Below, piece by piece: positions 1 through 64,000 of a DNA stretch of 64,000 nucleotides. Source of the DNA: Gammaproteobacteria bacterium. Lineage in GTDB: Bacteria; Pseudomonadota; Gammaproteobacteria; Tenderiales; Tenderiaceae. The DNA is taken from positions 287,644-351,643 of the forward strand of contig JACQEP010000010.1 of NCBI GenBank assembly GCA_016200485.1. The letters are read 5' to 3'. The first letter of the stretch is position 1; each line of letters starts with the position of its first letter. The notes under the pieces are model-generated. The model ran no database searches, was not told the origin of the DNA, and saw only the letters and a program-made list of their open reading frames with translations. The position numbers and the translations under genes were made by a program.

Positions 1-450
1 GGCAATACCGATGCGCTGGCGATAGCCCTTGGACAAATTACCGATCAGTCGCCGCCCGACATCTGTCAAACCACAACGTTCCTTCGCCGATGCGATCGCC
101 TTGGCACGCTGTTCCTTCGGGATGCGATTAAGACGGGCACAATAATTGAGATATTCATCCACCGTCAGCTCACGATACAGTGGCGGCGTATCGGGCAGAT
201 ACCCCAACTGCGCCTTGGCGGCCTTGGGCATATCCAGCAGGTCGATGCCATTGATCTGCACCCGACCGGCGCTGGGTGCCAAATTGCCGCTGATCATCTG
301 CATGGTGGTCGATTTGCCCGCGCCATTGGGGCCGAGAAAGCCAACCACCTCGCCCTTTTTAACTTCAAAACTAATGTTATCAACCGCGCAGAGATGGCCG
401 TAATAACGGCTCACCTGATCGACTTGAATAAGAGGGGCATCCTGATCCAT
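1..450 (-). CDS. ABC transporter ATP-binding protein (partial; C-terminal part lies beyond window start)
   Basis: Reverse-strand translation from ATG at 450 reads [56 protein letters not shown]..., with Walker A and an LSKGYRQRIGIA signature-like motif. The listed + ORF 146..403 is antisense to it. Confidence 0.8.
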   Translation of the reverse strand, partial: MDQDAPLIQVDQVSRYYGHLCAVDNISFEVKKGEVVGFLGPNGAGKSTTMQMISGNLAPSAGRVQINGIDLLDMPKAAKAQLGYLPDTPPLYRELTVDEYLNYCARLNRIPKEQRAKAIASAKERCGLTDVGRRLIGNLSKGYRQRIGIA

Positions 451-551
451 GACTGAGTATTATATGTTTCCAGTTAGGCGATTCGTTAAGGCACAGTATA
501 ATCAATCTTTGTCTAAAGATCGCTGCATCTCAAAAAAGTTCCTCAAACATC

Positions 552-2501
552 ATGTTACTCGGCATCGACACCGGCGGCACCTTCACCGATTTCGTCCTTT
601 ACAACGGTCATTCGTTGCGCATTCATAAACGGCTTTCCACGCCACAGGCACCAGAACAGGCCATCTTGCAGGGGATCGCCGAACTTGGCGTTGATCCTCA
701 GCATCTGACGGTGATTCACGGTTCCACCGTAGCCACCAATGCCGCACTGGAAGGCAAAGGCGTGCGCACTGTCTTCATCACCAATCATGGACTGGGCGAT
801 CTACTGACCATCGGCCGTCAGGCGCGGCGCGAGCTTTATAATCTACAACCTGCGCCGCAACCGCCGCCGGTGCCTCAAAATCTGTGCCTGGAAACGGGTG
901 GCCGGCTCGGTGCCGACGGCAGCATCGTCGAAGCGCTGACGGCAGAAGACCTTATACTGCTTCAGCAACAACTTGCAACACTACAACCGGAGGCGGTGGC
1001 GATCAATCTTTTATTTTCCTTCCTCAATGACCGCTTCGAGCGGCAGATTGAGGCGATCATTTCCGCGCATATTTTCACCAGCCGCTCATCGGCGATTTTG
1101 CCTGAATACAAAGAGTATGAACGCGGCATCGCCACCTGGCTTAACGCGTGGATCGGCCCACTCGTGCAGCGCTACCTCGATCGATTACAGACGGGATTAC
1201 CGAATACCAAAATCAGCGTCATGCAGAGCTCTGGCGGCACGCTCGCCGCCAATCAAGCGGCGCGACTCGCCGTCAACATGTTGCTCTCCGGCCCGGCGGG
1301 CGGATTGGCAGGTGCACGTTTTATCGGCAGCCAAACCCAATGTCCGCGTTTGCTTACTTTCGACATGGGTGGCACATCGACGGATGTGGCATTGATCGAC
1401 GGCGAACCACAACTCACATCCGAAGGCCGCATCGGTCCTTATCCTGTTGCGGTACCGATGGTGGACATGCATACCCTTGGCGCGGGCGGCGGCTCATATG
1501 CCTATCTTGATGCCGGCGGCCTGCTGCAAGTGGGCCCCGAATCGGCGGGCGCCGATCCAGGGCCAGCATGTTATGGCCGTGGCGGCACGCGCCCCACAGT
1601 CACCGATGCCAATTTAATCCTTGGCCGTCTGCGCCCCGATGCCTTTTTGGGTGGCCAGATGAAACTTGATCGCGATGCCGCCCGCACGGCAATTGCCAGC
1701 ATCGCCAAACCACTAGGGCTCAGTATTGATGAAACTGCGCTGGGCATAATCCGCATCGCCAACGAACACATGGCACAAGCCCTGCGTTTGATCTCGGTAC
1801 AGCGCGGCATTGATCCGCGCCAGCTTACCTTGATGCCGTTTGGCGGCGCCGGCGGGCTTCATGTGTGTGCACTCGCGGAATCACTGGGCATGCATCAGGC
1901 ACTGGTGCCGATCCATAGCGGAGTACTGTCAGCCTTCGGCATGTTGGTTTCACCACGATCACGTGAATTATCGCGCAGCATCATTACACCACTGACAGAA
2001 ATCTCGACACAAACGTTGGAATCATCCTTTACCCAATTAGAATCTCAAGGCCAACGGGCACTGATCGATGAAGGCGCTGCCGCAACAGAGATTGCCTGTA
2101 AACGTTCGCTTGATTTACGCTATCAGGGGCAGGCCTATCACTTGAATATTCCGTGGCAGGAGTTGATGAGCGCCGTTGATGCCTTTCATGAAGTGCATCA
2201 CAAACGCTATGGGCATCGTTTGAACAACACCGTGGAATTAGTAAACATCCGTACCCGGCTTGCGGCACCCAGACCCGAGCTGAAACTGCCATTACGTGTA
2301 TTCGCTCAGACCAGCCCGACTCCAGTTCATGATCAAAGCGGCACAACCATTTGGCAGCGTGATCAGCTGAATCCCCGGCAATCGATTGCGGGACCGGCAT
2401 TGATTACCGATGACATCGCCACCACGTTTATTGCGAACGGCTGGCACAGCGAGATGGATGATTATGGCAATTTGCTTTTAACGCGAGTACACAAAACATA
2501 A
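552..2501 (+). CDS. hydantoinase/oxoprolinase family protein (HyuA-like, N-methylhydantoinase A/acetone carboxylase beta type)
   Basis: 649 aa. N-terminus GIDTGGTFTDFVL and a second DMGGTSTDV motif are typical of the Hydantoinase_A fold. No HyuB partner is visible. Confidence 0.8.
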   Translation: MLLGIDTGGTFTDFVLYNGHSLRIHKRLSTPQAPEQAILQGIAELGVDPQHLTVIHGSTVATNAALEGKGVRTVFITNHGLGDLLTIGRQARRELYNLQPAPQPPPVPQNLCLETGGRLGADGSIVEALTAEDLILLQQQLATLQPEAVAINLLFSFLNDRFERQIEAIISAHIFTSRSSAILPEYKEYERGIATWLNAWIGPLVQRYLDRLQTGLPNTKISVMQSSGGTLAANQAARLAVNMLLSGPAGGLAGARFIGSQTQCPRLLTFDMGGTSTDVALIDGEPQLTSEGRIGPYPVAVPMVDMHTLGAGGGSYAYLDAGGLLQVGPESAGADPGPACYGRGGTRPTVTDANLILGRLRPDAFLGGQMKLDRDAARTAIASIAKPLGLSIDETALGIIRIANEHMAQALRLISVQRGIDPRQLTLMPFGGAGGLHVCALAESLGMHQALVPIHSGVLSAFGMLVSPRSRELSRSIITPLTEISTQTLESSFTQLESQGQRALIDEGAAATEIACKRSLDLRYQGQAYHLNIPWQELMSAVDAFHEVHHKRYGHRLNNTVELVNIRTRLAAPRPELKLPLRVFAQTSPTPVHDQSGTTIWQRDQLNPRQSIAGPALITDDIATTFIANGWHSEMDDYGNLLLTRVHKT

Positions 2502-2754
2502 AAAATCCAACGCGGAGACGCGGAGACGCGGAGAAAGGCAAAAATTCTTGTGATGATGTTTGTTCAGTCCAGTAATACCTTCGCTTGTTGAAGGACTTCA
2601 AAAAACTACAACCCACTCTCCCGCTTGCGGGAGAGGGTTGGGGAGAGGGTGAGTGGTTGTGCAAAATCGCGTCACTGCAGGAGCCTCCAGTATTTTAATC
2701 ATCTCCGCGCCTCTGCGTCTCCGCGTTGGATTTTTTATGTTTTGTGTACTCGCG
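2482..2754. repeat. MITE-like element bounded by ~52-bp inverted repeats (cgcgagtacacaaaacataaaaaatccaacgcggagacgc...); internal GGGAGAGGGTTGGGGAGAGGG core
   Basis: Left arm 2482-2533 and right arm 2703-2754 are reverse complements (about 40 nt identical, the remainder near-identical). An internal palindrome ctctcccgcttgcgggagag is followed by gggttggggagagggtgag. The left arm supplies the last 7 codons and the stop of the hydantoinase gene. Confidence 0.6.
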
Positions 2755-2761
2755 CCAGGCG

Positions 2762-3979
2762 CTACTCCCCAATGACAACCCGGCACGCCCCTACCGCCCA
2801 ACCCACTGCCTGCAAATAGGCATCCTTGATCACATCTGACTCTAAATTACCAAGCGCGACATTCTCCCAGTTGCTACGCTCATAATTCAAGACGCAACGC
2901 AGAATCTCACCCGGCGTCCCTTTGAACTCCAATAACGCATCAGTAATCTGATCGGATAGCGTCAGAGAGTTTACGATCCTGTCCATTGGCATATCTAACA
3001 ACGCATCCAGCACCGACAACAAACCAACAGTAAAACAAGCATCCTCGGGTTCGAATTCAAGCGCCTGCGCCAGCAGTTCGCACATCTTGCCGCGCACAAC
3101 AGCAGTGACCATCAATTCGTTTGGCTTGTCATCGATACGCGACAGAATCAGCAGCGTCGCCCATTTTTGAATCGCGCGCGCGCCAAGAAATACGATAGCC
3201 CGCTGAATGGATTCCATCGGCCGTGGCAAACCAAAGAATGCAGAATTGATATAACGCAGTAATTTATAACTCAGCGCTACATCCTTGGTAATCATGGCTT
3301 CAAGACGAGCCACCTTGACATCGGTGCGCTGCACTTCGGTCAGCAATTGCATCAATGCCGCTTGATTGGCAGGCATACGCTTACGCTTGATGATGCGCGG
3401 CCGGCAAAAGAAATAACCCTGAAAATAATTAAATCCCAACTCGCGGCAAAAATCGTATTGCTCCTGGGTTTCAACCTTTTCCGCCAGCAACTTCAAATGC
3501 TCAAACTTGCGCAGCTTTTCATAAAGCTGCCGTAATTCCAGCTCGGTGTGCGCCTGGATATCAATCTTGGCGATCTTGGCTAATTTGATTAGCGGTATAT
3601 ATTTGTCATCATAAATAAAGTCATCCAGGGCAATGGTATAGCCCAGACTCACCAGGCGCTGCACGCCACGCACCACCATCTCGTCCGGCTCAATATCTTC
3701 CATCAACTCGATGACAAGTTGATCGCCCGGGAATGGCAATGCTTCCTGCGAAATGATGAAGCTGCGAGTGAGATTGATAAACGCTGAACGAACACCGACC
3801 AGATAATCGAGACCAATCTCGGTCAGAGCACCCAGTAATACTTCCGTCGTTGCCGCATCGCCCGACGACTTGGCGTGATTATCGGCATCGGCTCGATACA
3901 AAAGCTCGTAAGCAAAAACGTGCAACGTTCGTGTATATATTGGTTGGCGCGCGATAAAGATCTCGGCCATGCTATCCAC
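2762..3979 (-). CDS. EAL domain + HDOD domain signalling protein (putative c-di-GMP phosphodiesterase-like)
   Basis: 405 aa. The N-terminal half has EAL-type motifs (QPIY...ELLYR, ELMED, KIDI); the C-terminal half is HDOD-like. Confidence 0.75.
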   Translation of the reverse strand: MDSMAEIFIARQPIYTRTLHVFAYELLYRADADNHAKSSGDAATTEVLLGALTEIGLDYLVGVRSAFINLTRSFIISQEALPFPGDQLVIELMEDIEPDEMVVRGVQRLVSLGYTIALDDFIYDDKYIPLIKLAKIAKIDIQAHTELELRQLYEKLRKFEHLKLLAEKVETQEQYDFCRELGFNYFQGYFFCRPRIIKRKRMPANQAALMQLLTEVQRTDVKVARLEAMITKDVALSYKLLRYINSAFFGLPRPMESIQRAIVFLGARAIQKWATLLILSRIDDKPNELMVTAVVRGKMCELLAQALEFEPEDACFTVGLLSVLDALLDMPMDRIVNSLTLSDQITDALLEFKGTPGEILRCVLNYERSNWENVALGNLESDVIKDAYLQAVGWAVGACRVVIGE

Positions 3980-4087
3980 CTATTTCGTAAGAAGTTTTCT
4001 TCCTTGCTGCCGTATGTATAGTATCGGCCGCCAGAGCTTTTTCCTGATCGCCCCTGCCAATAAATAATGGGCTTTTATTTCAGCAGG

Positions 4088-5446
4088 TTAGATGAATACT
4101 AACGTTGCCAACCCAAGGAAGACAAAGAAACCGACCACATCGGTCACAGTGGTCAACACCACCGATGACGACAGGGCTGGATCAAACCCCATGCGCCGCA
4201 TCAGCAGCGGAATTGTGGCCCCGGCCAGAGCCGCCGCCATGAGGTTGACGAGAATCGCGGCCGCGATCAAACCACCGATCACATAATCACCAAACCAGAG
4301 GAACGACACTACCGCCACCACAAAGGCCCAAAGCAAGCCGTTCAACATCCCTACGGCGAGCTCTTTAATCAGGATGCGTTTGACGTTGGATTGACCGATA
4401 TAACCCAACGCCATGCCACGTATCACCAACGTCAGCGTCTGAGTACCGGCAATCCCGCCCATACTGGCGACGATGGGCATCAGCACCGCTAGCGCCACCA
4501 CTTTTTCAATAGTCGCATCAAACAGGCCAATCACCCAGGAAGCAATAAAGGCCGTCACCAGGTTAACCCCCAACCATACCGCACGCCGCCGTGAACTGGT
4601 CACGACCGGGGCAAAGATATCGTCCTCTTCGTCCAAGCCGGCCATACTCATGATCGAGTGTTCGGCTTCGTCACGGATGACATCAACCACGTCGTCGATG
4701 GTGATACGCCCGAGCAACTTGCCTTCTTCATCCACCACCGGTGCCGAAATCAAGTTTCGATGCTCGAACAGGCTGGCGACCTGGCTCGCAGGCATGCTGG
4801 CGGTAATCGGCTCAATATCCTTCACCATCACCTGCCCCACCAGCAGCTCGGGATCCTTGGTCAGCAAATGATTGATGGCCAATAACCCGATGTATTTATC
4901 CGCGCGATTAACCACAATCAAATGATCGGTCATCTCGGGGATCTCGCCCCGTATCCGCAAATAACGCAACACCACATCCAGCGTCACATTGGGACGGACC
5001 GTGATAGTGTCGATATTCATCAGACCGCCGGCGGTATCCTCGGGATAAGACAATACCGCCTCCAGTCGAATACGATCCTGCTCACCCATCGACTGCAATA
5101 CCCGATGAATCACAATGTCGGGCAAGTCCTGCAAGATATCCGCCAGATCATCGGTATCCAAACCTTCCGTCGCCGCCACCAACTCTTCCGGATCCATTTG
5201 CCGGATCAGTTTGGCGCGCACATCGTCATTCACATACAACAGGACATCGCCGTCCTTGTCTGCCTCTACCAGTTCCCACACCAGCTCACGCTCATTCTGA
5301 GGCAAGGATTCAAGCAGGTGGGCGATTTCGGCGGGGTGCAGTTCATTGACCATTTGCCGGATATGCACCAAACGCCCCGATTGCAGCGCCTCAGCCAGGC
5401 GCTGCAATCGACTTTGAGGTATTTGCTGATTCTTTAATTCCGGCAT
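4088..5446 (-). CDS. mgtE: magnesium transporter MgtE
   Basis: 452 aa with an N-terminal MgtE_N region, tandem CBS-like segments and a C-terminal 5-TM region rich in Gly/Ala, the typical MgtE architecture. Confidence 0.9.
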   Translation of the reverse strand: MPELKNQQIPQSRLQRLAEALQSGRLVHIRQMVNELHPAEIAHLLESLPQNERELVWELVEADKDGDVLLYVNDDVRAKLIRQMDPEELVAATEGLDTDDLADILQDLPDIVIHRVLQSMGEQDRIRLEAVLSYPEDTAGGLMNIDTITVRPNVTLDVVLRYLRIRGEIPEMTDHLIVVNRADKYIGLLAINHLLTKDPELLVGQVMVKDIEPITASMPASQVASLFEHRNLISAPVVDEEGKLLGRITIDDVVDVIRDEAEHSIMSMAGLDEEDDIFAPVVTSSRRRAVWLGVNLVTAFIASWVIGLFDATIEKVVALAVLMPIVASMGGIAGTQTLTLVIRGMALGYIGQSNVKRILIKELAVGMLNGLLWAFVVAVVSFLWFGDYVIGGLIAAAILVNLMAAALAGATIPLLMRRMGFDPALSSSVVLTTVTDVVGFFVFLGLATLVFI

Positions 5447-5550
5447 AAAAACTCGCAGCTACTCAACTCACACTGCTGGGGATGATAACTTGGGATTCTA
5501 CGAGGGATAAGGTGAGGGCGCCAGCCCTATCGATGAATCAGGTTCCCTAG

Positions 5551-5693
5551 CAACCTGTTGAAAAAACGCGCTAAGGGGCACATCGCGGCGTTGAAAACGG
5601 ACTCAAAATGCTCATTTACGCCGTATAAACTCCGCTTTTCCGCCCGCTCCCGTCTCGCGCTACATCCCCTGATCACGTTTTTTCAACAGGCTG
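5551..5693. repeat. MITE-like element with 18-bp terminal inverted repeats CAGCYTGTTGAAAAAACG
   Basis: caacctgttgaaaaaacg at 5551-5568 and cgttttttcaacaggctg at 5676-5693. The same TIR type (cagcttgttgaaaaa) bounds the element at 40220-40359. The right TIR overlaps the last codons of ptsI. Confidence 0.5.
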
Positions 5694-7449
5694 CTATCGT
5701 TGCGACAGCATTGAGCTCATCGACAAACAATTCCGTCTCGACCGTCGATGGCAGACGCAATACCCGCCGCGCCTTTTTGGTGAGCTGCTCGATATCACTG
5801 TTCTGAATAATATGCTTGATTTCAGGAATCATCGCCGGTTGCATACTGAATTCGCGCAACCCTAAACCCAGCAACAATCGGGTATACCGTGGCTCGCCCG
5901 CCATCTCACCACACATCGCCACCGGGATACCCGCCTTATGGCCGGCGCGGATCGTCATATCAATCAGTCGCAAAACTGCCGGATGGGTCGCCTGAAACAT
6001 GTGCCCGAGATTGGTATCGAGACGATCTGCCGCCAAAGTATATTGAATCAGGTCATTGGTCCCGATCGAGAAAAAGTCCAGATGCCTGGCCATTGCCTCG
6101 GCCGAGAGCGCCGCCGCCGGGATTTCGATCATCCCGCCCACAGGCAAACGTTCATCGAAAAACTTTCCTTCCCGCCCCAGCTCGCGCTTGGCTTGTTCGA
6201 TCAGCTCCAGTGTCTGGAGTATTTCCTGGACACTGCACAACATCGGGATCATTAGATTCACCGGCCCCTCTGTCGAGACGCGCAGTATCGCCCGCAACTG
6301 TGTCTTAAACATCGCCGCATCGCGCAAACAAAGCCGGATCGCACGCAAACCCAGCGCCGGATTAACAGCGCTCCCGCCACGAGTTTCCAGACGCCTGTCC
6401 CCCGGCAGCGCCTTATCGGCACCCAGATCCAAGGTTCTGATCGTTAGCGGCGCGCCATTTAATGCCCGCACCAGCTTAAGATAATCTTCGTATTGCTCCT
6501 CCTCACTCGGCAACTCTTCGCGATTGAGAAACAAATATTCGGTACGATACAAACCCACGCCACGCGCACCGACGCGCTTCATCTCTGCCAGATCTTCCGG
6601 CAGCTCGACATTTCCGCGCAAAGAGATAGACCTCCCGTCACGGCTGACTGCAGGTGTCGTTTTCAACTTCCGCAGCAAGGCATGCTGCCGCCTGTCATCC
6701 GCGTGGCGGCGCCGGTAATAGGTAATATCCTGCTGATCCATGCCCGCCAGGATCACACCAATATGGCCATCGACCACCAACTGTTCTCCATGCCGCACAT
6801 AACGCAGCACATTGCGTACGCCAACCACCGCGGGAATTCCTAAACTACGCGCCAGGATCGTCGTATGCGAGGTAGGGCCGCCATACTCGGTCACGAAGGC
6901 AATGACGCCTTCGTTCTGCATCGTGACCGTATCGGCAGGCGACAGATCATCCGCCACAATCACGCAACCCGCAAGCTTGCCACTGACTTGCAATTTATCT
7001 TCATGATTCAACAAAATTCGCAGAATGCGATTGACGACATGATCGACGTCATCCTTGCGGGTACGCAAATAGGGATCATCCATCTGCTCAAATACATTCA
7101 CCAATGCATCGCGTTGCAGCTTCAATGCCCACTCGGCATTGCAACGCCGCTGCACAATCAGTTTGACCGGATCGCTCGCTATCGCTTTGTCCTCAAGCAT
7201 CAGCAAGTGAGTATCAATGAACGAGGCAATATCGACCGGGATTGAAACAGGAATTCGATCGCGGATACGACGCAATTCCGCTTGAGCGGCCAGGACAGCC
7301 CCATTAAAACGCTCGATTTCCTGGGCGACCAATTCATCATCGGTCAACAGATATTCGGCAATTGCAGGTTGATTGCTCTGCAATAGATAGGCCCTGCCGA
7401 TGGCAATGCCACGTGACACCCCCATCCCCTTGAGCCCGACGCTTGCCAC
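5683..7449 (-). CDS. ptsI: phosphoenolpyruvate-protein phosphotransferase (PTS Enzyme I)
   Basis: 588 aa with an EI N-terminal phospho-His domain and a PEP-utilising TIM barrel (GGxTSHxxILAR-like SHTTILARSLGIPAVVG). It lies directly downstream of an HPr gene. Confidence 0.85.
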   Translation of the reverse strand: MASVGLKGMGVSRGIAIGRAYLLQSNQPAIAEYLLTDDELVAQEIERFNGAVLAAQAELRRIRDRIPVSIPVDIASFIDTHLLMLEDKAIASDPVKLIVQRRCNAEWALKLQRDALVNVFEQMDDPYLRTRKDDVDHVVNRILRILLNHEDKLQVSGKLAGCVIVADDLSPADTVTMQNEGVIAFVTEYGGPTSHTTILARSLGIPAVVGVRNVLRYVRHGEQLVVDGHIGVILAGMDQQDITYYRRRHADDRRQHALLRKLKTTPAVSRDGRSISLRGNVELPEDLAEMKRVGARGVGLYRTEYLFLNREELPSEEEQYEDYLKLVRALNGAPLTIRTLDLGADKALPGDRRLETRGGSAVNPALGLRAIRLCLRDAAMFKTQLRAILRVSTEGPVNLMIPMLCSVQEILQTLELIEQAKRELGREGKFFDERLPVGGMIEIPAAALSAEAMARHLDFFSIGTNDLIQYTLAADRLDTNLGHMFQATHPAVLRLIDMTIRAGHKAGIPVAMCGEMAGEPRYTRLLLGLGLREFSMQPAMIPEIKHIIQNSDIEQLTKKARRVLRLPSTVETELFVDELNAVATIAAC

Positions 7450-7453
7450 TATT

Positions 7454-7723
7454 CTACTCGCCCTCGCCGAATTTATTTTCTACCAACTCCTGTAACGCAA
7501 CGAGCGCCTGCTGCGCATCCTGACCATCGATCAGCAATTCCAGCGTTGTACCGCAACTTGCCGCCAACATCATCACACCCATGATGCTCTTGCCATTCGC
7601 CTCACGCTCGCCTTTACGCAAACGGATTTCACTTTGGAAACTGGAGGCCAGCTTTACGAATTTGGAAGCCGCTCTGGCGTGCAAACCCAGCTTGTTAATG
7701 ATATCGATTGATACTTGAATCAT
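7454..7723 (-). CDS. ptsH: phosphocarrier protein HPr/NPr
   Basis: 89 aa with the GLHARAAS active-site His-15 context. The gene is 4 bp upstream of ptsI. Confidence 0.85.
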   Translation of the reverse strand: MIQVSIDIINKLGLHARAASKFVKLASSFQSEIRLRKGEREANGKSIMGVMMLAASCGTTLELLIDGQDAQQALVALQELVENKFGEGE

Positions 7724-7736
7724 CGGACGTATCTAT

Positions 7737-7876
7737 TCACCACAGAGGTACGGAGAACACAGGGAAAACATCGATTGGAAACGCGCCTGGCGCACTGAGC
7801 AATTCCCTACTCTGGTAATAACAAGTCTTCGATATTCCATCATCTCCGTGTCCTCTGTGTCTCCGTGGTGAATAAT
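7737..7876. repeat. small MITE-like element with inverted arms built from CACAGAGG/CGGAGA heptad-like units
   Basis: ttcaccacagaggtacggagaacacagggaaaa at 7737-7770 is inverted with respect to ccatcatctccgtgtcctctgtgtctccgtggtgaa at 7838-7873. A related single arm occurs at 19190-19225, and a cgcggagacgcggagac run occurs at 2505-2530. Confidence 0.5.
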
Positions 7877-7881
7877 TCGGG

Positions 7882-8274
7882 CTAACTCGCCTCGCAGGCA
7901 AAAATGCCATCGCGACCGCCGCTCACCGCCTTTTGCGCCAACTCTTTAAGCTCAAGCCGAGGATAATTCAGCACTCGCACCAGCATCGGCAGATTCAATC
8001 CGGCAACTACGCGCACACGCTCCAGCCCCACGAGGCGATTGGCAATGTTGCTCGGCGTAGAGCCATACATATCCGTCAACACCAGGACGCCACCGCCTTG
8101 ATCCAGCCGGTCTATCGCCGCCAATGCCATTTCCATCATGACGTCCGGACGACACCCCGCGGTCACTGACACCACCTCCAATGACATGGGACACATGCCC
8201 AGCATGTTGGTTGCAGACTCAATCATCGCATTACCAATATGGTCATGAGTGATCAGCAATAATCCTATCGTCAT
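7882..8274 (-). CDS. PTS EIIA component, mannose/fructose family (regulatory, no cognate permease)
   Basis: 130 aa. The N-terminus IGLLLITHDHIGNAM resembles the EIIA-Man His-10 region. The gene sits in the conserved hprK-rapZ-EIIA(Man)-ptsH-ptsI arrangement. Confidence 0.8.
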   Translation of the reverse strand: MTIGLLLITHDHIGNAMIESATNMLGMCPMSLEVVSVTAGCRPDVMMEMALAAIDRLDQGGGVLVLTDMYGSTPSNIANRLVGLERVRVVAGLNLPMLVRVLNYPRLELKELAQKAVSGGRDGIFACEAS

Positions 8275-9125
8275 GACACCTCCCGGTGGCGCAACAGAAC
8301 ATTCTCCCGCACAGCACCAAAATGCTCCGCCAGACGTTTGGCCAAATAAACAGAGCGATGCTGACCCCCGGTACAGCCAATGGCCACCGTCATATAAGTA
8401 CGGTTATCTGATTCGAAACTTGCCAACCAGCGCTCCAGAAACCCGGCAATATCTTCAAACATCTGACCCACCACCGGCTGCTGCGCCAGAAACTCCGCCA
8501 CCGGCTGATCAAGGCCGGTCAGACTGCGCAGCTGTGGCACCCAATGAGGATTGGGCAAGCAACGGACATCAAACACAAAATCGGCATCATTGGGAACACC
8601 GTGCTTAAATCCAAAGGAAAAGAAAGTGAGCGTCATGGCTTTGGCCTCGCTCAACATCCGTTCCCGCACCAGGTCGCGCAATTCATGAATATTGGTACGC
8701 GTCGTATCAAGACACCAGTCGGCATTGATCGCAACGTCTGACAGCAGACGACGCTCACTTTCAATCGCTTCTTTAAGCGATATCTCGCGCCGGGTCAGCG
8801 GGTGTTTGCGTCGCGTCTCGCTGAAACGTTTGATCAACGTGGCGTTATCGGCTTGCAGGAATATAATCTCGCACTCAAGCCCCATTTCCCTGATTTCAGA
8901 CACATACTCAGGGAAGTTTTTAAAATCTCCCGCCAGGTTGCGGGCGTCGATACCTACCGCTGCATGCTCATAATCGCGCCGTGGTGACGATGAAATCTGC
9001 TGCGCAAACGCCGTCAACAAACTCAACGGCAAATTATCGATACAATAAAACCCAAGATCTTCAAGCGCATGCAAGACCACGCTCTTGCCGGAACCAGACA
9101 ACCCGCTGACAATCACCAGCTTCAT
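8271..9125 (-). CDS. rapZ: RNase adaptor protein RapZ (YhbJ)
   Basis: 284 aa with the N-terminal Walker A GLSGSGKS and the characteristic C-terminal CTGGQHRS motif. Confidence 0.9.
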   Translation of the reverse strand: MKLVIVSGLSGSGKSVVLHALEDLGFYCIDNLPLSLLTAFAQQISSSPRRDYEHAAVGIDARNLAGDFKNFPEYVSEIREMGLECEIIFLQADNATLIKRFSETRRKHPLTRREISLKEAIESERRLLSDVAINADWCLDTTRTNIHELRDLVRERMLSEAKAMTLTFFSFGFKHGVPNDADFVFDVRCLPNPHWVPQLRSLTGLDQPVAEFLAQQPVVGQMFEDIAGFLERWLASFESDNRTYMTVAIGCTGGQHRSVYLAKRLAEHFGAVRENVLLRHREVS

Positions 9126-9655
9126 GCCGCCCCCTGCCGCATCGTTGCGTTCAATTTAGCCAACAAATCCTCTCCTGCCTCGTAACCTTGATCTGACAAT
9201 TGCTGAATACGCACCAGGGTTTCAACCAGCAAGGGCAAATTACGTCCCGCAGACACCGGCAGACTGCGCCAAGAAACTTCCTGGCCACATATTTTTTCTA
9301 CGCCGTATCGGCCCAAGATTCGATCATGCCCAACACAATCAACGTATTCCATCTTGAGAATCAAATCCAGCTGCACAGAAGCTTGCGTTACCGCTGCGCT
9401 ATAAATCCGAGCGAGATTGAGCACACCGATACCACGCACTTCGATAAACCCGGAAAAGCCTTTCTGGGCAGACCCCATCACCACACCTGATGACATCACA
9501 GAAAATTCAGGCGCATCATCTGCCACCAGCCGATGACCGCGATCGACTAATCCTAGGGCTAATTCGCTCTTACCAATTCCAGCCACGCCCTGGAGCAATA
9601 CCCCGCAACCCAAAACACTGACCAAAGTCCCCGGGGCCATGCTAGACAAGATCAA
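9122..9655 (-). CDS. hprK: HPr kinase/phosphorylase, short form (kinase domain only)
   Basis: 177 aa. P-loop GVAGIGKSELAL followed by GHRLVADD, consistent with the HprK C-terminal domain. There is no N-terminal domain: the start lies 12 bp after the rpoN stop. Confidence 0.8.
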   Translation of the reverse strand: MILSSMAPGTLVSVLGCGVLLQGVAGIGKSELALGLVDRGHRLVADDAPEFSVMSSGVVMGSAQKGFSGFIEVRGIGVLNLARIYSAAVTQASVQLDLILKMEYVDCVGHDRILGRYGVEKICGQEVSWRSLPVSAGRNLPLLVETLVRIQQLSDQGYEAGEDLLAKLNATMRQGAA

Positions 9656-9667
9656 CCTGCCTTTCGC

Positions 9668-11194
9668 TTACACAAAACGCTTGCGCTCACTTGAAGGTGG
9701 AATCGACATCGCTTCACGATATTTGGCCACCGTGCGCCGTGCAACATTAACCCCCTGATCCTCAAGAATTTCGGCAATCTTGCTATCACTCAGCGGTTTA
9801 CCCGGATTCTCGGCACCAATCAATTTCTTGATCACCGCCCGGATTGCCGTCGATGAACAGGAGTCTCCGGCGGTTGTCGTGACATAACTGGAGAAGAAAT
9901 ATTTCAGCTCAAACACCCCGCGCGGGGTATGCATATATTTTTTCGTTGTCACACGCGAGACCGTGGATTCGTGCAACTCCAACTCTTCGGAGATATCGTG
10001 TAACACCAGCGCCTTCATTGCCTCTTCACCGTGCTCCAGAAAACCTCGCTGGTGTTCAACAATCGCCGTTGCCACCCGCAACAAGGTCTCATTGCGACTC
10101 ATCAGGCTCTTGATAAACCAGCGCGCTTCCTGCAAATGATTGCGCAAATACGTGTTATCGGCGCTATTATCGGCACGCCGGATCAGCCCCGCGTAATGTG
10201 AATTTATTTTCAGTCGTGGCGCGGCATCCGAGTTCAGTTCAACCTTCCACTTGCCTTGAACCTTTTTCACAATTACATCAGGAATCACGTATTCGGGCGC
10301 CGACAATGCAACAGCCCCCCCTGGTCTTGGATTCATGGCGCGTATCACGCCAACTGCGCATTGAAGCTCTTCCAGTGACAGCTTCATGATTCGCAGCAGC
10401 CGGTTGGCGTCGCGATCCCCTAGTAAATCGAGATGTTCCTTGACGATTTGGATCGCGTTCACAACACCGGGTTGATCTTTATCAAGCGCCTGCAATTGCA
10501 ACAACAAACACTCGCGCAAATCTCGCGCGCCAACGCCTACAGGATCGAAATTCTGGATTCGATGCAATACCATCTCCACCTCATCCAGACCCACCTCATA
10601 ATCCAGATCAAGACCGTCACGAATCTCTTCCAGCGAGCCAATCAGATAGCCATCTTCATCAATCGAGTCGATAATGGCCTCGGCCACTGCGAGATCGGCA
10701 GCACTAAACGGCGTTAACCGCATCTGCCATACCAAATGATCGCGCAGGCTCTCCGCCCCTTCGCTCTGATTTTCAAACATCCGCTGATGATCATCGGCCG
10801 TCATGCCATGGGTAGTGGGCGTGAACGTGTCGTAAACATCCTCCCAATTGCTGTCCACCGGCAATTCATCCAGCATTTGAGCGTCTTGCAAATCAACGGC
10901 GCGATCGACATCGTTGGCCGTTTGCACCACATCCAGCGATTCTGTCACGGATTGTGGCACCGACTCGGTCACATCACCCGACTCATTCCAGTGCTCAGGC
11001 TCACCCGTCATATCGCCCGTCATATCACCCGAATCACCCGCATCGCCGAGTTCAAGCAGCGGATTGCTATCCAACGCCTCCTGAATTTCTGCTTGAAGAT
11101 CAATCGTCGATAGCTGCAACAGGCGTATCGCCTGCTGCAATTGTGGCGTCATGGTGAGTTGCTGACCAAGCCGAAGCTGGAGTGATTGTTTCAT
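9668..11194 (-). CDS. rpoN: RNA polymerase sigma-54 factor
   Basis: 508 aa. The N-terminal region I (LQLRLGQQLTMTPQLQQAIRLLQLS) and the C-terminal RpoN box (ARRTVAKYRE) are present. Confidence 0.95.
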   Translation of the reverse strand: MKQSLQLRLGQQLTMTPQLQQAIRLLQLSTIDLQAEIQEALDSNPLLELGDAGDSGDMTGDMTGEPEHWNESGDVTESVPQSVTESLDVVQTANDVDRAVDLQDAQMLDELPVDSNWEDVYDTFTPTTHGMTADDHQRMFENQSEGAESLRDHLVWQMRLTPFSAADLAVAEAIIDSIDEDGYLIGSLEEIRDGLDLDYEVGLDEVEMVLHRIQNFDPVGVGARDLRECLLLQLQALDKDQPGVVNAIQIVKEHLDLLGDRDANRLLRIMKLSLEELQCAVGVIRAMNPRPGGAVALSAPEYVIPDVIVKKVQGKWKVELNSDAAPRLKINSHYAGLIRRADNSADNTYLRNHLQEARWFIKSLMSRNETLLRVATAIVEHQRGFLEHGEEAMKALVLHDISEELELHESTVSRVTTKKYMHTPRGVFELKYFFSSYVTTTAGDSCSSTAIRAVIKKLIGAENPGKPLSDSKIAEILEDQGVNVARRTVAKYREAMSIPPSSERKRFV

Positions 11195-11274
11195 GAGTGA
11201 TGGATTACGCTTACACCAATTATCAATAAGTTACCAGTTTACAGTGTTTGCCTCAGGGTGGGCAGCATTGCAAT

Positions 11275-12000
11275 TTAGAGATGAAAGTGCTCACCCAAAT
11301 AGACCTTACGGACATGCTCGTCAGCGAGAATTGCCTCCGCCCCACCCTGAGCAATCACCTGCCCCTCGCTCATGATATAAGCCCGCTCACATATCCCCAA
11401 GGTTTCTCTGACATTGTGATCGGTAATCAACACGCCGATCCCCAATCCTCGCAAGTAGCTGATAATTCTCTGAATATCAATTACCGAGATCGGATCAACC
11501 CCGGCAAAAGGCTCATCTAATAGAATAAAGCGCGGCCGTATGGCCAAGGATCGGGCAATCTCGACCCGGCGCCGCTCACCGCCAGACAAACTCATTCCGA
11601 GGCTGTCTCGAATATGGCCGATCCGCAGCTCATGCAGCAGATTATTCAACATTTCCTGCTGCTGCTGTTTCGTCACACCCTTCTGCGTCTGAAGGATAGC
11701 GGCAATATTGTCGGCCACTGAAAGTTTGCGAAACACTGAGGCCTCTTGTGGCAAGTACCCCACCCCCAGACGAGCCCGCGCATGCATCGGCAAACGGGTA
11801 ATGTCACGGCCATTGAGCAACAATCGCCCTTCATCGCTAGCGATGAGGCCGACGATCATGTAGAAACACGTCGTCTTACCTGCGCCGTTCGGGCCCAGCA
11901 ACCCTACCACTTCACCGCTATTGAGCTCGAGAGAAACGCCATTGACGACCTTGCGACCACGATAAGTTTTGTGAATATTTTCGACGCTGAGCACGGTCAT
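11275..12000 (-). CDS. lptB: LPS export ABC transporter ATP-binding protein LptB
   Basis: 241 aa with Walker [10 protein letters not shown], signature [13 protein letters not shown] and a C-terminal VYLGE motif. The gene lies immediately downstream of lptA. Confidence 0.95.
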
Positions 12001-12003
12001 ATC

Positions 12004-12528
12004 TTAATTGCTGCCAGCCGCATCGGGTTTCTTGCGTGGCTGGATCACGACCTTCACCCGCCCCGGTTTCTGAGTACTTGTAGCCTTACCTGCCCGCACC
12101 AGGCGTTGCTCAGTTTCATATTCAATACGATTGCCGGTAAACACATTATCGCCCTGACTCAAGCGCGCCGTGCCATCCAGCACCACCACCCCCTGCATGG
12201 CTTGATATTCAATTTGCTCGGCCTCACCGTTAGTTTCCTGAGCTTTGCCCGGTGCAGGCGCTTGATGAAAGCGCGCTGGCTTACCCGTTGCCACCATCTT
12301 ATCGAGTTCGCGCCGGTCGCGACTGTGAATCACCACCTCATCCGCCCACAGCTGATTGCCACCCTGCTTAAACTGAACATTACCGCGATAAGTACTCACG
12401 CCACGTGTGTCATCGATATCCAGGCTGTCCGACTCAATATAAATCGGTTGTTCTGAGTCCACCTGTGCCTGGGCTACAGAAATCAGTACCAGCGAGAGCA
12501 TGACACCTCTAATGACGCTCAACCACAT
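12004..12528 (-). CDS. lptA: LPS transport periplasmic protein LptA
   Basis: 174 aa with a signal peptide and an OstA-like beta-jellyroll, in the conserved lptC-lptA-lptB order. Confidence 0.85.
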   Translation of the reverse strand: MWLSVIRGVMLSLVLISVAQAQVDSEQPIYIESDSLDIDDTRGVSTYRGNVQFKQGGNQLWADEVVIHSRDRRELDKMVATGKPARFHQAPAPGKAQETNGEAEQIEYQAMQGVVVLDGTARLSQGDNVFTGNRIEYETEQRLVRAGKATSTQKPGRVKVVIQPRKKPDAAGSN

Positions 12529-13084
12529 ACTCGCCTCGCACCTTCGACAATAATTGCAAATGACCTGCTTGCATGTCCACTTTCATACCTTCACCCCAAG
12601 TAACACCTCGGGCATCGCGAATTTCCACTGCCTCACTTGTCTCAGCCAATTCGCTGGTCTGATAAACTTTCAGCTCGCGGGTATTGATATCGACAGGACC
12701 ATCCTCGGCCAAAGGCTGACGCCGAATCAAAACAGCCCCTCGTAGCAGTAACAGATCCTGATCTTGATACGCTGTGGCAGTCTCAGACTTGATGGTCCAG
12801 ACCTGCCCATCCGGCCGATAATTTGTAAAGTTCGGCGCAACCAGCTCGGCGGCATTTTCTCCTTCGAAATGCAGCATCGATTTCGCCTCAAGCTGCTGGC
12901 TTAATCTACCTTCAACATCCATGGTCTTGGCAACGAACCCTTCGAGATAATAATCCGGCGCCTTCTCGGCACCCGCCATATGCTGTGCACCTGGCTCTGT
13001 ACTGCGCTGTAACCAAACACTGGCAGCGGCCACTGACACCAATACCAATAGGCCAAGATAACGTTTATCGACACTGATGGCCAT
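12509..13084 (-). CDS. lptC: LPS export system protein LptC
   Basis: 191 aa with an N-terminal TM anchor. Its position between kdsC and lptA matches conserved synteny. Confidence 0.8.
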   Translation of the reverse strand: MAISVDKRYLGLLVLVSVAAASVWLQRSTEPGAQHMAGAEKAPDYYLEGFVAKTMDVEGRLSQQLEAKSMLHFEGENAAELVAPNFTNYRPDGQVWTIKSETATAYQDQDLLLLRGAVLIRRQPLAEDGPVDINTRELKVYQTSELAETSEAVEIRDARGVTWGEGMKVDMQAGHLQLLSKVRGEYVVERH

Positions 13085-13090
13085 CGTCGT

Positions 13091-13615
13091 TCATTCCAGA
13101 TAATGGGCCAACTGCGCCTGCCAATTACCTTGAGCTTCCATGATCAATTCACAGATGTCGCGCGCAGCCCCGCAACCGCCACGACTGGGTGTTTGCCAGT
13201 GGGCATGTTGCTTGACCAAAACATGCGCATCCTGCACCGCCACAGCAAACCCGACCTGGCGCATTACCGGCAGATCGATCACATCATCGCCGACATAGGC
13301 CACATCACGCGGATCAAGCTGCAGATCATTGATGAGTTGCCGAAAAGCGACGCGTTTGTCTTGCTGCCCTTGATAGACATGCTTGACACCGAGACCATTC
13401 ATGCGATGATTTACTACCGGCGAATTACGGCCGGTAATAATCGCAATTTCGACGCCGGTCTCTTGCAGCATTTTCATGCCGTGGCCGTCGCGAGAATTGA
13501 ATTTTTTATACTCATGCCCCTGATGATCCATAAACAAACCACCATCGGTCAGCACACCATCGACATCGAAAATCACCAGCTTGATCCGCGCGGCCTTGGC
13601 CAGAATATCCTGCAT
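13091..13615 (-). CDS. kdsC: 3-deoxy-D-manno-octulosonate 8-phosphate phosphatase KdsC
   Basis: 174 aa, HAD-IIIa family, with the IKLVIFDVDGVLTDG motif. Confidence 0.9.
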   Translation of the reverse strand: MQDILAKAARIKLVIFDVDGVLTDGGLFMDHQGHEYKKFNSRDGHGMKMLQETGVEIAIITGRNSPVVNHRMNGLGVKHVYQGQQDKRVAFRQLINDLQLDPRDVAYVGDDVIDLPVMRQVGFAVAVQDAHVLVKQHAHWQTPSRGGCGAARDICELIMEAQGNWQAQLAHYLE

Positions 13616-13627
13616 CTTTCCTTCCTC

Positions 13628-14641
13628 TCAAACGACGCCGGCGCGCAACAAGTCGTGCATATTCAGCGCCCCGACCAGCGCGCCCTTGGCATCCACCACC
13701 GGCAGGGCGTTGATCTTGTGCGTTTCCATCAACCGTAAAGCCTCGGCTGCCAATTCATCTTCAAGCACGGTTTTGCATTGCCGCGACACCAGATCGGCAA
13801 TTTTGGCTTTATAAACATCGACACCTTTATCGATGGTGCGGCGCAAATCACCGTCGGTAAAGATACCGATCAGCTGTCTCTGTTGATTCACAACGGCTGT
13901 CATCCCCAGACCCTTGCGTGACATTTCCATCAACGCATCGACCAGCGAAGCATCTTCACCCACTACGGGCAGGCGCTCGCCACTGTGCATGATGTCGCGA
14001 ATCAGCAGCAACAAACGCCGACCCAAACGCCCCCCCGGATGCGAACGGGCAAAATCTTCGGCAGTAAAACCTCGCGTTTCCAATAATGCAACAGCCAAGG
14101 CATCGCCCATCACCAGCGAAGCAGTCGTGCTGGCCGTCGGCGCCAAACCCAAAGGGCACGCCTCTTGCGCGACACCGACATTGATATGCACATCCGCCGC
14201 CTTGCTCATCGTCGACTGCGGATTGCCAGTGCACGCAATCAGCGGCACGCCCAAGCGTTTAATCAACGGCAAAATGGTAATAATTTCTTCGGTTTCACCG
14301 GAATTGGAAAATGCCAACACCACATCCTTAGTGGTGATCATGCCGAGATCGCCATGACTGGCCTCACCCGGATGCACAAAAAATGCGGGCGTGCCGGTGC
14401 TGGCAAGCGTGGCGGCGATCTTGCTGCCGATATGGCCGGACTTGCCCATGCCGATGACGACAATACGCCCCTCACAAACAAGCATGTATTCGCAAGCGCG
14501 GACAAACTGATCATCAATGCGCGACCGCAGGTCAGTGACCGCACGCGCCTCGATGTCAACGACCGCCAACGCCAGTTGTTTCAACTTTTCGCGCTCGGAA
14601 TCGCTAAGACGCGGTGCATTTGAGTGTTGTTTGACGATCAT
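13628..14641 (-). CDS. kdsD: arabinose-5-phosphate isomerase KdsD (SIS + tandem CBS)
   Basis: 337 aa with a SIS domain (VVIGMGKSGHIGSKIAATLASTGTPAFFVHP) followed by CBS pairs. Confidence 0.9.
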   Translation of the reverse strand: MIVKQHSNAPRLSDSEREKLKQLALAVVDIEARAVTDLRSRIDDQFVRACEYMLVCEGRIVVIGMGKSGHIGSKIAATLASTGTPAFFVHPGEASHGDLGMITTKDVVLAFSNSGETEEIITILPLIKRLGVPLIACTGNPQSTMSKAADVHINVGVAQEACPLGLAPTASTTASLVMGDALAVALLETRGFTAEDFARSHPGGRLGRRLLLLIRDIMHSGERLPVVGEDASLVDALMEMSRKGLGMTAVVNQQRQLIGIFTDGDLRRTIDKGVDVYKAKIADLVSRQCKTVLEDELAAEALRLMETHKINALPVVDAKGALVGALNMHDLLRAGVV

Positions 14642-14844
14642 GCCTTTTCCGGGTAACCCAATTGCGCCAGTTTGGCGGTAATCTGCTGCCGGTCGAGATG
14701 ATCGCCCTGCACCGTCACTTCAGCGCGGCCAAGATCAACGTCCACATTGTTGACACCCGCAACTGTCACCAAGCCATTGCGGACATTGGCCACGCAGCCC
14801 TGGCATTTCATATTAGCGACTTTGAATTGCAGTGTTTCCATCAC
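14638..14844 (-). CDS. heavy-metal-associated (HMA) domain metallochaperone, CopZ-like
   Basis: 68 aa with the MKCQGC metal-binding motif and a ferredoxin-like fold length. Confidence 0.7.
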   Translation of the reverse strand: MMETLQFKVANMKCQGCVANVRNGLVTVAGVNNVDVDLGRAEVTVQGDHLDRQQITAKLAQLGYPEKA

Positions 14845-14924
14845 GTCATTCCTATTTTGCGTTGTACTCCCCTCTCACACATGTGGGAGAGGGGCTGGGG
14901 GGGAGAGGGAACTTGTGTTCGCGC

Positions 14925-15824
14925 CTACGGGGCGCTCAGATAATGCCCCGCCAACCCCGCAAACACCGCGATCCCAACCCAGTTATTGTTCAAAAAAGCC
15001 TTGAAACAACCCATGCCGTCACGGTCACGAATTAGATATTGTTGATAAGCCATCAATAAGGTGGTGACTGCCACTCCCATAATATAGAACTTACCCAGCT
15101 CCGCCCGCTGCCCGATGATCAACAACACCACGACCATCATCCCCTGGATGATACCGATGATCACCCGATCAGCCTCACCAAACAGGATGGCGGTGGATTT
15201 GACCCCAATCTTCAGATCATCGGGCCGGTCGACCATGGCATACATTGTATCGTAGGCGGTGGCCCATAACACGGTAGCGATTAGCAATAACCAGGCCACC
15301 GCCGGCACCGCTCCGGTCTGGGCGGCAAAGGCCATGGGCACCGCCCAGCCAAAGGCCAAGCCGAGATAAACTTGGGGTAAATAAGTGTGCCGCTTCATAA
15401 ACGGGTAACTCACCGCCAGCACGATGCCAACCACCGACAGGGCAATCGTCAGCCAGTTGAGGGTCAACACCAACAGAAAGGCCAGCAATCCCAATCCCGC
15501 AAACAGCAGCAATGCCTCTCTGGGACTGACCAGACCTGAGGCCAGCGGCCGTTGGCGGGTGCGCTCCACAAACGGATCGAGGTCACGATCGGCGTAGTCG
15601 TTGATTACGCAGCCAGCCGAGCGCATCAAAAAAACGCCCACGACAAACACCACCGCTACCCAGATATCGGGATGACCGGCACTCGCAATCCATAACGCCC
15701 ACAGTGTCGGCCATAGCAATAAAAAGGTACCGATTGGCCGATCCAGCCGCATTAATAAAGCATAGCCGCGCAGCCGTTCTTTATTTAGCACGATGCAAGC
15801 ACTCCCTTCATGACTTGTGCACAC
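14925..15824 (-). CDS. ubiA: 4-hydroxybenzoate octaprenyltransferase UbiA
   Basis: 299 aa with NDYADRDLD and a second Asp-rich motif. The N-terminus aligns to E. coli UbiA (…LMRLDRPIG…). The true start may be an internal Met. Confidence 0.9.
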
Positions 15825-15833
15825 CCTTAGGAA

Positions 15834-15894
15834 CCTCTGATTAATCCGCAGACGCTGCTTCAGCGGATTAATCAGAGGTTCCTTAATCGATTGC
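15834..15894. promoter_or_regulatory. perfect 21-bp-stem hairpin (aggaacctctgattaatccgc / gcggattaatcagaggttcct) at the ubiC–ubiA junction
   Basis: The palindrome is seen directly in the sequence. It overlaps the ubiC 3' end and lies 10 bp upstream of the ubiA start. Confidence 0.5.
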
Positions 15895-16390
15895 CGCGCT
15901 CTTGAGGCGGTGGCGGCACAAAGATCTCACTGACCAATAACGGCAAGCCGCGTAAACGAAACACCGTGCGCCGCCCCCATAGCTGCGTTGCCTTTGCCAG
16001 TTTTTCGGGCACCGCGACATGATATAACAGCTCATTAGCATCAATCTTTGCTACCTCAATCCGCCCCCGGCGCATGGAACGATCGCGGAACAATTGTTCT
16101 CCCAGCGGCCGGCCACCCAGACACGCCAGACGCCGATGACGCCCCCGCAACACTGGGCGCGGCAACACCGTTCGCGCATACACCACCGTCCGCTCACCGC
16201 ACAACAAATGAACCTGGCGTACCCAGGCCACCTGCCGATCGCCCAAACCCAGTGCCGCGCGCTCACTGCGCAACGGCCGGGTCCAGCGCTGATCCAGAAC
16301 CCGAACTTTAAACTGCCCCGGACAGGCGCGCTTCAAACGCTTGGTCAGTGAACCGGCATCGAACAACCAGGGCGCAATCTCGGGCGGCAT
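15872..16390 (-). CDS. ubiC: chorismate pyruvate-lyase UbiC
   Basis: The C-terminus [26 protein letters not shown] aligns to E. coli UbiC [23 protein letters not shown]. The start is assigned to the internal Met (MPPEIAPW) at 16390, giving about 172 aa. Confidence 0.7.
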
Positions 16391-16514
16391 AGTTTCGCGG
16401 CGCAGTGTCACGCCACGGCGCCAATGTGGTTCACCCGGGAATCGCGATTCATGGTAACGTCGTGTCACAACACTCGCTCTAAATTTTGCCGTCATTAATT
16501 TATGAAATGACATA

Positions 16515-16650
16515 TTGCTGAATTTCAGGGGAAAGGGGAAAGATAAAAGAGGAAAGGGAATGTGTGCGCCAAAGGCGCACCGTTATATGCCGTCGGCCTT
16601 TGGCCGACCCAATCCCTTGTATCTTTTCCCTTTCCCCTTTTCTCTGATTT
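16515..16650. repeat. MITE-like palindromic element (gggaaaggggaaagataaaagaggaaagggaa ... inverted copy)
   Basis: Terminal inverted repeats at 16528-16560 and 16617-16650 enclose two nested palindromes, gcgccaaaggcgc and gtcggcctttggccgac. The element lies between the ubiC start and the recG end. Confidence 0.5.
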
Positions 16651-18759
16651 TTAAACTTCACCATATCTCTGCGCCGCACCCACCCAGCGGCGGATCAGCG
16701 GCGGTACCCGCTCCGGCCAACGCTGCAACAAAACGGTGGCTGCTTGGGCCACGGCCGGAATCAAATCGCGATCGCGGGCCAGATCCGCCACCCGCAATTT
16801 CAACAAACCGCTCTGCCGCGTCCCGAGCACTTCGCCCGGTCCGCGCAACTCCAAGTCACGACGCGCAATTTCAAAGCCATCATTCGTCTTGCGTAATGCC
16901 GCCAGCCGCGCCGTACCCTGCACCGACAGCGGTTTATGATACATCAAAACACAACTACTACTGGCGCTGCCACGACCCACCCGGCCACGCAACTGATGCA
17001 GCTGCGCCAGGCCCAAACGCTCGGCATTCTCAATAATCATTAAACTCGCGTTCGGTACATCGACGCCAACCTCTATCACCGTCGTTGCCACCAGCAAATT
17101 GATTTCGCCCGCTTTGAACCGGCGCATCACTGCTTCTTTTTCAGGCGCTTTCAAGCGACCATGGACCAGACCGATTTCAAGTTCGGGCAAAGCTTCTTTG
17201 AGTTGCTTTGCCGTCTCCTCCGCCGCCTGACACTGCAAGGCCTCTGATTCTTCAATCAAGGTGCAGACCCAATACACCTGCCGTTGCTGCGCACACACGT
17301 GCCGCACGCGCACCACCACCTCAGCACGGCGACTATCGGGAATCACGACGGTCTCGATCGGCTTGCGACCTGGCGGCAACTCATCGATCACAGAAGTATC
17401 AAGATCGGCATAAGCCGTCATCGCCAACGTGCGCGGGATGGGCGTCGCGGTCATAATCAACTGATGAGGACTGCAATCATCAACGTTGCCTTTATCGCGC
17501 AACGCCAGACGTTGATGCACACCAAAACGATGCTGCTCGTCAATCACCACCAGACCAAGCTTCGAGAACTCGACATCATCCTGGAACAACGCGTGAGTAC
17601 CTATCGCCACCGCCGCTTTTCCTGAACGCAAATGCGCCAGCGTCTCGCGCCGCTGGCGCACCGCTTGCTTGCCCGTCAACCAGGCGAACTCAATCCCAAG
17701 CGGCGTCAACCAGGCGCCAAAATTACGCAGATGTTGCTCGGCCAATAATTCGGTCGGCGCCATCACGGCCGCTTGATAACCTGATTCCACCGCCTTCAAC
17801 ACGGCAAACGCCGCAACTATCGTTTTGCCGGAACCGACATCACCCTGCACCAACCGTTGCATGGGATGCGGTTGCGCCAGATCTGATGCGATCTCAGCCA
17901 GCACTCGCCGTTGCGCCGCTGTCAATTGAAACGGCAGATTTTCCAGCAAACGATCGGCCAATCCAGAACGCACCGCTAATTCGGGAGCGCGCCGCTGCTG
18001 CACCTTCAGCCGCAGTTGGCGCAGACTTAAATGCTGCGCCAGCAACTCCTCAAACGCCAGGCGTTGTTGGGCGGGATGAGTGCCTTCCAACAATTCGTCC
18101 GTGACCGCACCACGCGGCGGCCGATGCACAGCCTGTAATGCCTCGCGCAATGTCGGCAGCTCCCAATCCGCCAACAATTCTTCTGGCAAATAATCGGGCA
18201 GCGATTGTTGCTCCACCAACAATAAAACTTGATCAACAAGCTGCCGAATCGTCCGCTGCGAAATGCCTTCGGTAACTGGATAGATCGGCGTCAAGTGATC
18301 ATCGACCGGCGCGATGGCATCCACTTCAAAGCGTCGATACTCTGGATGCACCATCTCCAACATTGCGGGACCACGCCGCACTTCACCAAAACAAAGTACC
18401 CGGCTACCGCGCACTAAACTGGATTGTTGTTGGGCATTGAAATGAAAAAAACGCAGCAGCAAACTACCCGTGCCATCGCTGATCCTGACCAACAATGCAC
18501 GCCGCTTGCCGTAGTGAATATCACCTGCTTGAATTTCACCTTCAACGACAACTTCATCACCAGGATGCAGACCACCCATCGGCGCAATGCGCGTCCGATC
18601 CTGATAACGATGCGGGAGATGAAACAACAGATCTTGAACAGTGAACAGATCGAGTCGCCGCAGCTTGTCAGCCAGGCGCGGCCCAACCCCTTTGAGATAT
18701 TGAATAGGCGAATCAAGATGCGTCGCGGCAGAAACAACGGCCACGTTTGATGTCACCAC
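16651..18759 (-). CDS. recG: ATP-dependent DNA helicase RecG
   Basis: 702 aa with an N-terminal wedge domain and helicase motifs (GDVGSGKT, DEQHRFGV, TATPIPRT). Confidence 0.95.
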   Translation of the reverse strand: MVTSNVAVVSAATHLDSPIQYLKGVGPRLADKLRRLDLFTVQDLLFHLPHRYQDRTRIAPMGGLHPGDEVVVEGEIQAGDIHYGKRRALLVRISDGTGSLLLRFFHFNAQQQSSLVRGSRVLCFGEVRRGPAMLEMVHPEYRRFEVDAIAPVDDHLTPIYPVTEGISQRTIRQLVDQVLLLVEQQSLPDYLPEELLADWELPTLREALQAVHRPPRGAVTDELLEGTHPAQQRLAFEELLAQHLSLRQLRLKVQQRRAPELAVRSGLADRLLENLPFQLTAAQRRVLAEIASDLAQPHPMQRLVQGDVGSGKTIVAAFAVLKAVESGYQAAVMAPTELLAEQHLRNFGAWLTPLGIEFAWLTGKQAVRQRRETLAHLRSGKAAVAIGTHALFQDDVEFSKLGLVVIDEQHRFGVHQRLALRDKGNVDDCSPHQLIMTATPIPRTLAMTAYADLDTSVIDELPPGRKPIETVVIPDSRRAEVVVRVRHVCAQQRQVYWVCTLIEESEALQCQAAEETAKQLKEALPELEIGLVHGRLKAPEKEAVMRRFKAGEINLLVATTVIEVGVDVPNASLMIIENAERLGLAQLHQLRGRVGRGSASSSCVLMYHKPLSVQGTARLAALRKTNDGFEIARRDLELRGPGEVLGTRQSGLLKLRVADLARDRDLIPAVAQAATVLLQRWPERVPPLIRRWVGAAQRYGEV

Positions 18760-18765
18760 AACGAA

Positions 18766-19152
18766 TTAACCCGCCAGCTCCATGATGGCATCCATTTCCA
18801 CCGCCGCACCACGCGGCAGAGATGCCACACCAATCGCGGCCCGCGCCGGATATGGAGGATGAAAATATTCCGCCATCACCTGATTCACTACCGAAAAATG
18901 ACTCAGATCGGTCAGAAAAATATTGAGCTTGGCCACATGTTGCAAGCCACCACCGGCTGCCTCGGCGACCGCTTTCAGATTTTCAAACACCTGGCGAATC
19001 TGTGCTTCCATGTCGCCCTTTACCAACTCCATCGTCGCAGGCACCAATGGAATCTGCCCGGAAAGATACACGGTTGTCCCAACCTTTACCGCCTGCGAAT
19101 AAGTCCCGATGGCTTTTGGTGCCTTATCGGTATGAATAATTTGACGATTCAT
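18766..19152 (-). CDS. ridA: RidA family reactive-intermediate deaminase (YjgF/TdcF)
   Basis: 128 aa and YjgF-like ([11 protein letters not shown]...AR..IGV..LP). It occupies the position between spoT and recG seen in pseudomonads. Confidence 0.85.
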
Positions 19153-19189
19153 GAATGCTCCTGAATAAACCTAAAAACTTCAATTTCAA

Positions 19190-19300
19190 ATTTCACCACA
19201 GAGGCACAGAGATCACAGAGGAGAAAACTTTCATGGTATTCATCTGCAGTGATCGCGCCCCATGTTCGTTCCCCCTCCTCCTTACTGGAGGAGGGGATAA
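19190..19300. repeat. partial copies of two repeat families (CACAGAGG/CAGAGA unit; ccctcctccttactggaggaggg palindrome)
   Basis: ccacagaggcacagagatcacagaggag at 19196-19223 and a 25-bp palindrome at 19273-19297 lie in the ridA–spoT intergenic region. Confidence 0.4.
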
Positions 19301-19311
19301 AAACCAATACA

Positions 19312-21525
19312 TCAACCCCGCGCCCGCGCGATCCTAATCACCGGTTCGATCGAACGAATGCGCCGCATCAAATTGGCTAAATGCTGCCGTCCCTGCACTT
19401 CCACCACCACCGACATCGTACTATGCCGGCCATCGCGCTCTTCGATACTGACGTTATCGATATTGGCACCCATCTCCGCAATCGCCGCTGCAACCGTTGC
19501 CAACACTCCACGCTGATTCAGCACATCGATACGCACTTCCACCGGGAAATCACTCTTGACGTGCGGCTCCCACTGCACATCAATCCACTTTTCCGGCAGC
19601 TTGCGATACTCGGCTACGTTTTTGCAGGATTCGACATGAATCACAATCCCACGGCCAGCGGTAACAAAGCCAACAATATTATCTCCCGGGATCGGCCGGC
19701 AACATTTGGCAAAATTGATCACCATGCCTTCGGTGCCTTTGATCATCAGTGGCCGCGACGTAGCACTCTTCTCGCCGCGCAACCAGGAAGGCACCATCTT
19801 GGTCAGCGTATCCATCAGGCCATGACTTTCTTTCTTCACCTCAGGGATAAACCGACGCGCCACCAGCATCGCCATCCGGTTACCCAGGCCAACGTCTTCG
19901 AGCAAACGGTCAACCGAGTCCAGTTTAAATTCATTCAACGCTGTCTGTAGTTCCGCAGCAGGCAAATGCTCGACCGACAAACCGTGGGCTGCCAATTCAT
20001 TATCCAACAACCGCCGACCGAGACTAATCGCCTCATCGCGCTGCAAATTCTTCAGGTAATAACGAATATTGGCCCGCGCTTTACCTGTCACCACAAAATT
20101 AAGCCATGACGGATTCGGACGCGCATTCTGGGCAGTGATAATTTCAACTGTTTGGCCGTTGGTCAACGGCGAACGCAATGGCGCCAACCGACGGTCGATC
20201 TTGGCGGCAACGCAGCGATTACCCACATCCGTATGCACCGCATAGGCGAAGTCCACGGGCGTTGAACCGCGTTTGAGCACCATGATCTTGCCCTTGGGCG
20301 TGAAGACGTAAACCTCACGCGGAAACAGATCGATCTTAACGTTCTCGAGAAACTCGACCGAACTGCCGGCATTTTGCTGCATTTCCAGCACGTTACGCAT
20401 CCACTCGCGCACCCGTGCATGCGGGCCAAGATGCTGCTGGTCTCCGGTCTTGTATTGCCAATGCGCGGCAACACCTGCGTCAGCAACCCGATCCATGTCC
20501 TCGGTGCGAATCTGCACCTCGATCGGCACACCGTAAGGTCCGAACAAAATCGTATGCACCGATTGATAACCGTTAGCCTTGGGAATGGCAATATAATCCT
20601 TGAATTTGCCTGGCACTGGCTTATAAAGATTATGAATCGCACCCAGGACGCGATAACAGCTGTCCACGCTATCCACCACAATCCGGAAGGCATAAACATC
20701 AAACACTTCAGTAAACGACAAACCCTTGCCGCGCATTTTTTGGTAAATGCTATAGAGATGTTTTTCGCGGCCAATGACCCGTCCGGACAAATGCTCCTGT
20801 TCCAAACGTTCCTTGATGCCTGATTCGATTTTATTAACGATCTCGCGGCGATTACCACGGGCGCGTTTCACCGCATCCAGCAGCACGCGATAGCGATCGG
20901 GATACAGCGCTTTAAATCCAAGATCTTCCAACTCCAGGCGCATGGCATTCAAGCCCAGACGATTGGCAATGGGCACAAAAATATCGAGTGTCTCGCGGGC
21001 AGTGCGGCGCCGTTTTTCCGGCTGCATATGCTCCAGGGTACGCATATTGTGCAACCGGTCGGCCAGTTTGATGAGCATGACGCGCAAATCGCGCATCATC
21101 GCCAGCAGCATCTTGCGGAAGTTTTCTGCCTCCGCAACCGCTTTATTTTCGAAACGGATTTGCGTCAGCTTGGTGACGCCGTCCACCAGCTCGGCAATCT
21201 CATCGCCGAACTCTTTATTCAGCGTCTCTTTGCTGACGCCGGTGTCTTCAACAACATCATGCAGAATGGCAGCAGCAACGGTGTGATAATCAAAACGCAT
21301 CTCGGCCATGATCTTGGCCACTGCCAACGGATGCGTAATGTAGAGCTCGCCGGACTGACGGCGTTGTTCTTTGTGTGATTCAGCACCAAAGACGAAGGCC
21401 CGGTGCACCTCGCTGATGTGGGCGGGTTCGAGATATTTCTCTAACTCCGCCCGCAATTCATCAAACAGAGGCTCCAGGCCTTGGGCAAGCTCAGAAGATA
21501 ACGAGACTGGATCGGAAGCGTTCAA
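19312..21525 (-). CDS. spoT: bifunctional (p)ppGpp synthetase/hydrolase SpoT
   Basis: 737 aa with an N-terminal HD domain (HDVVEDT), synthetase, TGS and ACT domains. It sits in the conserved gmk-rpoZ-spoT context. Confidence 0.9.
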   Translation of the reverse strand: MNASDPVSLSSELAQGLEPLFDELRAELEKYLEPAHISEVHRAFVFGAESHKEQRRQSGELYITHPLAVAKIMAEMRFDYHTVAAAILHDVVEDTGVSKETLNKEFGDEIAELVDGVTKLTQIRFENKAVAEAENFRKMLLAMMRDLRVMLIKLADRLHNMRTLEHMQPEKRRRTARETLDIFVPIANRLGLNAMRLELEDLGFKALYPDRYRVLLDAVKRARGNRREIVNKIESGIKERLEQEHLSGRVIGREKHLYSIYQKMRGKGLSFTEVFDVYAFRIVVDSVDSCYRVLGAIHNLYKPVPGKFKDYIAIPKANGYQSVHTILFGPYGVPIEVQIRTEDMDRVADAGVAAHWQYKTGDQQHLGPHARVREWMRNVLEMQQNAGSSVEFLENVKIDLFPREVYVFTPKGKIMVLKRGSTPVDFAYAVHTDVGNRCVAAKIDRRLAPLRSPLTNGQTVEIITAQNARPNPSWLNFVVTGKARANIRYYLKNLQRDEAISLGRRLLDNELAAHGLSVEHLPAAELQTALNEFKLDSVDRLLEDVGLGNRMAMLVARRFIPEVKKESHGLMDTLTKMVPSWLRGEKSATSRPLMIKGTEGMVINFAKCCRPIPGDNIVGFVTAGRGIVIHVESCKNVAEYRKLPEKWIDVQWEPHVKSDFPVEVRIDVLNQRGVLATVAAAIAEMGANIDNVSIEERDGRHSTMSVVVEVQGRQHLANLMRRIRSIEPVIRIARARG

Positions 21526-21542
21526 GCACTGCCTCGGCGATC

Positions 21543-21845
21543 TTAATCGTCGACACCCTCATCCGCGATGACCTGCGTCGTTTCCGCGGTCACTTCCTCA
21601 ACGGAAATCTTGGACACTTCGTCCGTGCCACGCTCGGTCTCAATCTGGTCCAGCAGTGCCAGGTTCAGCTTGTTCTCGGCGATTTCGCGCAGCGCGACAA
21701 CGGTAGGCTTGTCGTTTTCCCACGGTACCATCGGCTCCTTGCCCGAGGCAATCTGCCGGGCCCGCTTGCTGGCCACCAGCACAAGCTCAAAACGGTTATC
21801 AACGTGTTCCAGACAATCTTCGACGGTTACGCGTGCCATGGTCAA
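21543..21845 (-). CDS. rpoZ: DNA-directed RNA polymerase subunit omega
   Basis: The sequence contains [29 protein letters not shown]; the start is Met-1 or Met-3. Confidence 0.9.
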
Positions 21846-21918
21846 CTCCAGGGTAAAAAGGACAGTTTCAAGGAAACGAAGAATTATACATGATCGGACA
21901 GGGTTAGGTTAAGTCGGA

Positions 21919-22686
<768 letters not shown>

Positions 22687-23074
22687 TTACAATAGCCGCC
22701 TTTCAATAACGATAAAAAAAATGGGTAGCAAGACCATAGAGAGATTAAGACCAAAGAGATGATGCCTGATGTCTTTAAGAATTATCCAAAATGGCTGAAA
22801 TCGACACACATTGGACCATTCGAAAATATCCTAGGGAATTGGGAAAAGTAGCTCTGACATCTGAATTTGTCTGAGCATTCTTTTCGCCGACGCAATCGGT
22901 TAACCAGCAATAGGACTTTCTTTTCGTCAATTACCCATATAAAATGAACGGAAAAATAATACCCAAAAGCACCACTTTTCACACACATTGCACGTAATTG
23001 TGCTGGATATCGACGGCCGATCTAGCGGTGGAGCTGATTGTGATGCGTGTCACCATAACAAACTGGTAGCAGAG

Positions 23075-25375
23075 ATGATTAATCGCGTTTCCTCGAAACT
23101 CCTCGTTCGTGAATTATTTGTGTTTATCACCGCAGTTGTACTTAGTGCATGCGGCGGCACAGACAACAGCACTGGAACCACCAGCAATGACGAGAGCAAC
23201 GTCCTGTCTGGTAGCAATGTTAATGTCAACAATGAGAATGTGGCGACAGTTTGGAAAACCGTTGACGCCAGTTGGCAACATAGCGCAGCAATCAAGAGTG
23301 ATGGCACCTTATGGACATGGGGAGATAACGGATTTGGTGAGCTCGGGGATGGTACAAACTCCAACCGAGAAGTACCGGTGCAGATATCAGGGGCGGAATG
23401 GAAAAGTGTTGCCACAGGTAATATTCATACAATTGCGGTTAAAGGCGATGGTACCCTTTGGGCATGGGGAAATAACTTTTATGGACAACTCGGCAATGGT
23501 GCCGTGAATTATGGTGCTGGAGAGAATGCTCCAGTGCATATTGGTAATGACAATGATTGGGTCAGCGTTTCGGCAGGGTACGATTATTCTGTTGCGATAA
23601 AAGAGAACGGTACTCTCTGGGCATGGGGCAATAACATGAGAGGCCAGCTTGGAGATGATGCGACTGTAGATCATTATGTTCCGGTACAGATTGGCTCAAG
23701 CAAGAACTGGATTAGTTTAGCAGCAGGAAATCTTCATGTTGTTGCGATTAAGGCGGATGGAACCCTTTGGGCATGGGGCGACAATACGTTTGGCCAACTC
23801 GGAGACGGTACTACCGAGCAACGAAATCTGCCTATACAGGTCGGTACCGATACCGATTGGGTTACTGTCAGCGCAGGCAATTATCACACATTAGCCATTA
23901 AGCGCGATGGTACGCTCTGGGGCTGGGGAAGTAATGGTGTTGGTCAGCTTGGTGATGGTGCATCCATACAGAGACTCAGCCCCGCGCAAATCGGTCTAGA
24001 CGCTAACTGGGCTGCTGTAACAGCGGGTGCTTTTCATACAATTGCCGTAAAGAGTGATGGCACCCTTTGGGGATGGGGAGATAACTGGCGAAATCAGCTA
24101 GGTGATGGCACAACTACGCAACGGCGCAGCCCAACTCGAATTGGTGTAGACACAGACTGGTCCAGAGCTGCTGCTGGCGGCGCTCACAATATTGCACTCA
24201 AGCGTAACGGTACACTCTGGACCTGGGGCCAAAATGACTATGGCCAACTGGGCAATGGGACGAGCGTGCGAACGCAGGATCGCAGGATACCGACACGTAT
24301 CAATGACGCTATGGTGTGGAAGAAAATCGCAGCTGGTGGAGATCATACCGTCGGCATCAAGGATGACGGTACACTGTGGGCCTGGGGTGATAATACAAAT
24401 GGACAGCTTGGTGATGGCACCACTGTCTATCGAAAAAATCCAATCCAGATTGGCGGCGCGACCGATTGGACTTTTGCGACAGCAGGAACTTCATACACTT
24501 TAGCCCTCAAAAATGACGGTACGCTGTGGGCGTGGGGATATAATGGATTCGGTCAGCTTGGAGACGGCACCACCATCGATCGACATCAGCCAATACGAAT
24601 CGGCACTGCCACTAATTGGACAAGTGTAGTGGCGGGGTATAGCCATTCAGTAGCACTCAAAACTGACGGTACCCTGTGGGCTTGGGGAGACAATGCCTCG
24701 AATCAGCTTGGCATTAATACACTTACGCGTAGCAATGTTCCAATCAAGATTAGCTCAAGTATAGGCTGGCGTAGTGTAGCGGTAGGAGCCTTTCATACGG
24801 TAGCGATTAAGGCGGACGGGACTCTCTGGGCATGGGGAGGAAATTGGTATGGACAGCTCGGTGATGGTACCAATACTAATCAAAACGTCCCCGTGCAAAT
24901 CGGGACTGATCAAGACTGGAGCACTGTTGCGGCCGGAAGCGGGGATACTTTTGCAATCAAAAGTGATACCTCCCTCTGGGGCTGGGGTTATAACCAAAGC
25001 GGTCAACTTGGTGATGGATCAGTAGAAAACCGCAGTTCTCCAGTTCAGGTTCAAGCGGGCGCTGAAACTGGTTGGATTAATATAGCCATTGGTGATGATC
25101 ATTGCGTAGCAATCAAAGCTGACGGAACGCTCTGGGCTTGGGGGTATAATTTATATGGCCAACGTGGAGATGATGTGAATCTAACGGTGGACAGTACCCC
25201 ATCACGAATTAGCGATGATACACCTTGGTCAGGTGTCGCAGCTGGCGCTCAACATTCGGTTGCACTCAAAGCTGATGGAACAGTCTTTACTTGGGGAAAC
25301 AACTATTATGGCCAGCTTGGCATTGGTGTATCTGGTATAGATCAAAACAGTTTAGTGCCAATTGCTATCCCCTGA
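23075..25375 (+). CDS. RCC1-repeat (7-bladed propeller x2) lipoprotein
   Basis: About 14 tandem units of roughly 50 aa with the DGTLWAWG-N-x-GQLGDGT signature. The likely start is Met at 23075 (MINRVSS...FITAVVLSACGG, lipobox LSAC). The listed ORF start at 22988 is an in-frame upstream extension. The region is visibly AT-richer than its flanks. Confidence 0.75.
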   Translation: MINRVSSKLLVRELFVFITAVVLSACGGTDNSTGTTSNDESNVLSGSNVNVNNENVATVWKTVDASWQHSAAIKSDGTLWTWGDNGFGELGDGTNSNREVPVQISGAEWKSVATGNIHTIAVKGDGTLWAWGNNFYGQLGNGAVNYGAGENAPVHIGNDNDWVSVSAGYDYSVAIKENGTLWAWGNNMRGQLGDDATVDHYVPVQIGSSKNWISLAAGNLHVVAIKADGTLWAWGDNTFGQLGDGTTEQRNLPIQVGTDTDWVTVSAGNYHTLAIKRDGTLWGWGSNGVGQLGDGASIQRLSPAQIGLDANWAAVTAGAFHTIAVKSDGTLWGWGDNWRNQLGDGTTTQRRSPTRIGVDTDWSRAAAGGAHNIALKRNGTLWTWGQNDYGQLGNGTSVRTQDRRIPTRINDAMVWKKIAAGGDHTVGIKDDGTLWAWGDNTNGQLGDGTTVYRKNPIQIGGATDWTFATAGTSYTLALKNDGTLWAWGYNGFGQLGDGTTIDRHQPIRIGTATNWTSVVAGYSHSVALKTDGTLWAWGDNASNQLGINTLTRSNVPIKISSSIGWRSVAVGAFHTVAIKADGTLWAWGGNWYGQLGDGTNTNQNVPVQIGTDQDWSTVAAGSGDTFAIKSDTSLWGWGYNQSGQLGDGSVENRSSPVQVQAGAETGWINIAIGDDHCVAIKADGTLWAWGYNLYGQRGDDVNLTVDSTPSRISDDTPWSGVAAGAQHSVALKADGTVFTWGNNYYGQLGIGVSGIDQNSLVPIAIP

Positions 25376-25486
25376 TTAACTCGAAGGGGCTTGAATGGCC
25401 GCTTCTGAGCTATTCTGTTGAAAAACTCGGCTTCAAATTGTCCGCAATGCCTTCATGAAGCAAATTGAGACAGAATTGTCTCTTGA

Positions 25487-25557
25487 AAACCCATCATCGC
25501 GATGCGATGGTGGGTTAGAGGGGTATTAATTGTTTTAGATTACGAGGATTATCACCA
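25487..25557 (+). pseudogene. decayed 3' remnant of a higB-type (RelE/ParE superfamily) toxin gene
   Basis: A short open frame ends ...GVLIVLDYEDYH immediately before higA. The DYEDYH C-terminus is what I recall for HigB toxins. Upstream there is an in-frame stop and no intact N-terminus. Confidence 0.35.
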
Positions 25558-25869
25558 ATGGCCATGCACAACCCACCGCATCCCGGCGAATTCATTCGGG
25601 AAATATACATCACACCTTTCGCCATCAGCGTGCGCAAGGTAGCGGAGAGCCTGGGCGTATCGCCTTCGACGCTCAACCGGCTGCTGAACGGTGAAAGCAA
25701 TGTCTCGCCCGAGATGGCCTTACGATTGTCAAAAGCACTTGGGCGTTCGCCGGAGAGCTGGCTGTCGATGCAGGATCATTATGATCTCTGGCACGCACGA
25801 AAAAATATCAATCTGAAAGCGGTCAAGAAGCTGAAAATAGATACTGCGGATCAGCATACCGCTCAATAG
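25558..25869 (+). CDS. higA: HigA-family antitoxin (XRE-type HTH)
   Basis: 103 aa starting MHNPPHPGEFIREIYITPF, with the HTH SVRKVAESLGVSPSTLNRLLNGE; this is typical HigA. Confidence 0.8.
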   Translation: MAMHNPPHPGEFIREIYITPFAISVRKVAESLGVSPSTLNRLLNGESNVSPEMALRLSKALGRSPESWLSMQDHYDLWHARKNINLKAVKKLKIDTADQHTAQ

Positions 25870-25872
25870 AAA

Positions 25873-26014
25873 TGTAGGGTGGGTTAGCGTTTTTTGCGTA
25901 ACCCACCAACTGTGCCGTCAGGCACTCATTAAAAAATGGTTTGTGTTGCTACGCAATGCTTGGTGGATTACGGCGCAAAAAATCGCGCCTAACCCACCCT
26001 ACATTGATACTCGC
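25873..26014. repeat. ~140-bp MITE-like element, family 'gtagggtgggttag' (copy 1)
   Basis: Terminal inverted repeats tgtagggtgggttagc ... gcctaacccaccctaca enclose a conserved internal aacccaccaactgtgccgtcaggcactca. The element is near-identical to the copy at 28994-29134 and in the same orientation. Confidence 0.7.
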
Positions 26015-26039
26015 CGTTATCTTAATGGCACCATCCTAA

Positions 26040-26906
26040 TCACTCAATATTCTGCACCTGTTCCCTAATCTGCTCGATCAACACCTTAAGCTCAACACTC
26101 ACTTTCGTCAGCTCAGTGTCCGTGGATTTTGAACCCAGCGTATTCGCCTCGCGATTAAGTTCCTGCATCAGAAAATCGAGTCGTCGGCCGACGGGTTCTT
26201 TGCGTGCCAATACATGGCGTACTTCCTGGACATGATGGGTGAGGCGGTCGATTTCTTCATCGACATCCATTTTTTGCATCAACAGGACGATTTCCTGCTC
26301 CAGACGCCCGGGTTCCAATTCGACTTTGAGTTCACCTAAGCGATCTTCGAGACGAGTGCGAATCTGCGTCCGTAATTCGGGCAGACGGACGCGGGCACCG
26401 GCCACCAGTTGATCAATCGTGTCGCAGCGTTGTTCGATGACGGCCTTGAGCTTGGCGCCTTCGCGGGCGCGGTTGTCGATCATCTCGGTGAGGGTTTCGT
26501 CGAGCAAGGCGATGACGGCTTCGTAGAGCGGCTCGAAATCCTGTTCGGTGATTTGCATCACGCCGGGCCAACGCAATACATCCAGCGGATTCACTGGCGC
26601 GCTATCGGCAAAATAGGTGCTGATGTCATTGCTGGCCTTGGCGACACGTTTGACGACATCGGTGTCGAGGGCGAATTCACGCGCTTCGGTCGCCACGGCC
26701 TGAAAACGCAACCCGGCATCGACCTTGCCGCGACTCAATCGCTCACTGATCCGCTCACGGATGCGGGATTCAATGCTGCGCAAGTCATCGGGTATCCGCA
26801 GGCTAACATCAAGATAACGATGATTGACGGAGCGCAGTTCCCAGCGCAGGCGGCCAAATTCGGTGTCGCGCTCGCGGCGGGCGAACGAGGTCATGCTTAA
26901 AATCAT
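26040..26906 (-). CDS. yicC: YicC family stress-induced protein (YicC_N + DUF1732)
   Basis: 288 aa starting MTSFAR...LRWELRSVNHRYLD. It is divergent from rph, as in E. coli. Confidence 0.85.
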   Translation of the reverse strand: MILSMTSFARRERDTEFGRLRWELRSVNHRYLDVSLRIPDDLRSIESRIRERISERLSRGKVDAGLRFQAVATEAREFALDTDVVKRVAKASNDISTYFADSAPVNPLDVLRWPGVMQITEQDFEPLYEAVIALLDETLTEMIDNRAREGAKLKAVIEQRCDTIDQLVAGARVRLPELRTQIRTRLEDRLGELKVELEPGRLEQEIVLLMQKMDVDEEIDRLTHHVQEVRHVLARKEPVGRRLDFLMQELNREANTLGSKSTDTELTKVSVELKVLIEQIREQVQNIE

Positions 26907-26952
26907 GTGAGTGCAAACTCCAAAAAAGAAAATAGGTATAACTGCTGAAAGA

Positions 26953-27055
26953 CTCCCTCTCCCCCAGGGAGAGGGTTGGGGTGAGGGGGTAATTCGTGCA
27001 ACTGCTTAATTACATCCCCTCATCCTAGCCTTCTCCCTAAGGGAGAAGGGACTAG
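26953..27055. repeat. ~105-bp REP/MITE-like element with GGGAGAGGGTTGGGGTGAGGGG core
   Basis: The sequence ctccctctcccccagggagagggttggggtgaggggg...ccttctccctaagggagaagggactag is the reverse complement of the element at 40240-40344. Partial cores occur at 2616-2653 and 14870-14925. Confidence 0.6.
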
Positions 27056-27085
27056 AACTGTAAAGATCCATCAAAACTCACGCGC

Positions 27086-27376
27086 TCAGACATTCACTGC
27101 CTCCCGCTCGATAAAAGGACGCAACTCGGATCGCATGGCTTTTTCGATGACCAGATCGACCGGGCAACCCAGCTCATCTTCCAGGTAAAACTGCACCCCA
27201 AAATAACGCTGCGACGTGGCCGGCCCATCAAATGCCACGACAATATCCAAATCACTATCCGGCCGGGCTTCATCACGCGCCGTGGAGCCGAACAAGGCCA
27301 ACCGGGTGACGCCAAAGCGCCGCACCAGTTCAGGCTTGGCGCGGGCAAGTGCCTGTAGTGCCTGCATCCGATTCAT
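27086..27376 (-). CDS. minimal nucleotidyltransferase (MNT/MntA-like antitoxin-type)
   Basis: Pol-beta-type NTase motif GSTARDEARPDSDLDIVV. The start is assigned to the internal Met (MNRMQ), which has an upstream agaggggg RBS. Confidence 0.7.
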   Translation of the reverse strand: MNRMQALQALARAKPELVRRFGVTRLALFGSTARDEARPDSDLDIVVAFDGPATSQRYFGVQFYLEDELGCPVDLVIEKAMRSELRPFIEREAVNV

Positions 27377-27675
27377 AACCAGCCCCCTCTTTAGTAGTTG
27401 GCCTATGGTAACCCTTAGCCCGGACATTTCACCATAAATCTGCTGCGGCCGCCTAATGCATTGAATCTTCAAGCCGTACTCGCTTTTGCCGCCTCAACAT
27501 AGTGTTGACTATGTCTTCGCCGCCAAAAGTTCCGTGCGCCTCAAATCTTCAACACCTTAGACACGCCCTCGCAACGATCCATAGTGAAATATCCGGGCTC
27601 GCCATCGACAGAGAAAGGGTAAGGGGGTTTAGGGTATAATTCCGCGCTTTCGTCTTACAAATAAAGGAATTTGCT

Positions 27676-28395
27676 ATGCGTCCCAGCGGCCGAAGCCCCG
27701 ACCAATTACGTCCGATCAAGATCACCCGCCGCTTTACCAAGCATGCGGAGGGATCGGTTTTGGTGGAATTCGGCGATACCCGGGTGATTTGCACCGCATC
27801 GGTGGAGCGCCGGGTGCCGCGCTTCATGAAAGACAGCAATCAGGGTTGGGTCACGGCGGAATACGGCATGTTGCCGCGTTCTACCGGCCAGCGCATGCAT
27901 CGCGAGGCCGCTTCGGGCAAACAGGGTGGCCGCACGATGGAGATTCAGCGCCTGATCGGCCGCTCGCTGCGGGCGGTGGTAAATCTGGAACTGCTGGCGG
28001 ATCACACCATCACCATCGACTGTGACGTGATTCAGGCCGATGGCGGCACGCGCACGGCGTCGATCACCGGCGGCTATGTGGCGCTGGTGGACGCCTGCCG
28101 TCATTTGCACAAGACGGGCGCCATCAAAAAAGACCCGCTCTACGGCCAAATCGCCTCGGTATCGGTGGGAATTTTTAATGGCGTGCCGGTATTGGATCTC
28201 GATTATGCCGAAGATTCCGCCGCTGAAACGGATATGAATGTCGTGATGAATGAGGCCGGTGCCTTTATCGAAGTCCAAGGCACGGCGGAAGGCCACGCCT
28301 TCCGCATGGATGAGCTGCAATCGATGTTGGGGCTGGCACAGGGCGGGATCACCACGCTGCTCGAACAACAACGCAAGGCATTGGCGGAAGCGTAA
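27676..28395 (+). CDS. rph: ribonuclease PH
   Basis: 239 aa starting [14 protein letters not shown]..., closely similar throughout to E. coli Rph. Confidence 0.95.
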
Positions 28396-28397
28396 CC

Positions 28398-29000
28398 ATG
28401 AAGCAAAGGCTGGTACTTGCCACGGGCAATCGCGGCAAGGTGCGTGAGATCGGTGAAATGCTCGCTGAATTTTCATGGGACGTGGTGCCGCAAACCGATT
28501 GCAACGTCACTGAAATTGAAGAGACAGGTTTGAGCTTCGTTGAAAACGCGATCCTCAAGGCGCGCAATGCGGCGGCGCAAACGGGATTACCGGCGATTGC
28601 CGACGATTCCGGGCTGGAAGTGGATTTTCTGCGCGGCGCACCGGGGATTTATTCTTCGCGCTACGCGGGCGTTGATGCGTCTGATAGTGACAACGTCAGC
28701 AAGCTGTTAACCGCGATGGCCGATGTGCCGGATACGGAACGCAGTGCCCGGTTTCAGTGTCTGATGGTGTTCATGCGTCATGCGCACGATCCAACGCCGC
28801 TGATTTGTCAGGGCACATGGGAAGGCCGCATTCTGCATGCGCCACGCGGCAATGGTGGTTTTGGTTATGACCCAGTGTTTTTTGTACCGGAACAGAATTG
28901 TGCAAGCGCGGAATTGACACCCGCGGTAAAGAATCAATTGAGTCATCGTGGACAGGCATTACGGAAGTTGGTTGAAAATTTGAAGGCATTGTCAATGTAG
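28398..29000 (+). CDS. rdgB: dITP/XTP pyrophosphatase RdgB (Ham1 family)
   Basis: 200 aa with [11 protein letters not shown] and FGYDPVF motifs. It lies 3 bp after rph. Confidence 0.9.
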
Positions 29001-29134
29001 GGTGGGTTAGCTGCGAGTTTTTTCGCAGCGTAACCCACCAACTGTGCCGTCAGGCACTCACTAAAAAATGCATTGTGTTGCTATGCAACGCTCGGTGGGT
29101 TACGCAAAATACGCTAACCCACCCTACATTTGGT
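28994..29134. repeat. ~140-bp MITE-like element, family 'gtagggtgggttag' (copy 2)
   Basis: atgtagggtgggttagc...gctaacccaccctacat is a direct repeat of the 25873-26014 copy. Its 5' end overlaps the rdgB stop codon. Confidence 0.7.
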
Positions 29135-29146
29135 TAGATCACTATT

Positions 29147-30493
29147 ATGAAAGCACCCGAACTACTCGCCCCTGCTGGCACCCTCAACAACATGCGCTAT
29201 GCCTTTGCTTATGGCGCGGATGCGGTATATGCCGGCCAGCCACGCTACAGCTTGCGGGTGCGCAATAACGATTTCGATTTGAACAATCTTGCTATCGGCA
29301 TCGATGAAGCGCACAGACTCGGCAAAAAGTTTTTTGTCGCCAGCAATCTGATGCCGCATAACCGCAAGGTAGACAGCTATCTTGGTGACATGGAACCGGT
29401 GATTGCACTCAAACCGGATGCGCTGATCATGGCCGATCCTGGCCTGATCATGATGGTGCGCGAAAAGTGGCCGGAGATGCCGATTCATCTTTCGGTGCAG
29501 GCCAACACCGTGAACTACGCGGCGGTTAAATTCTGGAAGTCACTGGGACTATCGCGCGTCATCCTGTCGCGTGAATTGTCACTGGAAGAAATCGAAGATA
29601 TTCGCCAACGCTGCCCAGACATGGAGCTGGAAGTGTTTGTCCATGGTGCATTGTGTATCGCTTATTCCGGCCGTTGCCTGCTCTCCGGTTATTTTAATCA
29701 TCGCGACCCGAATCAAGGTACCTGCACTAATGCCTGCCGCTGGGAATATGGCGTTAGCCCTGCCCGCGAGACCGAAACAGGCGATATTCAAAAAATAGAG
29801 TTCGATGTCTTTAAGGCAATGACCGAAACCGGTTACGCCGATCGCAGCGACATTCCACGCCATCCGTTGGCGGATAATGTGTATTTGATTGCCGAAAAGA
29901 ACCGGCCAGATGATTGGATGCCGATCCTTGAAGACGAACACGGCACCTACATCATGAATTCAAAGGACTTGCGCGCGATTGAGCACGTTGAGCGGTTGGC
30001 AAAAATCGGCATCGACTCACTCAAGATCGAAGGCCGCACCAAGTCACATTATTACGTTGCCCGCACTGCGCAGACCTATCGTCAGGCAATCGATGATGCC
30101 GTGGCTGGCCGCCCGTTTAATCCGCGCCTGATGGGCATCCTCGAAAACCTCGCTAATCGCGGCTACACCGATGGCTTTTATCAACGCCATCACAGCGTGG
30201 AACAGCAGAATTACATCGAAGGCATTTCAAAATCGGTGCAACAACAATTCGTGGGTGAAATTACGGGTTATGACAGAACGACAGGCATAGCCGATGTGGA
30301 GGTCAAAAACAAATTCCGTGTCGGCGATGAGCTGGAGCTGATTCTGCCGCAGGGCAATCGCATGATTCGCCTGGAGCGCATGGAAAGCCTGAAGGGCGAA
30401 GCGATGAACGAAGCCCCCGGCGCGGGATATCACGTCCGCATCCCGCTACCGGACGCCAACACTGATTACGGATTGATTGCGCGACAACTGTAG
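29147..30493 (+). CDS. peptidase U32 family protein (YegQ/TrhP-like)
   Basis: 448 aa with the U32 signature E-x-F-x-HGA-x-C-x-x-YSGRC-x-LS (EVFVHGALCIAYSGRCLLS). Confidence 0.8.
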   Translation: MKAPELLAPAGTLNNMRYAFAYGADAVYAGQPRYSLRVRNNDFDLNNLAIGIDEAHRLGKKFFVASNLMPHNRKVDSYLGDMEPVIALKPDALIMADPGLIMMVREKWPEMPIHLSVQANTVNYAAVKFWKSLGLSRVILSRELSLEEIEDIRQRCPDMELEVFVHGALCIAYSGRCLLSGYFNHRDPNQGTCTNACRWEYGVSPARETETGDIQKIEFDVFKAMTETGYADRSDIPRHPLADNVYLIAEKNRPDDWMPILEDEHGTYIMNSKDLRAIEHVERLAKIGIDSLKIEGRTKSHYYVARTAQTYRQAIDDAVAGRPFNPRLMGILENLANRGYTDGFYQRHHSVEQQNYIEGISKSVQQQFVGEITGYDRTTGIADVEVKNKFRVGDELELILPQGNRMIRLERMESLKGEAMNEAPGAGYHVRIPLPDANTDYGLIARQL

Positions 30494-30519
30494 GGGCAGG
30501 TTTTAAACCTGCCCCTACC
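30491..30519. terminator. palindromic hairpin taggggcaggttttaaacctgcccctacc immediately after the U32 stop
   Basis: The palindrome is visible in the sequence. A near-identical palindrome follows the asmA stop at 48568-48600, so this may be a REP-type terminator family. Confidence 0.5.
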
Positions 30520-30602
30520 ATTTTGAGATTTAAAATCCGCCCTTGCGAATCGGGCACCAGGCTCGCCACCGCCACAATTTCTCGGTCATATGGCCGGCAG
30601 GT

Positions 30603-30890
30603 TCAATGCATCACAAGCCGGTAATGCTCGTCCTCTGGCTTCTCATGCTTCACATCAAAACCTTCCACATAATGCATAATTCCATTTGCCAACGCTCGAT
30701 GCGGACTGTAACCCGTGATAGCGACAAACATTGGATACACTGCAGCAATCGGCAACAGTGATAGCCAGCCCAAGTGACCATCAGCCACCATAAACACCGA
30801 CGCAATCAAAAGTATGCCTAATAACAGGTCACCTAGACGCGCATAACCATCGACATTTTGAATTTTCACAACTTCATTAGTGTGTTTCAT
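30603..30890 (-). CDS. DUF2892 (YgaP C-terminal-like) small membrane protein
   Basis: Two TM helices (LLLGILLIASVFMVADG, LLPIAAVYPMFVAITG). An AAGGAG RBS lies 7 nt before the internal Met at 30890. Confidence 0.6.
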   Translation of the reverse strand: MKHTNEVVKIQNVDGYARLGDLLLGILLIASVFMVADGHLGWLSLLPIAAVYPMFVAITGYSPHRALANGIMHYVEGFDVKHEKPEDEHYRLVMH

Positions 30891-31431
30891 TGTAAATCTC
30901 CTTGTGTGAATACATTTATTGCCAGAATGCAGTTTCATTAACTCACATCATCATGAATTAAATATGAAACGGACAGTGAAGGAGTTTCGACACTCACTTT
31001 GTTTAAGTGACCATGCTGAACTCGCGCCGGTCAACACTAGCAAATGCCGTGCCAGCCGTATTTTCTATGATGCAAATCAAATGGTTGGTGAAATTACTCA
31101 GCGTCTTGCTGGTTAACAGAACAACAAGTAATGTCGCCGCCCGGCGACACAGAAACCCTGAAATACAGAGAAGCATAGACAAGACACTGAAGTTAATTGA
31201 ATTTACGTTGTCGCCAATGAGAAACGCCCTGATCAACATCATTGGATGTTTCACGCATTTTAATTACTTCACTAGCAACATCCTGACAACATCAAATAAG
31301 TGCTCTTGAATACCAACCAAACTGTGCTAGTGTTGTGTTGCAGTCCGAAGCTTACCTTTCAACCACAGCTTATCTTTCCCGTTGTCCGCAGTCGGTACTT
31401 AGTTTTTATTTCACTCAAGGAGGAGAATGTT

Positions 31432-32034
31432 ATGTCTAAACATATGTCCGCGATCATTTGCACCAGCTTGTGCCTGCTATGGAATGTCAACAGTTATGCC
31501 GATCAGGAGAAACCGAAAAATTTCACCGCCAACCTTAGCGGTGGCGAACAGGTGTTAGCTGCAACGATTAAAGACGCAAATAATAACAATATTACGATTC
31601 CTATTGGACCACTGGTCACCGGCGCCCATGGCCATGCTCGCTTTTCCTTATCGAGCGACCATACGATGCTGCATTATCAATTCGAGGCAATGGGGTTTAG
31701 TACGCCGTTGTTCATGGCCCACATCCATCTTGGACCTGAAGGCGCCAATGGCCCGGTGATACTCTGGCTCTTTGGAGATCAAAGCAATGCGCCCTTCCCT
31801 CTGCCACGAAATGACGGGCCGTGGACCGGATCGATAAGTGGCACACTTACCGCCGCCAATCTAATTCCGGCACCTGGCCTTGGACTCAATACCTTTGAAG
31901 ATGCGGTCATGAACATCATGCATGGAAACGCGTATATCAATCTGCATACAACGAAGAATGTTCCAGGTGAAATACGCGGCCAAATTCATCAAATGGGCCA
32001 TGGTCCATTTGAAAAAATGGGCGATATGCACTAA
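31432..32034 (+). CDS. CHRD domain secreted protein
   Basis: Strong aaggagga RBS and a signal peptide. The AHIHLGPEGANGPV...L motif is characteristic of CHRD domains. Confidence 0.7.
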   Translation: MSKHMSAIICTSLCLLWNVNSYADQEKPKNFTANLSGGEQVLAATIKDANNNNITIPIGPLVTGAHGHARFSLSSDHTMLHYQFEAMGFSTPLFMAHIHLGPEGANGPVILWLFGDQSNAPFPLPRNDGPWTGSISGTLTAANLIPAPGLGLNTFEDAVMNIMHGNAYINLHTTKNVPGEIRGQIHQMGHGPFEKMGDMH

Positions 32035-32092
32035 GCAATAGCCAGGGGTGCTTCGGCACCCCTTTCATTACCATCGCGGGTGATGGTTATAT

Positions 32093-32851
32093 TCAGTAGC
32101 GAATCGCGTACCAAGCCCTGCCTACCAGCTCATGCATCGCATAATAGCTGGTCGTTAACGCGCCCGGATTCGGAAAAAACTGTAGCACACCGCTGTCATG
32201 TTCCAGTAAAAACATAGTAGGTGCCGGTACCACATCCAGCCCCGCTTGCTTGAAAATCGCCACCGAACGCGGCATATGCCAGGCATGGGTGACCAGCAAA
32301 ACGCGCTTTACACCTTTTTCATCGAGGACCTTTTTCGAGAACATGGCATTCTCGCCCGTGGTGCGGCTTTCGCCTTCCAACCATACGTCAGTGATGCCAT
32401 AGTCATTTTTTAATGCTGCCGCCATGACTTGTGCCAGACTATCGCCACTGGTGTCGAAACCGTAACCGCCAGTCACCAGAATTGGTAACCCGGTGATGCG
32501 ATGCAAATAAGCGCCATAACGCAGCCGGATCAGCGTACTTTCTTCGACGGTGTCCCCACCATATTCCGGGGCATCTTTGTAACGCCCGGCCGACAACACC
32601 ACGATTGCCCCAGCACCTGAACGTTTGACCTGATCTGCCGTCAGCGCCGGCATAGTCTGTAACTGATCAATCAATGCATGCGAGATCCAGGACGTGCTCA
32701 GCAGATAGCCCAGCACCAAAACCAGCCCCAGCAACAGCTTGGCCAGAAATGGCCGGAACCACAGCAATATCCAGCCGATCGCCAACAACATCAAAAACAA
32801 ACCCGGCGGCAACAATAAACTCTTAAAGAGGTAATTAATAAGTAAATCCAT
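32093..32851 (-). CDS. ElyC/YdcF/SanA family protein (DUF218)
   Basis: 252 aa with two N-terminal TM helices followed by a DUF218-like domain (GGYGFD...LVTHAWHMPRS). Confidence 0.75.
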   Translation of the reverse strand: MDLLINYLFKSLLLPPGLFLMLLAIGWILLWFRPFLAKLLLGLVLVLGYLLSTSWISHALIDQLQTMPALTADQVKRSGAGAIVVLSAGRYKDAPEYGGDTVEESTLIRLRYGAYLHRITGLPILVTGGYGFDTSGDSLAQVMAAALKNDYGITDVWLEGESRTTGENAMFSKKVLDEKGVKRVLLVTHAWHMPRSVAIFKQAGLDVVPAPTMFLLEHDSGVLQFFPNPGALTTSYYAMHELVGRAWYAIRY

Positions 32852-32930
32852 CCAAAACGCTCCCCTGATTCAAAACGAACCGCCAGCACTGGCCTTTATC
32901 GGCGCTCGAAACTTCGCTAGTATCATTGTT

Positions 32931-33992
32931 ATGCGACATATACTGCAACTACGCCCCAGCCACAACAATCCTCGCAATAGCGAGGGCAGTTTCATTCAAC
33001 TCCAGGATGGCCGCATCCTCTTTATCTACACCCGTTTTAGCGGCGGTTATCAGGATCATGATGCCGCCTGCCTGGTCGCTCGATTATCGCCGGATAATGG
33101 CCAGACCTGGACCACTGATGATGAATTGATCGTTGCCAACGAAGGCAAACAAAATGTCATGTCCGTATCGCTGCTACGCCTTCCTGATCGCCGCATCGCG
33201 CTATTTTATGAACGCAAAAACTCAAGCGCTGATTGTCGCCCCTATCTGCGCTACTCATCTGACGAAGGCCATACGTGGACCACTCCAATTACTTGCATCT
33301 CAGATAATGAGATGGGGTATTACGTTCTTCTCAACGACCGCGTCGTACAATTGCGGTCCGGCCGCTTGGTTATGCCTGTTGCGCTGCACAACGCTCCCGG
33401 TTGGCCAAAATGGACCTCCTATGGTGTTGCGATGTGTTATCTATCGGATGACCAAGGACAGACCTGGCGCCGCAGCGTCAGCACCTTGGATGGTAAAATG
33501 GAAACCCGTCATGTAATCGTACAGGAACCAGGTGTTATCGAACTCAAGAATGGCCGCTTGATGATGTTCTGCCGCACTGACGCTGGCTATCAATATTTTT
33601 CTTACTCTGAAGACGGCGGTGATCACTGGTCGCCACTGCAAACCTCAGCCATCTTGTCGCCTCTCTCTCCAGCCTCGATCAAACGCATCCCGAACACGGG
33701 CGATTTGCTCATGATTTGGAATAATTCACCAACAGTGGAAGCCGCCTTACAAGATGAACGTACCCCGCTCACTGCCGCCATCTCGCGCGATGAAGGTAAA
33801 AGCTGGAATCACGTTATCACCCTGGAAAATGACCCGGAGGGATGGTATTGCTATACCGCCATTCACTTTGCAAAAGATAATGTCTTGCTCGCCTACTGTT
33901 CGGGCAATCGGCGCGAATACCCGGAACTCTCCATGACACAAATCTCGAAATTGCCGATCGCTATGCTTTATAAAAACTCATCACACCCTTGA
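32931..33992 (+). CDS. BNR/Asp-box repeat glycoside hydrolase (sialidase-like), no signal peptide
   Basis: Five Asp-box motifs S-x-D-x-G-x-T/S-W (SPDNGQTW, SSDEGHTW, SDDQGQTW, SEDGGDHW, SRDEGKSW) spaced as in a 6-bladed propeller. Confidence 0.75.
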   Translation: MRHILQLRPSHNNPRNSEGSFIQLQDGRILFIYTRFSGGYQDHDAACLVARLSPDNGQTWTTDDELIVANEGKQNVMSVSLLRLPDRRIALFYERKNSSADCRPYLRYSSDEGHTWTTPITCISDNEMGYYVLLNDRVVQLRSGRLVMPVALHNAPGWPKWTSYGVAMCYLSDDQGQTWRRSVSTLDGKMETRHVIVQEPGVIELKNGRLMMFCRTDAGYQYFSYSEDGGDHWSPLQTSAILSPLSPASIKRIPNTGDLLMIWNNSPTVEAALQDERTPLTAAISRDEGKSWNHVITLENDPEGWYCYTAIHFAKDNVLLAYCSGNRREYPELSMTQISKLPIAMLYKNSSHP

Positions 33993-34272
33993 TCCAAGCC
34001 AGGCAATAGCCTTTTCTCGATCCGAGAAAATCGCCATACTAAAAACAATGCCTGCCCAAAAATGCCCCAGGGATATCGATCAGTGACCACGGCCACCGCG
34101 CAAAGGTATTTTGAGCGACTATAAATCTCATGGCAGCAAAAGTGAACGAATAGGGATGCTTACGATTTGCCAAAAAGAATCGCCGGACACGGCTCTATCG
34201 TTTTAATAAAATCGATAAGCTCCCGCACTTGCACGACATCAATCTCTACGCCTTCATCGACAACTGTCTCGA

Positions 34273-34298
34273 TAAAAAAGCGCCCCATTCGGGGCGCT
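34273..34298 (-). terminator. rho-independent terminator of the OmpA-family gene
   Basis: GC hairpin agcgccccgaatggggcgct followed by a U-run (ttttttat) on the minus strand, 10 bp after the stop. Confidence 0.55.
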
Positions 34299-34307
34299 CT
34301 AACAAAA

Positions 34308-34985
34308 TTACTGCTTGGTGATTGGATCGAGCGTGATCTCGACCCGGCGATTACGGGCCTTGCCATCGGCTGTTTCGTTAGAGGCTACGGGATGGGTCTC
34401 GCCATAACCCACCGCCGCCAGTCGCTCGGCGACTACACCGTGATTTTGCAGGTATTGCGCTACAGTCTGCGCCCGCTGTTGCGACAACGCCATGTTGTGG
34501 TCAGCAGCACCCGTGCTATCGGTGTGCCCTGCAACTGTCACCAACGTCGATTCATATTCTTTCAACACCAGATTCACAGAATCGAGCGCGCTGAAAAAAT
34601 CTGGCTTCAATCCGGCACTGTTTACATCAAAGGTAATTGCGCTCGGCATGTTCAAAATAATATTGTCGCCATTACGGGTCACACTGACACCTGTATTTTG
34701 CAGCTTCTCGCGCAGCTTGGCTTCCTGAACATCCATGTAATAACCCACACCACCGCCAGCGATGGCACCAATGCCCGCACCTTTCAGAACGCGTTGCTTG
34801 CGATGTTCTTTATCCCCCGTGGCAGCCCCAATAACAGCACCCGTCACACCACCGATAAGTGCGCCGCTGGTCGCCTTGGCTGTTTGTTTTTCACCCGTGT
34901 AGGGATTCACCGTCGAGCAACCCGCCACCCCAAGCCCTACTACACAGGACCCTACTACTACCCAACGACCCAACTGCAACTTCAT
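34308..34985 (-). CDS. OmpA family lipoprotein (glycine-zipper + OmpA_C peptidoglycan-binding)
   Basis: 225 aa with lipobox VAGCS, a Gly-zipper (GALIGGVTGAVIGAATG) and OmpA_C motifs (TDSTG...N..LS..RA). Confidence 0.85.
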   Translation of the reverse strand: MKLQLGRWVVVGSCVVGLGVAGCSTVNPYTGEKQTAKATSGALIGGVTGAVIGAATGDKEHRKQRVLKGAGIGAIAGGGVGYYMDVQEAKLREKLQNTGVSVTRNGDNIILNMPSAITFDVNSAGLKPDFFSALDSVNLVLKEYESTLVTVAGHTDSTGAADHNMALSQQRAQTVAQYLQNHGVVAERLAAVGYGETHPVASNETADGKARNRRVEITLDPITKQ

Positions 34986-35113
34986 ACTGCTCTCCTTCTG
35001 GTTCAGACAAAATTCGTGCGATCTTACCGAATCGGGCTCTAACCGGCCAGAGGTTCAGCGAAGATGTCGCCTAATACGGTACAATGCTGCCCTATCTTTA
35101 ACCGGAATGACTC

Positions 35114-36286
35114 GTGTTTCATTTCACCTCCCTGCCACCGCTATCGCTTTACGTCCATATTCCCTGGTGCGTGCGTAAATGCCCGTATTGCGACTTTAAT
35201 TCGCATGCGCGCAAGGTTGATAGCGGCATACCTGAAATCGCTTACGTCGATGCCCTGATCGCTGACCTGGAACTGGAATTACCGCTGATCTGGGGCCGCA
35301 AGGTGCAAACCATCTTCGTCGGCGGCGGCACCCCCAGCCTGTTCTCGCCCGAGGCGCTGGATCGGCTGCTCTGCGGCCTGCGCGCCCGGCTGGCCTTTCC
35401 GTCCACCACCGAAATTACCCTGGAGGCCAACCCAGGCACGATCGAAAGCGGCAAATTTCATGAATTCCGGGCCGTGGGCATCAACCGGCTCTCCATCGGT
35501 GTCCAGAGCTTCGATGACGCCCTGCTTCAGCGCATCGGGCGCATCCATGGCCGCCGCGAGGCCATCCGCGCCGCTGAAGAGGCGCACCACGCCGGTTTCG
35601 ACAACTTCAACCTGGACCTGATGTTCGGCTTGCCTGCACAAACCGTGGCCATGGCCCGTAAAGACCTGGATACCGCCATCGCGCTCAGCCCCAGCCACCT
35701 CTCGCATTATCAGCTGACTCTGGAACCCAACACCCAGTTCCACGCCCAGCCGCCCCAATTGCCCGAGGACGACTTGCTATGGGAAATGCAGGATCAGTGT
35801 CACGCCCGGCTGGAAGAGGCGGGATACGGTCATTATGAGATCTCGGCCTTCGCCAAGCCTGACCGCCAGTGCCGCCACAATCTCAATTACTGGCAGTTTG
35901 GCGATTATCTCGGCATCGGCGCCGGTGCTCATGGCAAAATCAGCGATGCCCGCAGCCAATCGATCCAGCGTTCCTGGAAACTCAAGCACCCGGATCAATA
36001 CCTGGCGGCCGCAGCCACAGAGGCCCGACTGGGCGGCAGCAACCTGCTCACCCCACGAGATGCCGCCTTTGAATTCATGCTCAACGCCTTGCGCCTGATT
36101 GAGGGTGTGCCCAGCCATCTGTTTCAAGATCATACCGGCCTGCCACTGAACATCGCCCAGGAGACGCTGCACAAGGCCGAGTCCAAAGGGCTGATTGAAT
36201 GGGACGCCCACCGCATTCGGCCTACCCTCCAAGGGCAGCGTTTTCTCAATGATCTGTTGCAGATGTTTTTACCGGAAGACACCTAA
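35114..36286 (+). CDS. hemW: radical SAM haem chaperone HemW (YggW)
   Basis: 390 aa with the radical SAM motif CVRKCPYCDF and an HemN_C-like tail. Confidence 0.85.
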   Translation: MFHFTSLPPLSLYVHIPWCVRKCPYCDFNSHARKVDSGIPEIAYVDALIADLELELPLIWGRKVQTIFVGGGTPSLFSPEALDRLLCGLRARLAFPSTTEITLEANPGTIESGKFHEFRAVGINRLSIGVQSFDDALLQRIGRIHGRREAIRAAEEAHHAGFDNFNLDLMFGLPAQTVAMARKDLDTAIALSPSHLSHYQLTLEPNTQFHAQPPQLPEDDLLWEMQDQCHARLEEAGYGHYEISAFAKPDRQCRHNLNYWQFGDYLGIGAGAHGKISDARSQSIQRSWKLKHPDQYLAAAATEARLGGSNLLTPRDAAFEFMLNALRLIEGVPSHLFQDHTGLPLNIAQETLHKAESKGLIEWDAHRIRPTLQGQRFLNDLLQMFLPEDT

Positions 36287-36391
36287 ACCCGCATTTCTCA
36301 CCCCAGATCGTAGCGAGGACGCCTAGAGTGAGAAATGCGGGTTAATATGCGAAAATGCGCGGCTTGATTACAGGATTTGAAGGTAGTTGAA

Positions 36392-37237
36392 ATGACAACA
36401 TTGGTGATGCAAGGCCCGGAATTGACTCCCGCTCAGGCGCAAGCGATTGCTGATCGCCTTAATGCACGACTCGAACCGTGCGCCCGCGGCCATTTTCGTG
36501 CTCAGATTATCAATACCATCGATGCTGACACACTCAATCGCCTGAGCCAGGAATATCACGCTGACTTAAACCTGCTGGCTGACAGTTTTGATCCGACTAC
36601 GGTGCGCCTAGTAATCTCGGACATGGACTCAACCCTGATCAACATCGAGTGCATTGATGAAATCGCGGACTTTGCTGGCATCAAACCCCAGGTCTCCGCC
36701 ATCACCGAAGCCACCATGCACGGCGAGCTGAATTTTGAACAATCACTGACCAAACGCGTGGGGCTGCTGACCGGACTTGATGCCGGCGCGCTTGATCATG
36801 TCTATCGCGAACGGCTGCGCCCCAATCCCGGCGCCGAAACCATGATCGCCGGCCTGCATGCCAAAGGCGTCAAAGTCGCACTGGTTTCGGGTGGCTTTAC
36901 CTACTTTACCGAACAACTCAAGACACAACTCAAGCTGGATTACGCGCGCGGTAACACGCTCGACATTATTGACAACAAACTTACAGGCAAGATACTGGGC
37001 AACATTGTCGGCGCCGAAGGCAAACGCGATTTCCTGCTCGAACTCTGCTCGACGCTAGACATTACTCCGAAACAAGCCATTGCAATAGGCGACGGCGCCA
37101 ATGATCTCATCATGATGAAAGAAGCCGGACTCAGCATTGCCTACCACGCCAAACCCAAGGTCCAAGCTCAAGCCCATACAGTACTGAATCATTGCGGACT
37201 GGAGGGTGTATTGAGCCTGCTCAACCTACCGCACTAA
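36392..37237 (+). CDS. serB: phosphoserine phosphatase SerB
   Basis: HAD motif ISDMDST...IECIDE aligns to E. coli SerB. The start is assigned to ATG at 36392 with a GAAGG RBS; the listed ORF starts at an upstream TTG. Confidence 0.85.
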   Translation: MTTLVMQGPELTPAQAQAIADRLNARLEPCARGHFRAQIINTIDADTLNRLSQEYHADLNLLADSFDPTTVRLVISDMDSTLINIECIDEIADFAGIKPQVSAITEATMHGELNFEQSLTKRVGLLTGLDAGALDHVYRERLRPNPGAETMIAGLHAKGVKVALVSGGFTYFTEQLKTQLKLDYARGNTLDIIDNKLTGKILGNIVGAEGKRDFLLELCSTLDITPKQAIAIGDGANDLIMMKEAGLSIAYHAKPKVQAQAHTVLNHCGLEGVLSLLNLPH

Positions 37238-37250
37238 ACCACCTTGGCCG

Positions 37251-37508
37251 CTAGGGAGAAACGATATCCAATAGCAAACTCCGCTTGCCGTTGGATTCGA
37301 TTTCCTTCCGGAAACTCCCTAACGCATCATCCCAGGCGGACAACAGCTCTCGCAACTCGCGGCACTTTTTATCACTCACATCCGCGCGACAATTGTCGTC
37401 AGCAAAATTTCTCAATTCATACGCCAATGCATTCCCCAACACCGTCAAACGCTGCGCGCTCATACACTCTTTACTGATCATACCCCGTGACCCCTGATTG
37501 TTTTTCAC
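37251..37508 (-). CDS. hypothetical small protein
   Basis: 85-aa ORF with no recognisable motifs and a weak RBS. It is listed only because it fills a gap that is otherwise non-coding. Confidence 0.3.
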   Translation of the reverse strand: MKNNQGSRGMISKECMSAQRLTVLGNALAYELRNFADDNCRADVSDKKCRELRELLSAWDDALGSFRKEIESNGKRSLLLDIVSP

Positions 37509-37756
37509 TTCGTGTTGATTGATTCAGAAGCAACAACACCGAAAGACCATTGGCAATATCATAACCACAGAAATAATCCACCGCAAAGCACAAAAAATAT
37601 GTGCCTGAAGTACTGAAAAAATTCCTCATGAACTCAAATAATTACTAGCAAATAAGAATATTAGTGATTAATGATTCTTTGGTGGCGCAACGCTTGCGCA
37701 ATCACAAATAACACAACATTGACACGGCTATAACAGCCACCCAATGGTGTCTTAAG

Positions 37757-38218
37757 TTATATTGCAAATGCTTTAATTCTACGACTTGACCACTGATCAC
37801 ACGACCAACGGCCAACCCCAGCCGTTGCCAATAACAGTAAAACTACACCCCAAGCCTGATGATCGGTCGCGGCAGCAGGATCAAGATCCGGATAACTGAT
37901 TACGGCCATAATATTGAACATAAACAACAGCAATGCAGCAGGCCGCGCCAGCAAGCCAATTACCAGCAATACAGGCATCACCAATTCGATAAACGTTCCA
38001 AGATAGGCCGCATAGAGTGGCGAAAGTAATGGCACTGCATATTCGTTCTCAAAAAGATAAAGTGTGGTATCCCAACTGGTAATTTTCAGATAACCCGATT
38101 TGAAAAACGCCCACGCCACCCACACACGCAATAATAAAAATGCCAGCGGTGCCAGCCAGTCCAGAACTTTGGCGACATATTGCCACGCATGAAAAACAGG
38201 ATTAACAGCTACTTTCAT
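37757..38218 (-). CDS. DoxX family membrane protein (BufD/GigD-like, 4th gene of bufferin-type operon)
   Basis: 153 aa with 4 TM helices of DoxX type. It overlaps the preceding DUF2063 gene by 17 nt, consistent with an operon. Confidence 0.8.
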   Translation of the reverse strand: MKVAVNPVFHAWQYVAKVLDWLAPLAFLLLRVWVAWAFFKSGYLKITSWDTTLYLFENEYAVPLLSPLYAAYLGTFIELVMPVLLVIGLLARPAALLLFMFNIMAVISYPDLDPAAATDHQAWGVVLLLLATAGVGRWSCDQWSSRRIKAFAI

Positions 38219-38984
38219 CAGCTTTCCCCCTCTGTTTTAAACCAATAAAAATCCGGCGCGACAGACAAAAGGCCATGACAGTCGCCACATCCGTCTGATC
38301 CGCATAAGCAGTAAATACCTCACCCACTGGCACACCACCCGCCAAGGCCGTTACTAGCGCATATTCGGACACTCCTAACCGGACGATCTCGACATCAAAA
38401 TCAGTGCGATAGATCAGTAACCGATCACCGCCACTGCCAAGATCGATTTCCTCAAGTTCATCCCGGCGATGTTGTTGCCATATTTCCAGCACCGGGTACT
38501 GTGACTCAAGCCAGCGCAGGGCGGGATGCGGTATCAGTACACCATCATCGTTCATCTCAGCTGCATTCAAAACCAAGCTTGCTTCAGCATTAATGCCCGC
38601 ATGAAAAACTTCGTGATAGGCCCACTCCAGCCGCGCGATATCTGACAAATAGGGAAGTGCTTTGGCCGGAAGAAAATCTTTCAGAAACTCCGCCAGCGTC
38701 ACACCGTAGGCATGCACATTGGCGCTGGTGCGTGGATCATGTTGCCGATAAGCCTCTGCCAATGCCCCAAAGAAGGCCTCCCCCCCTAACCGTTTTATGA
38801 CGGGATACACAGCGGCCAGCGCCTCATGATGCCCGAGCACAAAATTATTGCGGTATACGGTCAACCGCTCGCGGCTGGAGAAGTGATCGCTTATCAGTTC
38901 ATCCGGCACCGCATTCAGCTGCCGCACCACAATCAGTTGACCCATTTCGAGTTGTAAATCACGCAGTGAGTGCATAACACCCAT
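38202..38984 (-). CDS. DUF2063 domain protein (BufC/GigC-like MNIO partner)
   Basis: It follows the DUF692 gene with overlap, as in gig/buf operons. The start is uncertain: the listed ORF extends to 39056, with internal Met candidates at 38984 and 38975. Confidence 0.7.
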   Translation of the reverse strand: MGVMHSLRDLQLEMGQLIVVRQLNAVPDELISDHFSSRERLTVYRNNFVLGHHEALAAVYPVIKRLGGEAFFGALAEAYRQHDPRTSANVHAYGVTLAEFLKDFLPAKALPYLSDIARLEWAYHEVFHAGINAEASLVLNAAEMNDDGVLIPHPALRWLESQYPVLEIWQQHRRDELEEIDLGSGGDRLLIYRTDFDVEIVRLGVSEYALVTALAGGVPVGEVFTAYADQTDVATVMAFCLSRRIFIGLKQRGKADESSC

Positions 38985-39837
38985 CCATAATGTGTTGTGC
39001 GCGCTGTGCTTCGGCCACCAACACCGGCAGCGGCGGCAAGACGGCGTCCCATTCAATTAACACCGGAATGCCCGCAAAACGGGCAACTGCGTGCTCATAC
39101 AAATCCCAGACCTCTTTCGATACTGGCTGGTCGTGGGTATCGATAATAAAGGTCGCCGCGTCGCGCAACTTCCTGGTGTGGCCGGCTAAATGTATCTCAC
39201 CGACAACGCCTGGCACGATATTGTTCAAATACGTTTTCGGATCGAACCGATGATTGATGGCGCTGACATACACATTATTAACGTCCAGCAATAACCCGCA
39301 ACCGCTACGGATCACCAGCTCGGAAAGAAATTCCCATTCACTCATGGTTGAATGTGCGTAGCGCACATAACTTGACAGATTTTCCATCAGAATTTGGCGG
39401 CCAAGAATCTCCTGGGCCTGCGTGACCCGGCCCGCGAGATGCATCAACGCCTCTTCGGTATACGGCAACGGCAGTAAATCATGGAAATGATGGCCTTGTA
39501 CTGATGACCATGACACATGCTCCGAGATCAAGCCGGGCTCAATATACTCGATCAAACGCTTGAGTTGTTTTAAATGAACCTCATCCAGCGGATCGGTCGA
39601 ACCTAGCGACAATCCTACTCCGTGAAGACTGACTGGATAATGTTCACGAATCTGCCCCAGTATCTGCCACGGCCGCCCACGCTCGCCAAAATAATTCTCA
39701 CTATGCACTTCCAGCCAGCCGACATCGGGATGTGCATGCAAAATGTCCTCATAATGCTCGGCCCGAAGACCGATCCCGGCGCACGCCGGGATCGGATGTG
39801 CAACCCGAGACCTGGGGTTTCGATGTTGCGTCACCAT
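38959..39837 (-). CDS. DUF692 multinuclear non-haem iron oxidase (MNIO; MbnB/BufB-like)
   Basis: 292 aa starting GIGLRAEHYEDIL...EVHSENYF, with LMENLSSY and EIHLAGH motifs typical of the DUF692/UPF0276 TIM barrel. Confidence 0.85.
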   Translation of the reverse strand: MVTQHRNPRSRVAHPIPACAGIGLRAEHYEDILHAHPDVGWLEVHSENYFGERGRPWQILGQIREHYPVSLHGVGLSLGSTDPLDEVHLKQLKRLIEYIEPGLISEHVSWSSVQGHHFHDLLPLPYTEEALMHLAGRVTQAQEILGRQILMENLSSYVRYAHSTMSEWEFLSELVIRSGCGLLLDVNNVYVSAINHRFDPKTYLNNIVPGVVGEIHLAGHTRKLRDAATFIIDTHDQPVSKEVWDLYEHAVARFAGIPVLIEWDAVLPPLPVLVAEAQRAQHIMDGCYALTA

Positions 39838-39842
39838 GACCG

Positions 39843-40109
39843 TTAAGCCTTCGGTTTGGCACTGCTATTAACGATCTTGTCGCATGTCCCCTTCGGTACG
39901 ACAAGAAATGCATTTGGGTCGGCATCTTTCTCGGCGTGACCGACACAGGAATTGGTCGAGGTCTTGCAATCGTTTTTGCCTGCTTTGACAATACCGTAGC
40001 ATTTCTCCATGTCATCCTTGGCTGCCAGGGCCGATGCAGACGCACCCATCAGGCTTAATGCGATGGCCGATGCCATAATTGCTTGAACTGAAGATTTACG
40101 ATTACCCAT
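39843..40109 (-). CDS. DUF2282-type signal-peptide/Cys-rich precursor (bufferin/GigA-like RiPP precursor)
   Basis: 88 aa with a Sec signal peptide and a core carrying 4 Cys (EKCYGIVKAGKNDC...NSCVGHAEKD...GTC). An AAGGAGA RBS precedes it. The gene is 5 bp upstream of the DUF692 gene. Confidence 0.75.
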   Translation of the reverse strand: MGNRKSSVQAIMASAIALSLMGASASALAAKDDMEKCYGIVKAGKNDCKTSTNSCVGHAEKDADPNAFLVVPKGTCDKIVNSSAKPKA

Positions 40110-40158
40110 AGTTGCTTCTCCTTATCTGTAATGATGAACTCAGTTTCGACACACCCGT

Positions 40159-40205
40159 GGTGCTCGCAGATAGAGACGCATGAAGTCTTATTTTGTTACA
40201 GGAGG
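40159..40205 (-). promoter_or_regulatory. putative ECF-sigma-type promoter of the buf-like operon (TGTAAC-N15-GCGTCT + conserved GGTGCTCGCAGATA box)
   Basis: The minus-strand reading ...CTGTAACAAAATAAGACTTCATGCGTCTCTATCTGCGAGCACC is almost identical to the motif at 41695-41741 upstream of the lactonase gene. Confidence 0.45.
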
Positions 40206-40219
40206 AAATGAAAAATTAG

Positions 40220-40359
40220 CAGCTTGTTGAAAAAGGCTCTTAGTCCCTTCTCCCTCCGGGAGAAGGCTAGGATGAGGGGATAAAATCAAGTAGTGATGAG
40301 GCATTTAACCCCTCACCCCAACCCTCTCCCTGGAGGAGAGGGAGTTTTTCAACAAGCTG
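40220..40359. repeat. 140-bp MITE (15-bp TIR CAGCTTGTTGAAAAA) carrying the GGGAGAAGG...CCTCACCCCAACCCTCTCCC core
   Basis: TIRs at 40220-40234 and 40345-40359. The internal ~105 bp is the reverse complement of the 26953-27055 element. Confidence 0.65.
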
Positions 40360-40461
40360 TTACTGATCTTTTTTTCGAATCATGGAGATAAAAAACAAAA
40401 GGACGGCATCGCTGCCGTCCTCCTTGCTTTCGCAACTTAATGAGGATCGTGTTTCAATCGA

Positions 40462-41550
40462 TTAGCGCACCGCCATACCTTGCGCAAACAACGGCAAACC
40501 GCCATCGACATTGCCCATACCGGTCAAACTGCCGTCGTGCTCGATCTTGAACATGTCTACACCACCGTTCGCCGGATCTACGGCGTAAACAAAACGGCCG
40601 TCCTTGGACACATCAATATCAAGCGGCCGATCACCGGCCCCGGCCAAACCATTCAGCAATGTCACGGCACCCGTCTGCGCATCAACGTGAAAGGCCGATA
40701 AGGAGTGCGTACCGGGATTGGTGGTAATGACATCGCCCCGCTGGTTCACAACGATCCAGCATGTTGCGATCTGGCCGTTAGCTGCTGATGCGGTAATGGT
40801 TTGCAAGCTGCCGTCGCGCAGCAGATCATAAGACGACACTGCATTACTGCCTGCCTCCACCGCCAGCAGATGCCCTACCCTGTCAAAAGCAACACCAAAG
40901 GGGACGTTGCCGGCGGATGCCGAGACCACAGGCGTGACATCCGGCAAGCCATGCTCACGCGTGCGATATACCAACAATCTGTTATTGGCTTTATCGGTGA
41001 CCACCAGCGACTTTCTCTGCGCATCGAATGCAACCTGACCAAAGGAGCCCGAGCCCAACGCACGCGTGGAATCCGGCAGTGGCACCAACTGCCCATGATC
41101 GCTCAACCGGAAACCTGTAATATTCGCGGGGACACCGTTGTTGAGCACATAAACGATATGTTCCGAAACGGTCACACTCACCGGAAAACTGCCGCCGGAA
41201 CCGGTTCTGTCACTCAACTCGATACCATCATTCTTCACGCGGAACACAGAAATATCGTTGCTTCCCGCGTTAACGGCCAGCAACCATTTACCCTCGTCAG
41301 CGAGCACCAGCGATCCTTGAGACGCCAACGGATCCAAGCCGCCTCCGGAACCTTTGCCACCCGTAGAGACCGCATCTGTTTTAATGAGAATTCCTTGCGC
41401 ATCACGGCTAAAAACAACGATCCGGTTATCTTCAGGCGCGTTAGTCATGGTATATGCCGCGCCTCCTGAATGAGCCTGCGCGCCGAACGATCCTAACAGG
41501 AATATCGCCGCTGTCGCGCTCCCTAGAAAATATCTTTTAATGTCCATGAT
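40462..41550 (-). CDS. secreted 7-bladed beta-propeller lactonase-family protein (YVTN/3-carboxymuconate-cyclase-like)
   Basis: A signal peptide (MDIKRYFLGSATAAIFLLGSFGAQA) is followed by repeated propeller-like blades (SVF..., VYAVDPANGG...). The start is set at the internal Met at 41550. Confidence 0.65.
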   Translation of the reverse strand: MMDIKRYFLGSATAAIFLLGSFGAQAHSGGAAYTMTNAPEDNRIVVFSRDAQGILIKTDAVSTGGKGSGGGLDPLASQGSLVLADEGKWLLAVNAGSNDISVFRVKNDGIELSDRTGSGGSFPVSVTVSEHIVYVLNNGVPANITGFRLSDHGQLVPLPDSTRALGSGSFGQVAFDAQRKSLVVTDKANNRLLVYRTREHGLPDVTPVVSASAGNVPFGVAFDRVGHLLAVEAGSNAVSSYDLLRDGSLQTITASAANGQIATCWIVVNQRGDVITTNPGTHSLSAFHVDAQTGAVTLLNGLAGAGDRPLDIDVSKDGRFVYAVDPANGGVDMFKIEHDGSLTGMGNVDGGLPLFAQGMAVR

Positions 41551-41694
41551 TTTTTTCCTCTTGGTTGTGAATGAAGAAAGATCAAATCGGCGGCCCAATG
41601 CCGCCTTCGCGGTACTGCTGTCCGCGTGCAGCCGCCTCGTAACGCCAAATAGCGTCAAAGTTGCAATGATGAAATAGATTTACCCGCGCCGGCC

Positions 41695-41741
41695 GGTGCT
41701 CGCAGATAAAGACGCGGGACTCCCCGCTTTGTTACAGATGG
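41695..41741 (-). promoter_or_regulatory. putative ECF-sigma-type promoter of the lactonase gene (second copy of shared motif)
   Basis: The minus-strand reading ...CTGTAACAAAGCGGGGAGTCCCGCGTCTTTATCTGCGAGCACC lies between the anti-sigma gene's 3' end and the lactonase start. Confidence 0.45.
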
Positions 41742-41750
41742 GAATGAAAA

Positions 41751-42014
41751 TTACTGATCTTTTTTCGAAGTGGACTTCGAGGAGGAGGATTGGCGCTGGC
41801 GCAGCAGCAAGGCCACCTGATTATCAATGGCGCCGCTGTCTGGAGATTTCTTCAAGCCCGCCAGCGTACTGACAGTGGTTCGCATCTGACGAATGAAGTT
41901 GCGGCAATGAACGCAGATAAACAGGTGCCAGCGGAATTGAATCCTCCCCCATAAGGAGAGGCGTTTTTCCAGGTAGTCACTGGCGTGGTCATGAATATCC
42001 CGGCACTTAAACAT
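41751..42014 (-). CDS. anti-sigma factor, zf-HC2 (putative zinc-finger) type
   Basis: H-x3-C-x2-C motif (WHLFICVHCRNF) near the N-terminus. Its start codon overlaps the sigma-factor stop (TAATG), indicating translational coupling. Confidence 0.65.
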   Translation of the reverse strand: MFKCRDIHDHASDYLEKRLSLWGRIQFRWHLFICVHCRNFIRQMRTTVSTLAGLKKSPDSGAIDNQVALLLRQRQSSSSKSTSKKDQ

Positions 42015-42622
42015 TAGCCAGCCTCGCCGCGCTGAAATTGATCGATGGCCTGCCACAGTCGCAAGCGGGCGCGATGCAACAACACTCGACTATTAGACTC
42101 GGAAAGCTCCAGAATATTACAAATTTCATCCATCTCCAGCCCCTCAACATCGCGCAGCGTCAACACCGTCCGTTGCACTTCCGGCAACGCAACAAGCGTA
42201 CAATCGATCACTGCCCGTAATTGTTCACTGGCCAACATCAGTTCCGGGGTATCTTGATGCCAGTGGCCGGGCGGTTCCACCCAGTGACCATCCGGCTGAA
42301 ACATCTGGCCAGCGGCTGCGGCGACCAACTCAATATCTGCGGCATCCCCGACAGCGACCGAACGCCGCTCGCGGCGCAGACGCGTTTTGGCCAGATTGCC
42401 GACAATTTGCAGAATCCAGGTCTTAAGACTGGCACGCCGTTCAAACTGAGGCAGGGCCTGGATCACGGCCAGCCAGGCATCCTGCACGATTTCTTCGGCA
42501 AACTCGCTACCGATAATGGCGCGCGCCACATGCTGCATCAGTCCATGATACTCGCCAACGACGTGCCGGAATGCCTCCTCGTCGCCCGCCAGTAATCTGG
42601 TAATTAATTCGCCGTCATCCAT
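42014..42622 (-). CDS. ECF (group IV) sigma-70 family RNA polymerase sigma factor
   Basis: 202 aa with sigma-2 (…FRHVVGEYHGLMQHVAR…) and sigma-4 (LPEVQRTVLTLRDVEGLEMDEICNILELSESNSRVLLHRAR) regions. Confidence 0.85.
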   Translation of the reverse strand: MDDGELITRLLAGDEEAFRHVVGEYHGLMQHVARAIIGSEFAEEIVQDAWLAVIQALPQFERRASLKTWILQIVGNLAKTRLRRERRSVAVGDAADIELVAAAAGQMFQPDGHWVEPPGHWHQDTPELMLASEQLRAVIDCTLVALPEVQRTVLTLRDVEGLEMDEICNILELSESNSRVLLHRARLRLWQAIDQFQRGEAG

Positions 42623-42680
42623 GACCGGTTAGCTTAGGTTGTTTAGGCAGCGCAATACAAGCTGGCTCGAGATGCAATCA

Positions 42681-43373
42681 TCATGAAATCTTTTTAAACA
42701 GCAAATCCCAGATGCCATGCCCCAGCCGCTGGCCTCGGCTTTCAAATTTGGTGACAGGTCGGTAATCCGGTCGCTCGGCACATTGACCGGCACCAGCGAG
42801 ATTTTCGAAACCTTCAGCCGCATTTAATACATCCATCATCCACTCAGCATAATCCTGCCAGTCCGTCGCCAGATGCAACACGCCGTTGACTTTGAGCTTA
42901 CGCCGCAATAACTGAATAAAATCGGGCTGAATCAGCCGCCGTTTGTGATGCTTTTTTTTATGCCAGGGATCAGGAAAGAAAATCAGCACTCGATCGAACG
43001 ATTGATCCGGAATCCGTGTTTGCAGAATATCGACGGCGTCGGCACAAAGCACGCGCACATTGGTACTGCCTTGCTCACCCAGCCTGGACAGCAAACGGCC
43101 AACACCTGGCCGATGCACTTCAATACCGAGAAAATCCTGCTCGGGATGCGTCGCCGCCAATGGTGCCAGCGCATCACCCATACCAAAACCAATCTCCAAC
43201 GTGAGCGGTGCGGAGCGGCCATATATTTCAATAAAATTTAATGGCGTCGCACCTGGTTCCAGGCCAACGCGTGGCCACATTTCATCCAGGGCACGCTGTT
43301 GTGCTGCCGTGGTGCGGCCAATGCGACGGACAAAACTGCGGACGGTGCGGAGGGGACGATTGCTATTGGGCAT
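42681..43373 (-). CDS. trmB: tRNA (guanine-N7)-methyltransferase
   Basis: 230 aa with a SAM-binding motif (LEIGFGMG) and a conserved FPDPWHKKKHHKRR segment. Confidence 0.9.
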   Translation of the reverse strand: MPNSNRPLRTVRSFVRRIGRTTAAQQRALDEMWPRVGLEPGATPLNFIEIYGRSAPLTLEIGFGMGDALAPLAATHPEQDFLGIEVHRPGVGRLLSRLGEQGSTNVRVLCADAVDILQTRIPDQSFDRVLIFFPDPWHKKKHHKRRLIQPDFIQLLRRKLKVNGVLHLATDWQDYAEWMMDVLNAAEGFENLAGAGQCAERPDYRPVTKFESRGQRLGHGIWDLLFKKIS

Positions 43374-43542
43374 GGTTAACCACGAAAAAACCCTTTAAAA
43401 TCGCAAAGGACGCGAAGGATCGCGAAGTTATTGCATTCACCAACGATAGATACCTTCAACTGGGCAACAGTATTTATAAGCGAGATACATTTCGGTAAAT
43501 CTTAGCGCACCTTTGCGGCCTTAGCGGTTTTGTATTTAAGTA

Positions 43543-44364
43543 TTAGAAAAAAGCTCCCTCCACTGGCGACGAGGCACTGGCGTATAGCTTGCGTGGCATA
43601 CGTCCCGCGAGGAATGATTCACGCCCGGCTTCGACCGCTTTTTTCATCGCCGAGGCCATTAATATGGGATTTTTTGCAGCGGCGATCGCGGTATTCATCA
43701 ACACACCATCACAACCAAGTTCCATGGCGACTGCAGCATCTGAAGCAGTGCCGACACCCGCATCGACCAACACCGGTACTTTCAATTCTTCAACGATGAA
43801 GCGGATGTTGTAGGGATTGCGTATCCCCAGTCCGGAACCGATCGGCGCGCCGAGCGGCATGACGGCCACACAACCCATCGCTTCCAATTCCTTGGCGACG
43901 ATCAAATCATCCGAAGTATAGACCATGACCTTAAAACCATCCTTGATCAGCACTTCCGCAGCTTTCAGGGTCGCCATCACATTGGGAAATAATGTCTTCT
44001 CATCACCCAAGACTTCCAGCTTCACCAGATCGTGGCCATCGAGCAATTCACGCGCCAAGCGACAGGTGCGGATCGCATCCTCAGCGCTGTAACAACCGGC
44101 GGTATTGGGCAGATAGGTGTAGCGGCTCGGCGGCAACACATCGAGCAGACTTGGTTCATTTGGATTCTGGCCGATGTTGGTACGGCGAATGGCGACGGTG
44201 ATGATTTCTGCACCACTGGCTTCAACAGCACGGCGCGTTTCTTCCATGTCACGATATTTGCCGGTACCCACCAACAGGCGCGATTGATAGGCCTTGCCGG
44301 CCACAATTAACGGATCGTTCGCGGCAGTCGTTTCTTCGCGCGTAAGTTGTGCTGTGTCAGTCAT
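43543..44364 (-). CDS. thiG: thiazole synthase ThiG
   Basis: 273 aa (ThiG TIM barrel, …[13 protein letters not shown]…). thiS lies immediately upstream. Confidence 0.9.
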
Positions 44365-44395
44365 GCTATTTATCCTGATTTAAACTGCTAACGTA

Positions 44396-44596
44396 TTATC
44401 CGCCGCCAATGGCATGCACGATTTCAACCTTGTCTCCGGAAGAAAACCGCTGCGCGGCATGAAGACTGCGCGGCACAATCTCGAGATTAACCTCCACTGC
44501 CAGTCGCCGTCCTTGCAACCCCATGTCCGCAATCAAATTGGCGACGGTGTAATCCTCAGCCACCTGCCGAGGCACTCCATTCACAACAATTTCCAT
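44396..44596 (-). CDS. thiS: sulfur carrier protein ThiS
   Basis: 66 aa ending in GG, with a ubiquitin-like length. It lies upstream of thiG. Confidence 0.8.
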   Translation of the reverse strand: MEIVVNGVPRQVAEDYTVANLIADMGLQGRRLAVEVNLEIVPRSLHAAQRFSSGDKVEIVHAIGGG

Positions 44597-44694
44597 CCAC
44601 TGCTCCCGTCACAACCGGTCATGCTCAAGAAGGGGGCCATTTTACATCAATCGGATTGACCTTAGGATCTGAACCAGTGAAAATGTGGCTCCTC

Positions 44695-44769
44695 GCGGGC
44701 GTCGTATAATGGCTATTACCCTAGCTTCCCAAGCTAGAGACGTGGGTTCGATTCCCATCGCCCGCTCCA
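44695..44769 (+). tRNA. tRNA-Gly (anticodon CCC)
   Basis: Cloverleaf read by eye: acceptor GCGGGCG/CGCCCGC, anticodon stem ctagc/gctag with loop ttCCCaa, T-arm GGTTCGATTCC, and a 3' CCA. Confidence 0.85.
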
Positions 44770-44836
44770 AGCTCATATTTAACAACGAAGAAGGGGGCTA
44801 AGCCCCCTTCTTTACATCAACTCCCTCCGCCCCCAA

Positions 44837-45322
44837 TTACAAACTACGGCGCTGCGGCAAAACCTGCTCCAGTGCCAGATGCTCATGCAATTCCTGGGGC
44901 GCCAGTTTGGTCAAATTCTTGGGCACTTCGCTGATCTCCAGCCCGGCCTTTGGCGACGCGGTGAACGCGCCGCGCAAATAACCCAACATCCGCTTGTCCG
45001 CCACCAGCACCAAGTGCTTCGCCTTTTGATCCCCCACTGCTTTCAATGCAGTCTCCGCTATCTTTTTGGCGAAACGCCGTTCGTTCTCCTCGTGGTGCTG
45101 ACTGCGGTGATCGTCAAAACTTTGGCCACCACCACCGTCTGGCGCCATCACCCTGCCTGGCCGGGTGTCGCTGAATAACTCCGCCCCCGACGCGACACCT
45201 TCCGGGTTGATCAGATCGCTCTTTTCGATGAGGTTGGGGCCACCCTTGGCCACTTGCCCGGATTCGAGGAGAAAAAAACGGGCCCTGGCACCGTCGGTCA
45301 CGACTACGCAATAGTTATTCAT
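44837..45322 (-). CDS. host-attachment-protein family (Host_attach/PF10116-like) protein
   Basis: About 160 aa. The pattern (YCVVVTDGARARFF...HLVLVADKRMLGYLR) is what I recall for the 'protein required for attachment to host cells' family. The start is at the internal Met (MNNYC). Confidence 0.55.
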   Translation of the reverse strand: MNNYCVVVTDGARARFFLLESGQVAKGGPNLIEKSDLINPEGVASGAELFSDTRPGRVMAPDGGGGQSFDDHRSQHHEENERRFAKKIAETALKAVGDQKAKHLVLVADKRMLGYLRGAFTASPKAGLEISEVPKNLTKLAPQELHEHLALEQVLPQRRSL

Positions 45323-45422
45323 ATCACCCTCCAATCGTTGAAACAATCAACAGCCCTTTGTTAAATCATGGACCTGAAAGGCAGGGAAAACAAGGATCCG
45401 CATACAAACTCGCGGGAAAAAT

Positions 45423-45524
45423 TTAGTGCCCGAAAAAGCCCAGCATGTAGAGCATCAACAACAGGGTTATGATGCCGGACACGACGAATACACTAATGAT
45501 CATGAGCGCAAAAACAGCTCGCAT
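45423..45524 (-). CDS. possible 33-aa single-TM small membrane peptide (not in ORF track)
   Basis: ATG...TAA translates to MRAVFALMIISVFVVSGIITLLLMLYMLGFFGH. It is fully hydrophobic and has a weak RBS. Confidence 0.25.
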   Translation of the reverse strand: MRAVFALMIISVFVVSGIITLLLMLYMLGFFGH

Positions 45525-45562
45525 AAGTTGACCTGATTACTCTGACGAGTTTGAAGGATGAA

Positions 45563-45967
45563 TTATTGGGTTGCTACTGCGGGGTCATTATACATCAACC
45601 TCAAGGGCTTATTGCAGGCCGGACAATAGGTCCGTTTGGGCAGCCAGTCACTTGGCTCCAGGGGGATGGCGATCTCTTGGCCGCAGGCCGGACATACCCC
45701 CCCCACCTTTTCCAGCGCTGATTTCATGCCATAACGCCGCAAAGCCACAATCGGTCCTGCCAGTAAAAACGTGGGGACCAGCACAAAATGGGCAATCGGG
45801 ATAAACACCGTTACCAGCGCCACCGCCCATAGAATCACCAGCATTTTTAGCGCACGCCGCAAGCGCTCGGTATTTGAAAACGCTTGACTGTATAGAGTCC
45901 CTGCCTGAGCGGGGAAATTATCCGACTCAATCTCAATGATTGTTGTGTTGATTTCCATCACCACCAT
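45563..45967 (-). CDS. hypothetical membrane protein with C-terminal zinc-ribbon (CPAC...CPAC)
   Basis: Two TM helices are followed by C-x2-C...C-x2-C. The start is at Met 45967 with an AGGAA RBS. The longer listed ORF to 46117 lacks an RBS. Confidence 0.5.
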   Translation of the reverse strand: MVVMEINTTIIEIESDNFPAQAGTLYSQAFSNTERLRRALKMLVILWAVALVTVFIPIAHFVLVPTFLLAGPIVALRRYGMKSALEKVGGVCPACGQEIAIPLEPSDWLPKRTYCPACNKPLRLMYNDPAVATQ

Positions 45968-46220
45968 TATTCCTAATCTTCCGCCACTTGCCAACCCGCT
46001 GTTAATCCTGGAATCGGCAGTTGACCGCTTCCTTGGATATTTAACATTATGATACTCACTAACGTTCCCATGAAAATTGAGATCACCTGTTTGGTGAACT
46101 CGCTCTGAAAACCACACACTCCATCTCGTCCAACTACCAATTACAGGATAGCTGGTGAAAAGGGCGTGAATTTAGTATGGTAGACACCAATTTAGTTTCC
46201 ACATATCTCGACTACCTTGC

Positions 46221-48563
46221 ATGCCCATCAAAAAAATTCTTAAATACACTGGCGGTGCCATTGGCACTCTCCTGCTACTCATTGTCCTCGCAATCGCGGC
46301 GATACACTTGTTTTTTGATCCCAATCAACTAAAACCTCAGATCAGCGCCGCTGTCAAAGATGCCACGGGGCGCGAACTTACCATTAGCGGCGATATTGGG
46401 TTATCAGTATTCCCCTGGCTCGGCATCGAACTGGGCGCGGCTTCGCTGAGCAATGCACCGGGATTTGACAACGAGCCGTTCGCCAAGATCGATAAGGCGG
46501 AGATCAAGATCAAACTGCTGCCCTTGTTAAAACATGAAGTACAGATGAAAACTGTGGCACTCAATGGCATGGCCATCAATCTTGCCATCGCCAAAGATGG
46601 CACCAGCAACTGGCAAGACATCATGCAAGCACTTGCCAGTAACAAAGCCAAACCTGAGCCCGCCAAACCTGCTTCTGATTTCACCTTGGCCGCGATCGCC
46701 ATCAGCGGCCTGACAGTCAGTAACGCCAAAGCAGTTTACGATAACCAGCAAACTCAAAGCCGCTACGCGATTGAAAAACTAAACCTCAGCACCGGCCCGG
46801 TCGCGCTTGAAGCACCCATTGATTTCAAACTCGATGCCGATCTGAGCAGCAGCAAACCCAAGGCCACGGCCAACATCAAACTTGCCAGCCGTATCCACAT
46901 GGATCTGCCTAACAGCAAGTTTCAGTTGGAACAAACCCAACTTGATGTCAGCTTTGATAGTCCGGCGCTTAAACAGCAGGGCCAATTACAGATCGCCGGC
47001 AACATCCAGCTCGACACCGCGCAATCTCACTATCAAATCAAACCCGCCGATATTGGCTTGAAATCAAACCTGTTGCCAGGAGCACTGCGTCTCCACACCG
47101 ATATCGATGCCGATATGCAGGCCGGCAATGCCCATCTCGACAATCTGCGGCTTGAGCTGGCAAACATCACCGCCAATGGCAGCATCGCCGTCACTGGTCT
47201 CAATAGCGAAATTCATTATGAAGGTCAACTCAAAACGGCTGAATTCAATCCCCGGCAGACGATGCAAGCCCTCGCTATTGAAGCGCCTAAAACGGCGGAC
47301 GAGAAAGTTTTGCAAAGCGCTCGAACCGAACTTGCATTTGCGGGCGACTTGAACAATGCCGAGTTGAAACGCTTAATACTTAAACTCGATGAAACCACAC
47401 TCCAGGGCCAAGCCTCGGTACATAACTTTAGTGTTCCTGCATTAACATATGAACTCACTATCGACGCTATCGATGCCGATCGTTATTTGCCGCCCAAGGC
47501 TGATAAATCCGCTACGCCACCACCGACACCCGCCAGCGCGGGCGCAGCTGCCGCAACCTTGCCGCTGGTTACCTTGCGCAAACTTGATATCGACGGCAAA
47601 GCTTATATCGGCAAATTAAAAATATCCAACCTGCGACTCAATGACATTCGCACCACACTCAAAGCAAAAGACGGCGTGATCAAGTTAGCGCCTGTCTCTG
47701 CCAATCTCTATCAAGGCAGCTACCTGGGCGAGACACAAATTGATGCCCGTGGCGACACACCCAAAGTCAGCCTCAAGGAATCGCTGCGCGGCATTCAGGC
47801 CGGACCGTTGCTCAAGGATTTTATGGGCGACGACATGATCAATGGCAAAGGCAGTCTGGAGGCTAATCTGACTGCAGAGGGACTGACACCCGCCGAGATC
47901 ACCAAAACACTCAACGGTCAGCTACAGCTCAGCTTCGCCAATATTTCAATGAAGGGATTAAACATTGCTGCCAAGGCACGCGAGGCGCGCGCCAAACTCA
48001 AGCGTGAAACCGCTCCAAAAGCAACCGAGGCCCGCCCTACCGATTTCAGCGAAGTGAAAGCCTCTGTACAGGCTCACAATGGCGTACTGACTAACAACGA
48101 TCTCAGCGCCAAGGCACCGTTTGCGCGCATTGCAGGTGCCGGCACCGTCGATTTGGTGCAAGAACAGCTGGATTACAGGGTCAACGCCAAAATCGTCGCC
48201 AGCAGCGAAGGTGAAGGCGGTGCTGATTTGAATTTTCTTAAAGGATTAACCATTCCAGTACGCATCAGCGGCCCATTAAAGGCGCCGAAATTCGATTTGC
48301 AATACGACGATATGCTGAAAGACAAACTGACGCAGGAAAAGGCTGAGCTGAAGGAAAAGCTCGATGCCAAATTACAACAGGAAAAAGCCGCATTACAGGA
48401 AAAACTGGATAAGGAAAAAGCCGCTATTCAGGAACGCTTGAAACAAGAACAACAACAAGTTCAACAAAAACTTGAACAAAAAACTGAACAGAAACGCGAA
48501 GAGATTAAGCAACAGACACAAGACAAGCTAAAGGAAAAGCTCAAGGGTTTTCTCAACAGGTAA
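46221..48563 (+). CDS. asmA: AsmA family outer-membrane assembly protein with C-terminal KEKL-type coiled-coil repeat tail
   Basis: 780 aa with an N-terminal TM anchor and AsmA-like N and C regions. The last ~90 aa are low-complexity (QEKAELKEKLDAKLQQEKAALQEKLDKEK...). Confidence 0.8.
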   Translation: MPIKKILKYTGGAIGTLLLLIVLAIAAIHLFFDPNQLKPQISAAVKDATGRELTISGDIGLSVFPWLGIELGAASLSNAPGFDNEPFAKIDKAEIKIKLLPLLKHEVQMKTVALNGMAINLAIAKDGTSNWQDIMQALASNKAKPEPAKPASDFTLAAIAISGLTVSNAKAVYDNQQTQSRYAIEKLNLSTGPVALEAPIDFKLDADLSSSKPKATANIKLASRIHMDLPNSKFQLEQTQLDVSFDSPALKQQGQLQIAGNIQLDTAQSHYQIKPADIGLKSNLLPGALRLHTDIDADMQAGNAHLDNLRLELANITANGSIAVTGLNSEIHYEGQLKTAEFNPRQTMQALAIEAPKTADEKVLQSARTELAFAGDLNNAELKRLILKLDETTLQGQASVHNFSVPALTYELTIDAIDADRYLPPKADKSATPPPTPASAGAAAATLPLVTLRKLDIDGKAYIGKLKISNLRLNDIRTTLKAKDGVIKLAPVSANLYQGSYLGETQIDARGDTPKVSLKESLRGIQAGPLLKDFMGDDMINGKGSLEANLTAEGLTPAEITKTLNGQLQLSFANISMKGLNIAAKAREARAKLKRETAPKATEARPTDFSEVKASVQAHNGVLTNNDLSAKAPFARIAGAGTVDLVQEQLDYRVNAKIVASSEGEGGADLNFLKGLTIPVRISGPLKAPKFDLQYDDMLKDKLTQEKAELKEKLDAKLQQEKAALQEKLDKEKAAIQERLKQEQQQVQQKLEQKTEQKREEIKQQTQDKLKEKLKGFLNR

Positions 48564-48567
48564 AACG

Positions 48568-48600
48568 CGGTAGGGGCGGGTTTAAAACCCGCCCCTGCGG
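48568..48600. terminator. palindromic hairpin gcggtaggggcgggtttaaaacccgcccctgcgg after asmA stop
   Basis: Near-perfect palindrome belonging to the same family as 30491-30519. Confidence 0.5.
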
Positions 48601-48619
48601 GCAAACAAGATACAACAAA

Positions 48620-49696
48620 ATGTCCAACAAAAATTTCAGCCAACAGCTATTGACGTGGTTCGACTATCACGGCCGCAAAGATCTGCCGTGGCAACAGAAC
48701 CCGACGCCATATCGCGTCTGGGTCTCTGAAATCATGTTGCAACAAACGCAGGTCAGCACGGTTATCGATTATTTCACGCGCTTCATGCAGCGTTTTCCCG
48801 ATGTCCAGTCATTGGCCAACGCCGAGCTCGATGAAGTGCTGCACCTGTGGACGGGATTGGGTTACTACGCCCGCGCCCGCAATCTGCATCGTGCGGCTCA
48901 AATTATCCGTGATGAATACAACGGCGAGTTTCCTACCAACATTGCAGACGTCATCAACTTGCCAGGGATTGGCTTATCCACGGCGGGCGCCATTTTGAGT
49001 TTGGCGCTTAATCAACGACAGCCAATTCTCGATGGCAATGTCAAACGCGTCTTAAGCCGGTATCACGGCATTGAAGGTTGGCCTGGCACGCCAGCCATTG
49101 AAAAAGCAATGTGGCAACTGGCGGAACAGCACACACCTATGCAACGTAACGCTGCCTACACGCAGGCAATCATGGATCTGGGCGCCACACTGTGTAACCG
49201 TCGCCCAGACTGTGATCGCTGCCCGGTACACACTGGCTGCGTCGCACAACAGCAAGGATTACAGACACAACTGCCCTCGCCCAAACCGAAAAAGGCGTTG
49301 CCGCTAAAACGGACAGTGATGCTGGTACTGCGCAATGCTGCGGGCGAGGTGCTCTTGCATCAACGCCCGCCCACTGGTATTTGGGGCGGCTTGTGGAGTT
49401 TTCCTGAAGCTACAGCCAATGATGACCAGACACTGCGCCAATGGTCTGCAGATCAACTTGGCCACGAAATTACTATCCGCGAACGCTGGCCGACCGTGCG
49501 CCACACCTTCAGTCATTTCCACCTCGACATCGAACCCGTGGTTGCTGAACTCCGCCACAGCTCACCCCAAATCCGTGAAGCCAGCGCCGTGCAATGGCTT
49601 GCTCCCGGCCAACCACCCAAACTGGGGCTGGCGGCGCCCGTTAAGCTGCTGCTGCAACAACTCGCCCAGCGTTCAGCCGAGGTCGCTAATCCCTGA
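48620..49696 (+). CDS. mutY: A/G-specific adenine DNA glycosylase MutY
   Basis: 358 aa with HhH-GPD and a 4-Cys [4Fe-4S] cluster (C-x6-C-x2-C-x5-C: CNRRPDCDRCPVHTGC), plus a C-terminal NUDIX-like domain. Confidence 0.9.
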   Translation: MSNKNFSQQLLTWFDYHGRKDLPWQQNPTPYRVWVSEIMLQQTQVSTVIDYFTRFMQRFPDVQSLANAELDEVLHLWTGLGYYARARNLHRAAQIIRDEYNGEFPTNIADVINLPGIGLSTAGAILSLALNQRQPILDGNVKRVLSRYHGIEGWPGTPAIEKAMWQLAEQHTPMQRNAAYTQAIMDLGATLCNRRPDCDRCPVHTGCVAQQQGLQTQLPSPKPKKALPLKRTVMLVLRNAAGEVLLHQRPPTGIWGGLWSFPEATANDDQTLRQWSADQLGHEITIRERWPTVRHTFSHFHLDIEPVVAELRHSSPQIREASAVQWLAPGQPPKLGLAAPVKLLLQQLAQRSAEVANP

Positions 49697-49759
49697 TAGA
49701 AACGACGGATTGCTCTCTGTTAGAATCCAGCGCTCAAAATAGCAATGGGGACCACAACC

Positions 49760-50029
49760 ATGACTCACATGGTGCAATGCAAAAAACTGAAGCAGGAATT
49801 ACCTGGCCTGGCGCGCCCACCGTATCCCGGGGAGTTCGGCAAAAAGATCTATGAAAACATCTCGCAACAGGCGTGGCAGATGTGGTTGAAGCAGCAGACC
49901 ATGCTGATTAACGAATATCGCCTATCGTTGATCGACCCCAAGGCGCAGACCCTGCTCAAGGAAGAAATGGAGAAGTTTCTATTCGGCGACGGCGGACAGA
50001 TGCCTCAAGGTTACGTACCCCCGAAATAA
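49760..50029 (+). CDS. yggX: Fe(II)-trafficking/oxidative-damage protection protein YggX
   Basis: Aligns to E. coli YggX (…YPGEFGKKIYENISQQAWQMWLKQQTMLINEYRL…). The conserved mutY-yggX pairing is present. Confidence 0.85.
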   Translation: MTHMVQCKKLKQELPGLARPPYPGEFGKKIYENISQQAWQMWLKQQTMLINEYRLSLIDPKAQTLLKEEMEKFLFGDGGQMPQGYVPPK

Positions 50030-50030
50030 T

Positions 50031-50990
50031 TCACGACGCTGCCCCAGGTGCATCCTGGGCGCAGCGAAATCCCACATCCGTGCTTACCGCCGACGGGTCT
50101 GCCTGACCGCGGCGGGCTGCGCGGAAAAAGTAGCTGATCGCATAGTGGCCAACGCCGGCGCCACCGCCTTTAATCACTTTGTGGATGCCGCCATAGAATT
50201 CACTCTTGAAGGTCGCGCCCGGATAGGCTTCATACCAATCCGCCACCCACTCCGAGACGTTACCGCCCATATCCATCACTGAAAAGGGAGAGCGATCATC
50301 GGCAAAACTCCCCACTGGCCGTAACTCAACACCACTGTCATCATTTTCACCGGTATTAACGCGGCTTGAGTCCCAACTCTGACCCCAGGGATATTCCAGG
50401 CCATCCGTACCACGCGCAGCCTTTTCCCATTCGCCTTCACTCGGCAGTCGTTTCTTTTTCCAGCGGCAATAACTGGCAGCGTCATACCAATTCACCGCCG
50501 TCACCGGCAATGGATCGCGTTGACGTTGAATTTTTTCCAGTTCCGCCACTAAGGCATCTTTATCCAGCGCGCGCGTGTCCTGATCAAGATGAAAATACTC
50601 GCGCGCCACCCATTGCAAGGTTTCAATGCGGAAAGAACGCAACTTATCATCGCGCACGTTGTAACCATTTTGCACCCACAGCGCAGGCTCCGCCGTACCC
50701 GTGGCGTGAACAAAAGCCTTGTAGTCAGCATTCGTCACTTCCAGACGATCAATATAAAACGCCTTTAGCTCAACCTTGTGTTGCGGATGCTCGTCCAGAT
50801 ACATCGGTTGCCGAAAACCGAATTCCTCCGTCAACTTGGCCTCATCGACCCGATTACTCCCCATCACAAATTCGCCCGCCGGGATCAGCACCATGCCCTG
50901 CGGTGGCGGTGCTGGTGGCGGCGCTGACTCACACCCCGCCAATCCCAACACCAATGAGCACCACAAAATTACCTGGCGTCGCGCGCGCAT
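50031..50990 (-). CDS. formylglycine-generating-enzyme (FGE/SUMF1/EgtB/PvdO) family lipoprotein
   Basis: Lipobox LAGCES. FGE-sulfatase fold motifs (VTNADYKAF..., RLPSEGEWEKAARG, GGNVSEWV, GFRCA). Confidence 0.8.
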   Translation of the reverse strand: MRARRQVILWCSLVLGLAGCESAPPPAPPPQGMVLIPAGEFVMGSNRVDEAKLTEEFGFRQPMYLDEHPQHKVELKAFYIDRLEVTNADYKAFVHATGTAEPALWVQNGYNVRDDKLRSFRIETLQWVAREYFHLDQDTRALDKDALVAELEKIQRQRDPLPVTAVNWYDAASYCRWKKKRLPSEGEWEKAARGTDGLEYPWGQSWDSSRVNTGENDDSGVELRPVGSFADDRSPFSVMDMGGNVSEWVADWYEAYPGATFKSEFYGGIHKVIKGGGAGVGHYAISYFFRAARRGQADPSAVSTDVGFRCAQDAPGAAS

Positions 50991-52018
50991 CGAAACCCAA
51001 AGCTTTCGTTTTTGGTACGAGGATGGAAGAAACTGCGATTAAAGACCGGCGCCGAGATGCCGCATTTGTAAAATGAACAATCCCACCACGAACCACCTTT
51101 CAGGACTTTATATTTTTCACCGTAGTTTTCCGTGATCCGCTTATTACCGGGATAGGGCTGATACCAGGAGCTGGTCCACTCCCAGACATTACCGGACATA
51201 TCGTAAAGCCCATACGGACTCTTGCCCGACTCGAAGGCCCCCACCGGTGTGGTGTCGCCCTCGACCTTGAGCGCCGCCCAGCGCACCGGCGTATTGGCCC
51301 GCTCAATACTGAATTCATTGCCCCAGGTGAACATCTGCCCGTCCGTGCCGCGCGCCGCCTTCTCCCACTCCTCCTGTGTCGGCAAACGCTTGCCCGCCCA
51401 CTCGCAATAGGCCTTGGCATCATCCCAGGTCACATAGGTCACCGGATGGTCTGCCTTACCCTCAGGGTAGGTGCGATTCACAAAATGACTGGGCGACTTA
51501 TGCTGGGTGGCGTCGTTGAACTGCTTGTACTGGAGATTGGTCACCTCGAACTTATCAATATAAAAGGCAGGCAGGGTTTCTTCATGCTGCGGCCCCTCAT
51601 CAGGCAGGCGAAAATCCGTGCCCATGATGAATTTACCCGCCGGGATCAACACCATCTCATTCGGCTGGGCACCGCGCTTGGTCCCCGGATAATAGATCGG
51701 CAGACTCATCCCAGGCCCCTGTCCCTCGACCTTCTGCGTCGGCTGCTCCTTGCGTACTGCCGACTCCATCTGCGCCAGGGCAGCCTTAAAATTCGCCTTG
51801 ATACCCTTCTCGTTATGGCACTCCAGGCACTCCTTGGCCATCGCCTTCTTGAACAGCTCGGTATTGGCCTCCTGATGGCAGCCCACACAGCCATTCAGGT
51901 CCTCATGATGGAAGCGCACAATCTTTTCAGGCTGGCCAGCGGCCTCAACCCCCATTGCCAAGCTCAGCCCGGCCAATACCGCCACGATCCTCCAACCTGA
52001 CTTCCGCACCCGCCGCAT
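50969..52018 (-). CDS. dihaem cytochrome c – FGE-family fusion protein
   Basis: A signal peptide is followed by two CxxCH motifs (CVGCH, CLECH). After about 100 aa the same FGE fold motifs as the downstream paralog appear (RLPTQEEWEKAARG, GNVWEWT, GFRCARD). Confidence 0.75.
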   Translation of the reverse strand: MRRVRKSGWRIVAVLAGLSLAMGVEAAGQPEKIVRFHHEDLNGCVGCHQEANTELFKKAMAKECLECHNEKGIKANFKAALAQMESAVRKEQPTQKVEGQGPGMSLPIYYPGTKRGAQPNEMVLIPAGKFIMGTDFRLPDEGPQHEETLPAFYIDKFEVTNLQYKQFNDATQHKSPSHFVNRTYPEGKADHPVTYVTWDDAKAYCEWAGKRLPTQEEWEKAARGTDGQMFTWGNEFSIERANTPVRWAALKVEGDTTPVGAFESGKSPYGLYDMSGNVWEWTSSWYQPYPGNKRITENYGEKYKVLKGGSWWDCSFYKCGISAPVFNRSFFHPRTKNESFGFRCARDAR

Positions 52019-52141
52019 CCTTTCCTAACCAGCTTATTGTTTGTTGCAAGGGGCCAAGAGTAACAAAATCACCCTCCCTCAGAAAATCACCATATTACCT
52101 TGACCCGCGAGAGACGAATTGGTTTAATACGCCCTCTTCTT

Positions 52142-52217
52142 GCCCAAGTAGCTCAGTCGGTAGAGCAGGGGACTGAAAATCCCCGTGTCGGTGGTTCGAT
52201 TCCGCCCTTGGGCACCA
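52142..52217 (+). tRNA. tRNA-Phe (anticodon GAA)
   Basis: GCCCAAGTAGCTCAGTCGGTAGAGCAGGGGACTGAAAATCCCC...GGTTCGATTCCGCCCTTGGGCACCA; this is the canonical Phe cloverleaf. Confidence 0.9.
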
Positions 52218-52525
52218 ATTTTACTTCCCATTCCAAAAAACCATGACATCGAAACGGCTATAGATTTCAAGCCGTTATCATTGTCTCGTCTTCAAATATT
52301 AAGCTTCACTTTTCAGTTCCAAGCAGCCATTTTACAGGCCTCACTTACTTGTCCGTGCGGGGAAGGATTATTTGGCCCCGGTGGGCCATGTTTCCGTGTT
52401 GAGCCCACCCTCACTCCTATCGAGCATGGGGGGAGCGACTTTAACGTAAATTTTGGTCTTCACGCGCACCAGCAATCATCAATGAACCATTACCGGCAGC
52501 ATCCATCTTGCATTCGAAAATTCAG

Positions 52526-52564
52526 ACAAAAAAAGACGAACCCCAGATGAGGATGGGGTTCGTC
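52526..52564 (-). terminator. rho-independent terminator of the 52691-64000 minus-strand gene cluster
   Basis: Hairpin gacgaaccccatcctcatctggggttcgtc followed by an 8-nt U-run on the minus strand. Confidence 0.55.
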
Positions 52565-52690
52565 TTCACGAAGACAACTCACAGACTGTAGCTAAACTAT
52601 AAGGGGTAGCCTGTTCTTTGCAAATTGCTTCGAAAACCAATAATCCTTTATTTTGAAATCCTAAACAGGCAATTAACAAAGTCAGGTCAA

Positions 52691-54397
52691 TTATTGCTTA
52701 CGCGACAATCTAAATACCATAGGCAAGCCAAACAGAAACAAGCCAAGGAAATTTAAAGCACCCCCGCCACCTGCGCCGTCACTGCCAGCCGATGCAGCAA
52801 CACTGCCACTGCTTTCAACTGCTGTCGAGGTTGTAGCGCTCGAAGTATCCGGCGAAGTGTTATTCGACTGCGTATAGAAATCCGGAATTTCATAGGTACC
52901 GACAATTGTTTTCTTGAATTCGTCACCCACAAATACCGAAGCAACGTCCATCTGCTGTTCAATCGCACCTAAATCACAGGCAGCTCCGACTCGGCCATTA
53001 CCGAGCTGATCCTGCGTCAACTTACAATCCTGACCCTGATTGATTGCCAAGCTAGTCGACTTCAATGGGAAGTGAGCATTTCCCGGAACACCACTATCGG
53101 CAAGCGTTTCAAGACCAGCGATATTGGCGCCAGTAATAATCAGCGAGCTAGTTCCCTTCAGAGATTCGACTTTACACTCCGTCAAATCACCGATCAGGTT
53201 ATTCCCTGCCACCAAAATCATGCTCGGGTAGTTGTTACTCTGTTTATACATATCAGGACTACGAAGATCCGTATCGTTAAATCCACAATCTGGACCCTTG
53301 GCCGTAGAATCATTACCTGCAATTAGATTGTTTTTGAGCGTGACGATACCCGCATCCGCGTACACGCCGCCACCGCCCTCAATGCCGGCATGATTTCCAC
53401 TCATCGTGCTGTTTTGAATGTCAATCAAACCACCACCATAGAGACTTTCGTCGCCATTCAGTCGCGGCTCAGAGCCATAAATGGCCCCTGCATGCAACAA
53501 GCCATGATTATCATTAAAGGTTGAATTGACGACTAGCAACTTACCCTTGGCGTTCTCTATTGCGCCGCCACAATATGAAGTGTTGCTAATAAATGTGCTA
53601 TCGATAACTTCCATATACCCAATGGAGTTTTCTATCGCACCACCGTCCGATTGCGTTGCCCCTACCACATTGCCGCTATCATCTTTGGTTGGTGAGGTAA
53701 AATTCTTTTGGAAAGTACTACGCTTAATACTTGCGGTACCCGCATTATTAAAAATCGCACCCCCATCGCTATCCCAATTTCTAGTAGTGTGATTGGCCCA
53801 AAAAATGCTGTCACTGACCGTGAGTTTGGCATTAGGACTATTGGCAATAGCACCTCCAGTTGCTGCTGAGTTACTAAAGAACTTGACTGATTCAACGACC
53901 AGCTCACCTTCGTTCTCAACAGCGCCTCCACCAATCTGCTTATCAACAATATTGGAATCCATATAGTAATCGAGCGAACCGCCGCTGAGATTCAGATTAC
54001 GTAGTGTCAGCTTGGCGCTGGCACCAACATGAAAAAAACGGAACTGGTTTTTGGCAGCACCATTTCGTTGCAGCAGCGTCTTATTCATACCCTGCCCTTC
54101 GATGGTTAGCTCACCTTCTATCGGAAACGCTGAGTACACATCACTGCCGATTCCATCCACATCCCCCAACACAAAGGAAGCTTCTGCCATTTTGATGACA
54201 TCCGCGACCGGAGAGGCATTCGCCTTAATCACAGCCTCCTTCAGCTCACCCACGGTAGAGACCGTGTATACCTCAGCATGTACTGACGTTGACATTACCG
54301 CCGCTATCGCAGCCGAAATAGCCGTTAAACCGATCCCTGACCTGCCCCCACGAGCAAGATAATTTAATCCACCCATTACACCCCTCCTGCCTATCAT
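52691..54397 (-). CDS. Pmp-like right-handed beta-helix repeat protein with GlyGly-CTERM-type sorting tail
   Basis: A signal peptide (…VMSTSVHAEV) is followed by repeated GGAI/FxxN beta-helix rungs (GGAIANS, GGAIFNN, GGAIENS, GGAIENA, AGAIYGS). The tail is GAGGGGALNFLGLFLFGLPMVFRLSRKQ. Confidence 0.65.
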   Translation of the reverse strand: MIGRRGVMGGLNYLARGGRSGIGLTAISAAIAAVMSTSVHAEVYTVSTVGELKEAVIKANASPVADVIKMAEASFVLGDVDGIGSDVYSAFPIEGELTIEGQGMNKTLLQRNGAAKNQFRFFHVGASAKLTLRNLNLSGGSLDYYMDSNIVDKQIGGGAVENEGELVVESVKFFSNSAATGGAIANSPNAKLTVSDSIFWANHTTRNWDSDGGAIFNNAGTASIKRSTFQKNFTSPTKDDSGNVVGATQSDGGAIENSIGYMEVIDSTFISNTSYCGGAIENAKGKLLVVNSTFNDNHGLLHAGAIYGSEPRLNGDESLYGGGLIDIQNSTMSGNHAGIEGGGGVYADAGIVTLKNNLIAGNDSTAKGPDCGFNDTDLRSPDMYKQSNNYPSMILVAGNNLIGDLTECKVESLKGTSSLIITGANIAGLETLADSGVPGNAHFPLKSTSLAINQGQDCKLTQDQLGNGRVGAACDLGAIEQQMDVASVFVGDEFKKTIVGTYEIPDFYTQSNNTSPDTSSATTSTAVESSGSVAASAGSDGAGGGGALNFLGLFLFGLPMVFRLSRKQ

Positions 54398-54437
54398 TTT
54401 GAGTTATTGGCCTGCTTTTATAAACACATGCCCACGG

Positions 54438-54755
54438 CTAAAACGCCAGAATCATCTCAATTCGCTTGGTCAGTGCATTGACGTGAAAAATGCCAAACTG
54501 ATTCACGGCCGCATCATCCCTTGGAATCAACAAAATTCCATCGCCACTTTTATTTTCGCTATCTGAGCCATCTCTGGTCCCGAAGTTAACGCTCGGAATT
54601 ATTGGCGCCTCGATTACCTGCGCTCTTGGGTCACTTATAGTATTTATTGAGTACTCCTTGGCCTGCACCGGCATTTCCAGCGCAAACACCCCCACAACTG
54701 TTATGACTGGCAAAACCAGCCATAATTTGGCCTTGCGGCCAAAACACCCCCCCAT
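54438..54755 (-). CDS. hypothetical small secreted protein
   Basis: 105 aa with a signal peptide (MGGCFGRKAKLWLVLPVITVVGVFALEMPVQA) and no recognisable domain. It is spaced tightly between neighbouring cluster genes. Confidence 0.4.
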   Translation of the reverse strand: MGGCFGRKAKLWLVLPVITVVGVFALEMPVQAKEYSINTISDPRAQVIEAPIIPSVNFGTRDGSDSENKSGDGILLIPRDDAAVNQFGIFHVNALTKRIEMILAF

Positions 54756-54835
54756 ACATACCCCCTCATCTTGATCTATTTCGTAATTAAGCCTCTAACG
54801 GGCCATTTTTATCTTTATAATTTATTAATGGTTGC

Positions 54836-55675
54836 TTATTCGCCTGATGAAGCCTGCACAAAATTCGGCATCCCCTTCTCTAATACTCGCTTACTGAAAA
54901 TATTATCCCGCACGCCGACATTAACCTGAACGTCTGTCATGTCGTATACCGCCGACACCTGGCTATTCGATTTCTTTACAACGACGGTACGCCAAACCCA
55001 GGCATCATCGACCTTTTCCCACTTAATGAACTGTTCCTTGCTAACCTGGTTGGTCTTGTCATAATAATCAACACGCCTTTCAAGGCAGGTATCCCAGTCG
55101 CCAGTCTTGCTAAACCAACTCACGCGCTTGCTATAGGTCGGATCGTTCTCTCGCGGCGTACTTTCTACTAAATAAAAGTCTCGCCCCTCATGATTTTTCA
55201 CACCAAGGTATGTGTGGATGTCTTCAGCCAGACCACGCACCCGCAAATCTTCATCGTTGACACCCCAATCCATGTTTTTGGGATCACGCTGCGACACGCG
55301 ACGCACCATGTGCGTTTCCGGAAGATAAACCCACTGATCCGCTGCCTTCCCGCTGCTTTGTGTGTAGGCCCAGCGCATGAAATTAATGCCGCGATTATGG
55401 GGTGGAAACTCAGAGAAAAGAACGGTTTTATCGGTGACATCACCGACATCGCCGTCGTAACTTTTCCAAAAGCGGAAAAATTCATGATTGACACGCTTAC
55501 CTTGCTCATCGGTCAAGGTTACTTTCAGCCGCGAACGCTGATCCTCACCCGCGTATTTGTAATAACAGTGTTTGACAATCTCGTCGCCAGTCAATTCCTC
55601 GGCATGAGACACGACCATACATCCGAGCGCGACCAACGCCGCACATCCGGTTCTAGCTATCGCGTTAATACGCAT
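54836..55675 (-). CDS. LolA-like 'outer-membrane lipoprotein-sorting protein' family (PF17131-like) periplasmic protein
   Basis: A signal peptide precedes motifs recalled for this family: WVYLPETHMVRRVSQRD and a following acidic segment. Confidence 0.5.
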   Translation of the reverse strand: MRINAIARTGCAALVALGCMVVSHAEELTGDEIVKHCYYKYAGEDQRSRLKVTLTDEQGKRVNHEFFRFWKSYDGDVGDVTDKTVLFSEFPPHNRGINFMRWAYTQSSGKAADQWVYLPETHMVRRVSQRDPKNMDWGVNDEDLRVRGLAEDIHTYLGVKNHEGRDFYLVESTPRENDPTYSKRVSWFSKTGDWDTCLERRVDYYDKTNQVSKEQFIKWEKVDDAWVWRTVVVKKSNSQVSAVYDMTDVQVNVGVRDNIFSKRVLEKGMPNFVQASSGE

Positions 55676-55909
55676 ATGATTTCCTCATCTCTTCGCCACC
55701 TTCTGCGAGGTGCGCGTTTTTCCACGCTTACATTATTTTTATAATTATTTTTTTATTTGCATGTCCGCCGCAAAAATGAATCATCTGGTTGTCGGATTTT
55801 CTCAGTATATAGAAACTGATGGGGCCAAAAGATGACTAAAATATGACCAAATGGTCATCTTATGCCGCTTTGTACGCTTACAGGGATTCCCGACCAATCA
55901 CTATTCACT

Positions 55910-57013
55910 TCAAGGTGTTAGGTCCAGAACCGCCTCATCAATTCGAACCGGGGCGTAGTCCTTGGGTGACAACTGGCGCAACAGTTTCTCGGGAACGATC
56001 TGGTACTCCAGCCAGACACGCACTCTCACGGCCCTGGCCATCACTGGCGCGAGCAATTCTTCGCGCCGCTCACCTGGTCGCAAGGTGGTATCAATTATCT
56101 TGTCCAGAGCCCGCATCCCGCCCTCCGAGGCAAGATAGTCATAACGATATACCCGCTCCTCTGCGGCCAGCACCGCCCCGGCAGCGTCTAGAAACTCAGC
56201 CTTCAGCATCAGCTTATTGGGATGAGCACCGCCCGTTGGAAAATGATGCCCCACCGCTTGATTGATAACCGTCACCACAATCTTGCCGGCGACTTGTTTA
56301 AGCTCTAATTTGGCCGCTCCTTTGAGCAATGGAGAATCCGCGTGTCCGCCGGGAAAACGATGAGATGCGTGTTGAGACTGAGCCGAACTGCTACTTGGCG
56401 CACCGTCGATCTTTGGCATATGGCAATCAGCGCATTGCACACTCTGTTCGGCGTATTGACTACCGCGCCACTCTTCATAAGTACGCTCCAACGCAACGCC
56501 ATTAGGCGCGATATCGCGATGACAACCTGCACACAAACTGGAATCAAGAAAGTGATCCCCCTGTTTAGTGAGATGTGGTGCGAACGAATTCTCGCGGCCA
56601 GGACCATAGATGATATTTCGCGAATCGTAACTCAGTTCATGACCATATTGCCCTTCGCGCACTTTGCGTACCGCATGACAGGTGAGACAAGTCACGCCAT
56701 CTTGGCGCTGCGGGCCAGCGCCAACATTAATTTCAGGCGCATGACATCGCTGACAAGCGCGGGGATCTAACGGGGGGTTATTGGTCGCCGTTGCATATTT
56801 CGCCGCCTGACTTTGCCAACGCTTAAAATGGGCCTGGAAATTAGGATTGCTATTGGCGCGTGCCATCCAGGACGTTTGCCATTCTTGATAGATTTGCAAA
56901 TGACAAGCGCTGCAATCGCTACTCTCCGTTACTGCAGTGGCACGCGCCAAAGAGGTCACGAACATTGCCATCAAACCTAGCAACCACGCGCCGCGAACGA
57001 AATAATTGGACAT
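55910..57013 (-). CDS. secreted pentahaem c-type cytochrome
   Basis: A signal peptide and five CxxCH motifs (CSACH, CQRCH, CLTCH, CAGCH, CADCH). The final ~130 aa carry no haem motif. Confidence 0.8.
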   Translation of the reverse strand: MSNYFVRGAWLLGLMAMFVTSLARATAVTESSDCSACHLQIYQEWQTSWMARANSNPNFQAHFKRWQSQAAKYATATNNPPLDPRACQRCHAPEINVGAGPQRQDGVTCLTCHAVRKVREGQYGHELSYDSRNIIYGPGRENSFAPHLTKQGDHFLDSSLCAGCHRDIAPNGVALERTYEEWRGSQYAEQSVQCADCHMPKIDGAPSSSSAQSQHASHRFPGGHADSPLLKGAAKLELKQVAGKIVVTVINQAVGHHFPTGGAHPNKLMLKAEFLDAAGAVLAAEERVYRYDYLASEGGMRALDKIIDTTLRPGERREELLAPVMARAVRVRVWLEYQIVPEKLLRQLSPKDYAPVRIDEAVLDLTP

Positions 57014-57016
57014 TAT

Positions 57017-58846
57017 TTAGTGGTGGCGCCGCCGCGCCATATTCCAGAGCAATAGGCCAGCAGATAACCAAAATTCGGCACCGCCGCCGCCTGCGGCAGA
57101 TTCTGGCGCATTAGTGGAGCTCACCTTATTCGTATTATCTACTTGCCCGCTCTTGTCAGATGGCACAACATTTCCTTGTGACGAAGTAGGGTCCGGGGTA
57201 ACACTGGAACCTGGATTAGGAGTACCGAAAATGCTCTCAAAGGCTCCTCCATTACCGGCAGTGTAGTTAGTAATTTTTTTCTCATCATCCGAAATTGCAA
57301 CCGGGCACACCTGACCAGACGTCACAGTCACATCGTAATATTCAACAGCACCGATTGAACATCGCTGGCTCCGCGATTTTCCCAATTGATCTTTGATTAT
57401 ACAGGTGGCGATATTACCCGCCCCATAAACAGCACTATTAACCGTTTCTATCGGCAGATGCGCACTACCATTGGCCGCAAACGAACGGCAACTCGCCAAC
57501 CCAGGCTTTACCGCCAGCAGATCTGAATTAACCGTCAACATGTGTGGCTGACATACAGAAAACTCCCCCAGCAAGTTGTTACCCAAGGATGTTATCCCGA
57601 TATCGGTATTATAATTGGACAACGCGGTGAAACACTCGCGCCCCTTCGGATCGCTATTACCTGAGATCACGGAATTTTTTAGCTCAACAAATCCCCATAG
57701 CATCGCCAATCCACCACCACCCAGCCCCATGCCACTATTGGGATCGACAAGCACGCCTTCGGAAACATTTCCGCTGACAGTGACATTATTTAGCTTCATC
57801 TGGGATAGTGCAGGATTACTGTATTCCTCACTCGAGTTTGACGCAATAATGCCCCCGCCTTGCCCCATAGTATAGTTACCATAGATCGTTGTATTACTGA
57901 CATTCAAGTTTCCAATGCCGTTGCCTATCCCCCCGCCGCCGAGACGGGAAAAATTGCCAACAAAGCTACTGTCATCAATATCCGCATTCCCTTTTTCATT
58001 AAAGACACCCGCTCCCTGTCCGCCGGTGATATTGGCAGAGAACGTTGAACGGCGGACGATTAATCGTCCTAGAATAGCGGGCATTATTGCCGTGGCACGG
58101 TGTTGTTTATAATGCGCATCGTTATAAATTCCTGCGCCATCGATGGCATAACGCGTCCGGTTATTAGTGATAAGGCTATCTTCAACTTCGACGTATCCGC
58201 CGTCATTGCGAATCGCGCCGCCACAGTTTTCAGATTTATTATCGCGCAATATGCTATTACGCACGAATAATTGGCCTCGAATCTCCGGGCCATTCTCGAC
58301 TTGTCGGATGCCAAGCACATAAACACCGCCACCCGTATCCATCGGGTGATCGTTATTGATACAGCGATCATCGCACGTTGTTGAACCCCCGCGGAGTGTT
58401 AAGCGCTCTAACGTCAGTTTTCCAACAGGCGCCACATGCATAATTCTGAATTTAGGCACACCGGCTGTAGCATCATCCCGTTGAATTATTGTCTGCGCCG
58501 GACCATCTCCCAATCCGCGCAGCGTGACATCTCCGGTAATGGCAGGCAGTGCGTTATCACCCTCGACATGATCTGTAGCCTGAATAAAGGTATAGATACC
58601 TGCTTCAATCTCGATCACCGCGGGCTCGCCCGCCGCATTCGCCGCATTGACAGCATCGATTAACTGCTGCTCTGGCGTTTTAGGATTTGCCAGCACTGGC
58701 ACATGAAATAACGCCGCCGCCTCTACACCACAGGAAAATTGCAGGCACAGCATTGCCACTGATATCACTGATTTTATTTTTGCCGAAGCAGAAATCTCAC
58801 ACTGGCGGTTGCCTTTAAAACTATCCCACTGACAAAACATAGACAT
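57017..58846 (-). CDS. Pmp-like beta-helix repeat protein with GlyGly-CTERM-type sorting tail (paralog of 52691-54397)
   Basis: Repeated GGxI/N-x-S/T rungs (GGAIRND, GAGIYND, GAGVFNE, GGGIGNG, GGGIIAS). The tail is AAGGGGAEFWLSAGLLLWNMARRRHH. The start is set at Met 58846 with a GAGGT RBS; the listed ORF extends to 58885. Confidence 0.65.
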   Translation of the reverse strand: MSMFCQWDSFKGNRQCEISASAKIKSVISVAMLCLQFSCGVEAAALFHVPVLANPKTPEQQLIDAVNAANAAGEPAVIEIEAGIYTFIQATDHVEGDNALPAITGDVTLRGLGDGPAQTIIQRDDATAGVPKFRIMHVAPVGKLTLERLTLRGGSTTCDDRCINNDHPMDTGGGVYVLGIRQVENGPEIRGQLFVRNSILRDNKSENCGGAIRNDGGYVEVEDSLITNNRTRYAIDGAGIYNDAHYKQHRATAIMPAILGRLIVRRSTFSANITGGQGAGVFNEKGNADIDDSSFVGNFSRLGGGGIGNGIGNLNVSNTTIYGNYTMGQGGGIIASNSSEEYSNPALSQMKLNNVTVSGNVSEGVLVDPNSGMGLGGGGLAMLWGFVELKNSVISGNSDPKGRECFTALSNYNTDIGITSLGNNLLGEFSVCQPHMLTVNSDLLAVKPGLASCRSFAANGSAHLPIETVNSAVYGAGNIATCIIKDQLGKSRSQRCSIGAVEYYDVTVTSGQVCPVAISDDEKKITNYTAGNGGAFESIFGTPNPGSSVTPDPTSSQGNVVPSDKSGQVDNTNKVSSTNAPESAAGGGGAEFWLSAGLLLWNMARRRHH

Positions 58847-58853
58847 TACCTCG

Positions 58854-59594
58854 TTAGCGCTTGAGCGGCGGTTGCCGCAGAGCATTCTCGACTTCCTGTC
58901 GTCGTTGTTGTCGAAGCCGGTAGCGTTCCGGGTCTGATTCGCGCAGTTCTAGATCTTCTTTTTCTATTTCTTTAAGTGTCTGCTGAAATTCCAGCTCATC
59001 TTCTTTGCGATCCTGTGCATGACCACGTCGACGTTCTTCGAGTTTTTTGCGTTGCGCTTGGGCACTATCGAGCACATATTGGCGTTGAGCCGAGGGAAGA
59101 TTTTGGAGTCGCAGATTCCAGCGCTCATGCAGGCGAGTTCCCTGTTGCGCAACGCCGGCCTGATTCATGGTGCGGATTACTGCTTCCTGTTCCAGCGACA
59201 TCACTGGCACCAGTGCCGAGGTATCGCTTTTACCTGATGGCAACAAACGAGCACCAATCAGCAGCGACTTGGAATTTGGTTTCTTGCTTGAATATTGATA
59301 AATCGTGTTTAAACCACGGGTAATACGCCGGATACCTTCTTCCAGGGATTCATCTTTGAAATTGGCGCTTACAGTTCGATCGACCGCTGGATCTATCATG
59401 ACTTCAATTCCGGAAACGAACGCAATTCGTGTCATGATTGTCTTCAGTGCAACATCCTGCGCCTGAATGCTCAGCCTGTCCTGCTTGAGATCATAGCGAA
59501 TTTGTGGATTTTGCACTGAAACGGCAGCACTGAGTACGCCGCTCCAAAGCAGGACCCCCACGGCATACAATCTGGATATTGAGCTGATTTTCAT
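58854..59594 (-). CDS. secreted protein with STN-like N-domain and charged coiled-coil tail
   Basis: Signal peptide. The N-domain (DLKQDRLSIQAQDVALKTIMTRIAFVSGIEVMIDPAVDRTVSANFKD) resembles secretin/TonB STN domains. The C-terminal ~80 aa are rich in R/E/Q and predicted coiled coil. Confidence 0.45.
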   Translation of the reverse strand: MKISSISRLYAVGVLLWSGVLSAAVSVQNPQIRYDLKQDRLSIQAQDVALKTIMTRIAFVSGIEVMIDPAVDRTVSANFKDESLEEGIRRITRGLNTIYQYSSKKPNSKSLLIGARLLPSGKSDTSALVPVMSLEQEAVIRTMNQAGVAQQGTRLHERWNLRLQNLPSAQRQYVLDSAQAQRKKLEERRRGHAQDRKEDELEFQQTLKEIEKEDLELRESDPERYRLRQQRRQEVENALRQPPLKR

Positions 59595-59689
59595 GGCTTA
59601 TTTAACGTGACAGCGCGAAGGATCAGAAGCAATATAATATTGCTCAGTTCCTTCGCGCCGCTATGTCTCTGCCTTAGCTTATGCCGATG

Positions 59690-62185
59690 TTACTTACAAA
59701 CACCTGCACTGCAAACACCACCCACCGCGACACCCCCGCTTGCGCCGACACTTTGGCCAGTACCACCGGTATAGCCAAATGTGGTTTGGCTGCTGGCGGT
59801 AACTTTGGCAGAACCTGCCAAGCTATAAAGATCGATCAAACCACCGCGACCACCGGCTGAACCCGCGACTGCGGGATTGGCATTACCACCCTTAGCGTTA
59901 ATGACAGCTGCTCCGTTATCCACCAACTTTGGACTCACGATAGTTACCAGCGCCGCCGCATCACCGCCACGGTTACGGCCGTTACCACCATTAGCACTGA
60001 TATTAACAGTATTATAGGCATCACCCAACTCAGTCAGTAGTGAGACATTACCGGCATTACCACCACGACCGCTATTTGCGCCATTGTCATCGGCGCCGTT
60101 GGCAACGATTGCATTATTGTTGCTTACCTGATTATAACCCCAGAGCAACACCGATCCTGCATTAGCGGCAACGGTATCAGTGATCGCAAGTCCGTTGCTA
60201 ACACCACCGCTGGTATCGATTGCACCCTTGTTCACGGTATATTCCATCGTCGGAATACTTGGACCAAGAATCGGATAGAACACGACGTCAAACATGCCGC
60301 AGTAATATTCAGTTTCCAGCGTTACATCACCACCAACACCGCCTTTGGCAGGAATATTGGCTGCATTAGCAAGCACGCTGCCACCCTTGGCAATGATTTT
60401 TGCATCATTGCGCACGTCACCGCCTGGCGTCAGGAACTGGGCTGCCGTGTTGCCGAACTGCGTCATCATGCCGACATCACCTGCATTACCGCCGTGATTA
60501 CCATCACCACCACTCACATTAATTTCGCGATACCCCAGCAAGGACAAATGCTGGTCAAGAGAGTGTAAGCGCGCATCAAGCGCAATCTTGACGAAGCCGC
60601 CATCACCGCCATTACCACGCCCTGCTGCTGCAGCATGACCGCCGGAGGCATTAATATTCCCGGAGAGCTCAATATGCCCCACAGTCTGCCAAGCACGGGT
60701 AATATGGCCATAATAGGCACTGATCGTAACGTCACCGCCGTAACCAGCGCTGGAACTCAAGCCGCCAGTAGACCCCCCGACCGCAATCAGATCACCACTG
60801 TTGGCCAATGCCACTTGCATCACCATATTGCCGTCGCGAACACCGCCACCGTAATCTTTCAGCGTAATATCGCCAGCATCACCACCTTGGCCGCCATCGG
60901 TATTACCGCCAGAGGTGATGATCTTACCGCTATTCTTAAGCGTGCCCACCTGAACCGTTTTAATGGTGACGTCGCCACCATCACCACCGGCCTGAGTACC
61001 TTTGCCGCCATTGGTGGTGATGTTGCCGGAATTCAATAGGTCACCGACCGTGGCCAGCAGTTTCACTGCACCGCCTACGCCACCCGTGCCGCTATTGCTA
61101 TCACCGCCGGAGGCAATGATATCGCCGCGATTTTCGATACGGCTCTGCGCCTCTAATCGGACATTGCCGCCATTCTTGCCAGCAAGACTAGACGTCTTGA
61201 TGGTGCTAGCGCTCAGAATCGAGAAATCGGTAACAATATCGGCACTGCCTGCCTCGCTCTTACTGTTGTTTCCGGCAAGATCGATCACACTGCCAACATC
61301 ACCGAAATAATCAGCTGCGATAATCTGCAACCCACCACGCCGGTTACTTGCATCAAACGTAGTTACAGTGCCTTGATTTTGAAAATCGTTGATCAGAATT
61401 ATGTTGGCGTACACACCCGCATCGATACCGCCACGATTCAACCCCAACGTCAGGGTAGTGCCAGGCTTGACCTGGATGCCGGTCACCGGTGGTTCGTCTG
61501 CAATAGTGGCATTGCCATCAGAAATATAAACGTAGTTATTACCGAGCACCATATAGGCAACACCATTAGCTGGTGCCGAGTTGACCACCGGAATCGTACT
61601 ATTTTGACTGATGATTAGTGGATTTGATCCGAGATTAGCATTAGTGGTATTGGTCGCCGTAAACGTCGTCACGGCTTTAGTAAAATTACCATTTAGATCC
61701 GGCGCCACAACTTTCAGCCCACCCATACCACCGGGCTGGAAGATATCGACGCAACCGCCATTCCCTCCGTGACCACCATTGGCACCGCCACGTCCGCCAC
61801 TGGTCGCGATGTAATAACCGGTCTGATTCCAAGATTTTTCGTTGGCATCCAATACCCCACCCGCATCGGCACTAATGTAGGTATCGGAACTCAACCCGCC
61901 CGAACAAGTGGTTGCCGCTTCCGCTCTATCGCGCGACACATTACTGAAGCCGTTATTTTCAGGACCGGGGTTGGCATTCGGATCGATGCTATTCGCAGTG
62001 TTAGAACTGTTAGCATTAGAACCACTTGGCGACGTAACCGTGGTGTTGCTCGGCGTTGCTGCGTCTTCACCGCCGCCGCAGGCAGCCAGCAACACACTGC
62101 TCGTAATTATTACCGCCAATGGCAGTAACTGAAAACTGCGAACGGAACGCAAACCACCTTTATCACCCAATACGAACATACTCAT
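59690..62185 (-). CDS. 831-aa glycine-rich tandem-repeat lipoprotein (putative surface beta-roll/beta-helix protein)
   Basis: Lipobox LLAACGG. At least 10 units of ~30 aa of the form SG-x-I-x3-GG-x5-GG-x-GGDV-T-I/L (GGKGTQAGGDGGDVTIK, GGNTDGGQGGDAGDITLK, GGDGNHGGNAGDVGMM, and others). Confidence 0.6.
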   Translation of the reverse strand: MSMFVLGDKGGLRSVRSFQLLPLAVIITSSVLLAACGGGEDAATPSNTTVTSPSGSNANSSNTANSIDPNANPGPENNGFSNVSRDRAEAATTCSGGLSSDTYISADAGGVLDANEKSWNQTGYYIATSGGRGGANGGHGGNGGCVDIFQPGGMGGLKVVAPDLNGNFTKAVTTFTATNTTNANLGSNPLIISQNSTIPVVNSAPANGVAYMVLGNNYVYISDGNATIADEPPVTGIQVKPGTTLTLGLNRGGIDAGVYANIILINDFQNQGTVTTFDASNRRGGLQIIAADYFGDVGSVIDLAGNNSKSEAGSADIVTDFSILSASTIKTSSLAGKNGGNVRLEAQSRIENRGDIIASGGDSNSGTGGVGGAVKLLATVGDLLNSGNITTNGGKGTQAGGDGGDVTIKTVQVGTLKNSGKIITSGGNTDGGQGGDAGDITLKDYGGGVRDGNMVMQVALANSGDLIAVGGSTGGLSSSAGYGGDVTISAYYGHITRAWQTVGHIELSGNINASGGHAAAAGRGNGGDGGFVKIALDARLHSLDQHLSLLGYREINVSGGDGNHGGNAGDVGMMTQFGNTAAQFLTPGGDVRNDAKIIAKGGSVLANAANIPAKGGVGGDVTLETEYYCGMFDVVFYPILGPSIPTMEYTVNKGAIDTSGGVSNGLAITDTVAANAGSVLLWGYNQVSNNNAIVANGADDNGANSGRGGNAGNVSLLTELGDAYNTVNISANGGNGRNRGGDAAALVTIVSPKLVDNGAAVINAKGGNANPAVAGSAGGRGGLIDLYSLAGSAKVTASSQTTFGYTGGTGQSVGASGGVAVGGVCSAGVCK

Positions 62186-62250
62186 TTCTCCTTCATACCC
62201 GTATCAGATCCCCGTGAGGATCCGTTATTTTATAATGATTTTAGTATTTT

Positions 62251-64000
62251 TTATTTTTTGGTCGTTGTTGCAAATGGCCATACAGGCTTAGTGCCAAATA
62301 TGGTATTCCATGAATTTGGACCTGGCCCGCCATCACGATTAGCAGAACGGTTGGGTGCCGAAGTGTCGTTCACACGATCATAGGCTTGATAGTAAAAACG
62401 AGGTTGCGACTCTCCAGGACCATTAAAGACCTGGCCAAACCAGGTAACTTTAATATCGTCTCCCGCAACCCATCCTAGACTTCCACCACCATCTTTAGAA
62501 GATGTTGATGTGCCACCGGAAGTCAGCATGTCGCCCGCAATCTCACGCCGCACGAACATCCCTTGATCGGTACGTGACGAGAAACCAGTGCTCGACGCAC
62601 CACGTCTACCGAGGTTATAAGTTCCCACCTGCGTCTGATCAATATCCATCCAGAAACCGGTACGGTCGTTGTTTGCATCCAGATTCGCCTTATAGGCAAA
62701 ATCATTCTTGAACTCGAAGTACTCGCTCGCTATCTTGGTGGCGAAATGCTGCTCCAGATCGATATTCGGCTGGGTAGCACTATCACCCCAACCGGTACGC
62801 ACCACTGCGCGATCGGCAAAGCCAAACATACTATTGCCCACATCTCGCAACAGCATCTGGCTAATAATGCCATTCTTGGTTGCGTTACCCATTTGCACCA
62901 GTGACTCACTTGCAAAGGCAAGATTGGCCGGTGTGCCCGTGGCATTACTATCGGTAATGATCAATTGGATATAGTCTTTGCCATCGCTACCCCTCAGCAT
63001 GCGTTGTAACATCCCTTCGCTACTCTGAGAACTAATACAGACACCTGCTCCGGGAGGACAAGCCGCAGAGATCACACCATTGCTAACACTCCAATTACTA
63101 AATTGAACTGGCGTGTCTGTTACCGTAGAAGACGACAAAGTAACGGGGGCCGCCTGGAACTGAACATCGGCCAAGGTCGATGGAGCAGGAGTTGTTGTGC
63201 CCTTACTATCCTTGGACGACCCTGCCCCGGTTGTCCCCTTGGGCAATGCCGGCATGACGGGCGCGGCGCCGAACGTCGCGGTATTCCAGTCCAAAGGCGC
63301 GGAGCTGCCATAGGCCATATACCGTGATGGTGCCTGCCCACTACTCAAATTTTCATAAGCCTGAAAGCTCATCTCCAGATCTTCCCAACCCGGCGTCCCT
63401 TCATTGCTTTCCAGCTCTTCCCAGTGATTCATTACCTGACCGGCCCAGGTCACAGCCACCGTTTCACCGGCATTCCAGGTCACGCTGCGGCCGGAAGGCA
63501 GAGTACCAGTACCCGCACTCTTGGACATATCACCGCTGCGCAAGCGGCGGGTGAAGCCTTGAACCTCATAGGGAGTGGTCGTGGAAGAACATTTGTCGCA
63601 CTTGCCGACACTTTGATCCTTACCCCATTGCTGACTGAATAACTGGCCAATATCGTAGGCATAGCCGGAACGGACGCCCAGCTCGCTGATATTTTCCTCA
63701 AATTTATACGTCGACAGAAACTTGGTATCAAAAGCAGTGCCCGACTCACTAATAGATTGATTCGTCACGATGCTCGGTGAGGTTGTATCAGTGCTCCACT
63801 TGGTCTTGATCGTGGAATCCATCGACAATGCCGAATTGGTTTTATCCCATTTATTGACAGAATCATCTTTAATGACTTGATGATTAGCGATGCCCCCTAG
63901 CGGGCCAGACGTGTTGTCCGGATTACGGCGTACGAAATTCTCAGTGGAAAAATTCAGCGCGCCAGGAAGCCCGCTGGCTCCAGTCTCGATAATGATGGTC
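62251..64000 (-). CDS. large Ser/Thr-rich protein, 5' end beyond window (partial)
   Basis: The frame stays open upstream of the listed TTG/Met start through the window end (…TIIIETGASGLPGALNFSTENFVRRNPDNTSGPLGGIANHQVIKDDSVNKWDKTNSALSMDSTIK…). No domain is recognised. Confidence 0.5.
   Translation of the reverse strand, partial: TIIIETGASGLPGALNFSTENFVRRNPDNTSGPLGGIANHQVIKDDSVNKWDKTNSALSMDSTIKTKWSTDTTSPSIVTNQSISESGTAFDTKFLSTYKFEENISELGVRSGYAYDIGQLFSQQWGKDQSVGKCDKCSSTTTPYEVQGFTRRLRSGDMSKSAGTGTLPSGRSVTWNAGETVAVTWAGQVMNHWEELESNEGTPGWEDLEMSFQAYENLSSGQAPSRYMAYGSSAPLDWNTATFGAAPVMPALPKGTTGAGSSKDSKGTTTPAPSTLADVQFQAAPVTLSSSTVTDTPVQFSNWSVSNGVISAACPPGAGVCISSQSSEGMLQRMLRGSDGKDYIQLIITDSNATGTPANLAFASESLVQMGNATKNGIISQMLLRDVGNSMFGFADRAVVRTGWGDSATQPNIDLEQHFATKIASEYFEFKNDFAYKANLDANNDRTGFWMDIDQTQVGTYNLGRRGASSTGFSSRTDQGMFVRREIAGDMLTSGGTSTSSKDGGGSLGWVAGDDIKVTWFGQVFNGPGESQPRFYYQAYDRVNDTSAPNRSANRDGGPGPNSWNTIFGTKPVWPFATTTKK

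Follow-up and report, generated by a model that had tools for sequence, protein, structure and literature searches.

Does a bufferin-type operon in the metagenome-assembled genome of an uncultured gammaproteobacterium share a regulon with the ECF sigma factor and anti-sigma factor encoded upstream of it, and which type of regulator would then control it? The window (the whole stretch of DNA that was analyzed, 64 kb) carries on its minus strand an ECF sigma factor gene, a coupled zf-HC2 anti-sigma gene, and then bufA, bufB, bufC, and bufD. We consider it probable (roughly 0.8) that this region is a bufferin-1 cluster, bufABCD, whose genes share a single stress regulon with the upstream sigma and anti-sigma genes. 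The locus comprises seven ORFs, all intact and with full-length family matches:

42014..42622, minus strand: ECF sigma factor, 202 aa (Sigma70_r2 56 bits, Sigma70_r4_2 51 bits, TIGR02937)
41751..42014, minus strand: cytoplasmic ZAS anti-sigma factor, 87 aa (zf-HC2 31 bits; NF052368, NCBIfam antisigmaE, 60.5 bits, cut-off 50 bits)
40462..41547, minus strand: secreted 7-bladed lactonase-fold beta-propeller, 361 aa (PF10282, Lactonase family; signal peptide)
39843..40109, minus strand: bufA, bufferin-1 precursor, 88 aa (PF10048 80.4 bits, cut-off 22.4)
38959..39837, minus strand: bufB, MNIO (DUF692) maturase, 292 aa (NF050167 MNIO_BufB 393.8 bits, cut-off 310 bits; PF05114 365.9 bits)
38202..38975, minus strand: bufC, DUF2063 partner protein, 257 aa (PF09836 63.1 bits, cut-off 27.2)
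37757..38218, minus strand: bufD, DoxX membrane protein, 153 aa (PF07681 59.3 bits, cut-off 23.6)

The sigma factor, the anti-sigma factor and the four buf genes belong to the families named in a preliminary description of this DNA, and the HMMs for DUF2282, DUF692, DUF2063, and DoxX all scored above their curated cut-offs. The order of the four genes was as described there, while the claimed overlaps held for bufB/bufC and bufC/bufD (17 nt each) but not for bufA/bufB, which are separated by a 5-nt gap. The start of bufC was set at 38975 because the 17-nt overlap with bufB recurs in five related loci (L023, L025, L107, L108, and L109). In BufB, the residues H107, E152, D185, N188, H216, D233, and H235 align with the seven iron ligands of MbnB (ligands from PMC9060507), and BufD contains hydrophobic segments. 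The precursor gene has the RBS AAGGAG, and its product carries a Sec-type signal peptide and four cysteines (Cys37, Cys48, Cys55, and Cys76) within the motifs EKCYG, NDC, NSCVGH, and GTC, exactly as quoted earlier. Of the 120 closest homologs, 113 share the cysteine spacing (11/7/21), and the invariant columns are E35, K36, C37, G39, A43, N46, D47, C48, C55, P72, K73, G74, and C76.

A close architectural parallel is buf1 of Caulobacter vibrioides (CCNA_03363-03366), with a DUF2282 precursor (Sec signal, four cysteines), MNIO, DUF2063, and DoxX genes in the same order. In its precursor BufA1 the spacing is 11/8/21, CysII and CysIII are converted to thiooxazoles and CysI and CysIV form a disulfide (PMC11626156), so that the two precursors differ in the CysII-CysIII distance (8 in C. 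vibrioides, 7 here). The cysteine pattern of the present precursor fits the bufferin-1 family. A low-confidence AF2 model of BufA puts Cys37 in a predicted first beta-strand and Cys76 in a predicted short helix, the same structural placing as CysI and CysIV of BufA1 (PMC11626156). BufB and BufC have been reported to be jointly necessary, and also sufficient, for forming the thiooxazoles, and copper binding has been shown for Buf1 (PMC11626156). Judged by its peptide genes, the locus belongs to the bufferin family of modified peptides that bind copper and is an unremarkable representative of it. It is very improbable that the peptide is instead a secreted copper-acquisition chalkophore like methanobactin: although MbnB is a relative of the MNIO enzyme, and bufD is followed by a TonB-dependent receptor gene in L022, the MbnB model reached only 62.8 bits (cut-off 325), this receptor is not kept in the other loci (L023, L025, L107-L109), genes for MbnC, a MATE exporter, and an MbnT-type receptor are absent from the cluster in the window, and the Sec signal peptide and folded product of about 59 residues correspond to those of periplasmic Buf1.

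The anti-sigma gene had been placed 1.5 kb from the buf genes. The separation was confirmed (1,641 nt from the anti-sigma stop codon to bufA), but its content, above all the propeller gene and a promoter duplication, had been overlooked. Besides the propeller gene, the interval holds a terminator, a duplicated promoter segment, and a MITE-like element:

41662..41769, minus strand: first copy of the duplicated segment (3'-terminal ~19 nt of the anti-sigma ORF, stop codon, and promoter region)
41710..41736, minus strand: ECF-type promoter motif TGTAAC-N16-CGTCT before the propeller gene, from a motif search of the window
40397..40424, minus strand: intrinsic-terminator-like hairpin 3' of the propeller gene (12-pair stem, then GTTTTTTATC, a T-run)
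40127..40379, minus strand: second copy of the duplicated segment (remnant of the anti-sigma 3' end, GAAAAAAAGATCAGTAA, and promoter region, interrupted by the MITE)
40219..40360, no strand assigned: MITE-like palindromic element, 142 bp (terminal inverted repeat (A)CAGCTTGTTGAAAAA)
40174..40200, minus strand: ECF-type promoter motif TGTAAC-N16-CGTCT before bufA, 64 nt 5' of the ATG

The two copies of this segment of ~110 nt, one ahead of the propeller gene, the other ahead of bufA, are 76% identical over 113 columns when the MITE is removed. The motif TGTAAC-N16-CGTCT occurs three times in the window, where 0.03 matches would be expected, and it is kept upstream of bufA in six loci altogether, the others being L001, L002, L022, L023/24, and L025/26, where it lies 62-102 nt from bufA within diverged flanks. 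The sigma factor is 62-79% identical to those encoded ahead of bufA in L002, L022, L023, and L025. In L022, L023, and L025 the sigma, zf-HC2, and bufABCD genes are directly adjacent without a propeller gene (BufA there being 65-75% identical), and L001 and L002 show the same gene order with the propeller inserted. The motif also stands before EGKCG-type precursors adjoining sigma homologs in L035 and L029. The conservation of the motif and the adjacency in more distant relatives support the proposed link between bufABCD and the ECF pair.

The possibility that the sigma pair controls only the propeller or distant targets, with bufABCD regulated independently and its adjacency coincidental, was weighed against these data and appears unlikely. 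The propeller gene does separate the regulator from bufA, and propeller homologs adjoin 7 of 80 sigma homologs, which mostly lack buf genes; moreover, sigma homologs at 40-56% identity lie mostly in unrelated contexts, and a buf target can therefore not be predicted from family membership by itself. Cupriavidus metallidurans offers a precedent, as its homologous four-gene cluster gigPABT, induced by copper and gold, lies beside the ECF16 pair RpoQ/RsqA, yet no dependence of gig expression on RpoQ could be shown (PMC13492112), and adjacency is therefore no guarantee of control; unlike here, RsqA is membrane-bound and rpoQ is divergent from gig. On the other hand, bufA has its own motif copy at a distance conserved in six loci, the anti-sigma gene is followed directly by bufA in the three loci without the propeller, and the duplicated segment upstream of bufA retains the 3' end of the anti-sigma gene.

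It is also highly doubtful that the locus is decaying, with bufABCD uncoupled from its regulator by MITE insertion and rearrangement. The element, which forms a strong hairpin (-83.9 kcal/mol, z = -9.6), sits downstream of the propeller terminator and ahead of the bufA promoter, with its target-site duplication TA inside the vestigial TAA stop codon of segment copy 2; the window contains five occurrences of its terminal repeats (0.2 expected), and a second copy is found at 5551-5693. Decay would also fit the msrPQ genes of L001, which appear frameshifted. However, the seven ORFs are intact, and the MITE ends ~19 nt upstream of the bufA -35, sparing the TGTAAC-N16-CGTCT motif, the RBS, and the 5' UTR.

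As to the type of regulator, the sigma stop codon is overlapped by the anti-sigma ATG (TAATG), in line with the translational coupling described before, and C4, H30, C34, and C37 of the anti-sigma factor are invariant. The protein lacks a transmembrane segment, since its highest 19-residue Kyte-Doolittle mean is only 0.7, and therefore does not act as a sensor of envelope stress; it belongs to the cytoplasmic Zn/thiol (ZAS) proteins of the MseR/HrsE/RsrA type. Its profile match to the mycobacterial ZAS RslA (3hug_B) was weak (E = 0.08). Of the suggested control by metal or envelope stress, the regulatory link is retained and the envelope sensor is not; characterized anti-sigma factors of this type answer to oxidants and not demonstrably to metals (PMC2893595, PMC7907618).

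In C. vibrioides an ECF sigma / anti-sigma pair (sigmaF/NrsF) likewise adjoins the operon, and its promoter (GTAACC-N16-CGAA) shares the -35 and the spacing, but its -10 is CGAA instead of CGTCT (PMC11626156, PMC3511200) and NrsF is a six-transmembrane DUF1109 protein, whereas the anti-sigma factor here is a soluble zf-HC2 protein. The window additionally differs in the extra propeller gene with the duplicated promoter and in having no motif upstream of the sigma gene; TGTAAC...CGTC was not found within the 400 nt upstream of it, either here or in L002, L022, L023, and L025. The ECF-controlled DUF692/DUF2063 cluster of Sinorhizobium meliloti (RpoE7-EcfR7, SMb20527-20530) also has a matching -35 and spacing and a different -10 (TGTAACA-N15-CGAAT; PMC6180224). 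Sigma-linked cytoplasmic ZAS proteins are present in Neisseria meningitidis and N. gonorrhoeae (sigmaE-MseR; NMB2140-NMB2145, NGO1943-1948) and in Haemophilus influenzae (RpoE2-HrsE). Meningococcal MseR has Cys4, His30, Cys34, and Cys37 at the same positions, and mutagenesis demonstrated that these positions matter (PMC2893595). The promoter layout associated with it (GTMAGBWTT, 12-13 nt, CGTCTAAH; PMC2893595) resembles the one here, with a -10 of CGTCT(AA), a -35 starting GTAA, and about 12 nt between them. Another parallel is Streptomyces coelicolor SigR-RsrA, whose soluble ZAS has the same Cys-to-His-x3-Cys-x2-Cys register (C11/H37/C41/C44; PMC2893595) and works as a thiol-oxidation switch, although the regulon (thioredoxin system) is unrelated and the phylum is different. 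Taken together, the regulator and buf features point to a bufferin-1 cluster under MseR-type, not NrsF-type, control.

The MseR regulon consists of a DoxX/hypothetical-protein operon, probably an MNIO cluster, and msrAB (PMC2893595), and the targets in Neisseria and Haemophilus have been described as a DoxX/MNIO/DUF2063 peptide cluster together with periplasmic methionine sulfoxide reductases (PMC2893595, PMC7907618, PMC13097082). A relationship with these systems is suggested by ligands at identical positions and by agreement in the size of the protein, the layout of the promoter, and the content of the regulon. They differ in their precursor, which is of the EGKCG-repeat type (gonophorin/oxazolin) instead of DUF2282, and in having the sigma and anti-sigma genes inside the autoregulated target operon, while here the pair lies upstream without a recognizable autoregulatory motif. 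In the present lineage the Msr partner is MsrPQ, which L001 carries and the window lacks.

This regulon content raises a tentative, clearly less favored alternative, in which the system is a bufferin-1 system whose trigger and role are defense against periplasmic oxidants (HOCl/H2O2) instead of copper stress, with a regulon that would couple methionine-sulfoxide repair to a periplasmic peptide rich in thiols. For the characterized regulators of this type the targets include MsrAB or MtsZ, and HOCl, H2O2, and paraquat act as inducers in H. influenzae (HOCl and H2O2 for RpoE2/HrsE, PMC7907618); meningococcal sigmaE was not activated by H2O2, diamide, or singlet oxygen (PMC2893595). In L001, msrP/msrQ with their own promoter copy lie between the anti-sigma and propeller genes; in L029 and L036 msrPQ follow an EGKCG precursor divergent from a sigma/ZAS homolog. 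Against this, the demonstrated functions of Buf1 are copper protection and copper binding, and the 64-kb window has no msr gene linked to the buf locus. The two roles are compatible, as Zn-thiolate sites are attacked by Cu(I) and by oxidants alike.

By analogy with the homologs, bufABCD could operate as follows under the preferred reading. In the unstressed cell the zinc-binding anti-sigma factor (ligands Cys4, His30, Cys34, and Cys37) would keep the sigma factor inactive, which would presumably be freed once the anti-sigma thiols are oxidized or attacked by metal. The freed sigma factor would then bring RNA polymerase to the two TGTAAC-N16-CGTCT copies, one driving the secreted propeller and the other bufABCD. 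BufB, as a multi-iron oxidase, and BufC may convert Cys48 and Cys55 of BufA into 5-thiooxazoles in the cytoplasm, after which BufA would be exported by Sec, the signal peptide cleaved off, and the Cys37-Cys76 disulfide formed, leaving a product of ~59 residues that would chelate periplasmic copper.

In this bacterium, the switch for bufABCD appears to be a small Zn/Cys anti-sigma factor of the cytoplasm and not the membrane sensor described for bufferins. MseR-type pairs were already known over EGKCG-type MNIO clusters in Neisseria and Haemophilus; here, such a pair stands over a DUF2282 bufferin-1 cluster.

The stretch between 37757 and 42622 contains seven genes, all on the minus strand, which were named by Pfam and NCBIfam searches:

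42014-42622, minus strand, ECF sigma factor, 202 aa, Sigma70_r2 and Sigma70_r4_2
41751-42014, minus strand, anti-sigma factor, 87 aa, zf-HC2; NF052368 60.5 bits (cut-off 50)
40462-41547, minus strand, secreted lactonase-fold beta-propeller ("propeller"), 361 aa, Lactonase family
39843-40109, minus strand, bufA, 88 aa, PF10048 80.4 bits (cut-off 22.4), E = 9.6e-23
38959-39837, minus strand, bufB, 292 aa, NF050167 MNIO_BufB 393.8 bits (cut-off 310)
38202-38975, minus strand, bufC, 257 aa, N-terminal PF09836 domain 63.1 bits (cut-off 27.2)
37757-38218, minus strand, bufD, 153 aa, DoxX, PF07681 59.3 bits

These identities, together with the TAATG overlap between the sigma stop and the anti-sigma start (a coupling also present in the related loci L022, L023, and L025), show that the preliminary description had its genes, motifs, and coordinates right, and the DUF2282, DUF692, DUF2063, and DoxX families it had named were all matched (PF10048, NF050167, PF09836, and PF07681, respectively). 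The gene order is A-B-C-D, and the overlaps it had reported hold for bufB/bufC and bufC/bufD (17 nt each) but not for bufA/bufB, which are separated by a 5-nt gap. The 1.5-kb stretch said to lie between the anti-sigma gene and bufA is not empty, as it holds the propeller gene, a duplicated segment, and a MITE. The interpretation as a bufferin operon next to an ECF pair is supported and can be refined, since the anti-sigma factor is of the soluble zinc-binding (ZAS) type and has no hydrophobic segment.

The precursor has four cysteines (Cys37, Cys48, Cys55, and Cys76) with a spacing of 11/7/21 that is common to 113 of its 120 closest homologs, so the four-Cys core noted earlier fits the family; in Caulobacter vibrioides BufA1 the core cysteines 12, 23, 31, and 52 are spaced 11/8/21 (PMC11626156). 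The columns EKC.G, NDC, C.G, and PKG.C do not vary, and the invariant positions are E35, K36, C37, G39, A43, N46, D47, C48, C55, P72, K73, G74, and C76. The predicted signal peptide has a basic n-region (MGNRK), a hydrophobic core whose Kyte-Doolittle mean over 19 residues is 1.75, and ASA/ALA cleavage motifs standing before AKDD; a core starting at Ala30 has a computed monoisotopic mass of 6196.02 Da when unmodified and a predicted one of 6185.94 Da when mature, in which two thiooxazoles would account for -8.06 Da and, together with the disulfide, for -10.08 Da. In the AF2 model of BufA, which is of low confidence (pLDDT 62), Cys37 lies in the first beta-strand and Cys76 in a short helix, and the loop from Cys48 to Cys55 is disordered, a predicted arrangement that at this confidence agrees with the published description of BufA1. 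In C. vibrioides, CysII and CysIII of BufA1 are converted to 5-thiooxazoles and a disulfide links CysI with CysIV; BufB and BufC are both needed and together suffice to modify the peptide, and DoxX is not required. Export proceeds via the Sec signal peptide, and the exported product confers protection from copper (PMC11626156).

In the maturase, H107, E152, D185, N188, H216, D233, and H235 align with H90, E133, D163, N166, H192, D208, and H210 of MbnB (iron-ligand list from PMC9060507), an alignment that covers seven iron ligands and leaves the equivalents of H54 and E239 outside. The MbnB model itself (TIGR04159) reached 62.8 bits, under its cut-off of 325, and the partner protein belongs to DUF2063 instead of MbnC, hence a methanobactin cluster was rejected. 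The same was decided for an EGKCG-repeat captophorin of the oxazolin/gonophorin/fontiphorin (Hvf) kind, as BufA lacks the GKCG motif and the HvfB model gave BufB 247 bits, under the cut-off of 360. PDB sequence searches with BufC and BufA returned nothing useful (BufC had no match). As a whole, the locus represents a regular cluster of the bufferin-1 family.

For its regulator, two types of anti-sigma factor were considered. The sigmaF/NrsF (ECF16) type, with a multi-pass PF06532/DUF1109 protein, was rejected, since zf-HC2 is the only match of the window anti-sigma factor and no hydrophobic segment is present. Its C4, H30, C34, and C37 are invariant in five aligned orthologs; the same four positions occur in MseR (NMB2145) of Neisseria meningitidis, where Cys4, Cys34, and Cys37 are required for anti-sigma activity, in a register that corresponds to C11/H37/C41/C44 of RsrA (PMC2893595). 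Like the Neisseria sigmaE-MseR and Haemophilus RpoE2-HrsE pairs, the window pair combines a sigma gene with a directly following, coupled gene for a short soluble anti-sigma factor with Cys4/His30/Cys34/Cys37. By analogy through these shared features, the regulator is assigned to the known MseR/HrsE type and not to the NrsF type. A word-indexed protein search with the anti-sigma sequence recovered no more than 18 close relatives, none of them a named protein from Neisseria or Haemophilus. The sigma factor itself has a conserved His/Trp-rich linker between regions 2 and 4 (residues ~105-121, window 42259-42310) with the pattern F-Q/K-x-DGHW...GHW..D(T/S)PE, whose F108, D111, G112, H113, W114, and W121 do not vary among five orthologs.

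The putative target promoter of this sigma factor, TGTAAC-N16-CGTCT (hereafter the motif), occurs in both copies of the duplicated segment and has three matches in the window versus 0.03 expected. It lies 62-102 nt 5' of bufA in the related loci L001, L002, L022, L023/24, and L025/26, where the surrounding sequence has diverged, and from this conservation it is read as the phylogenetic footprint left by an ECF-type promoter. Six loci show the layout GTAACAWWN-N12-CGTCT 5' of bufA, and it also stands 5' of the propeller gene. A search for autoregulation in five loci detected no motif in the 400 nt preceding the sigma gene, and a sigma-70 promoter scan yielded fewer matches than shuffled controls. 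The third exact match in the window (22637-22663, plus strand) is located ~325 nt 5' of an ORF (22988-25375) encoding a 795-aa RCC1-repeat protein (PF00415, 14 repeats) and may represent either a further regulon member or chance.

Mapped bufferin promoters read GTAACC-N16-CGAA in Caulobacter (PMC3511200) and TGTAACA-N15-CGAAT for Sinorhizobium RpoE7 (PMC6180224), and the window motif equals them in the -35 element and spacing. It equals the Neisseria sigmaE promoters (GTMAGBWTT, 12-13 nt, CGTCTAAH; PMC2893595) in the -10 element, sharing with that type a -35 element starting with GTAA, a -10 element CGTCT(AA), and ~12-13 nt between them. The TGTAAC -35 element and the spacing are common to both regulator classes, NrsF and MseR-type.

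The motif is duplicated in the window as part of a ~110-nt segment, which starts within the last ~19 nt of the anti-sigma ORF and extends through a promoter-like region. Copy 1 (41769-41662) occupies the natural position 3' of the anti-sigma gene, while copy 2 (40379-40127) follows the propeller gene, with its strong terminator-like 3' hairpin, and precedes bufA; the two align over 113 columns with 76% identity (~90% across the first 45 nt). The propeller gene is preceded by a duplicate of the bufA promoter for its own use, and copy 2 keeps a vestigial anti-sigma end, GAAAAAAAGATCAGTAA. A 142-bp MITE-like element with terminal inverted repeats (A)CAGCTTGTTGAAAAA is inserted in the TA of the vestigial stop codon of copy 2, flanked by a TA target-site duplication; it folds at -83.9 kcal/mol (z = -9.6) and stops ~19 nt 5' of the bufA -35 element, leaving the promoter intact. 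A second MITE-like copy of ~142 bp (window 5551-5693) has the same length and ~20-nt terminal inverted repeats, TAGCAGCYTGTTGAAAAA, with a different interior. Rfam searches gave sub-threshold matches only (two miRNA-precursor models in the MITE hairpin and one sRNA model in bufB). In the ~155-nt 5' UTR of the propeller gene, a GC-rich hairpin precedes a T-rich stretch (41589-41605, minus strand); this may be either an attenuator or a chance match.

The arrangement of related loci suggests an order of assembly. In L001 and L002, whose BufB is 83% identical, the sigma, anti-sigma, propeller, and bufABCD genes follow the same order as in the window. In L022, L023, and L025 (BufA 65-75% identical) the sigma, zf-HC2, and bufABCD genes adjoin directly and no propeller is present. 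It is likely that these six genes constitute the ancestral unit and that the propeller module and its promoter copy came later. More distant loci (L107-L109, BufA1 54-64% identical) have no nearby sigma gene. The first of these contains two tandem MNIO/DUF2063 pairs (2984-7343), with an 84-aa ORF, MNIO, and DUF2063 directly 5' of a full bufA1-B-C-DoxX set and an EF-hand gene 3' of it; in L022, a TonB-dependent receptor gene (8590-10641) directly follows bufD, an arrangement not conserved in the other loci.

L001 carries a further insertion between the anti-sigma and propeller genes, namely msrP-like (Oxidored_molyb) and msrQ-like (Ferric_reduct) genes (771-2225), which are split across several frames, apparently by frameshifts, and are either pseudogenes or the product of a MAG assembly error. 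Motif variants stand before msrPQ (TGAAAC-N16-CGTCT) and before the propeller gene (TGTAAC-N16-CGACT); as msrPQ thus has its own promoter copy, L001 holds three tandem copies, serving msrPQ, propeller, and bufABCD in turn. A search for msrPQ in the 64-kb window found none.

The breadth of the sigma family was assessed in metagenomes. A scan with the anti-sigma alignment yielded no confirmed locus, and the sigma alignment used in its place gave 80 loci whose sigma homologs have 40-56% identity; almost all of these loci have a ZAS gene downstream. EGKCG-type precursors adjoin the sigma homolog in 7 of the 80 loci, propeller homologs in 7/80, and msrPQ in 2/80; most other loci have unrelated neighbours. 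The motif stands directly 5' of the EGKCG-type precursor in two of these loci, L035 and L029. A Pfam census downstream of the 80 sigma homologs revealed no dominant partner (FemAB-like proteins, with 9 of the 120 ORFs scanned, and porins were the most frequent), which indicates that the sigma family overall is not dedicated to buf. In L029 and L036 (~4960 to 2460, minus strand; 5484-5510, plus strand), an EGKCG-type precursor followed by msrP/msrQ is divergent from the sigma/ZAS homolog, and no MNIO gene was detected beside this set in either locus; TTGTAACAATCC...CGTCT stands upstream of it in L029, and the 3' end of the sigma gene contains a further exact motif match in both. Published surveys of domains near MNIO genes list Sigma70 (23%) and NrsF (12%) but not zf-HC2, which implies that the latter is below 5%, as only domains at ≥ 5% are listed (PMC12452194, Table S1).

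The known MseR/HrsE systems offer further points of comparison. The N. meningitidis operon NMB2140-2145 consists of rpoE and mseR together with a DoxX-like gene and three hypothetical genes, and msrAB is part of the regulon (PMC2893595). Because an MNIO cluster of N. gonorrhoeae makes the EGKCG-type thiooxazole peptide gonophorin (PMC13097082), we infer that the three hypothetical genes encode an MNIO, a DUF2063 protein, and a precursor. In H. influenzae, RpoE2 is paired with HrsE, a 67-aa ZAS anti-sigma factor; its inducers are HOCl, H2O2, and paraquat, and its targets are msrAB, mtsZ, and a DoxX cluster (PMC7907618, which gives ECF13 as the class of the Neisseria/Haemophilus group). Meningococcal sigmaE showed no response to H2O2, diamide, or singlet oxygen (PMC2893595). 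Unlike in the Neisseria/Haemophilus type, where sigma is autoregulated within its target operon, the window sigma/anti-sigma pair lies upstream of its putative targets. In Cupriavidus metallidurans, sigma control of gig could not be demonstrated (PMC13492112).

The propeller could be an unrecognised accessory of thiooxazole-peptide stress regulons, whose islands would grow by copying the ECF promoter before each module, a generalisation that we regard as rather unlikely (a probability of about one in four). It draws support from the promoter copy of the propeller gene in the window, from the three tandem copies of L001, and from the propeller homologs, of which there are roughly 3,000, beside sigma/ZAS homologs in 7/80 loci and in the contexts of L113, L112, and L110. 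In L113 (3553-6104), a 67% identical homolog is divergent beside a sigma/NrsF (PF06532) pair, the canonical type of regulator for bufferin-1, and the intergenic region contains TGTAAC-N16-CGGAAT directed at the propeller gene. Close homologs are followed by a cytochrome-b gene (Ni_hydr_CYTB) and a molybdopterin oxidoreductase gene in L112 (5001-7744), and by a cupredoxin-like gene and a MucB_RseB-like gene in L110 (5001-7317) and L111; one more context, L114, was uninformative.

A mechanism can be proposed from what is observed in the window and the related loci, i.e., the gene identities, iron ligands, precursor pattern, conserved and duplicated promoter, and synteny. By analogy with the characterised systems, the ZAS anti-sigma factor would hold sigma back until oxidation or a thiophilic metal strikes its Zn-thiolate site, and the released sigma would transcribe the propeller gene and bufABCD. 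Cys48 and Cys55 would then be oxidised to thiooxazoles by BufB and BufC. After export through Sec and removal of the signal peptide, the resulting peptide of ~59 residues would bind copper in the periplasm.

The copper-binding ribosomal peptides known as bufferins and captophorins form a very large class that has been defined only recently. To our knowledge, the membrane anti-sigma factor NrsF is the sole bufferin-1 regulator described to date. The window locus and its relatives are a clean case in nature of a bufferin-1 cluster under a soluble Zn/Cys anti-sigma factor of the MseR type, and bring with them a conserved, easily tested promoter. As a bufferin-1 cluster with a known MseR/HrsE-type regulator, the locus recombines two known modules, making it a useful comparative example that will not surprise a specialist. 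The duplicated-promoter architecture and the recurrent association of the propeller with such regulons (in L113 with a sigma/NrsF pair) appear unreported in the literature searched and are modest leads; the MITE insertion also appears unreported there and is incidental. The practical gain is likewise modest and consists of the propeller as a candidate accessory and of the promoter and anti-sigma leads.

For the biology of the family, the locus joins the Neisseria/Haemophilus sigmaE/RpoE2 literature, concerned with oxidants and Msr, with the bufferin literature, concerned with copper, and suggests one stress regulon built repeatedly from the same modules. If the reading of the propeller as an accessory is true, it would work in periplasmic copper or oxidant defence beside the bufferin, and the trigger of the regulon would be a cytoplasmic Zn-thiolate switch, in contrast with the membrane sensor NrsF.

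Follow-up and report, generated by a model that had tools for sequence, protein, structure and literature searches.

A duplicated ECF-type promoter probably places a lactonase-family propeller gene and a bufferin operon under an adjacent sigma/anti-sigma pair

In a 64,000-nucleotide stretch of gammaproteobacterial DNA (the window), a gene pair for an ECF sigma factor and an anti-sigma factor is followed by a gene for a lactonase-family propeller protein and by a bufferin operon, and a similar promoter-like motif precedes each of the latter two. The question raised by this locus is whether both motifs are functional promoters and whether they are read by the sigma factor encoded next to them. 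The features discussed below are collected in Table 1.

The preliminary description had reported two copies of the motif on the minus strand, which is borne out by repeat search and pattern counts: CTGTAACAAA-N12-GCGTCT-YTATCTGCGAGCACC is found at 41737..41695 (copy A) and at 40201..40159 (copy B). A repeat search of the window paired 40159-40214 with 41695-41750 as a 56-nt direct repeat of 77% identity. Exactly two occurrences of the 21-mer GGTGCTCGCAGATARAGACGC were counted in the 64 kb, and likewise two of the pattern TGTAACAAA-N12-GCGTCT, with 0.00 expected for either from shuffled sequences. Some details had to be corrected. The gap before GCGTCT, given earlier as 13 nt, comprises 12 nt after TGTAACAAA, and of the two spacings considered for TGTAAC-N15/16-CGTCT only N16 is correct. 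The copies were called near-identical, which holds for the -35 block (10/10) and for the -10 block plus downstream box (20/21), but not for the spacer (3/12). Finally, the similarity is not limited to about 45 bp, as the duplicated segment measures ~110 bp and exceeds both promoter blocks. Its upstream part, TTCGAAAAAA(A)GATCAGTAA, consists of the final 20 nt of the anti-sigma gene (41769..41751), which are found again at 40379..40360 with a tail carrying, by direct reading, one additional A (A7 vs A6 at 41769..41751); downstream, the similarity between the copies extends to TTCATCATTRCA. Copy A was correctly described as lying immediately 3' of the sigma/anti-sigma operon, its upstream part overlapping the closing codons of the anti-sigma gene.

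Table 1. Coordinates of features at the sigma, propeller and bufferin locus (positions within the window)
Feature	Position	Strand	Basis
ECF sigma factor gene, 202 aa	42014..42622	-	Pfam, NCBIfam
Anti-sigma factor, 87 aa, soluble ZAS type	41751..42014	-	Pfam, NCBIfam
Predicted promoter copy A (propeller gene)	41695..41770	-	Repeat and motif alignment
Copy A, T-tract	41750..41747	-	
Copy A, -35 CTGTAACAAA	41737..41728	-	
Copy A, spacer, 12 nt	41727..41716	-	
Copy A, -10 GCGTCT	41715..41710	-	
Copy A, predicted +1 (A)	41700	-	
Periplasmic seven-bladed beta-propeller, lactonase family, 361 aa	40462..41547	-	Pfam Lactonase PF10282
Predicted intrinsic terminator after propeller gene, 12-bp stem and T-run	40397..40424	-	Terminator prediction
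Duplicated anti-sigma gene tail TTCGAAAAAAAGATCAGTAA, copy B upstream flank	40360..40379	-	15 nt exact match
MITE-like insert including probable TAA target duplication	40216..40359		Inverted repeat
Predicted promoter copy B (bufA operon)	40159..40215	-	Repeat and motif alignment
Copy B, T-tract	40215..40211	-	
Copy B, -35 CTGTAACAAA	40201..40192	-	
Copy B, spacer	40191..40180	-	
Copy B, -10 GCGTCT	40179..40174	-	
Copy B, predicted +1 (A)	40164	-	
bufA, DUF2282 bufferin precursor, 88 aa, signal peptide	39843..40109	-	Pfam DUF2282 9.6e-23
bufB, MNIO-family bufferin maturase	38959..39837	-	NCBIfam, Pfam
bufC, DUF2063 partner protein	38202..38984	-	Pfam DUF2063 2.9e-17
DoxX-family membrane protein, final gene of the operon	37757..38218	-	Pfam DoxX 6.2e-16

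Both copies contain GTAAC-N16-CGTCT and thus the AAC/CGT elements of ECF promoters at a fixed spacing (~16-17 nt). The motif of the window can be written as GTAACAAAN-N12-CGTCTYTA-N6-A, with 'CG-A' kept in most instances. Start sites were assigned to the conserved A located 6 nt past the 8-mer -10 because transcription of gonococcal msrAB was mapped to begin at this distance (PMC2893595); they would give 5' untranslated regions of about 153 nt for the propeller transcript and about 55 nt for the bufA transcript. The spacer of copy A is part of a hairpin, GCGGGGAGTCCCGC (41727..41714), which runs into the -10 block and was flagged as terminator-like. The proposal of an ECF-type promoter is supported by the invariant spacing, the block-limited conservation and the likeness to known promoters (PMC2893595, PMC3511200). 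We estimate a probability of roughly 0.85 that both repeats are functional promoters read by the adjacent, upstream-encoded ECF sigma factor.

The uneven divergence of the copies also bears on the question whether the second copy is simply a neutral by-product of segmental duplication which has no promoter activity, the propeller gene being transcribed by read-through from the sigma/anti-sigma operon. The duplication indeed includes sequence that obviously has no function, the last 20 nt of the anti-sigma gene, and the related locus L004 keeps a decayed third -35 element lacking a -10. However, the -35 (10/10) and the -10 (6/6) are unchanged in spite of a spacer that now matches at 3/12 positions, and the propeller-side copy is kept in the loci L082, L083 and L004, where the sigma factors are 79-94% identical; such a neutral origin is thus very unlikely.

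The promoter of copy B is separated from its upstream flank by a MITE-like insert of ~141 bp (40219-40359) with perfect 15-nt terminal inverted repeats, CAGCTTGTTGAAAAA, and a probable TAA target duplication at 40216-40218. The core of this insert recurs exactly at 26965-26988, near 26.9 kb, and its terminal repeats recur at 5551-5693. An element with relatives elsewhere in the window and directly adjoining copy B would be in agreement with the view that the repeat itself derives from some dispersed or mobile repeat family. We consider this extremely unlikely, since the window contains just two copies, and the element copies at 5551-5693 and ~26.9 kb are devoid of the promoter sequence, which is therefore not part of the MITE-like element. 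Furthermore, a scan of 185,579 reference genomes, a collection without the source genome, for the -10 plus downstream box returned one related match, the orthologous locus, and 23 others without TGTAAC, most of them in one coding context (FVSTCEHH). Occurrence at many unrelated loci, which the preliminary description had named as an observation that would refute it, was therefore not found in these genomes. The predicted terminator past the propeller gene divides the propeller and buf transcription units, so that bufA would need its own promoter copy.

The sigma factor gene was identified by Pfam (Sigma70_r2, 3.5e-15; Sigma70_r4_2, 8.9e-14) and by the NCBIfam sigma70-ECF model (78.9 bits vs a cut-off of 42.9). 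Its product is 50-94% identical to orthologues which always have a zf-HC2 gene next downstream. In the window this neighbour overlaps the sigma stop codon with its ATG (TAATG) and matches Pfam zf-HC2 (2.8e-07) as well as the NCBIfam anti-sigma factor family (60.5 bits vs a cut-off of 50); its homologues comprise 79-87 aa. The protein carries a complete ZAS motif, C4-x25-H30-x3-C34-x2-C37, in agreement with the consensus C/H-x23-26-H-x3-C-x2-C, and its maximum 19-residue Kyte-Doolittle hydropathy of 0.7 indicates that it has no membrane segment. Motif, size, solubility and the TAATG overlap thus characterise the two proteins as a probable ZAS-type ECF sigma/anti-sigma pair. No sigma-type motif was found upstream of the sigma gene (beyond 42622), and autoregulation can therefore not be used as an argument to assign the promoter to this sigma factor. 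A match with two mismatches inside the sigma gene (42095-42121) was considered as an autoregulatory promoter and rejected as being at chance level.

The assignment rests instead on a comparison of related loci. We collected 12 motif instances from 8 genomes (the window and seven others) with adjacent sigma factors 50-94% identical; 11 of these phylogenetically non-independent instances were aligned and the twelfth, from Pseudomonas aeruginosa (L096), was read directly. GTAAC-N16-CGTCT, with a 12-nt gap between the blocks, directly follows the sigma/anti-sigma pairs, and its spacing is invariant in all 12 instances. In the 11-instance alignment, the -35 block had an information content of 1.56 bits per position and the -10 block one of 1.41, compared to 0.68 for the spacer and about 0.5 for the flanks. 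Conservation at orthologous sites is hence restricted to the -35 and -10 blocks, which constitutes a phylogenetic footprint. The constant neighbour of the motif is the sigma/anti-sigma pair, whereas the gene behind it varies: bufA (L004, L005, L006, L083, L085), the propeller gene (L004, L082, L083), msrP (L001, where MsrP/MsrQ were confirmed) or hvfA (P. aeruginosa L096). A strict form of the motif gave 13 matches on both strands of 0.71 Mb of fetched DNA vs about 1.4 expected, 10 of the 13 at predicted places. Two propeller-side copies have an imperfect -10 (TATCT in L004, CGACT in L083) and may be weak. A further strict match, located in L048 and oriented divergently from the gene of a distant sigma factor, was dropped as no interpretable downstream gene was present, and a metagenome scan with the sigma protein yielded relatives of at most 56% identity alone, without adjacent buf genes or a consistent motif.

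These comparisons also address the possibility that the promoter is a genuine ECF-type promoter which is read by another ECF sigma factor encoded elsewhere, its adjacency to this pair being incidental. Motifs of the AAC/CGT type are common to many ECF groups, and the lack of a motif before the sigma gene removes the tie that autoregulation would provide. Cross-talk among ECF groups has been discussed as well (PMC13492112). Nevertheless, this alternative appears quite unlikely, because this very sigma/anti-sigma pair has the motif directly behind it in eight genomes, whatever gene comes next, and because homologous peptide clusters are driven by sigmaE in Neisseria and sigmaF in Caulobacter, both adjacent or encoded within the cluster, and by the orthologous sigma factor RpoE2 in Haemophilus influenzae. 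The comparative evidence, obtained in silico, thus supports the earlier suggestion that the propeller gene and the bufferin operon form one small regulon of the adjacent sigma factor.

Conservation of the box CTGCGAGCACC around +1, together with TTCATCATTRCA, could also indicate a second regulatory layer in addition to the promoter, either a repressor operator or a 5' hairpin affecting mRNA stability. The box is retained in 20 of 21 positions between the copies despite the diverged spacer, and it is also found at bufA of L004. In the predicted bufA transcripts of the window, L083 and L004, it forms the 5' arm of a hairpin from about +2, the copy B transcript opening with the short hairpin GCACC-ACG-GGUGU; the hairpin of L083 shows compensating changes (GAACACC/GGUGUUC), as does that of L004. 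On the other hand, L005, L006, L085 and L096 lack the box, the folding z-scores of the window copies are weak or positive, and copy A folds differently. An Rfam search with the conserved 5' UTR and the insert returned no family above threshold; sub-threshold, hairpin-shaped families matched the insert alone. As the similarity could also be residual, or result from gene conversion between recently related copies, a second layer seems rather unlikely to us.

The operon behind copy B shows all the hallmarks of a Bufferin (Buf1) cluster. BufA has a signal peptide and four cysteine residues at positions 37, 48, 55 and 76, and BufB was assigned by the NCBIfam model MNIO_BufB (393.8 bits vs a cut-off of 310) and by Pfam MbnB_TglH_ChrH (1.3e-109). 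For bufC the start is ambiguous (38984 or 38975); its homologues are 251-266 aa long, and their genes overlap bufB at its end. In L004, L005, L006, L083, L085 and L096, the doxX gene is found at the corresponding place. With its DUF2282, MNIO, DUF2063 and DoxX proteins, the cluster can be classified as Buf1 by sequence.

The propeller protein, whose predicted signal peptide ends ...AQA/HS, matches PF10282 with 1.2e-17 (64.6 bits vs a cut-off of 21.7), and a gammaproteobacterial MAG at NCBI contains an annotated protein of 100% identity. Its AlphaFold model (pLDDT 89.9, pTM 0.87) gave YbhE/Pgl-type lactonases and the periplasmic gluconolactonase PpgL as best solved matches, with TM values of 0.72-0.76 and 13-17% identity, and the NCBIfam 6-phosphogluconolactonase models scored far under their cut-offs. 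The sequence match and the predicted seven-bladed fold thus indicate a member of the lactonase family (PF10282). A Deinococcus lactonase with a SOD-propeller architecture was considered as a parallel and rejected since its six-bladed SGL domain belongs to a different family.

Sigma-buf loci with sigma factors 62-69% identical to that of the window have no propeller gene, and propeller homologues of 55-73% identity are found without buf genes. The preliminary description had suggested an enzyme that acts with the modified peptide, which is not supported by this distribution; the comparison supports a shared regulation rather than an enzymatic partnership. The propeller homologues found elsewhere share the ribosome-binding region but have a different upstream box, GTTATAGAAAWGTGATCYTTTYGTGAT, with direct repeats of 11-bp periodicity that look like a response-regulator site. 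As more distant sigma-buf loci lack the propeller gene and its homologues stand behind another box, this gene is apparently a lineage-specific recruit. One can speculate further that it was formerly under another control system and came under the ECF sigma/ZAS switch via a duplicate of the neighbouring bufferin promoter, and that the near-identity of the copies outside the spacer is actively maintained, by gene conversion or as a shared +1 element. Taken as a whole, we regard this reading as tentative and doubtful. The near-identity concerned extends to the hairpin-forming +1 box and to 20 nt from the coding region of the anti-sigma gene. If the reading were true, the locus would represent a datable, stepwise case of regulon growth, and the propeller protein would be a new envelope-stress effector alongside bufferins and MsrPQ.

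We propose the following mechanism for regulation by the adjacent sigma factor. The co-translated, soluble 87-aa ZAS protein would keep the sigma factor inactive until an oxidant or a thiophilic metal, for example copper, attacks its Cys/His zinc site and thereby sets the sigma factor free, as inferred from characterised ZAS systems. RNA polymerase would then initiate at about 41700, giving the mRNA of the periplasmic lactonase-family propeller, and at about 40164, giving a bufA-bufB-bufC-doxX mRNA and finally a periplasmic, copper-binding modified peptide. The ancestral order was presumably sigma, anti-sigma, promoter and bufABCD. In the lineage of the window, the propeller gene would have been placed between the anti-sigma gene and bufA, and the ~110-bp promoter-bearing segment, present on both of its flanks, would have recruited it into the regulon, the two units being parted by the terminator past the propeller gene and later by the MITE-like insertion.

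Bufferins form, with related MNIO-modified peptides, a class of bacterial copper-binding natural products that was recognised recently and is very widespread. Their switching-on was tested in Caulobacter, and that of the homologous clusters in Neisseria and Haemophilus; for Cupriavidus, a link to the adjacent sigma factor could not be demonstrated. As the control of such peptide clusters by ECF sigma factors has precedents in Neisseria, Haemophilus and Caulobacter, the finding is solid but fairly ordinary, and the locus does not overturn the current understanding. It does provide a promoter definition by sequence for the branch of ZAS-type sigma factors (T-tract, TGTAACA, 12 nt, CGTCT and a start about 14 nt on), which holds from uncultured Gammaproteobacteria to P. 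aeruginosa. With it, members of the regulon could be predicted, for example MsrPQ, HvfA clusters and the propeller protein. The locus furthermore nominates an uncharacterised family of periplasmic propellers as candidate co-regulated stress proteins.

Among known systems, the locus resembles sigmaE (NMB2144)/MseR (NMB2145) of Neisseria and RpoE2/HrsE of H. influenzae in having an ECF sigma gene co-transcribed with a gene for a small soluble ZAS anti-sigma factor; the Neisseria type formed the original group ECF13, which is now within ECF293. The Neisseria sigmaE promoter consists of an A-rich upstream element, the -35 GTMAGBWTT, N12-13 and the -10 CGTCTAAH with a start 6 nt past the -10 (PMC2893595). 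The promoters described here share with it the CGTCT, the spacer of 12-13 nt, the A/T-rich upstream element and the predicted start position (PMC2893595, PMC3240639, PMC7907618), but their -35 is GTAAC(A) in place of GTAAG(G). In Neisseria, the sigma gene is located inside the regulated operon and autoregulated, whereas here the sigma/anti-sigma genes lie upstream, outside the regulated units; the methionine sulfoxide reductase partner is MsrPQ (orthologue locus L001) instead of MsrAB, and a propeller gene is outside the regulons described for Neisseria and H. influenzae. Weak or absent autoregulation was reported for sigF of Caulobacter and rpoE2 of H. influenzae.

In Caulobacter, likewise, an adjacent ECF sigma factor (sigmaF/NrsF, ECF16) drives a DUF2282-MNIO-DUF2063-DoxX cluster from promoters with a GTAAC -35; buf1 and buf2 are preceded by GTAACC-N16-CGAA, and the sigmaF regulon includes a molybdoenzyme of the YedY/MsrP type and responds to copper and other metals (PMC3511200, PMC11626156). 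Its -10 is CGAA and not CGTCT, and its anti-sigma factor NrsF (DUF1109) is a six-helix membrane protein, in contrast to the soluble ZAS protein of the window. Because of this zf-HC2 anti-sigma factor, the locus would work like the sigmaF system without being a member of ECF16 (sigmaF/NrsF, RpoQ/RsqA).

A further relative is the sigma/zf-HC2/hvfA-hvfB-DUF2063-doxX locus next to oprO/oprP of P. aeruginosa (CP075839.1), which shares the zf-HC2 anti-sigma factor, a DoxX-ending MNIO metallophore cluster, and a T-tract followed by TGTAAC-N16-CGTCC and CG-A at the predicted start; its sigma factor is 50% identical to that of the window over 195 aa. It differs in its precursor, which is of the HvfA type (KCGExKCG repeats) and not DUF2282, and in having no propeller gene. 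Judging by the PAO1 gene order, this sigma factor is probably PA3285. PA3285 was placed in group ECF293, a merger including the former ECF13, and reviews describe it as PvdS-regulated and without a known anti-sigma factor (PMC8999054, PMC6851896). Finally, the locus is in agreement with the general growth of regulons by promoter duplication or capture: a gene that stands behind another box elsewhere is found here behind a copy of its neighbour's promoter.

A repeat search of the window revealed a 56-nt direct repeat with 77% identity, one copy of which (copy A) precedes the gene of a lactonase-family beta-propeller and the other (copy B) bufA, the first gene of a bufferin cluster. The preliminary description had read both copies as ECF-type promoters of a small regulon driven by the adjacent sigma factor. 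In the 64 kb there are exactly two occurrences of its 21-mer and likewise two of the pattern TGTAACAAA-N12-GCGTCT, against an expectation of zero. The duplication was thus located correctly, but its extent was under-reported, as similarity runs further both ways: TTCGAAAAAAGATCAGTAA, with which the anti-sigma gene ends (20 nt, 41769..41751), recurs with one additional A at 40379..40360, and TTCATCATTRCA is common to both copies ~30 nt 3' of the predicted start. Identity between the copies is strongly mosaic, with 10/10 positions in the -35 block, 3/12 in the spacer and 20/21 in the -10 and downstream box.

Features of the window and of loci fetched from other genomes (L-numbers); percentages give sigma protein identity, followed by the genes after sigma/anti-sigma
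Sequence	Feature	Position	Strand	Remark
window	trmB	43373..42681	minus	first in minus-strand order
window	ECF sigma gene	42622..42014	minus	
window	anti-sigma gene	42014..41751	minus	
window	repeat copy A	41695-41750	minus	between anti-sigma and propeller genes
window	lactonase-family propeller gene	41547..40462	minus	
window	strong terminator	40424..40397	minus	after propeller gene
window	repeat copy B	40159-40214	minus	between terminator and bufA
window	bufA	40109..39843	minus	
window	bufB	39837..38959	minus	
window	bufC	~38984..38202	minus	
window	doxX	38218..37757	minus	
L082	sigma locus			94%; propeller (contig end soon after)
L083	sigma locus			84%; propeller, bufABCD, doxX
L001/L002	sigma locus			83%; msrP, msrQ
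L004	sigma locus			79%; propeller, bufABCD, doxX
L005	sigma locus			69%; bufABCD, doxX
L006	sigma locus			64%; bufABCD, doxX
L085/L086	sigma locus			62%; bufABCD, doxX
L096 (isolate-derived P. aeruginosa, CP075839.1)	sigma locus	5986-9747		50%; zf-HC2, hvfA, hvfB, DUF2063, doxX
L088-90	propeller homologue			neighbour: cupredoxin-like protein
L091	propeller homologue			neighbour: cytochrome b/molybdoenzyme pair
L092	propeller homologue			alone
L093-95	propeller homologue			directly after OmpR-type regulator gene; msrA near
L088	GTTATAGAAAWGTGATCYTTTYGTGAT box	~4815-4845		~170-210 nt upstream of propeller homologue
L091	GTTATAGAAAWGTGATCYTTTYGTGAT box	~4815-4845		~170-210 nt upstream of propeller homologue
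L092	GTTATAGAAAWGTGATCYTTTYGTGAT box	~4785-4815		~170-210 nt upstream of propeller homologue

Orthologous loci were gathered by a sigma protein search and contig look-ups. In every locus compared, the stretch separating the anti-sigma gene from its downstream neighbour contains a T-tract, (C/T)TG(T/C)AAC, exactly 16 nt and CGTCT (-10 variants: CATCT, TATCT, CGACT and CGTCC), and loci with a propeller gene carry a second occurrence before bufA. The spacing is invariant in 11 aligned instances, whose two blocks hold 1.56 and 1.41 bits of information per position, compared with 0.68 in the spacer and ~0.5 in the flanks. Strict GTAAC-N16-CGTCT was found 13 times in 0.71 Mb of fetched DNA, versus ~1.4 expected, and 10 of these 13 occurrences lie at predicted positions. 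Judged by invariant spacing, two-block conservation and this enrichment, the motif bears the signature of a sigma-factor promoter rather than that of a coding sequence, an RNA or a mobile repeat.

The sigma orthologue of L001/L002 (7870-8110) has other chromosomal neighbours, with metF preceding it. There, msrP-msrQ, whose L001 products both score above NCBIfam equivalog cut-offs, follow the variant motif CTGCAACAAAT-N12-CATCT, which links this family of sigma factors to the repair of methionine sulfoxide in the periplasm, as do yedY in Caulobacter and msrAB in Neisseria and Haemophilus. The P. aeruginosa cluster carries the same promoter motif; its ECF sigma gene is followed by an annotated zf-HC2 gene of 79 aa and then by the HvfA/HvfB/DUF2063/DoxX cluster, with oprO/oprP adjoining. 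This may be the PA3285 locus. PA3285 is given as a sigma factor without anti-sigma (PMC8999054); if both loci are the same, reviews may have overlooked the small zf-HC2 gene.

The preliminary description had named one finding against its regulon, a motif that is a fragment of a dispersed repeat. A degenerate -10 plus box was scanned against 185,579 species with one genome each, a collection outside which the source genome lies. Only one of the 24 matches is related, and it comes from the contig of L004; TGTAAC is missing from the remaining 23, most of which share one coding context (...FVSTCEHH...). This argues against dispersal of the box in public genomes. A third strict GTAAC-N16-CGTCT in the window (TTTTTGTAACCCCGTTAAACCACACTCGTCT, 22638-22663, plus strand) is intergenic, ~350-400 nt upstream of an ORF (22988-25375) encoding a 795-aa RCC1-repeat propeller protein, and could be either another member of the regulon or a coincidental match.

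In copy B, an insert of ~141 bp (40216-40359 with target duplication) sits between the upstream flank and the promoter. It ends in 15-nt perfect terminal inverted repeats (CAGCYTGTTGAAAAA) with a probable flanking TAA target duplication, and its core is hairpin-forming (CCCTCTCC..GGGAGAGGGTTGGGGTGAGGGG). The core recurs exactly at 26965-26988 (related copy ~26930-27050) and the termini surround a different core at 5551-5693, cores and termini of this MITE-like family being combined differently at the other sites; in L082 the corresponding position (3260-3302) holds a related element, inside which the contig ends. These recurrences mark the insert, at the sequence level, as a separate small mobile repeat that would have arrived in an already duplicated segment. 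The bufA promoter and the propeller terminator are separated by this MITE-like copy.

The box CTGCGAGCACC around +1 is found in both window copies and at L004 bufA, partially in L083, and is absent from L005, L006, L085 and L096. In bufA leaders it pairs as the 5' strand of a short stem-loop, in which L083 shows compensating changes; folding statistics give this hairpin little support, and copy A adopts another fold. Immediately behind the anti-sigma stop codon, the copy A spacer (41714-41727) forms a GC hairpin, GCGGGGAGTCCCGC, that was flagged as terminator-like on either strand; in L082 (1860-1873) the stem is preserved and a loop base differs. This hairpin may damp or limit transcription that reads through from the sigma operon to the propeller gene. 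Upstream of the sigma gene itself (42623-42700), neither a Shine-Dalgarno sequence nor an ECF motif was found. L083 (240-300) and L004 (6940-7005) share TTGCCT-N18-TAAGCT, which ends ~8 nt before the sigma ATG and hints at a leaderless or near-leaderless housekeeping (sigma70-type) transcript; the window and L082 have ~13 nt extra in this region.

The propeller protein (361 aa, signal peptide, PF10282 match) yielded a confident AlphaFold model (pLDDT 89.9), to which YbhE/Pgl-type lactonases and the periplasmic gluconolactonase PpgL are the closest solved structures (TM 0.72-0.76, identity 13-17%). The family has thousands of members. Homologues with 55-73% identity occur in other gene contexts, and no ECF motif was found upstream of any of those in L088-95. 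Three of them share the box GTTATAGAAAWGTGATCYTTTYGTGAT, three GTkAT repeats with 11-bp spacing, which looks like an OmpR/PhoB-family response-regulator site; the window lacks this box. All propeller homologues compared, that of the window included, conserve the ribosome-binding region CAAGAGGAGAA...ATG, and the propeller is missing from the more distant sigma-buf loci (L005, L006, L085/L086). Taken together, these observations indicate recruitment of the propeller gene into the sigma regulon within the window/L082/L083/L004 clade, whereby the gene would have retained its translation signals while acquiring a bufferin promoter copy. Just behind its anti-sigma gene, L004 still has a third -35 in decayed form. 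Genes next to the homologues relate to copper and methionine-sulfoxide repair, in keeping with envelope stress as a common theme; no observation suggests an action of the propeller on the bufferin peptide.

In silico evidence supports the interpretation as promoters of one regulon well: the motif is conserved after sigma/anti-sigma pairs and matches known systems. Neisseria sigmaE and its ZAS anti-sigma MseR control msrAB and an operon of three hypothetical-protein genes and doxX (PMC2893595; PMC3240639), which are homologues of the buf genes; H. influenzae RpoE2/HrsE is a system of the same kind (PMC7907618). The Neisseria promoter consists of an A/T-rich upstream element, the -35 GTMAGBWTT, a 12-13 nt spacer and the -10 CGTCTAAH, and transcription begins 6 nt beyond the -10 (PMC2893595; PMC3240639). 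The window motif, GTAACAAAN-N12-CGTCTYTA-N6-A, has the same -10 and spacer, and since most instances conserve an A at the Neisseria start position, starts are predicted at 41700 (propeller, ~153-nt leader) and 40164 (bufA, ~55-nt leader). Its -35 core is that of Caulobacter sigmaF, which directs transcription of buf1, buf2 and a yedY homologue from GTAACC-N16-CGAA (PMC3511200; PMC11626156). The ECF16 consensus in Table 4 of a Cupriavidus transcriptome paper from 2026 (-35 AATTCG, -10 GGTTAC; PMC13492112) is the reverse complement of this mapped GTAACC-N16-CGAA(TT) (PMC3511200), a reversal which might account for the missing ECF16 motif upstream of gig or rpoQ in that study. The window locus works like the Caulobacter system, but the anti-sigma type differs, NrsF being a membrane protein. 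The window anti-sigma has 87 aa, no hydrophobic segment and the full ZAS motif C4-x25-H30-x3-C34-x2-C37, and its ATG overlaps the stop codon of the sigma gene. By this anti-sigma type the locus would side with the Neisseria/Haemophilus ZAS branch, named ECF13 and since merged into ECF293 (PMC7907618 among sources). ECF sigma control of MNIO-peptide metallophore clusters is already known, and the window system is a further member, with the modestly interesting twist of a periplasmic propeller gene apparently recruited through promoter duplication.

Follow-up and report, generated by a model that had tools for sequence, protein, structure and literature searches.

Two overlapping genes, designated A and B, are situated on the reverse strand of the window, the 64,000-nucleotide stretch of gammaproteobacterial DNA that was analysed. 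Gene A (50969..52018) encodes a protein of 349 amino acids in which a putative dihaem c-type cytochrome module is fused to an FGE-fold domain, as judged from the ORF list, a match to PF03781 (E 2.7e-64) and the family alignment. Gene B (50031..50990) encodes a Cys-less FGE-fold lipoprotein paralogue of 319 amino acids, identified from the ORF list and PF03781 (E 1.6e-55). Within the FGE domain, identity between the two proteins amounts to 36% (E 1e-49). The ribosome-binding site of gene A, AGGAAAGG, lies directly 5′ of its ATG (52019-52026, reverse strand). From the ORF coordinates, the stop codon of A and the start codon of B fall in an overlap of 22 nt (50969..50990, reverse strand), which is consistent with translational coupling of the two genes.

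A tRNA-Phe(GAA) gene on the forward strand (52142..52217) marks the boundary between a conserved core (A, B, yggX, mutY and asmA) and a variable island. Comparison of synteny with 'Ca. Tenderia electrophaga' revealed the same order, tRNA-Phe, A, B, with a gap of 2 nt between A and B in Tenderia. By this comparison, the pair lies on that side of the tRNA gene which belongs to the conserved core. An earlier note on this DNA had located the pair just before tRNA-Phe and a redox-rich island. The position was found to be correct, and the adjacency to the island is positional only, given the core-side location indicated by synteny. The idea that A and B form part of the variable island was ruled out by synteny and by G+C content.

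Inspection by eye of the N-terminus of A reveals a Sec signal peptide at residues 1-26 (MRRVRKSGWRIVAVLAGLSLAMGVEA, followed by AGQP; 51941..52018, reverse strand), in which basic residues form the n-region and are followed by a hydrophobic core and a cleavage motif, VEA. Two haem c motifs follow on the same strand, CVGCH at residues 44-48 (51875..51889) and CLECH at residues 64-68 (51815..51829). Both are well beyond the 26-residue signal peptide, and A hence carries the motifs expected of a c-type cytochrome in the portion that remains after cleavage, in agreement with what had been noted for these features from the sequence. Exactly two CxxCH motifs were found in 119 of 120 A-type cluster representatives, with an inter-motif spacing of 20 residues in 97 of 119. 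In motif 1, neither C47 nor H48 varies, and C44 varies hardly at all, even in members of 42-50% identity, while motif 2 is invariant in the close-family alignment and in divergent members. As regards possible axial ligands of the haems, H38 and M104 are nearly invariant among the close family, but not among distant members. All matches of A to the cytochrome models of Pfam were below the gathering score, the best being Cytochrom_c3_2 (21.2 bits versus 25), with Cytochrome_C7 at 17.5 bits (cut-off 24.8) and Paired_CXXCH_1 at 15.3 (cut-off 20.6); the case for haem is accordingly based on the pair of CxxCH motifs and the degree to which they are conserved. Short and divergent as it is, the module escapes the curated cytochrome models. 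On this basis, A is predicted to bind two covalent haems.

The FGE-fold domain of A comprises residues 120-346 (50981..51661, reverse strand) and is approximately 41 residues shorter than that of human FGE. Its match to PF03781 (FGE-sulfatase) scored 217.7 bits and that of B (residues 31-311) scored 189 bits, against a gathering cut-off of 23.3, which bears out the earlier assignment of both proteins to the FGE fold. Among PDB sequences, A matched SUMF2 best (E 7.6e-37) and FGE with an E value of 7e-33; that the best match is an inactive paralogue is a point against the explanation preferred below. A Foldseek search of the PDB matched A to FGE-fold structures with E values of 1e-20 to 1e-15 (for FGE, 30-33% identity and E about 1e-18), without power to separate FGE from CalU17, ToxD, SUMF2 and EgtB. 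AF2 returned a pLDDT of 54 from 31 close homologues and of 85.7 from 146 alignment rows, with values >90 across most of the FGE domain and an uncertain haem module.

The active-site loop of A, GGSWWDCSFYKCGISAP, spans residues 308-324 (51047..51097, reverse strand) and includes S310, C314 and C319. The pattern GGSW.DC..Y.CG[ILV]S was found in 115 of 120 A-type cluster representatives, and C314 and C319, which form a C-x4-C motif, are invariant family-wide. Protein A contains eight cysteines; four are in the haem motifs, and C205 and C344 match the C218-C365 disulfide of human FGE, so that C314 and C319 are the only two left over. HMMER, MAFFT and hhalign agree in aligning S310 with human S333 and W279 with human W299. 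S310 is invariant in the close family and nearly invariant in divergent members, and W279 is invariant in the close family and replaced by Phe or Tyr in four divergent members. Human E130 aligns with E158 of A. R182 was considered as the equivalent of tcFGE W84 and was dropped, as MAFFT and hhalign disagree at that site.

The copper ligands of FGE are C336/C341 in the human enzyme and C269/C274 in tcFGE, the enzyme of T. curvata. HMMER aligns C314/C319 of A with human C336/C341, whereas MAFFT and hhalign align them with human C341/C346 and leave human C336 opposite a gap. The loop of A is 2 residues longer than that of FGE, its AF2 pLDDT is <50 and A lacks the counterpart of tcFGE R276, the Arg that follows the second Cys. 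Together with the method-dependent register, these features count against the preferred explanation, as does the possibility that C314 and C319 form a plain disulfide in an oxidising periplasm. The earlier note had named two findings that would overturn its reading, namely the absence of catalytic Cys/Cu ligands from both paralogues and CxxCH motifs lying within the cleaved region. The conserved pair C314/C319 is present in A, in a register relative to the FGE ligands that depends on the alignment, and its haem motifs are uncleaved; neither of these findings was thus made.

Protein B begins with MRARRQVILWCSLVLGLAGC, which contains the lipobox LAGC at residues 17-20, with Glu as the next residue (50931..50942, reverse strand). 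The lipobox of the Tenderia orthologue is LLGC, and a crude regular expression detected a lipobox-like motif in 76 of 120 B representatives. B may accordingly be regarded as a lipoprotein, as had been proposed. A B-specific insertion of about 55 amino acids at residues 100-157 (50520..50693, reverse strand) stands in place of the segment deleted in A; it is family-specific and helical. The loop of B reads GVGHYAIS, without the Cys pair of A. GHY was found in 120 of 120 B representatives, and CxxCH and C-x4-C in 0 of 120. At the position of the FGE active-site Ser, B has Gly, and at that of the Trp it has Ser (GNVSEW). The FGE signature quoted previously for both proteins needs a small correction for B, which reads RLPSEGEWEKAARG and GNVSEWV, not EEWEKAARG and GNVWEW. 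One further protein, P0121, is 100% identical to B. By its FGE fold, its Cys-less character and its gene coupling to a Cys-bearing paralogue, B qualifies as a candidate SUMF2-like inactive partner.

It may be asked whether A and B are enzymes at all. They could be non-catalytic binding or scaffold proteins, like the PorK/GldK/GldJ ring lipoproteins or the FGE-like T6SS immunity protein Tsi3, with C314-C319 as a structural disulfide and with the haems used for sensing or stability. Many FGE-fold proteins are non-enzymatic (PorK/GldK structures; Tsi3, bioRxiv 10.1101/2021.05.21.445229), B, a lipoprotein, has none of the catalytic residues, inactive SUMF2 is the closest PDB sequence to A, and the Cys register of A is ambiguous. 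Such a role is difficult to reconcile, however, with two putative covalent haem sites that are invariant across phyla, with the retention of the catalytic Ser and Trp in A and with the very high conservation of its FGE domain (57-88% identity). The GldK equivalog model, whose cut-off is 350 bits, scores A at 99 and B at 71, and no T9SS or T6SS genes were found near any locus examined. We consider such a non-catalytic role improbable.

The architecture of A is kept at 57-88% identity across >120 protein clusters and is still evident at about 40-50% identity in other phyla, a degree of conservation far beyond chance. Each of the two genes is represented by >120 clusters at 90% identity. The carriers belong to the Gamma- and Betaproteobacteria, Thermodesulfobacteriota and Nitrospirota, for the most part to uncultured chemolithotroph-type lineages; they include relatives of Tenderia, Gallionellaceae and Chromatiales, as well as Deltaproteobacteria MAGs, and no cultured host was evident from the names of the cluster members. 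The Thermodesulfobacteriota and Deltaproteobacteria MAGs may be anaerobes, for which O2 chemistry is less obvious, and this too weighs against the preferred explanation. In the contig profile scan, the matches listed were mostly generic EWEKAARG FGE domains (e.g. in Nitrospira) without the Cys loop.

In 12 of 14 distinct loci, the gene that immediately follows A is of the B type, the remaining neighbours in these loci being unrelated. The sole other recurrent neighbour was a class I monohaem cytochrome c, found beside A in 5-6 of 18 loci (adjoining it in L016, L018, L021, L008 and L010, and 2.5 kb off in L012). The dihaem module and membership of the Cys-loop clade occurred together in 8 cases, with the loop only in 3, the haems only in 1 and neither in 138 (Fisher p 2.8e-10, with shared ancestry ignored). 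The redox link suggested for A in the earlier note gains support from these cytochrome neighbours and from this association. An unfused A-like protein exists (L017, P0307), and the haems are therefore not obligatory for the clade, a further point against the preferred explanation.

Both genes are expressed in Tenderia, in which A corresponds to ALP51663. Transcripts of Tel_00080 and Tel_00085 were similarly abundant, at logCPM 7.98 and 7.51 (FDR 0.85 and 0.44), independently of potential (PMC5371394 Table S3), and A and B are transcribed constitutively in a biocathode community. ALP51736, a 'serine threonine protein kinase' in a Tenderiales preprint, was considered as A and rejected in favour of ALP51663. 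No account of a fusion between cytochrome c and FGE came to light in a literature search; a Chloroflexi preprint that names FGE-sulfatase together with CxxCH is unrelated to such a fusion.

The class I cytochromes that adjoin A, and the probable anaerobes among its carriers (Thermodesulfobacteriota and Deltaproteobacteria MAGs), would suit an enzyme from which electrons flow outwards. The Cys loop would then oxidise a thiol or peptidyl-cysteine by two electrons, which the haems would pass to the respiratory cytochrome c pool, with no O2 at the FGE site, and A would correspond to FGE or PvdO in a form that is linked to cytochrome and independent of O2. Two one-electron haems fit a two-electron oxidation, and PvdO, a periplasmic FGE-fold protein, is named as a dihydropyoverdine dehydrogenase. 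Nevertheless, no FGE-fold enzyme is known to hand electrons to a cytochrome, and the chemistry of Cys-pair FGE sites has so far been that of Cu(I) and O2 (PMC5324649, PMC12123546). The weak matches of the haem domain are to low-potential multihaem families (c3, c7, NrfH), which makes it better suited to donation than to acceptance. With the PvdO equivalog model, A reached 64 bits and B 56 where 500 are required, and no pyoverdine genes were found near the loci examined. Overall, a dehydrogenase of this kind seems distinctly unlikely.

The C-x4-C motif might also serve in copper handling, as a Cu(I) chaperone or buffer, a cuprous oxidase or a loader of periplasmic cuproenzymes, the last being what NirV has at times been supposed to do; the haems would then maintain or alter the redox state of the copper. 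The Cys pair of FGE binds Cu(I) with a chaperone-like KD of about 1e-17 M (PMC5324649), periplasmic cupredoxins and cbb3 oxidases are abundant in the carriers (bioRxiv 10.1101/2022.05.06.490989), a CopD gene lies upstream in L009 and the canonical peptide-binding elements are gone from A. On the other hand, neither nirK nor a multicopper oxidase nor a cop operon was consistently linked in the gene tables of the loci, and the Ser and Trp that A keeps have roles in O2 activation, not in metal binding (PMC6676471). Nor would copper handling explain why a Cys-less FGE partner is obligate, and we rate it as a rather poor prospect.

Aerobic FGE recognises a CxPxR sequence in its sulfatase clients, and the residues of the groove that reads it in tcFGE are W84, F86, W108/W109 and S290 (PMC6676471, PMC5324649). 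W108/W109 touch Pro3 of the substrate and an active-site water (PMC6676471), and S290 makes a hydrogen bond to the substrate Arg (PMC5324649, PMC6676471). The segment of approximately 41 residues that holds human W179/W180, equated with tcFGE W108/W109 by the 71-residue offset, is absent from A by HMMER, MAFFT and hhalign. At the position of human S357 and tcFGE S290, A has K336 (51011..51013, reverse strand) in an alignment that is gapless by all three methods, and Lys or Arg occupies this position in 112 of 119 A representatives. The S290K substitution in T. curvata FGE lowers kcat/KM 440-fold (PMC5324649). The set of groove residues by which aerobic FGE reads CxPxR is not kept in A.

Neither the window nor any of 22 related loci (346 kb in all) contained PROSITE sulfatase signature 1, and no PF00884 was present in the gene tables of the loci. 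The co-occurrence with sulfatases or nirK that had been put forward as a check was not seen, neither being nearby in the loci examined. Since A has either lost the elements that bind Pro and Arg or carries a conserved basic residue in their place, its client is probably not a CxPxR sulfatase. The view that A is not a classical sulfatase maturase is thus substantially strengthened by the lack of a sulfatase signature in 346 kb, the loss of the W179/W180 segment and the Lys/Arg at S290. The labels 'sulfatase-modifying' and 'nonheme iron enzyme' for the A/B family are probably both wrong.

These same observations bear on the proposal that A is a classical aerobic FGE moved to the periplasm, where it would act on CxPxR sulfatases whose genes lie elsewhere in the genome, turning their Cys into formylglycine, with the cytochrome as reductant and B as a SUMF2-like modulator. 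The fold, the Ser, the Trp and C-x4-C are all present in A, HMMER places the pair on C336/C341, and the database label of the family is 'formylglycine-generating enzyme'. The deletion of the counterpart of tcFGE W108/W109, the basic residue at the Arg-binding Ser, with the catalytic cost of its engineered equivalent, the absence of a sulfatase from the window and the 22 loci and the occurrence of the genes in chemolithoautotroph-type MAGs all argue against it. To our knowledge, moreover, no bacterial FGE characterised so far has a signal peptide. A relocated classical FGE is, in our estimation, very unlikely.

Taken together, the data lead us to prefer, tentatively and with confidence a little short of even, the explanation that A is a redox enzyme of the FGE fold that works in the periplasm and is coupled to cytochrome, that B is its non-catalytic paralogous partner and that the client is not a sulfatase. 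The two proteins would form a self-contained, co-translated periplasmic module. After Sec export, A would acquire its two covalently bound haems, and its C-x4-C loop would constitute an FGE-type thiolate redox site, probably of Cu(I). The anatomy of the pair, its conservation, the linkage of A to B, the lack of sulfatase neighbours and the transcription in Tenderia were observed, and haem loading, copper binding, O2 dependence, the direction of electron flow, a contact between A and B and the nature of the client are inferred. The haems would wire this site to the periplasmic cytochrome c pool and supply, one each, the two auxiliary electrons for FGE-type O2 chemistry, the other two coming from the thiol substrate. 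The client would probably be no CxPxR sulfatase. B would probably be anchored in the membrane and lack catalysis of its own, with the task of positioning or presenting the client or of regulating A, in a relationship like that of SUMF2 to SUMF1.

A more specific form of this explanation, which we think unlikely though worth stating, is that A and B are a new periplasmic system of post-translational modification. An FGE-type copper-thiolate oxidase, connected to respiratory cytochrome c by its own haems, would convert cysteines of non-sulfatase clients to formylglycine or a thioaldehyde-derived product, with B presenting the client. The client motif would be acidic and not Arg-containing, in view of the Lys/Arg that replaces the Arg-binding Ser.

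As a mononuclear Cu(I) oxidase, FGE is unusual; it is in wide use for the installation of aldehyde tags, and what supplies it with electrons in the cell has yet to be identified (PMC12123546). A naturally occurring protein of this fold with its own dihaem electron relay would provide a direct handle on the supply of electrons to such sites, and A might offer a reductant-free biocatalyst. If the post-translational modification system proves real, it would naturally answer the question of how FGE obtains its electrons in vivo, and if the client is not a sulfatase, a periplasmic cysteine modification unknown to date would be implied. The A/B module is, in addition, common in poorly understood, mostly uncultured chemolithotroph-type lineages.

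Compared with known systems, A shares with aerobic FGE (SUMF1, EC 1.8.3.7; of human, S. coelicolor, M. tuberculosis and T. curvata) the PF03781 fold, the GGS Ser (S310 = S333 = tcFGE S266), the GNxWEW Trp (W279 = W299 = tcFGE W228), R328 (= R349), the disulfide pair C205/C344 (= C218/C365) and C-x4-C after the loop Ser. Unlike aerobic FGE, it has a signal peptide and a dihaem module at the N-terminus, lacks the W179/W180 segment of about 41 residues and carries Lys/Arg for the Arg-binding Ser. Its Cys loop also differs, in its 2 additional residues, its method-dependent register and the lack of Arg after the second Cys, as does its setting, without a sulfatase context and with a Cys-less paralogue alongside in 12 of 14 loci.

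SUMF2/pFGE (PDB 1Y4J), the best PDB match of A, aligns with it without gaps across the active-site loop. SUMF1 and SUMF2 interact, and as an active protein with a Cys-less paralogue they mirror A and B, since both B and SUMF2 lack the Cys pair. SUMF2 differs from B in being a eukaryotic ER protein that is not a lipoprotein and has no haem partner, and the insertion of about 55 amino acids is B's own. PvdO, PorK/GldK/GldJ, NirV and Tsi3 resemble A and B as exported FGE-fold proteins, several of them lipoproteins. Most are without the FGE cysteines, as is B, and none has haem c, unlike A.

The sulfoxide and selenoxide synthases EgtB, OvoA, SenA and OvsA, which have an FGE-like domain at the C-terminus, gave the top NCBIfam matches of A and B (116 and 108 bits). 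These enzymes depend on a DinB-type domain at the N-terminus and on a non-haem iron centre, whereas in A and B the match is confined to the FGE-like portion and no DinB Pfam domain was found. The missing domain, and scores far short of the equivalog cut-offs of 360-420, make the non-haem-Fe option raised in the earlier note unlikely, and an EgtB/OvoA-type reading was rejected. A functional parallel may be seen in copper monooxygenases fed by a cytochrome domain, such as the LPMOs and the cytochrome domain of cellobiose dehydrogenase, which are of an unrelated fold and employ a b-type haem on a separate protein, so that the comparison is one of analogy only. There, as is proposed for A, a mononuclear copper O2 site in need of external electrons is fed by a haem domain, and a parallel among FGE, PMO and PHM has been drawn (PMC5324649).

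Gene A (50969–52018) and the adjoining gene B (50031–50990) lie on the minus strand, where the earlier note had placed both ORFs, and encode proteins of 349 and 319 aa, respectively. The ATG of A is preceded by AGGAAAGG, and the first 22 nt of B overlap the end of A. A Sec-type signal peptide was read from the N-terminal sequence of A (MRRVRKSGWRIVAVLAGLSLAMGVEA); after it come the two CxxCH haem c motifs that had been described, CVGCH (aa 44–48) and CLECH (aa 64–68), a weakly conserved linker and an FGE-sulfatase domain (PF03781, aa 120–346, E 2.7e-64). A lipobox (LAGC, aa 17–20) identifies B as a lipoprotein, as had been claimed, and the FGE fold was likewise confirmed for it (PF03781, aa 31–311, E 1.6e-55); the two FGE domains are 36% identical (E 1e-49). 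Domain searches were thus positive for PF03781 in both proteins, but curated cytochrome models gave only sub-threshold matches to A, so that the haem assignment rests on the CxxCH motifs and their conservation. The stop codons of yggX (plus strand) and B converge at 50029–50031 with a single base between them, so that a terminator would fit on neither side.

A search of 5.8 billion proteins listed at least 120 cluster representatives of A, and the relatives among the matches listed are 57–88% identical to it, mostly over nearly the full length. Exactly two CxxCH motifs occur in 119 of the 120 listed representatives (20 residues apart in 97), and the loop GGS[WFY][WFY]DC..Y.CG[ILV]S in 115. Both motifs, W279, S310, C314 and C319 are invariant in a 31-sequence alignment. 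The haem motifs and loop are kept even at 42–50% identity, in members from Nitrospirota, Thermodesulfobacteriota and Deltaproteobacteria MAGs and 50%-identity representatives; one distant member (P0304) has CxxxCH as its first haem motif (CLLKCH, residues 44–49). The B family is equally large, with GHY replacing the Cys loop in all 120 listed representatives and neither CxxCH nor C-x4-C in any of them. A and B constitute a conserved family and are no accident. An entry from an NCBI Gammaproteobacteria MAG (P0121) is 100% identical to B, but the top entry for A reaches only 88%; A may therefore be uncalled, or differently called, in that source record.

Fourteen distinct loci whose A is 49% identical or more were compared. 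In 12 of them A is immediately followed by a B-type gene; in one the B-type gene lies 1.7 kb off, and one locus has none. Apart from B just one neighbour recurs, a small class I cytochrome c: L016, L018 and L021 have it immediately upstream of A and in the same orientation, L008 and L010 in divergent orientation, and L012 at a distance of 2.5 kb. All other neighbouring genes are unrelated between loci. In several loci A is followed in tandem by a third FGE-fold paralogue or by a different second one (L006, 8078–9178; L011, 8283–9020; L014, 7926–8867; L018, 6129–6812; L021, 6963–7586). One representative (P0320, 612 aa) is a dihaem-FGE protein with a UbiA prenyltransferase fused to its N-terminus, and in the Thermodesulfobacteriota locus L018 a UbiA gene (2277–3131) lies two genes upstream of A. 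This could point to a quinone link or be a gene-calling artefact.

Haem-less relatives were also found. A Nitrospirae MAG locus (L017, 5857–7516) encodes an unfused 273-aa A-like protein with the Cys loop CSGYHC and no haem, directly followed by a B-like lipoprotein without the helical insertion; A and B were therefore probably paired before the cytochrome was fused. The Cys-loop clade has another haem-less member in P0307. Among the best 150 50%-identity representatives, loop and haem motifs tend to occur together: eight have both the Cys loop and at least two haem motifs, 138 have neither, three have the loop only (two of them fragments) and one, a garbled family member, the haem motifs only (Fisher p 2.8e-10, uncorrected for shared ancestry).

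The window shares synteny with Ca. Tenderia electrophaga; both have, in order, tRNA-Phe, A, B, yggX, mutY, asmA and tRNA-Gly(CCC). Tel_00080 is 75% identical to A, Tel_00085 is the counterpart of B, and Tel_00090, between B and yggX, is missing from the window. Beyond tRNA-Phe(GAA) (52142–52217) the two genomes diverge and the G+C content of the window is lower (0.47–0.48 versus 0.53–0.56). The pair does lie before this tRNA and the putative redox-rich island, as had been noted, but on these grounds it belongs to the conserved core and not to the island. In a Tenderia biocathode metatranscriptome, Tel_00080 and Tel_00085 were expressed at levels like those of housekeeping neighbours (logCPM 7.98 and 7.51), with no effect of electrode potential (FDR 0.85 and 0.44; PMC5371394 Table S3).

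The low-G+C island itself (52691–63828, minus strand), where the Tenderia genes differ, encodes a LolA-like protein (54836–55675), a multihaem cytochrome (55910–57013; ExtKL match sub-threshold) and four large ORFs (57017–63828) with no Pfam match, all on the minus strand. A 568-aa island surface protein matches Chlam_PMP, choice-of-anchor Q and, weakly, rhombotarget A, and has a Gly-rich, hydrophobic, basic C-terminus. After the island gene at 52691–54397, a strong hairpin resembling a terminator (14 pairs and a run of T; 52532–52567, minus strand) separates the island from tRNA-Phe. Elsewhere, 22988–25375 (plus strand) encodes a 795-aa protein consisting almost entirely of RCC1 repeats (PF00415, 14 stretches).

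A was aligned with human FGE (SUMF1; residues 89–374, identical to PDB 1Y1E) by HMMER, MAFFT and hhalign; T. curvata FGE (tcFGE) numbers run 71 lower in the N-terminal half (as at W228/W299) and 67 lower in the C-terminal part (as at S266/S333). The three methods agree that S310 corresponds to human S333 (tcFGE S266, mutation of which lowers kcat 50- to 270-fold; PMC5324649, PMC6676471), W279 to W299 (tcFGE W228), R328 to R349, and C205 and C344 to the C218–C365 disulfide. They also agree that about 41 residues of human 149–200, W179/W180 among them, are missing from A, and that K336 stands at S357. By offset, W179/W180 are tcFGE W108/W109, which hydrogen-bond an active-site water, W109 with F86 also touching substrate Pro3, and S357 is S290, which hydrogen-bonds the substrate Arg (PMC6676471); engineered S290K lowers kcat/KM 440-fold (PMC5324649). 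Lys or Arg occupies the K336 position in 112 of 119 A-family representatives, and provides the strongest evidence against reading of the sulfatase motif CxPxR by A. A check for co-occurrence with sulfatases or nirK-type genes had been proposed earlier. The gene tables of the A/B loci contain no sulfatase, nirK or copper-oxidase domain, and a scan of the window and 22 loci (346 kb) with the PROSITE sulfatase signature gave no match. That A is a relocated classical FGE, as the shared serine and tryptophan might suggest, is very unlikely; the claim that it is no classical sulfatase maturase holds for the substrate-reading residues and, for activity, is predicted from them.

The FGE Cu-binding cysteine pair has a candidate counterpart in A, a robust, invariant C-x4-C adjoining the conserved Ser and Trp, and none in B. 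Its register varies with the method: HMMER places C314/C319 on human C336/C341, and MAFFT and hhalign place them on C341/C346 (C-x2-Y-x-C), with C336 in a gap. C314 and C319 are the only cysteines of A otherwise unaccounted for. A function for A in copper handling, with this pair as ligands, is improbable. A non-catalytic scaffold in which the pair forms a structural disulfide is equally doubtful. Human C235 aligns with A222 of A, leaving no partner for a C346-type disulfide. The Cys loop is two residues longer than that of FGE and the same length as that of the inactive paralogue SUMF2. Within the FGE domain, AF2 pLDDT drops below 50 in this loop alone, and a fold search ties all FGE-fold families for A.

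Database labels for these proteins read 'formylglycine-generating enzyme family' or 'SUMF1/EgtB/PvdO family nonheme iron enzyme'. The non-haem-iron option of the earlier note was discarded: the DinB domain is absent and EgtB-type scores fall far below the cut-off. A literature search found no description of a cytochrome–FGE fusion or of the A–B pair, which is set apart within a known fold family by architecture, active-site loop and obligate paralogue partner.

Of the four electrons that FGE uses, the substrate supplies two and an auxiliary reductant the others (PMC5324649, PMC12123546), and A/B bears on the question of which reductant serves in vivo. An FGE-like pocket, a thiolate pair, two one-electron haems and, in several lineages, a co-operonic class I cytochrome c fit a periplasmic oxidase in which the haems would feed the FGE-like site from the cytochrome c pool. 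Passage of electrons in the reverse direction is unlikely. That A is a cytochrome-fed periplasmic FGE-fold oxidase with B as its non-catalytic partner is put forward tentatively, as quite possible if short of probable, and the pair may mark a periplasmic cysteine modification new to science. Cys-less, haem-less, membrane-anchored and apparently translationally coupled, B would then stand to A much as SUMF2 stands to SUMF1, as a non-catalytic partner.
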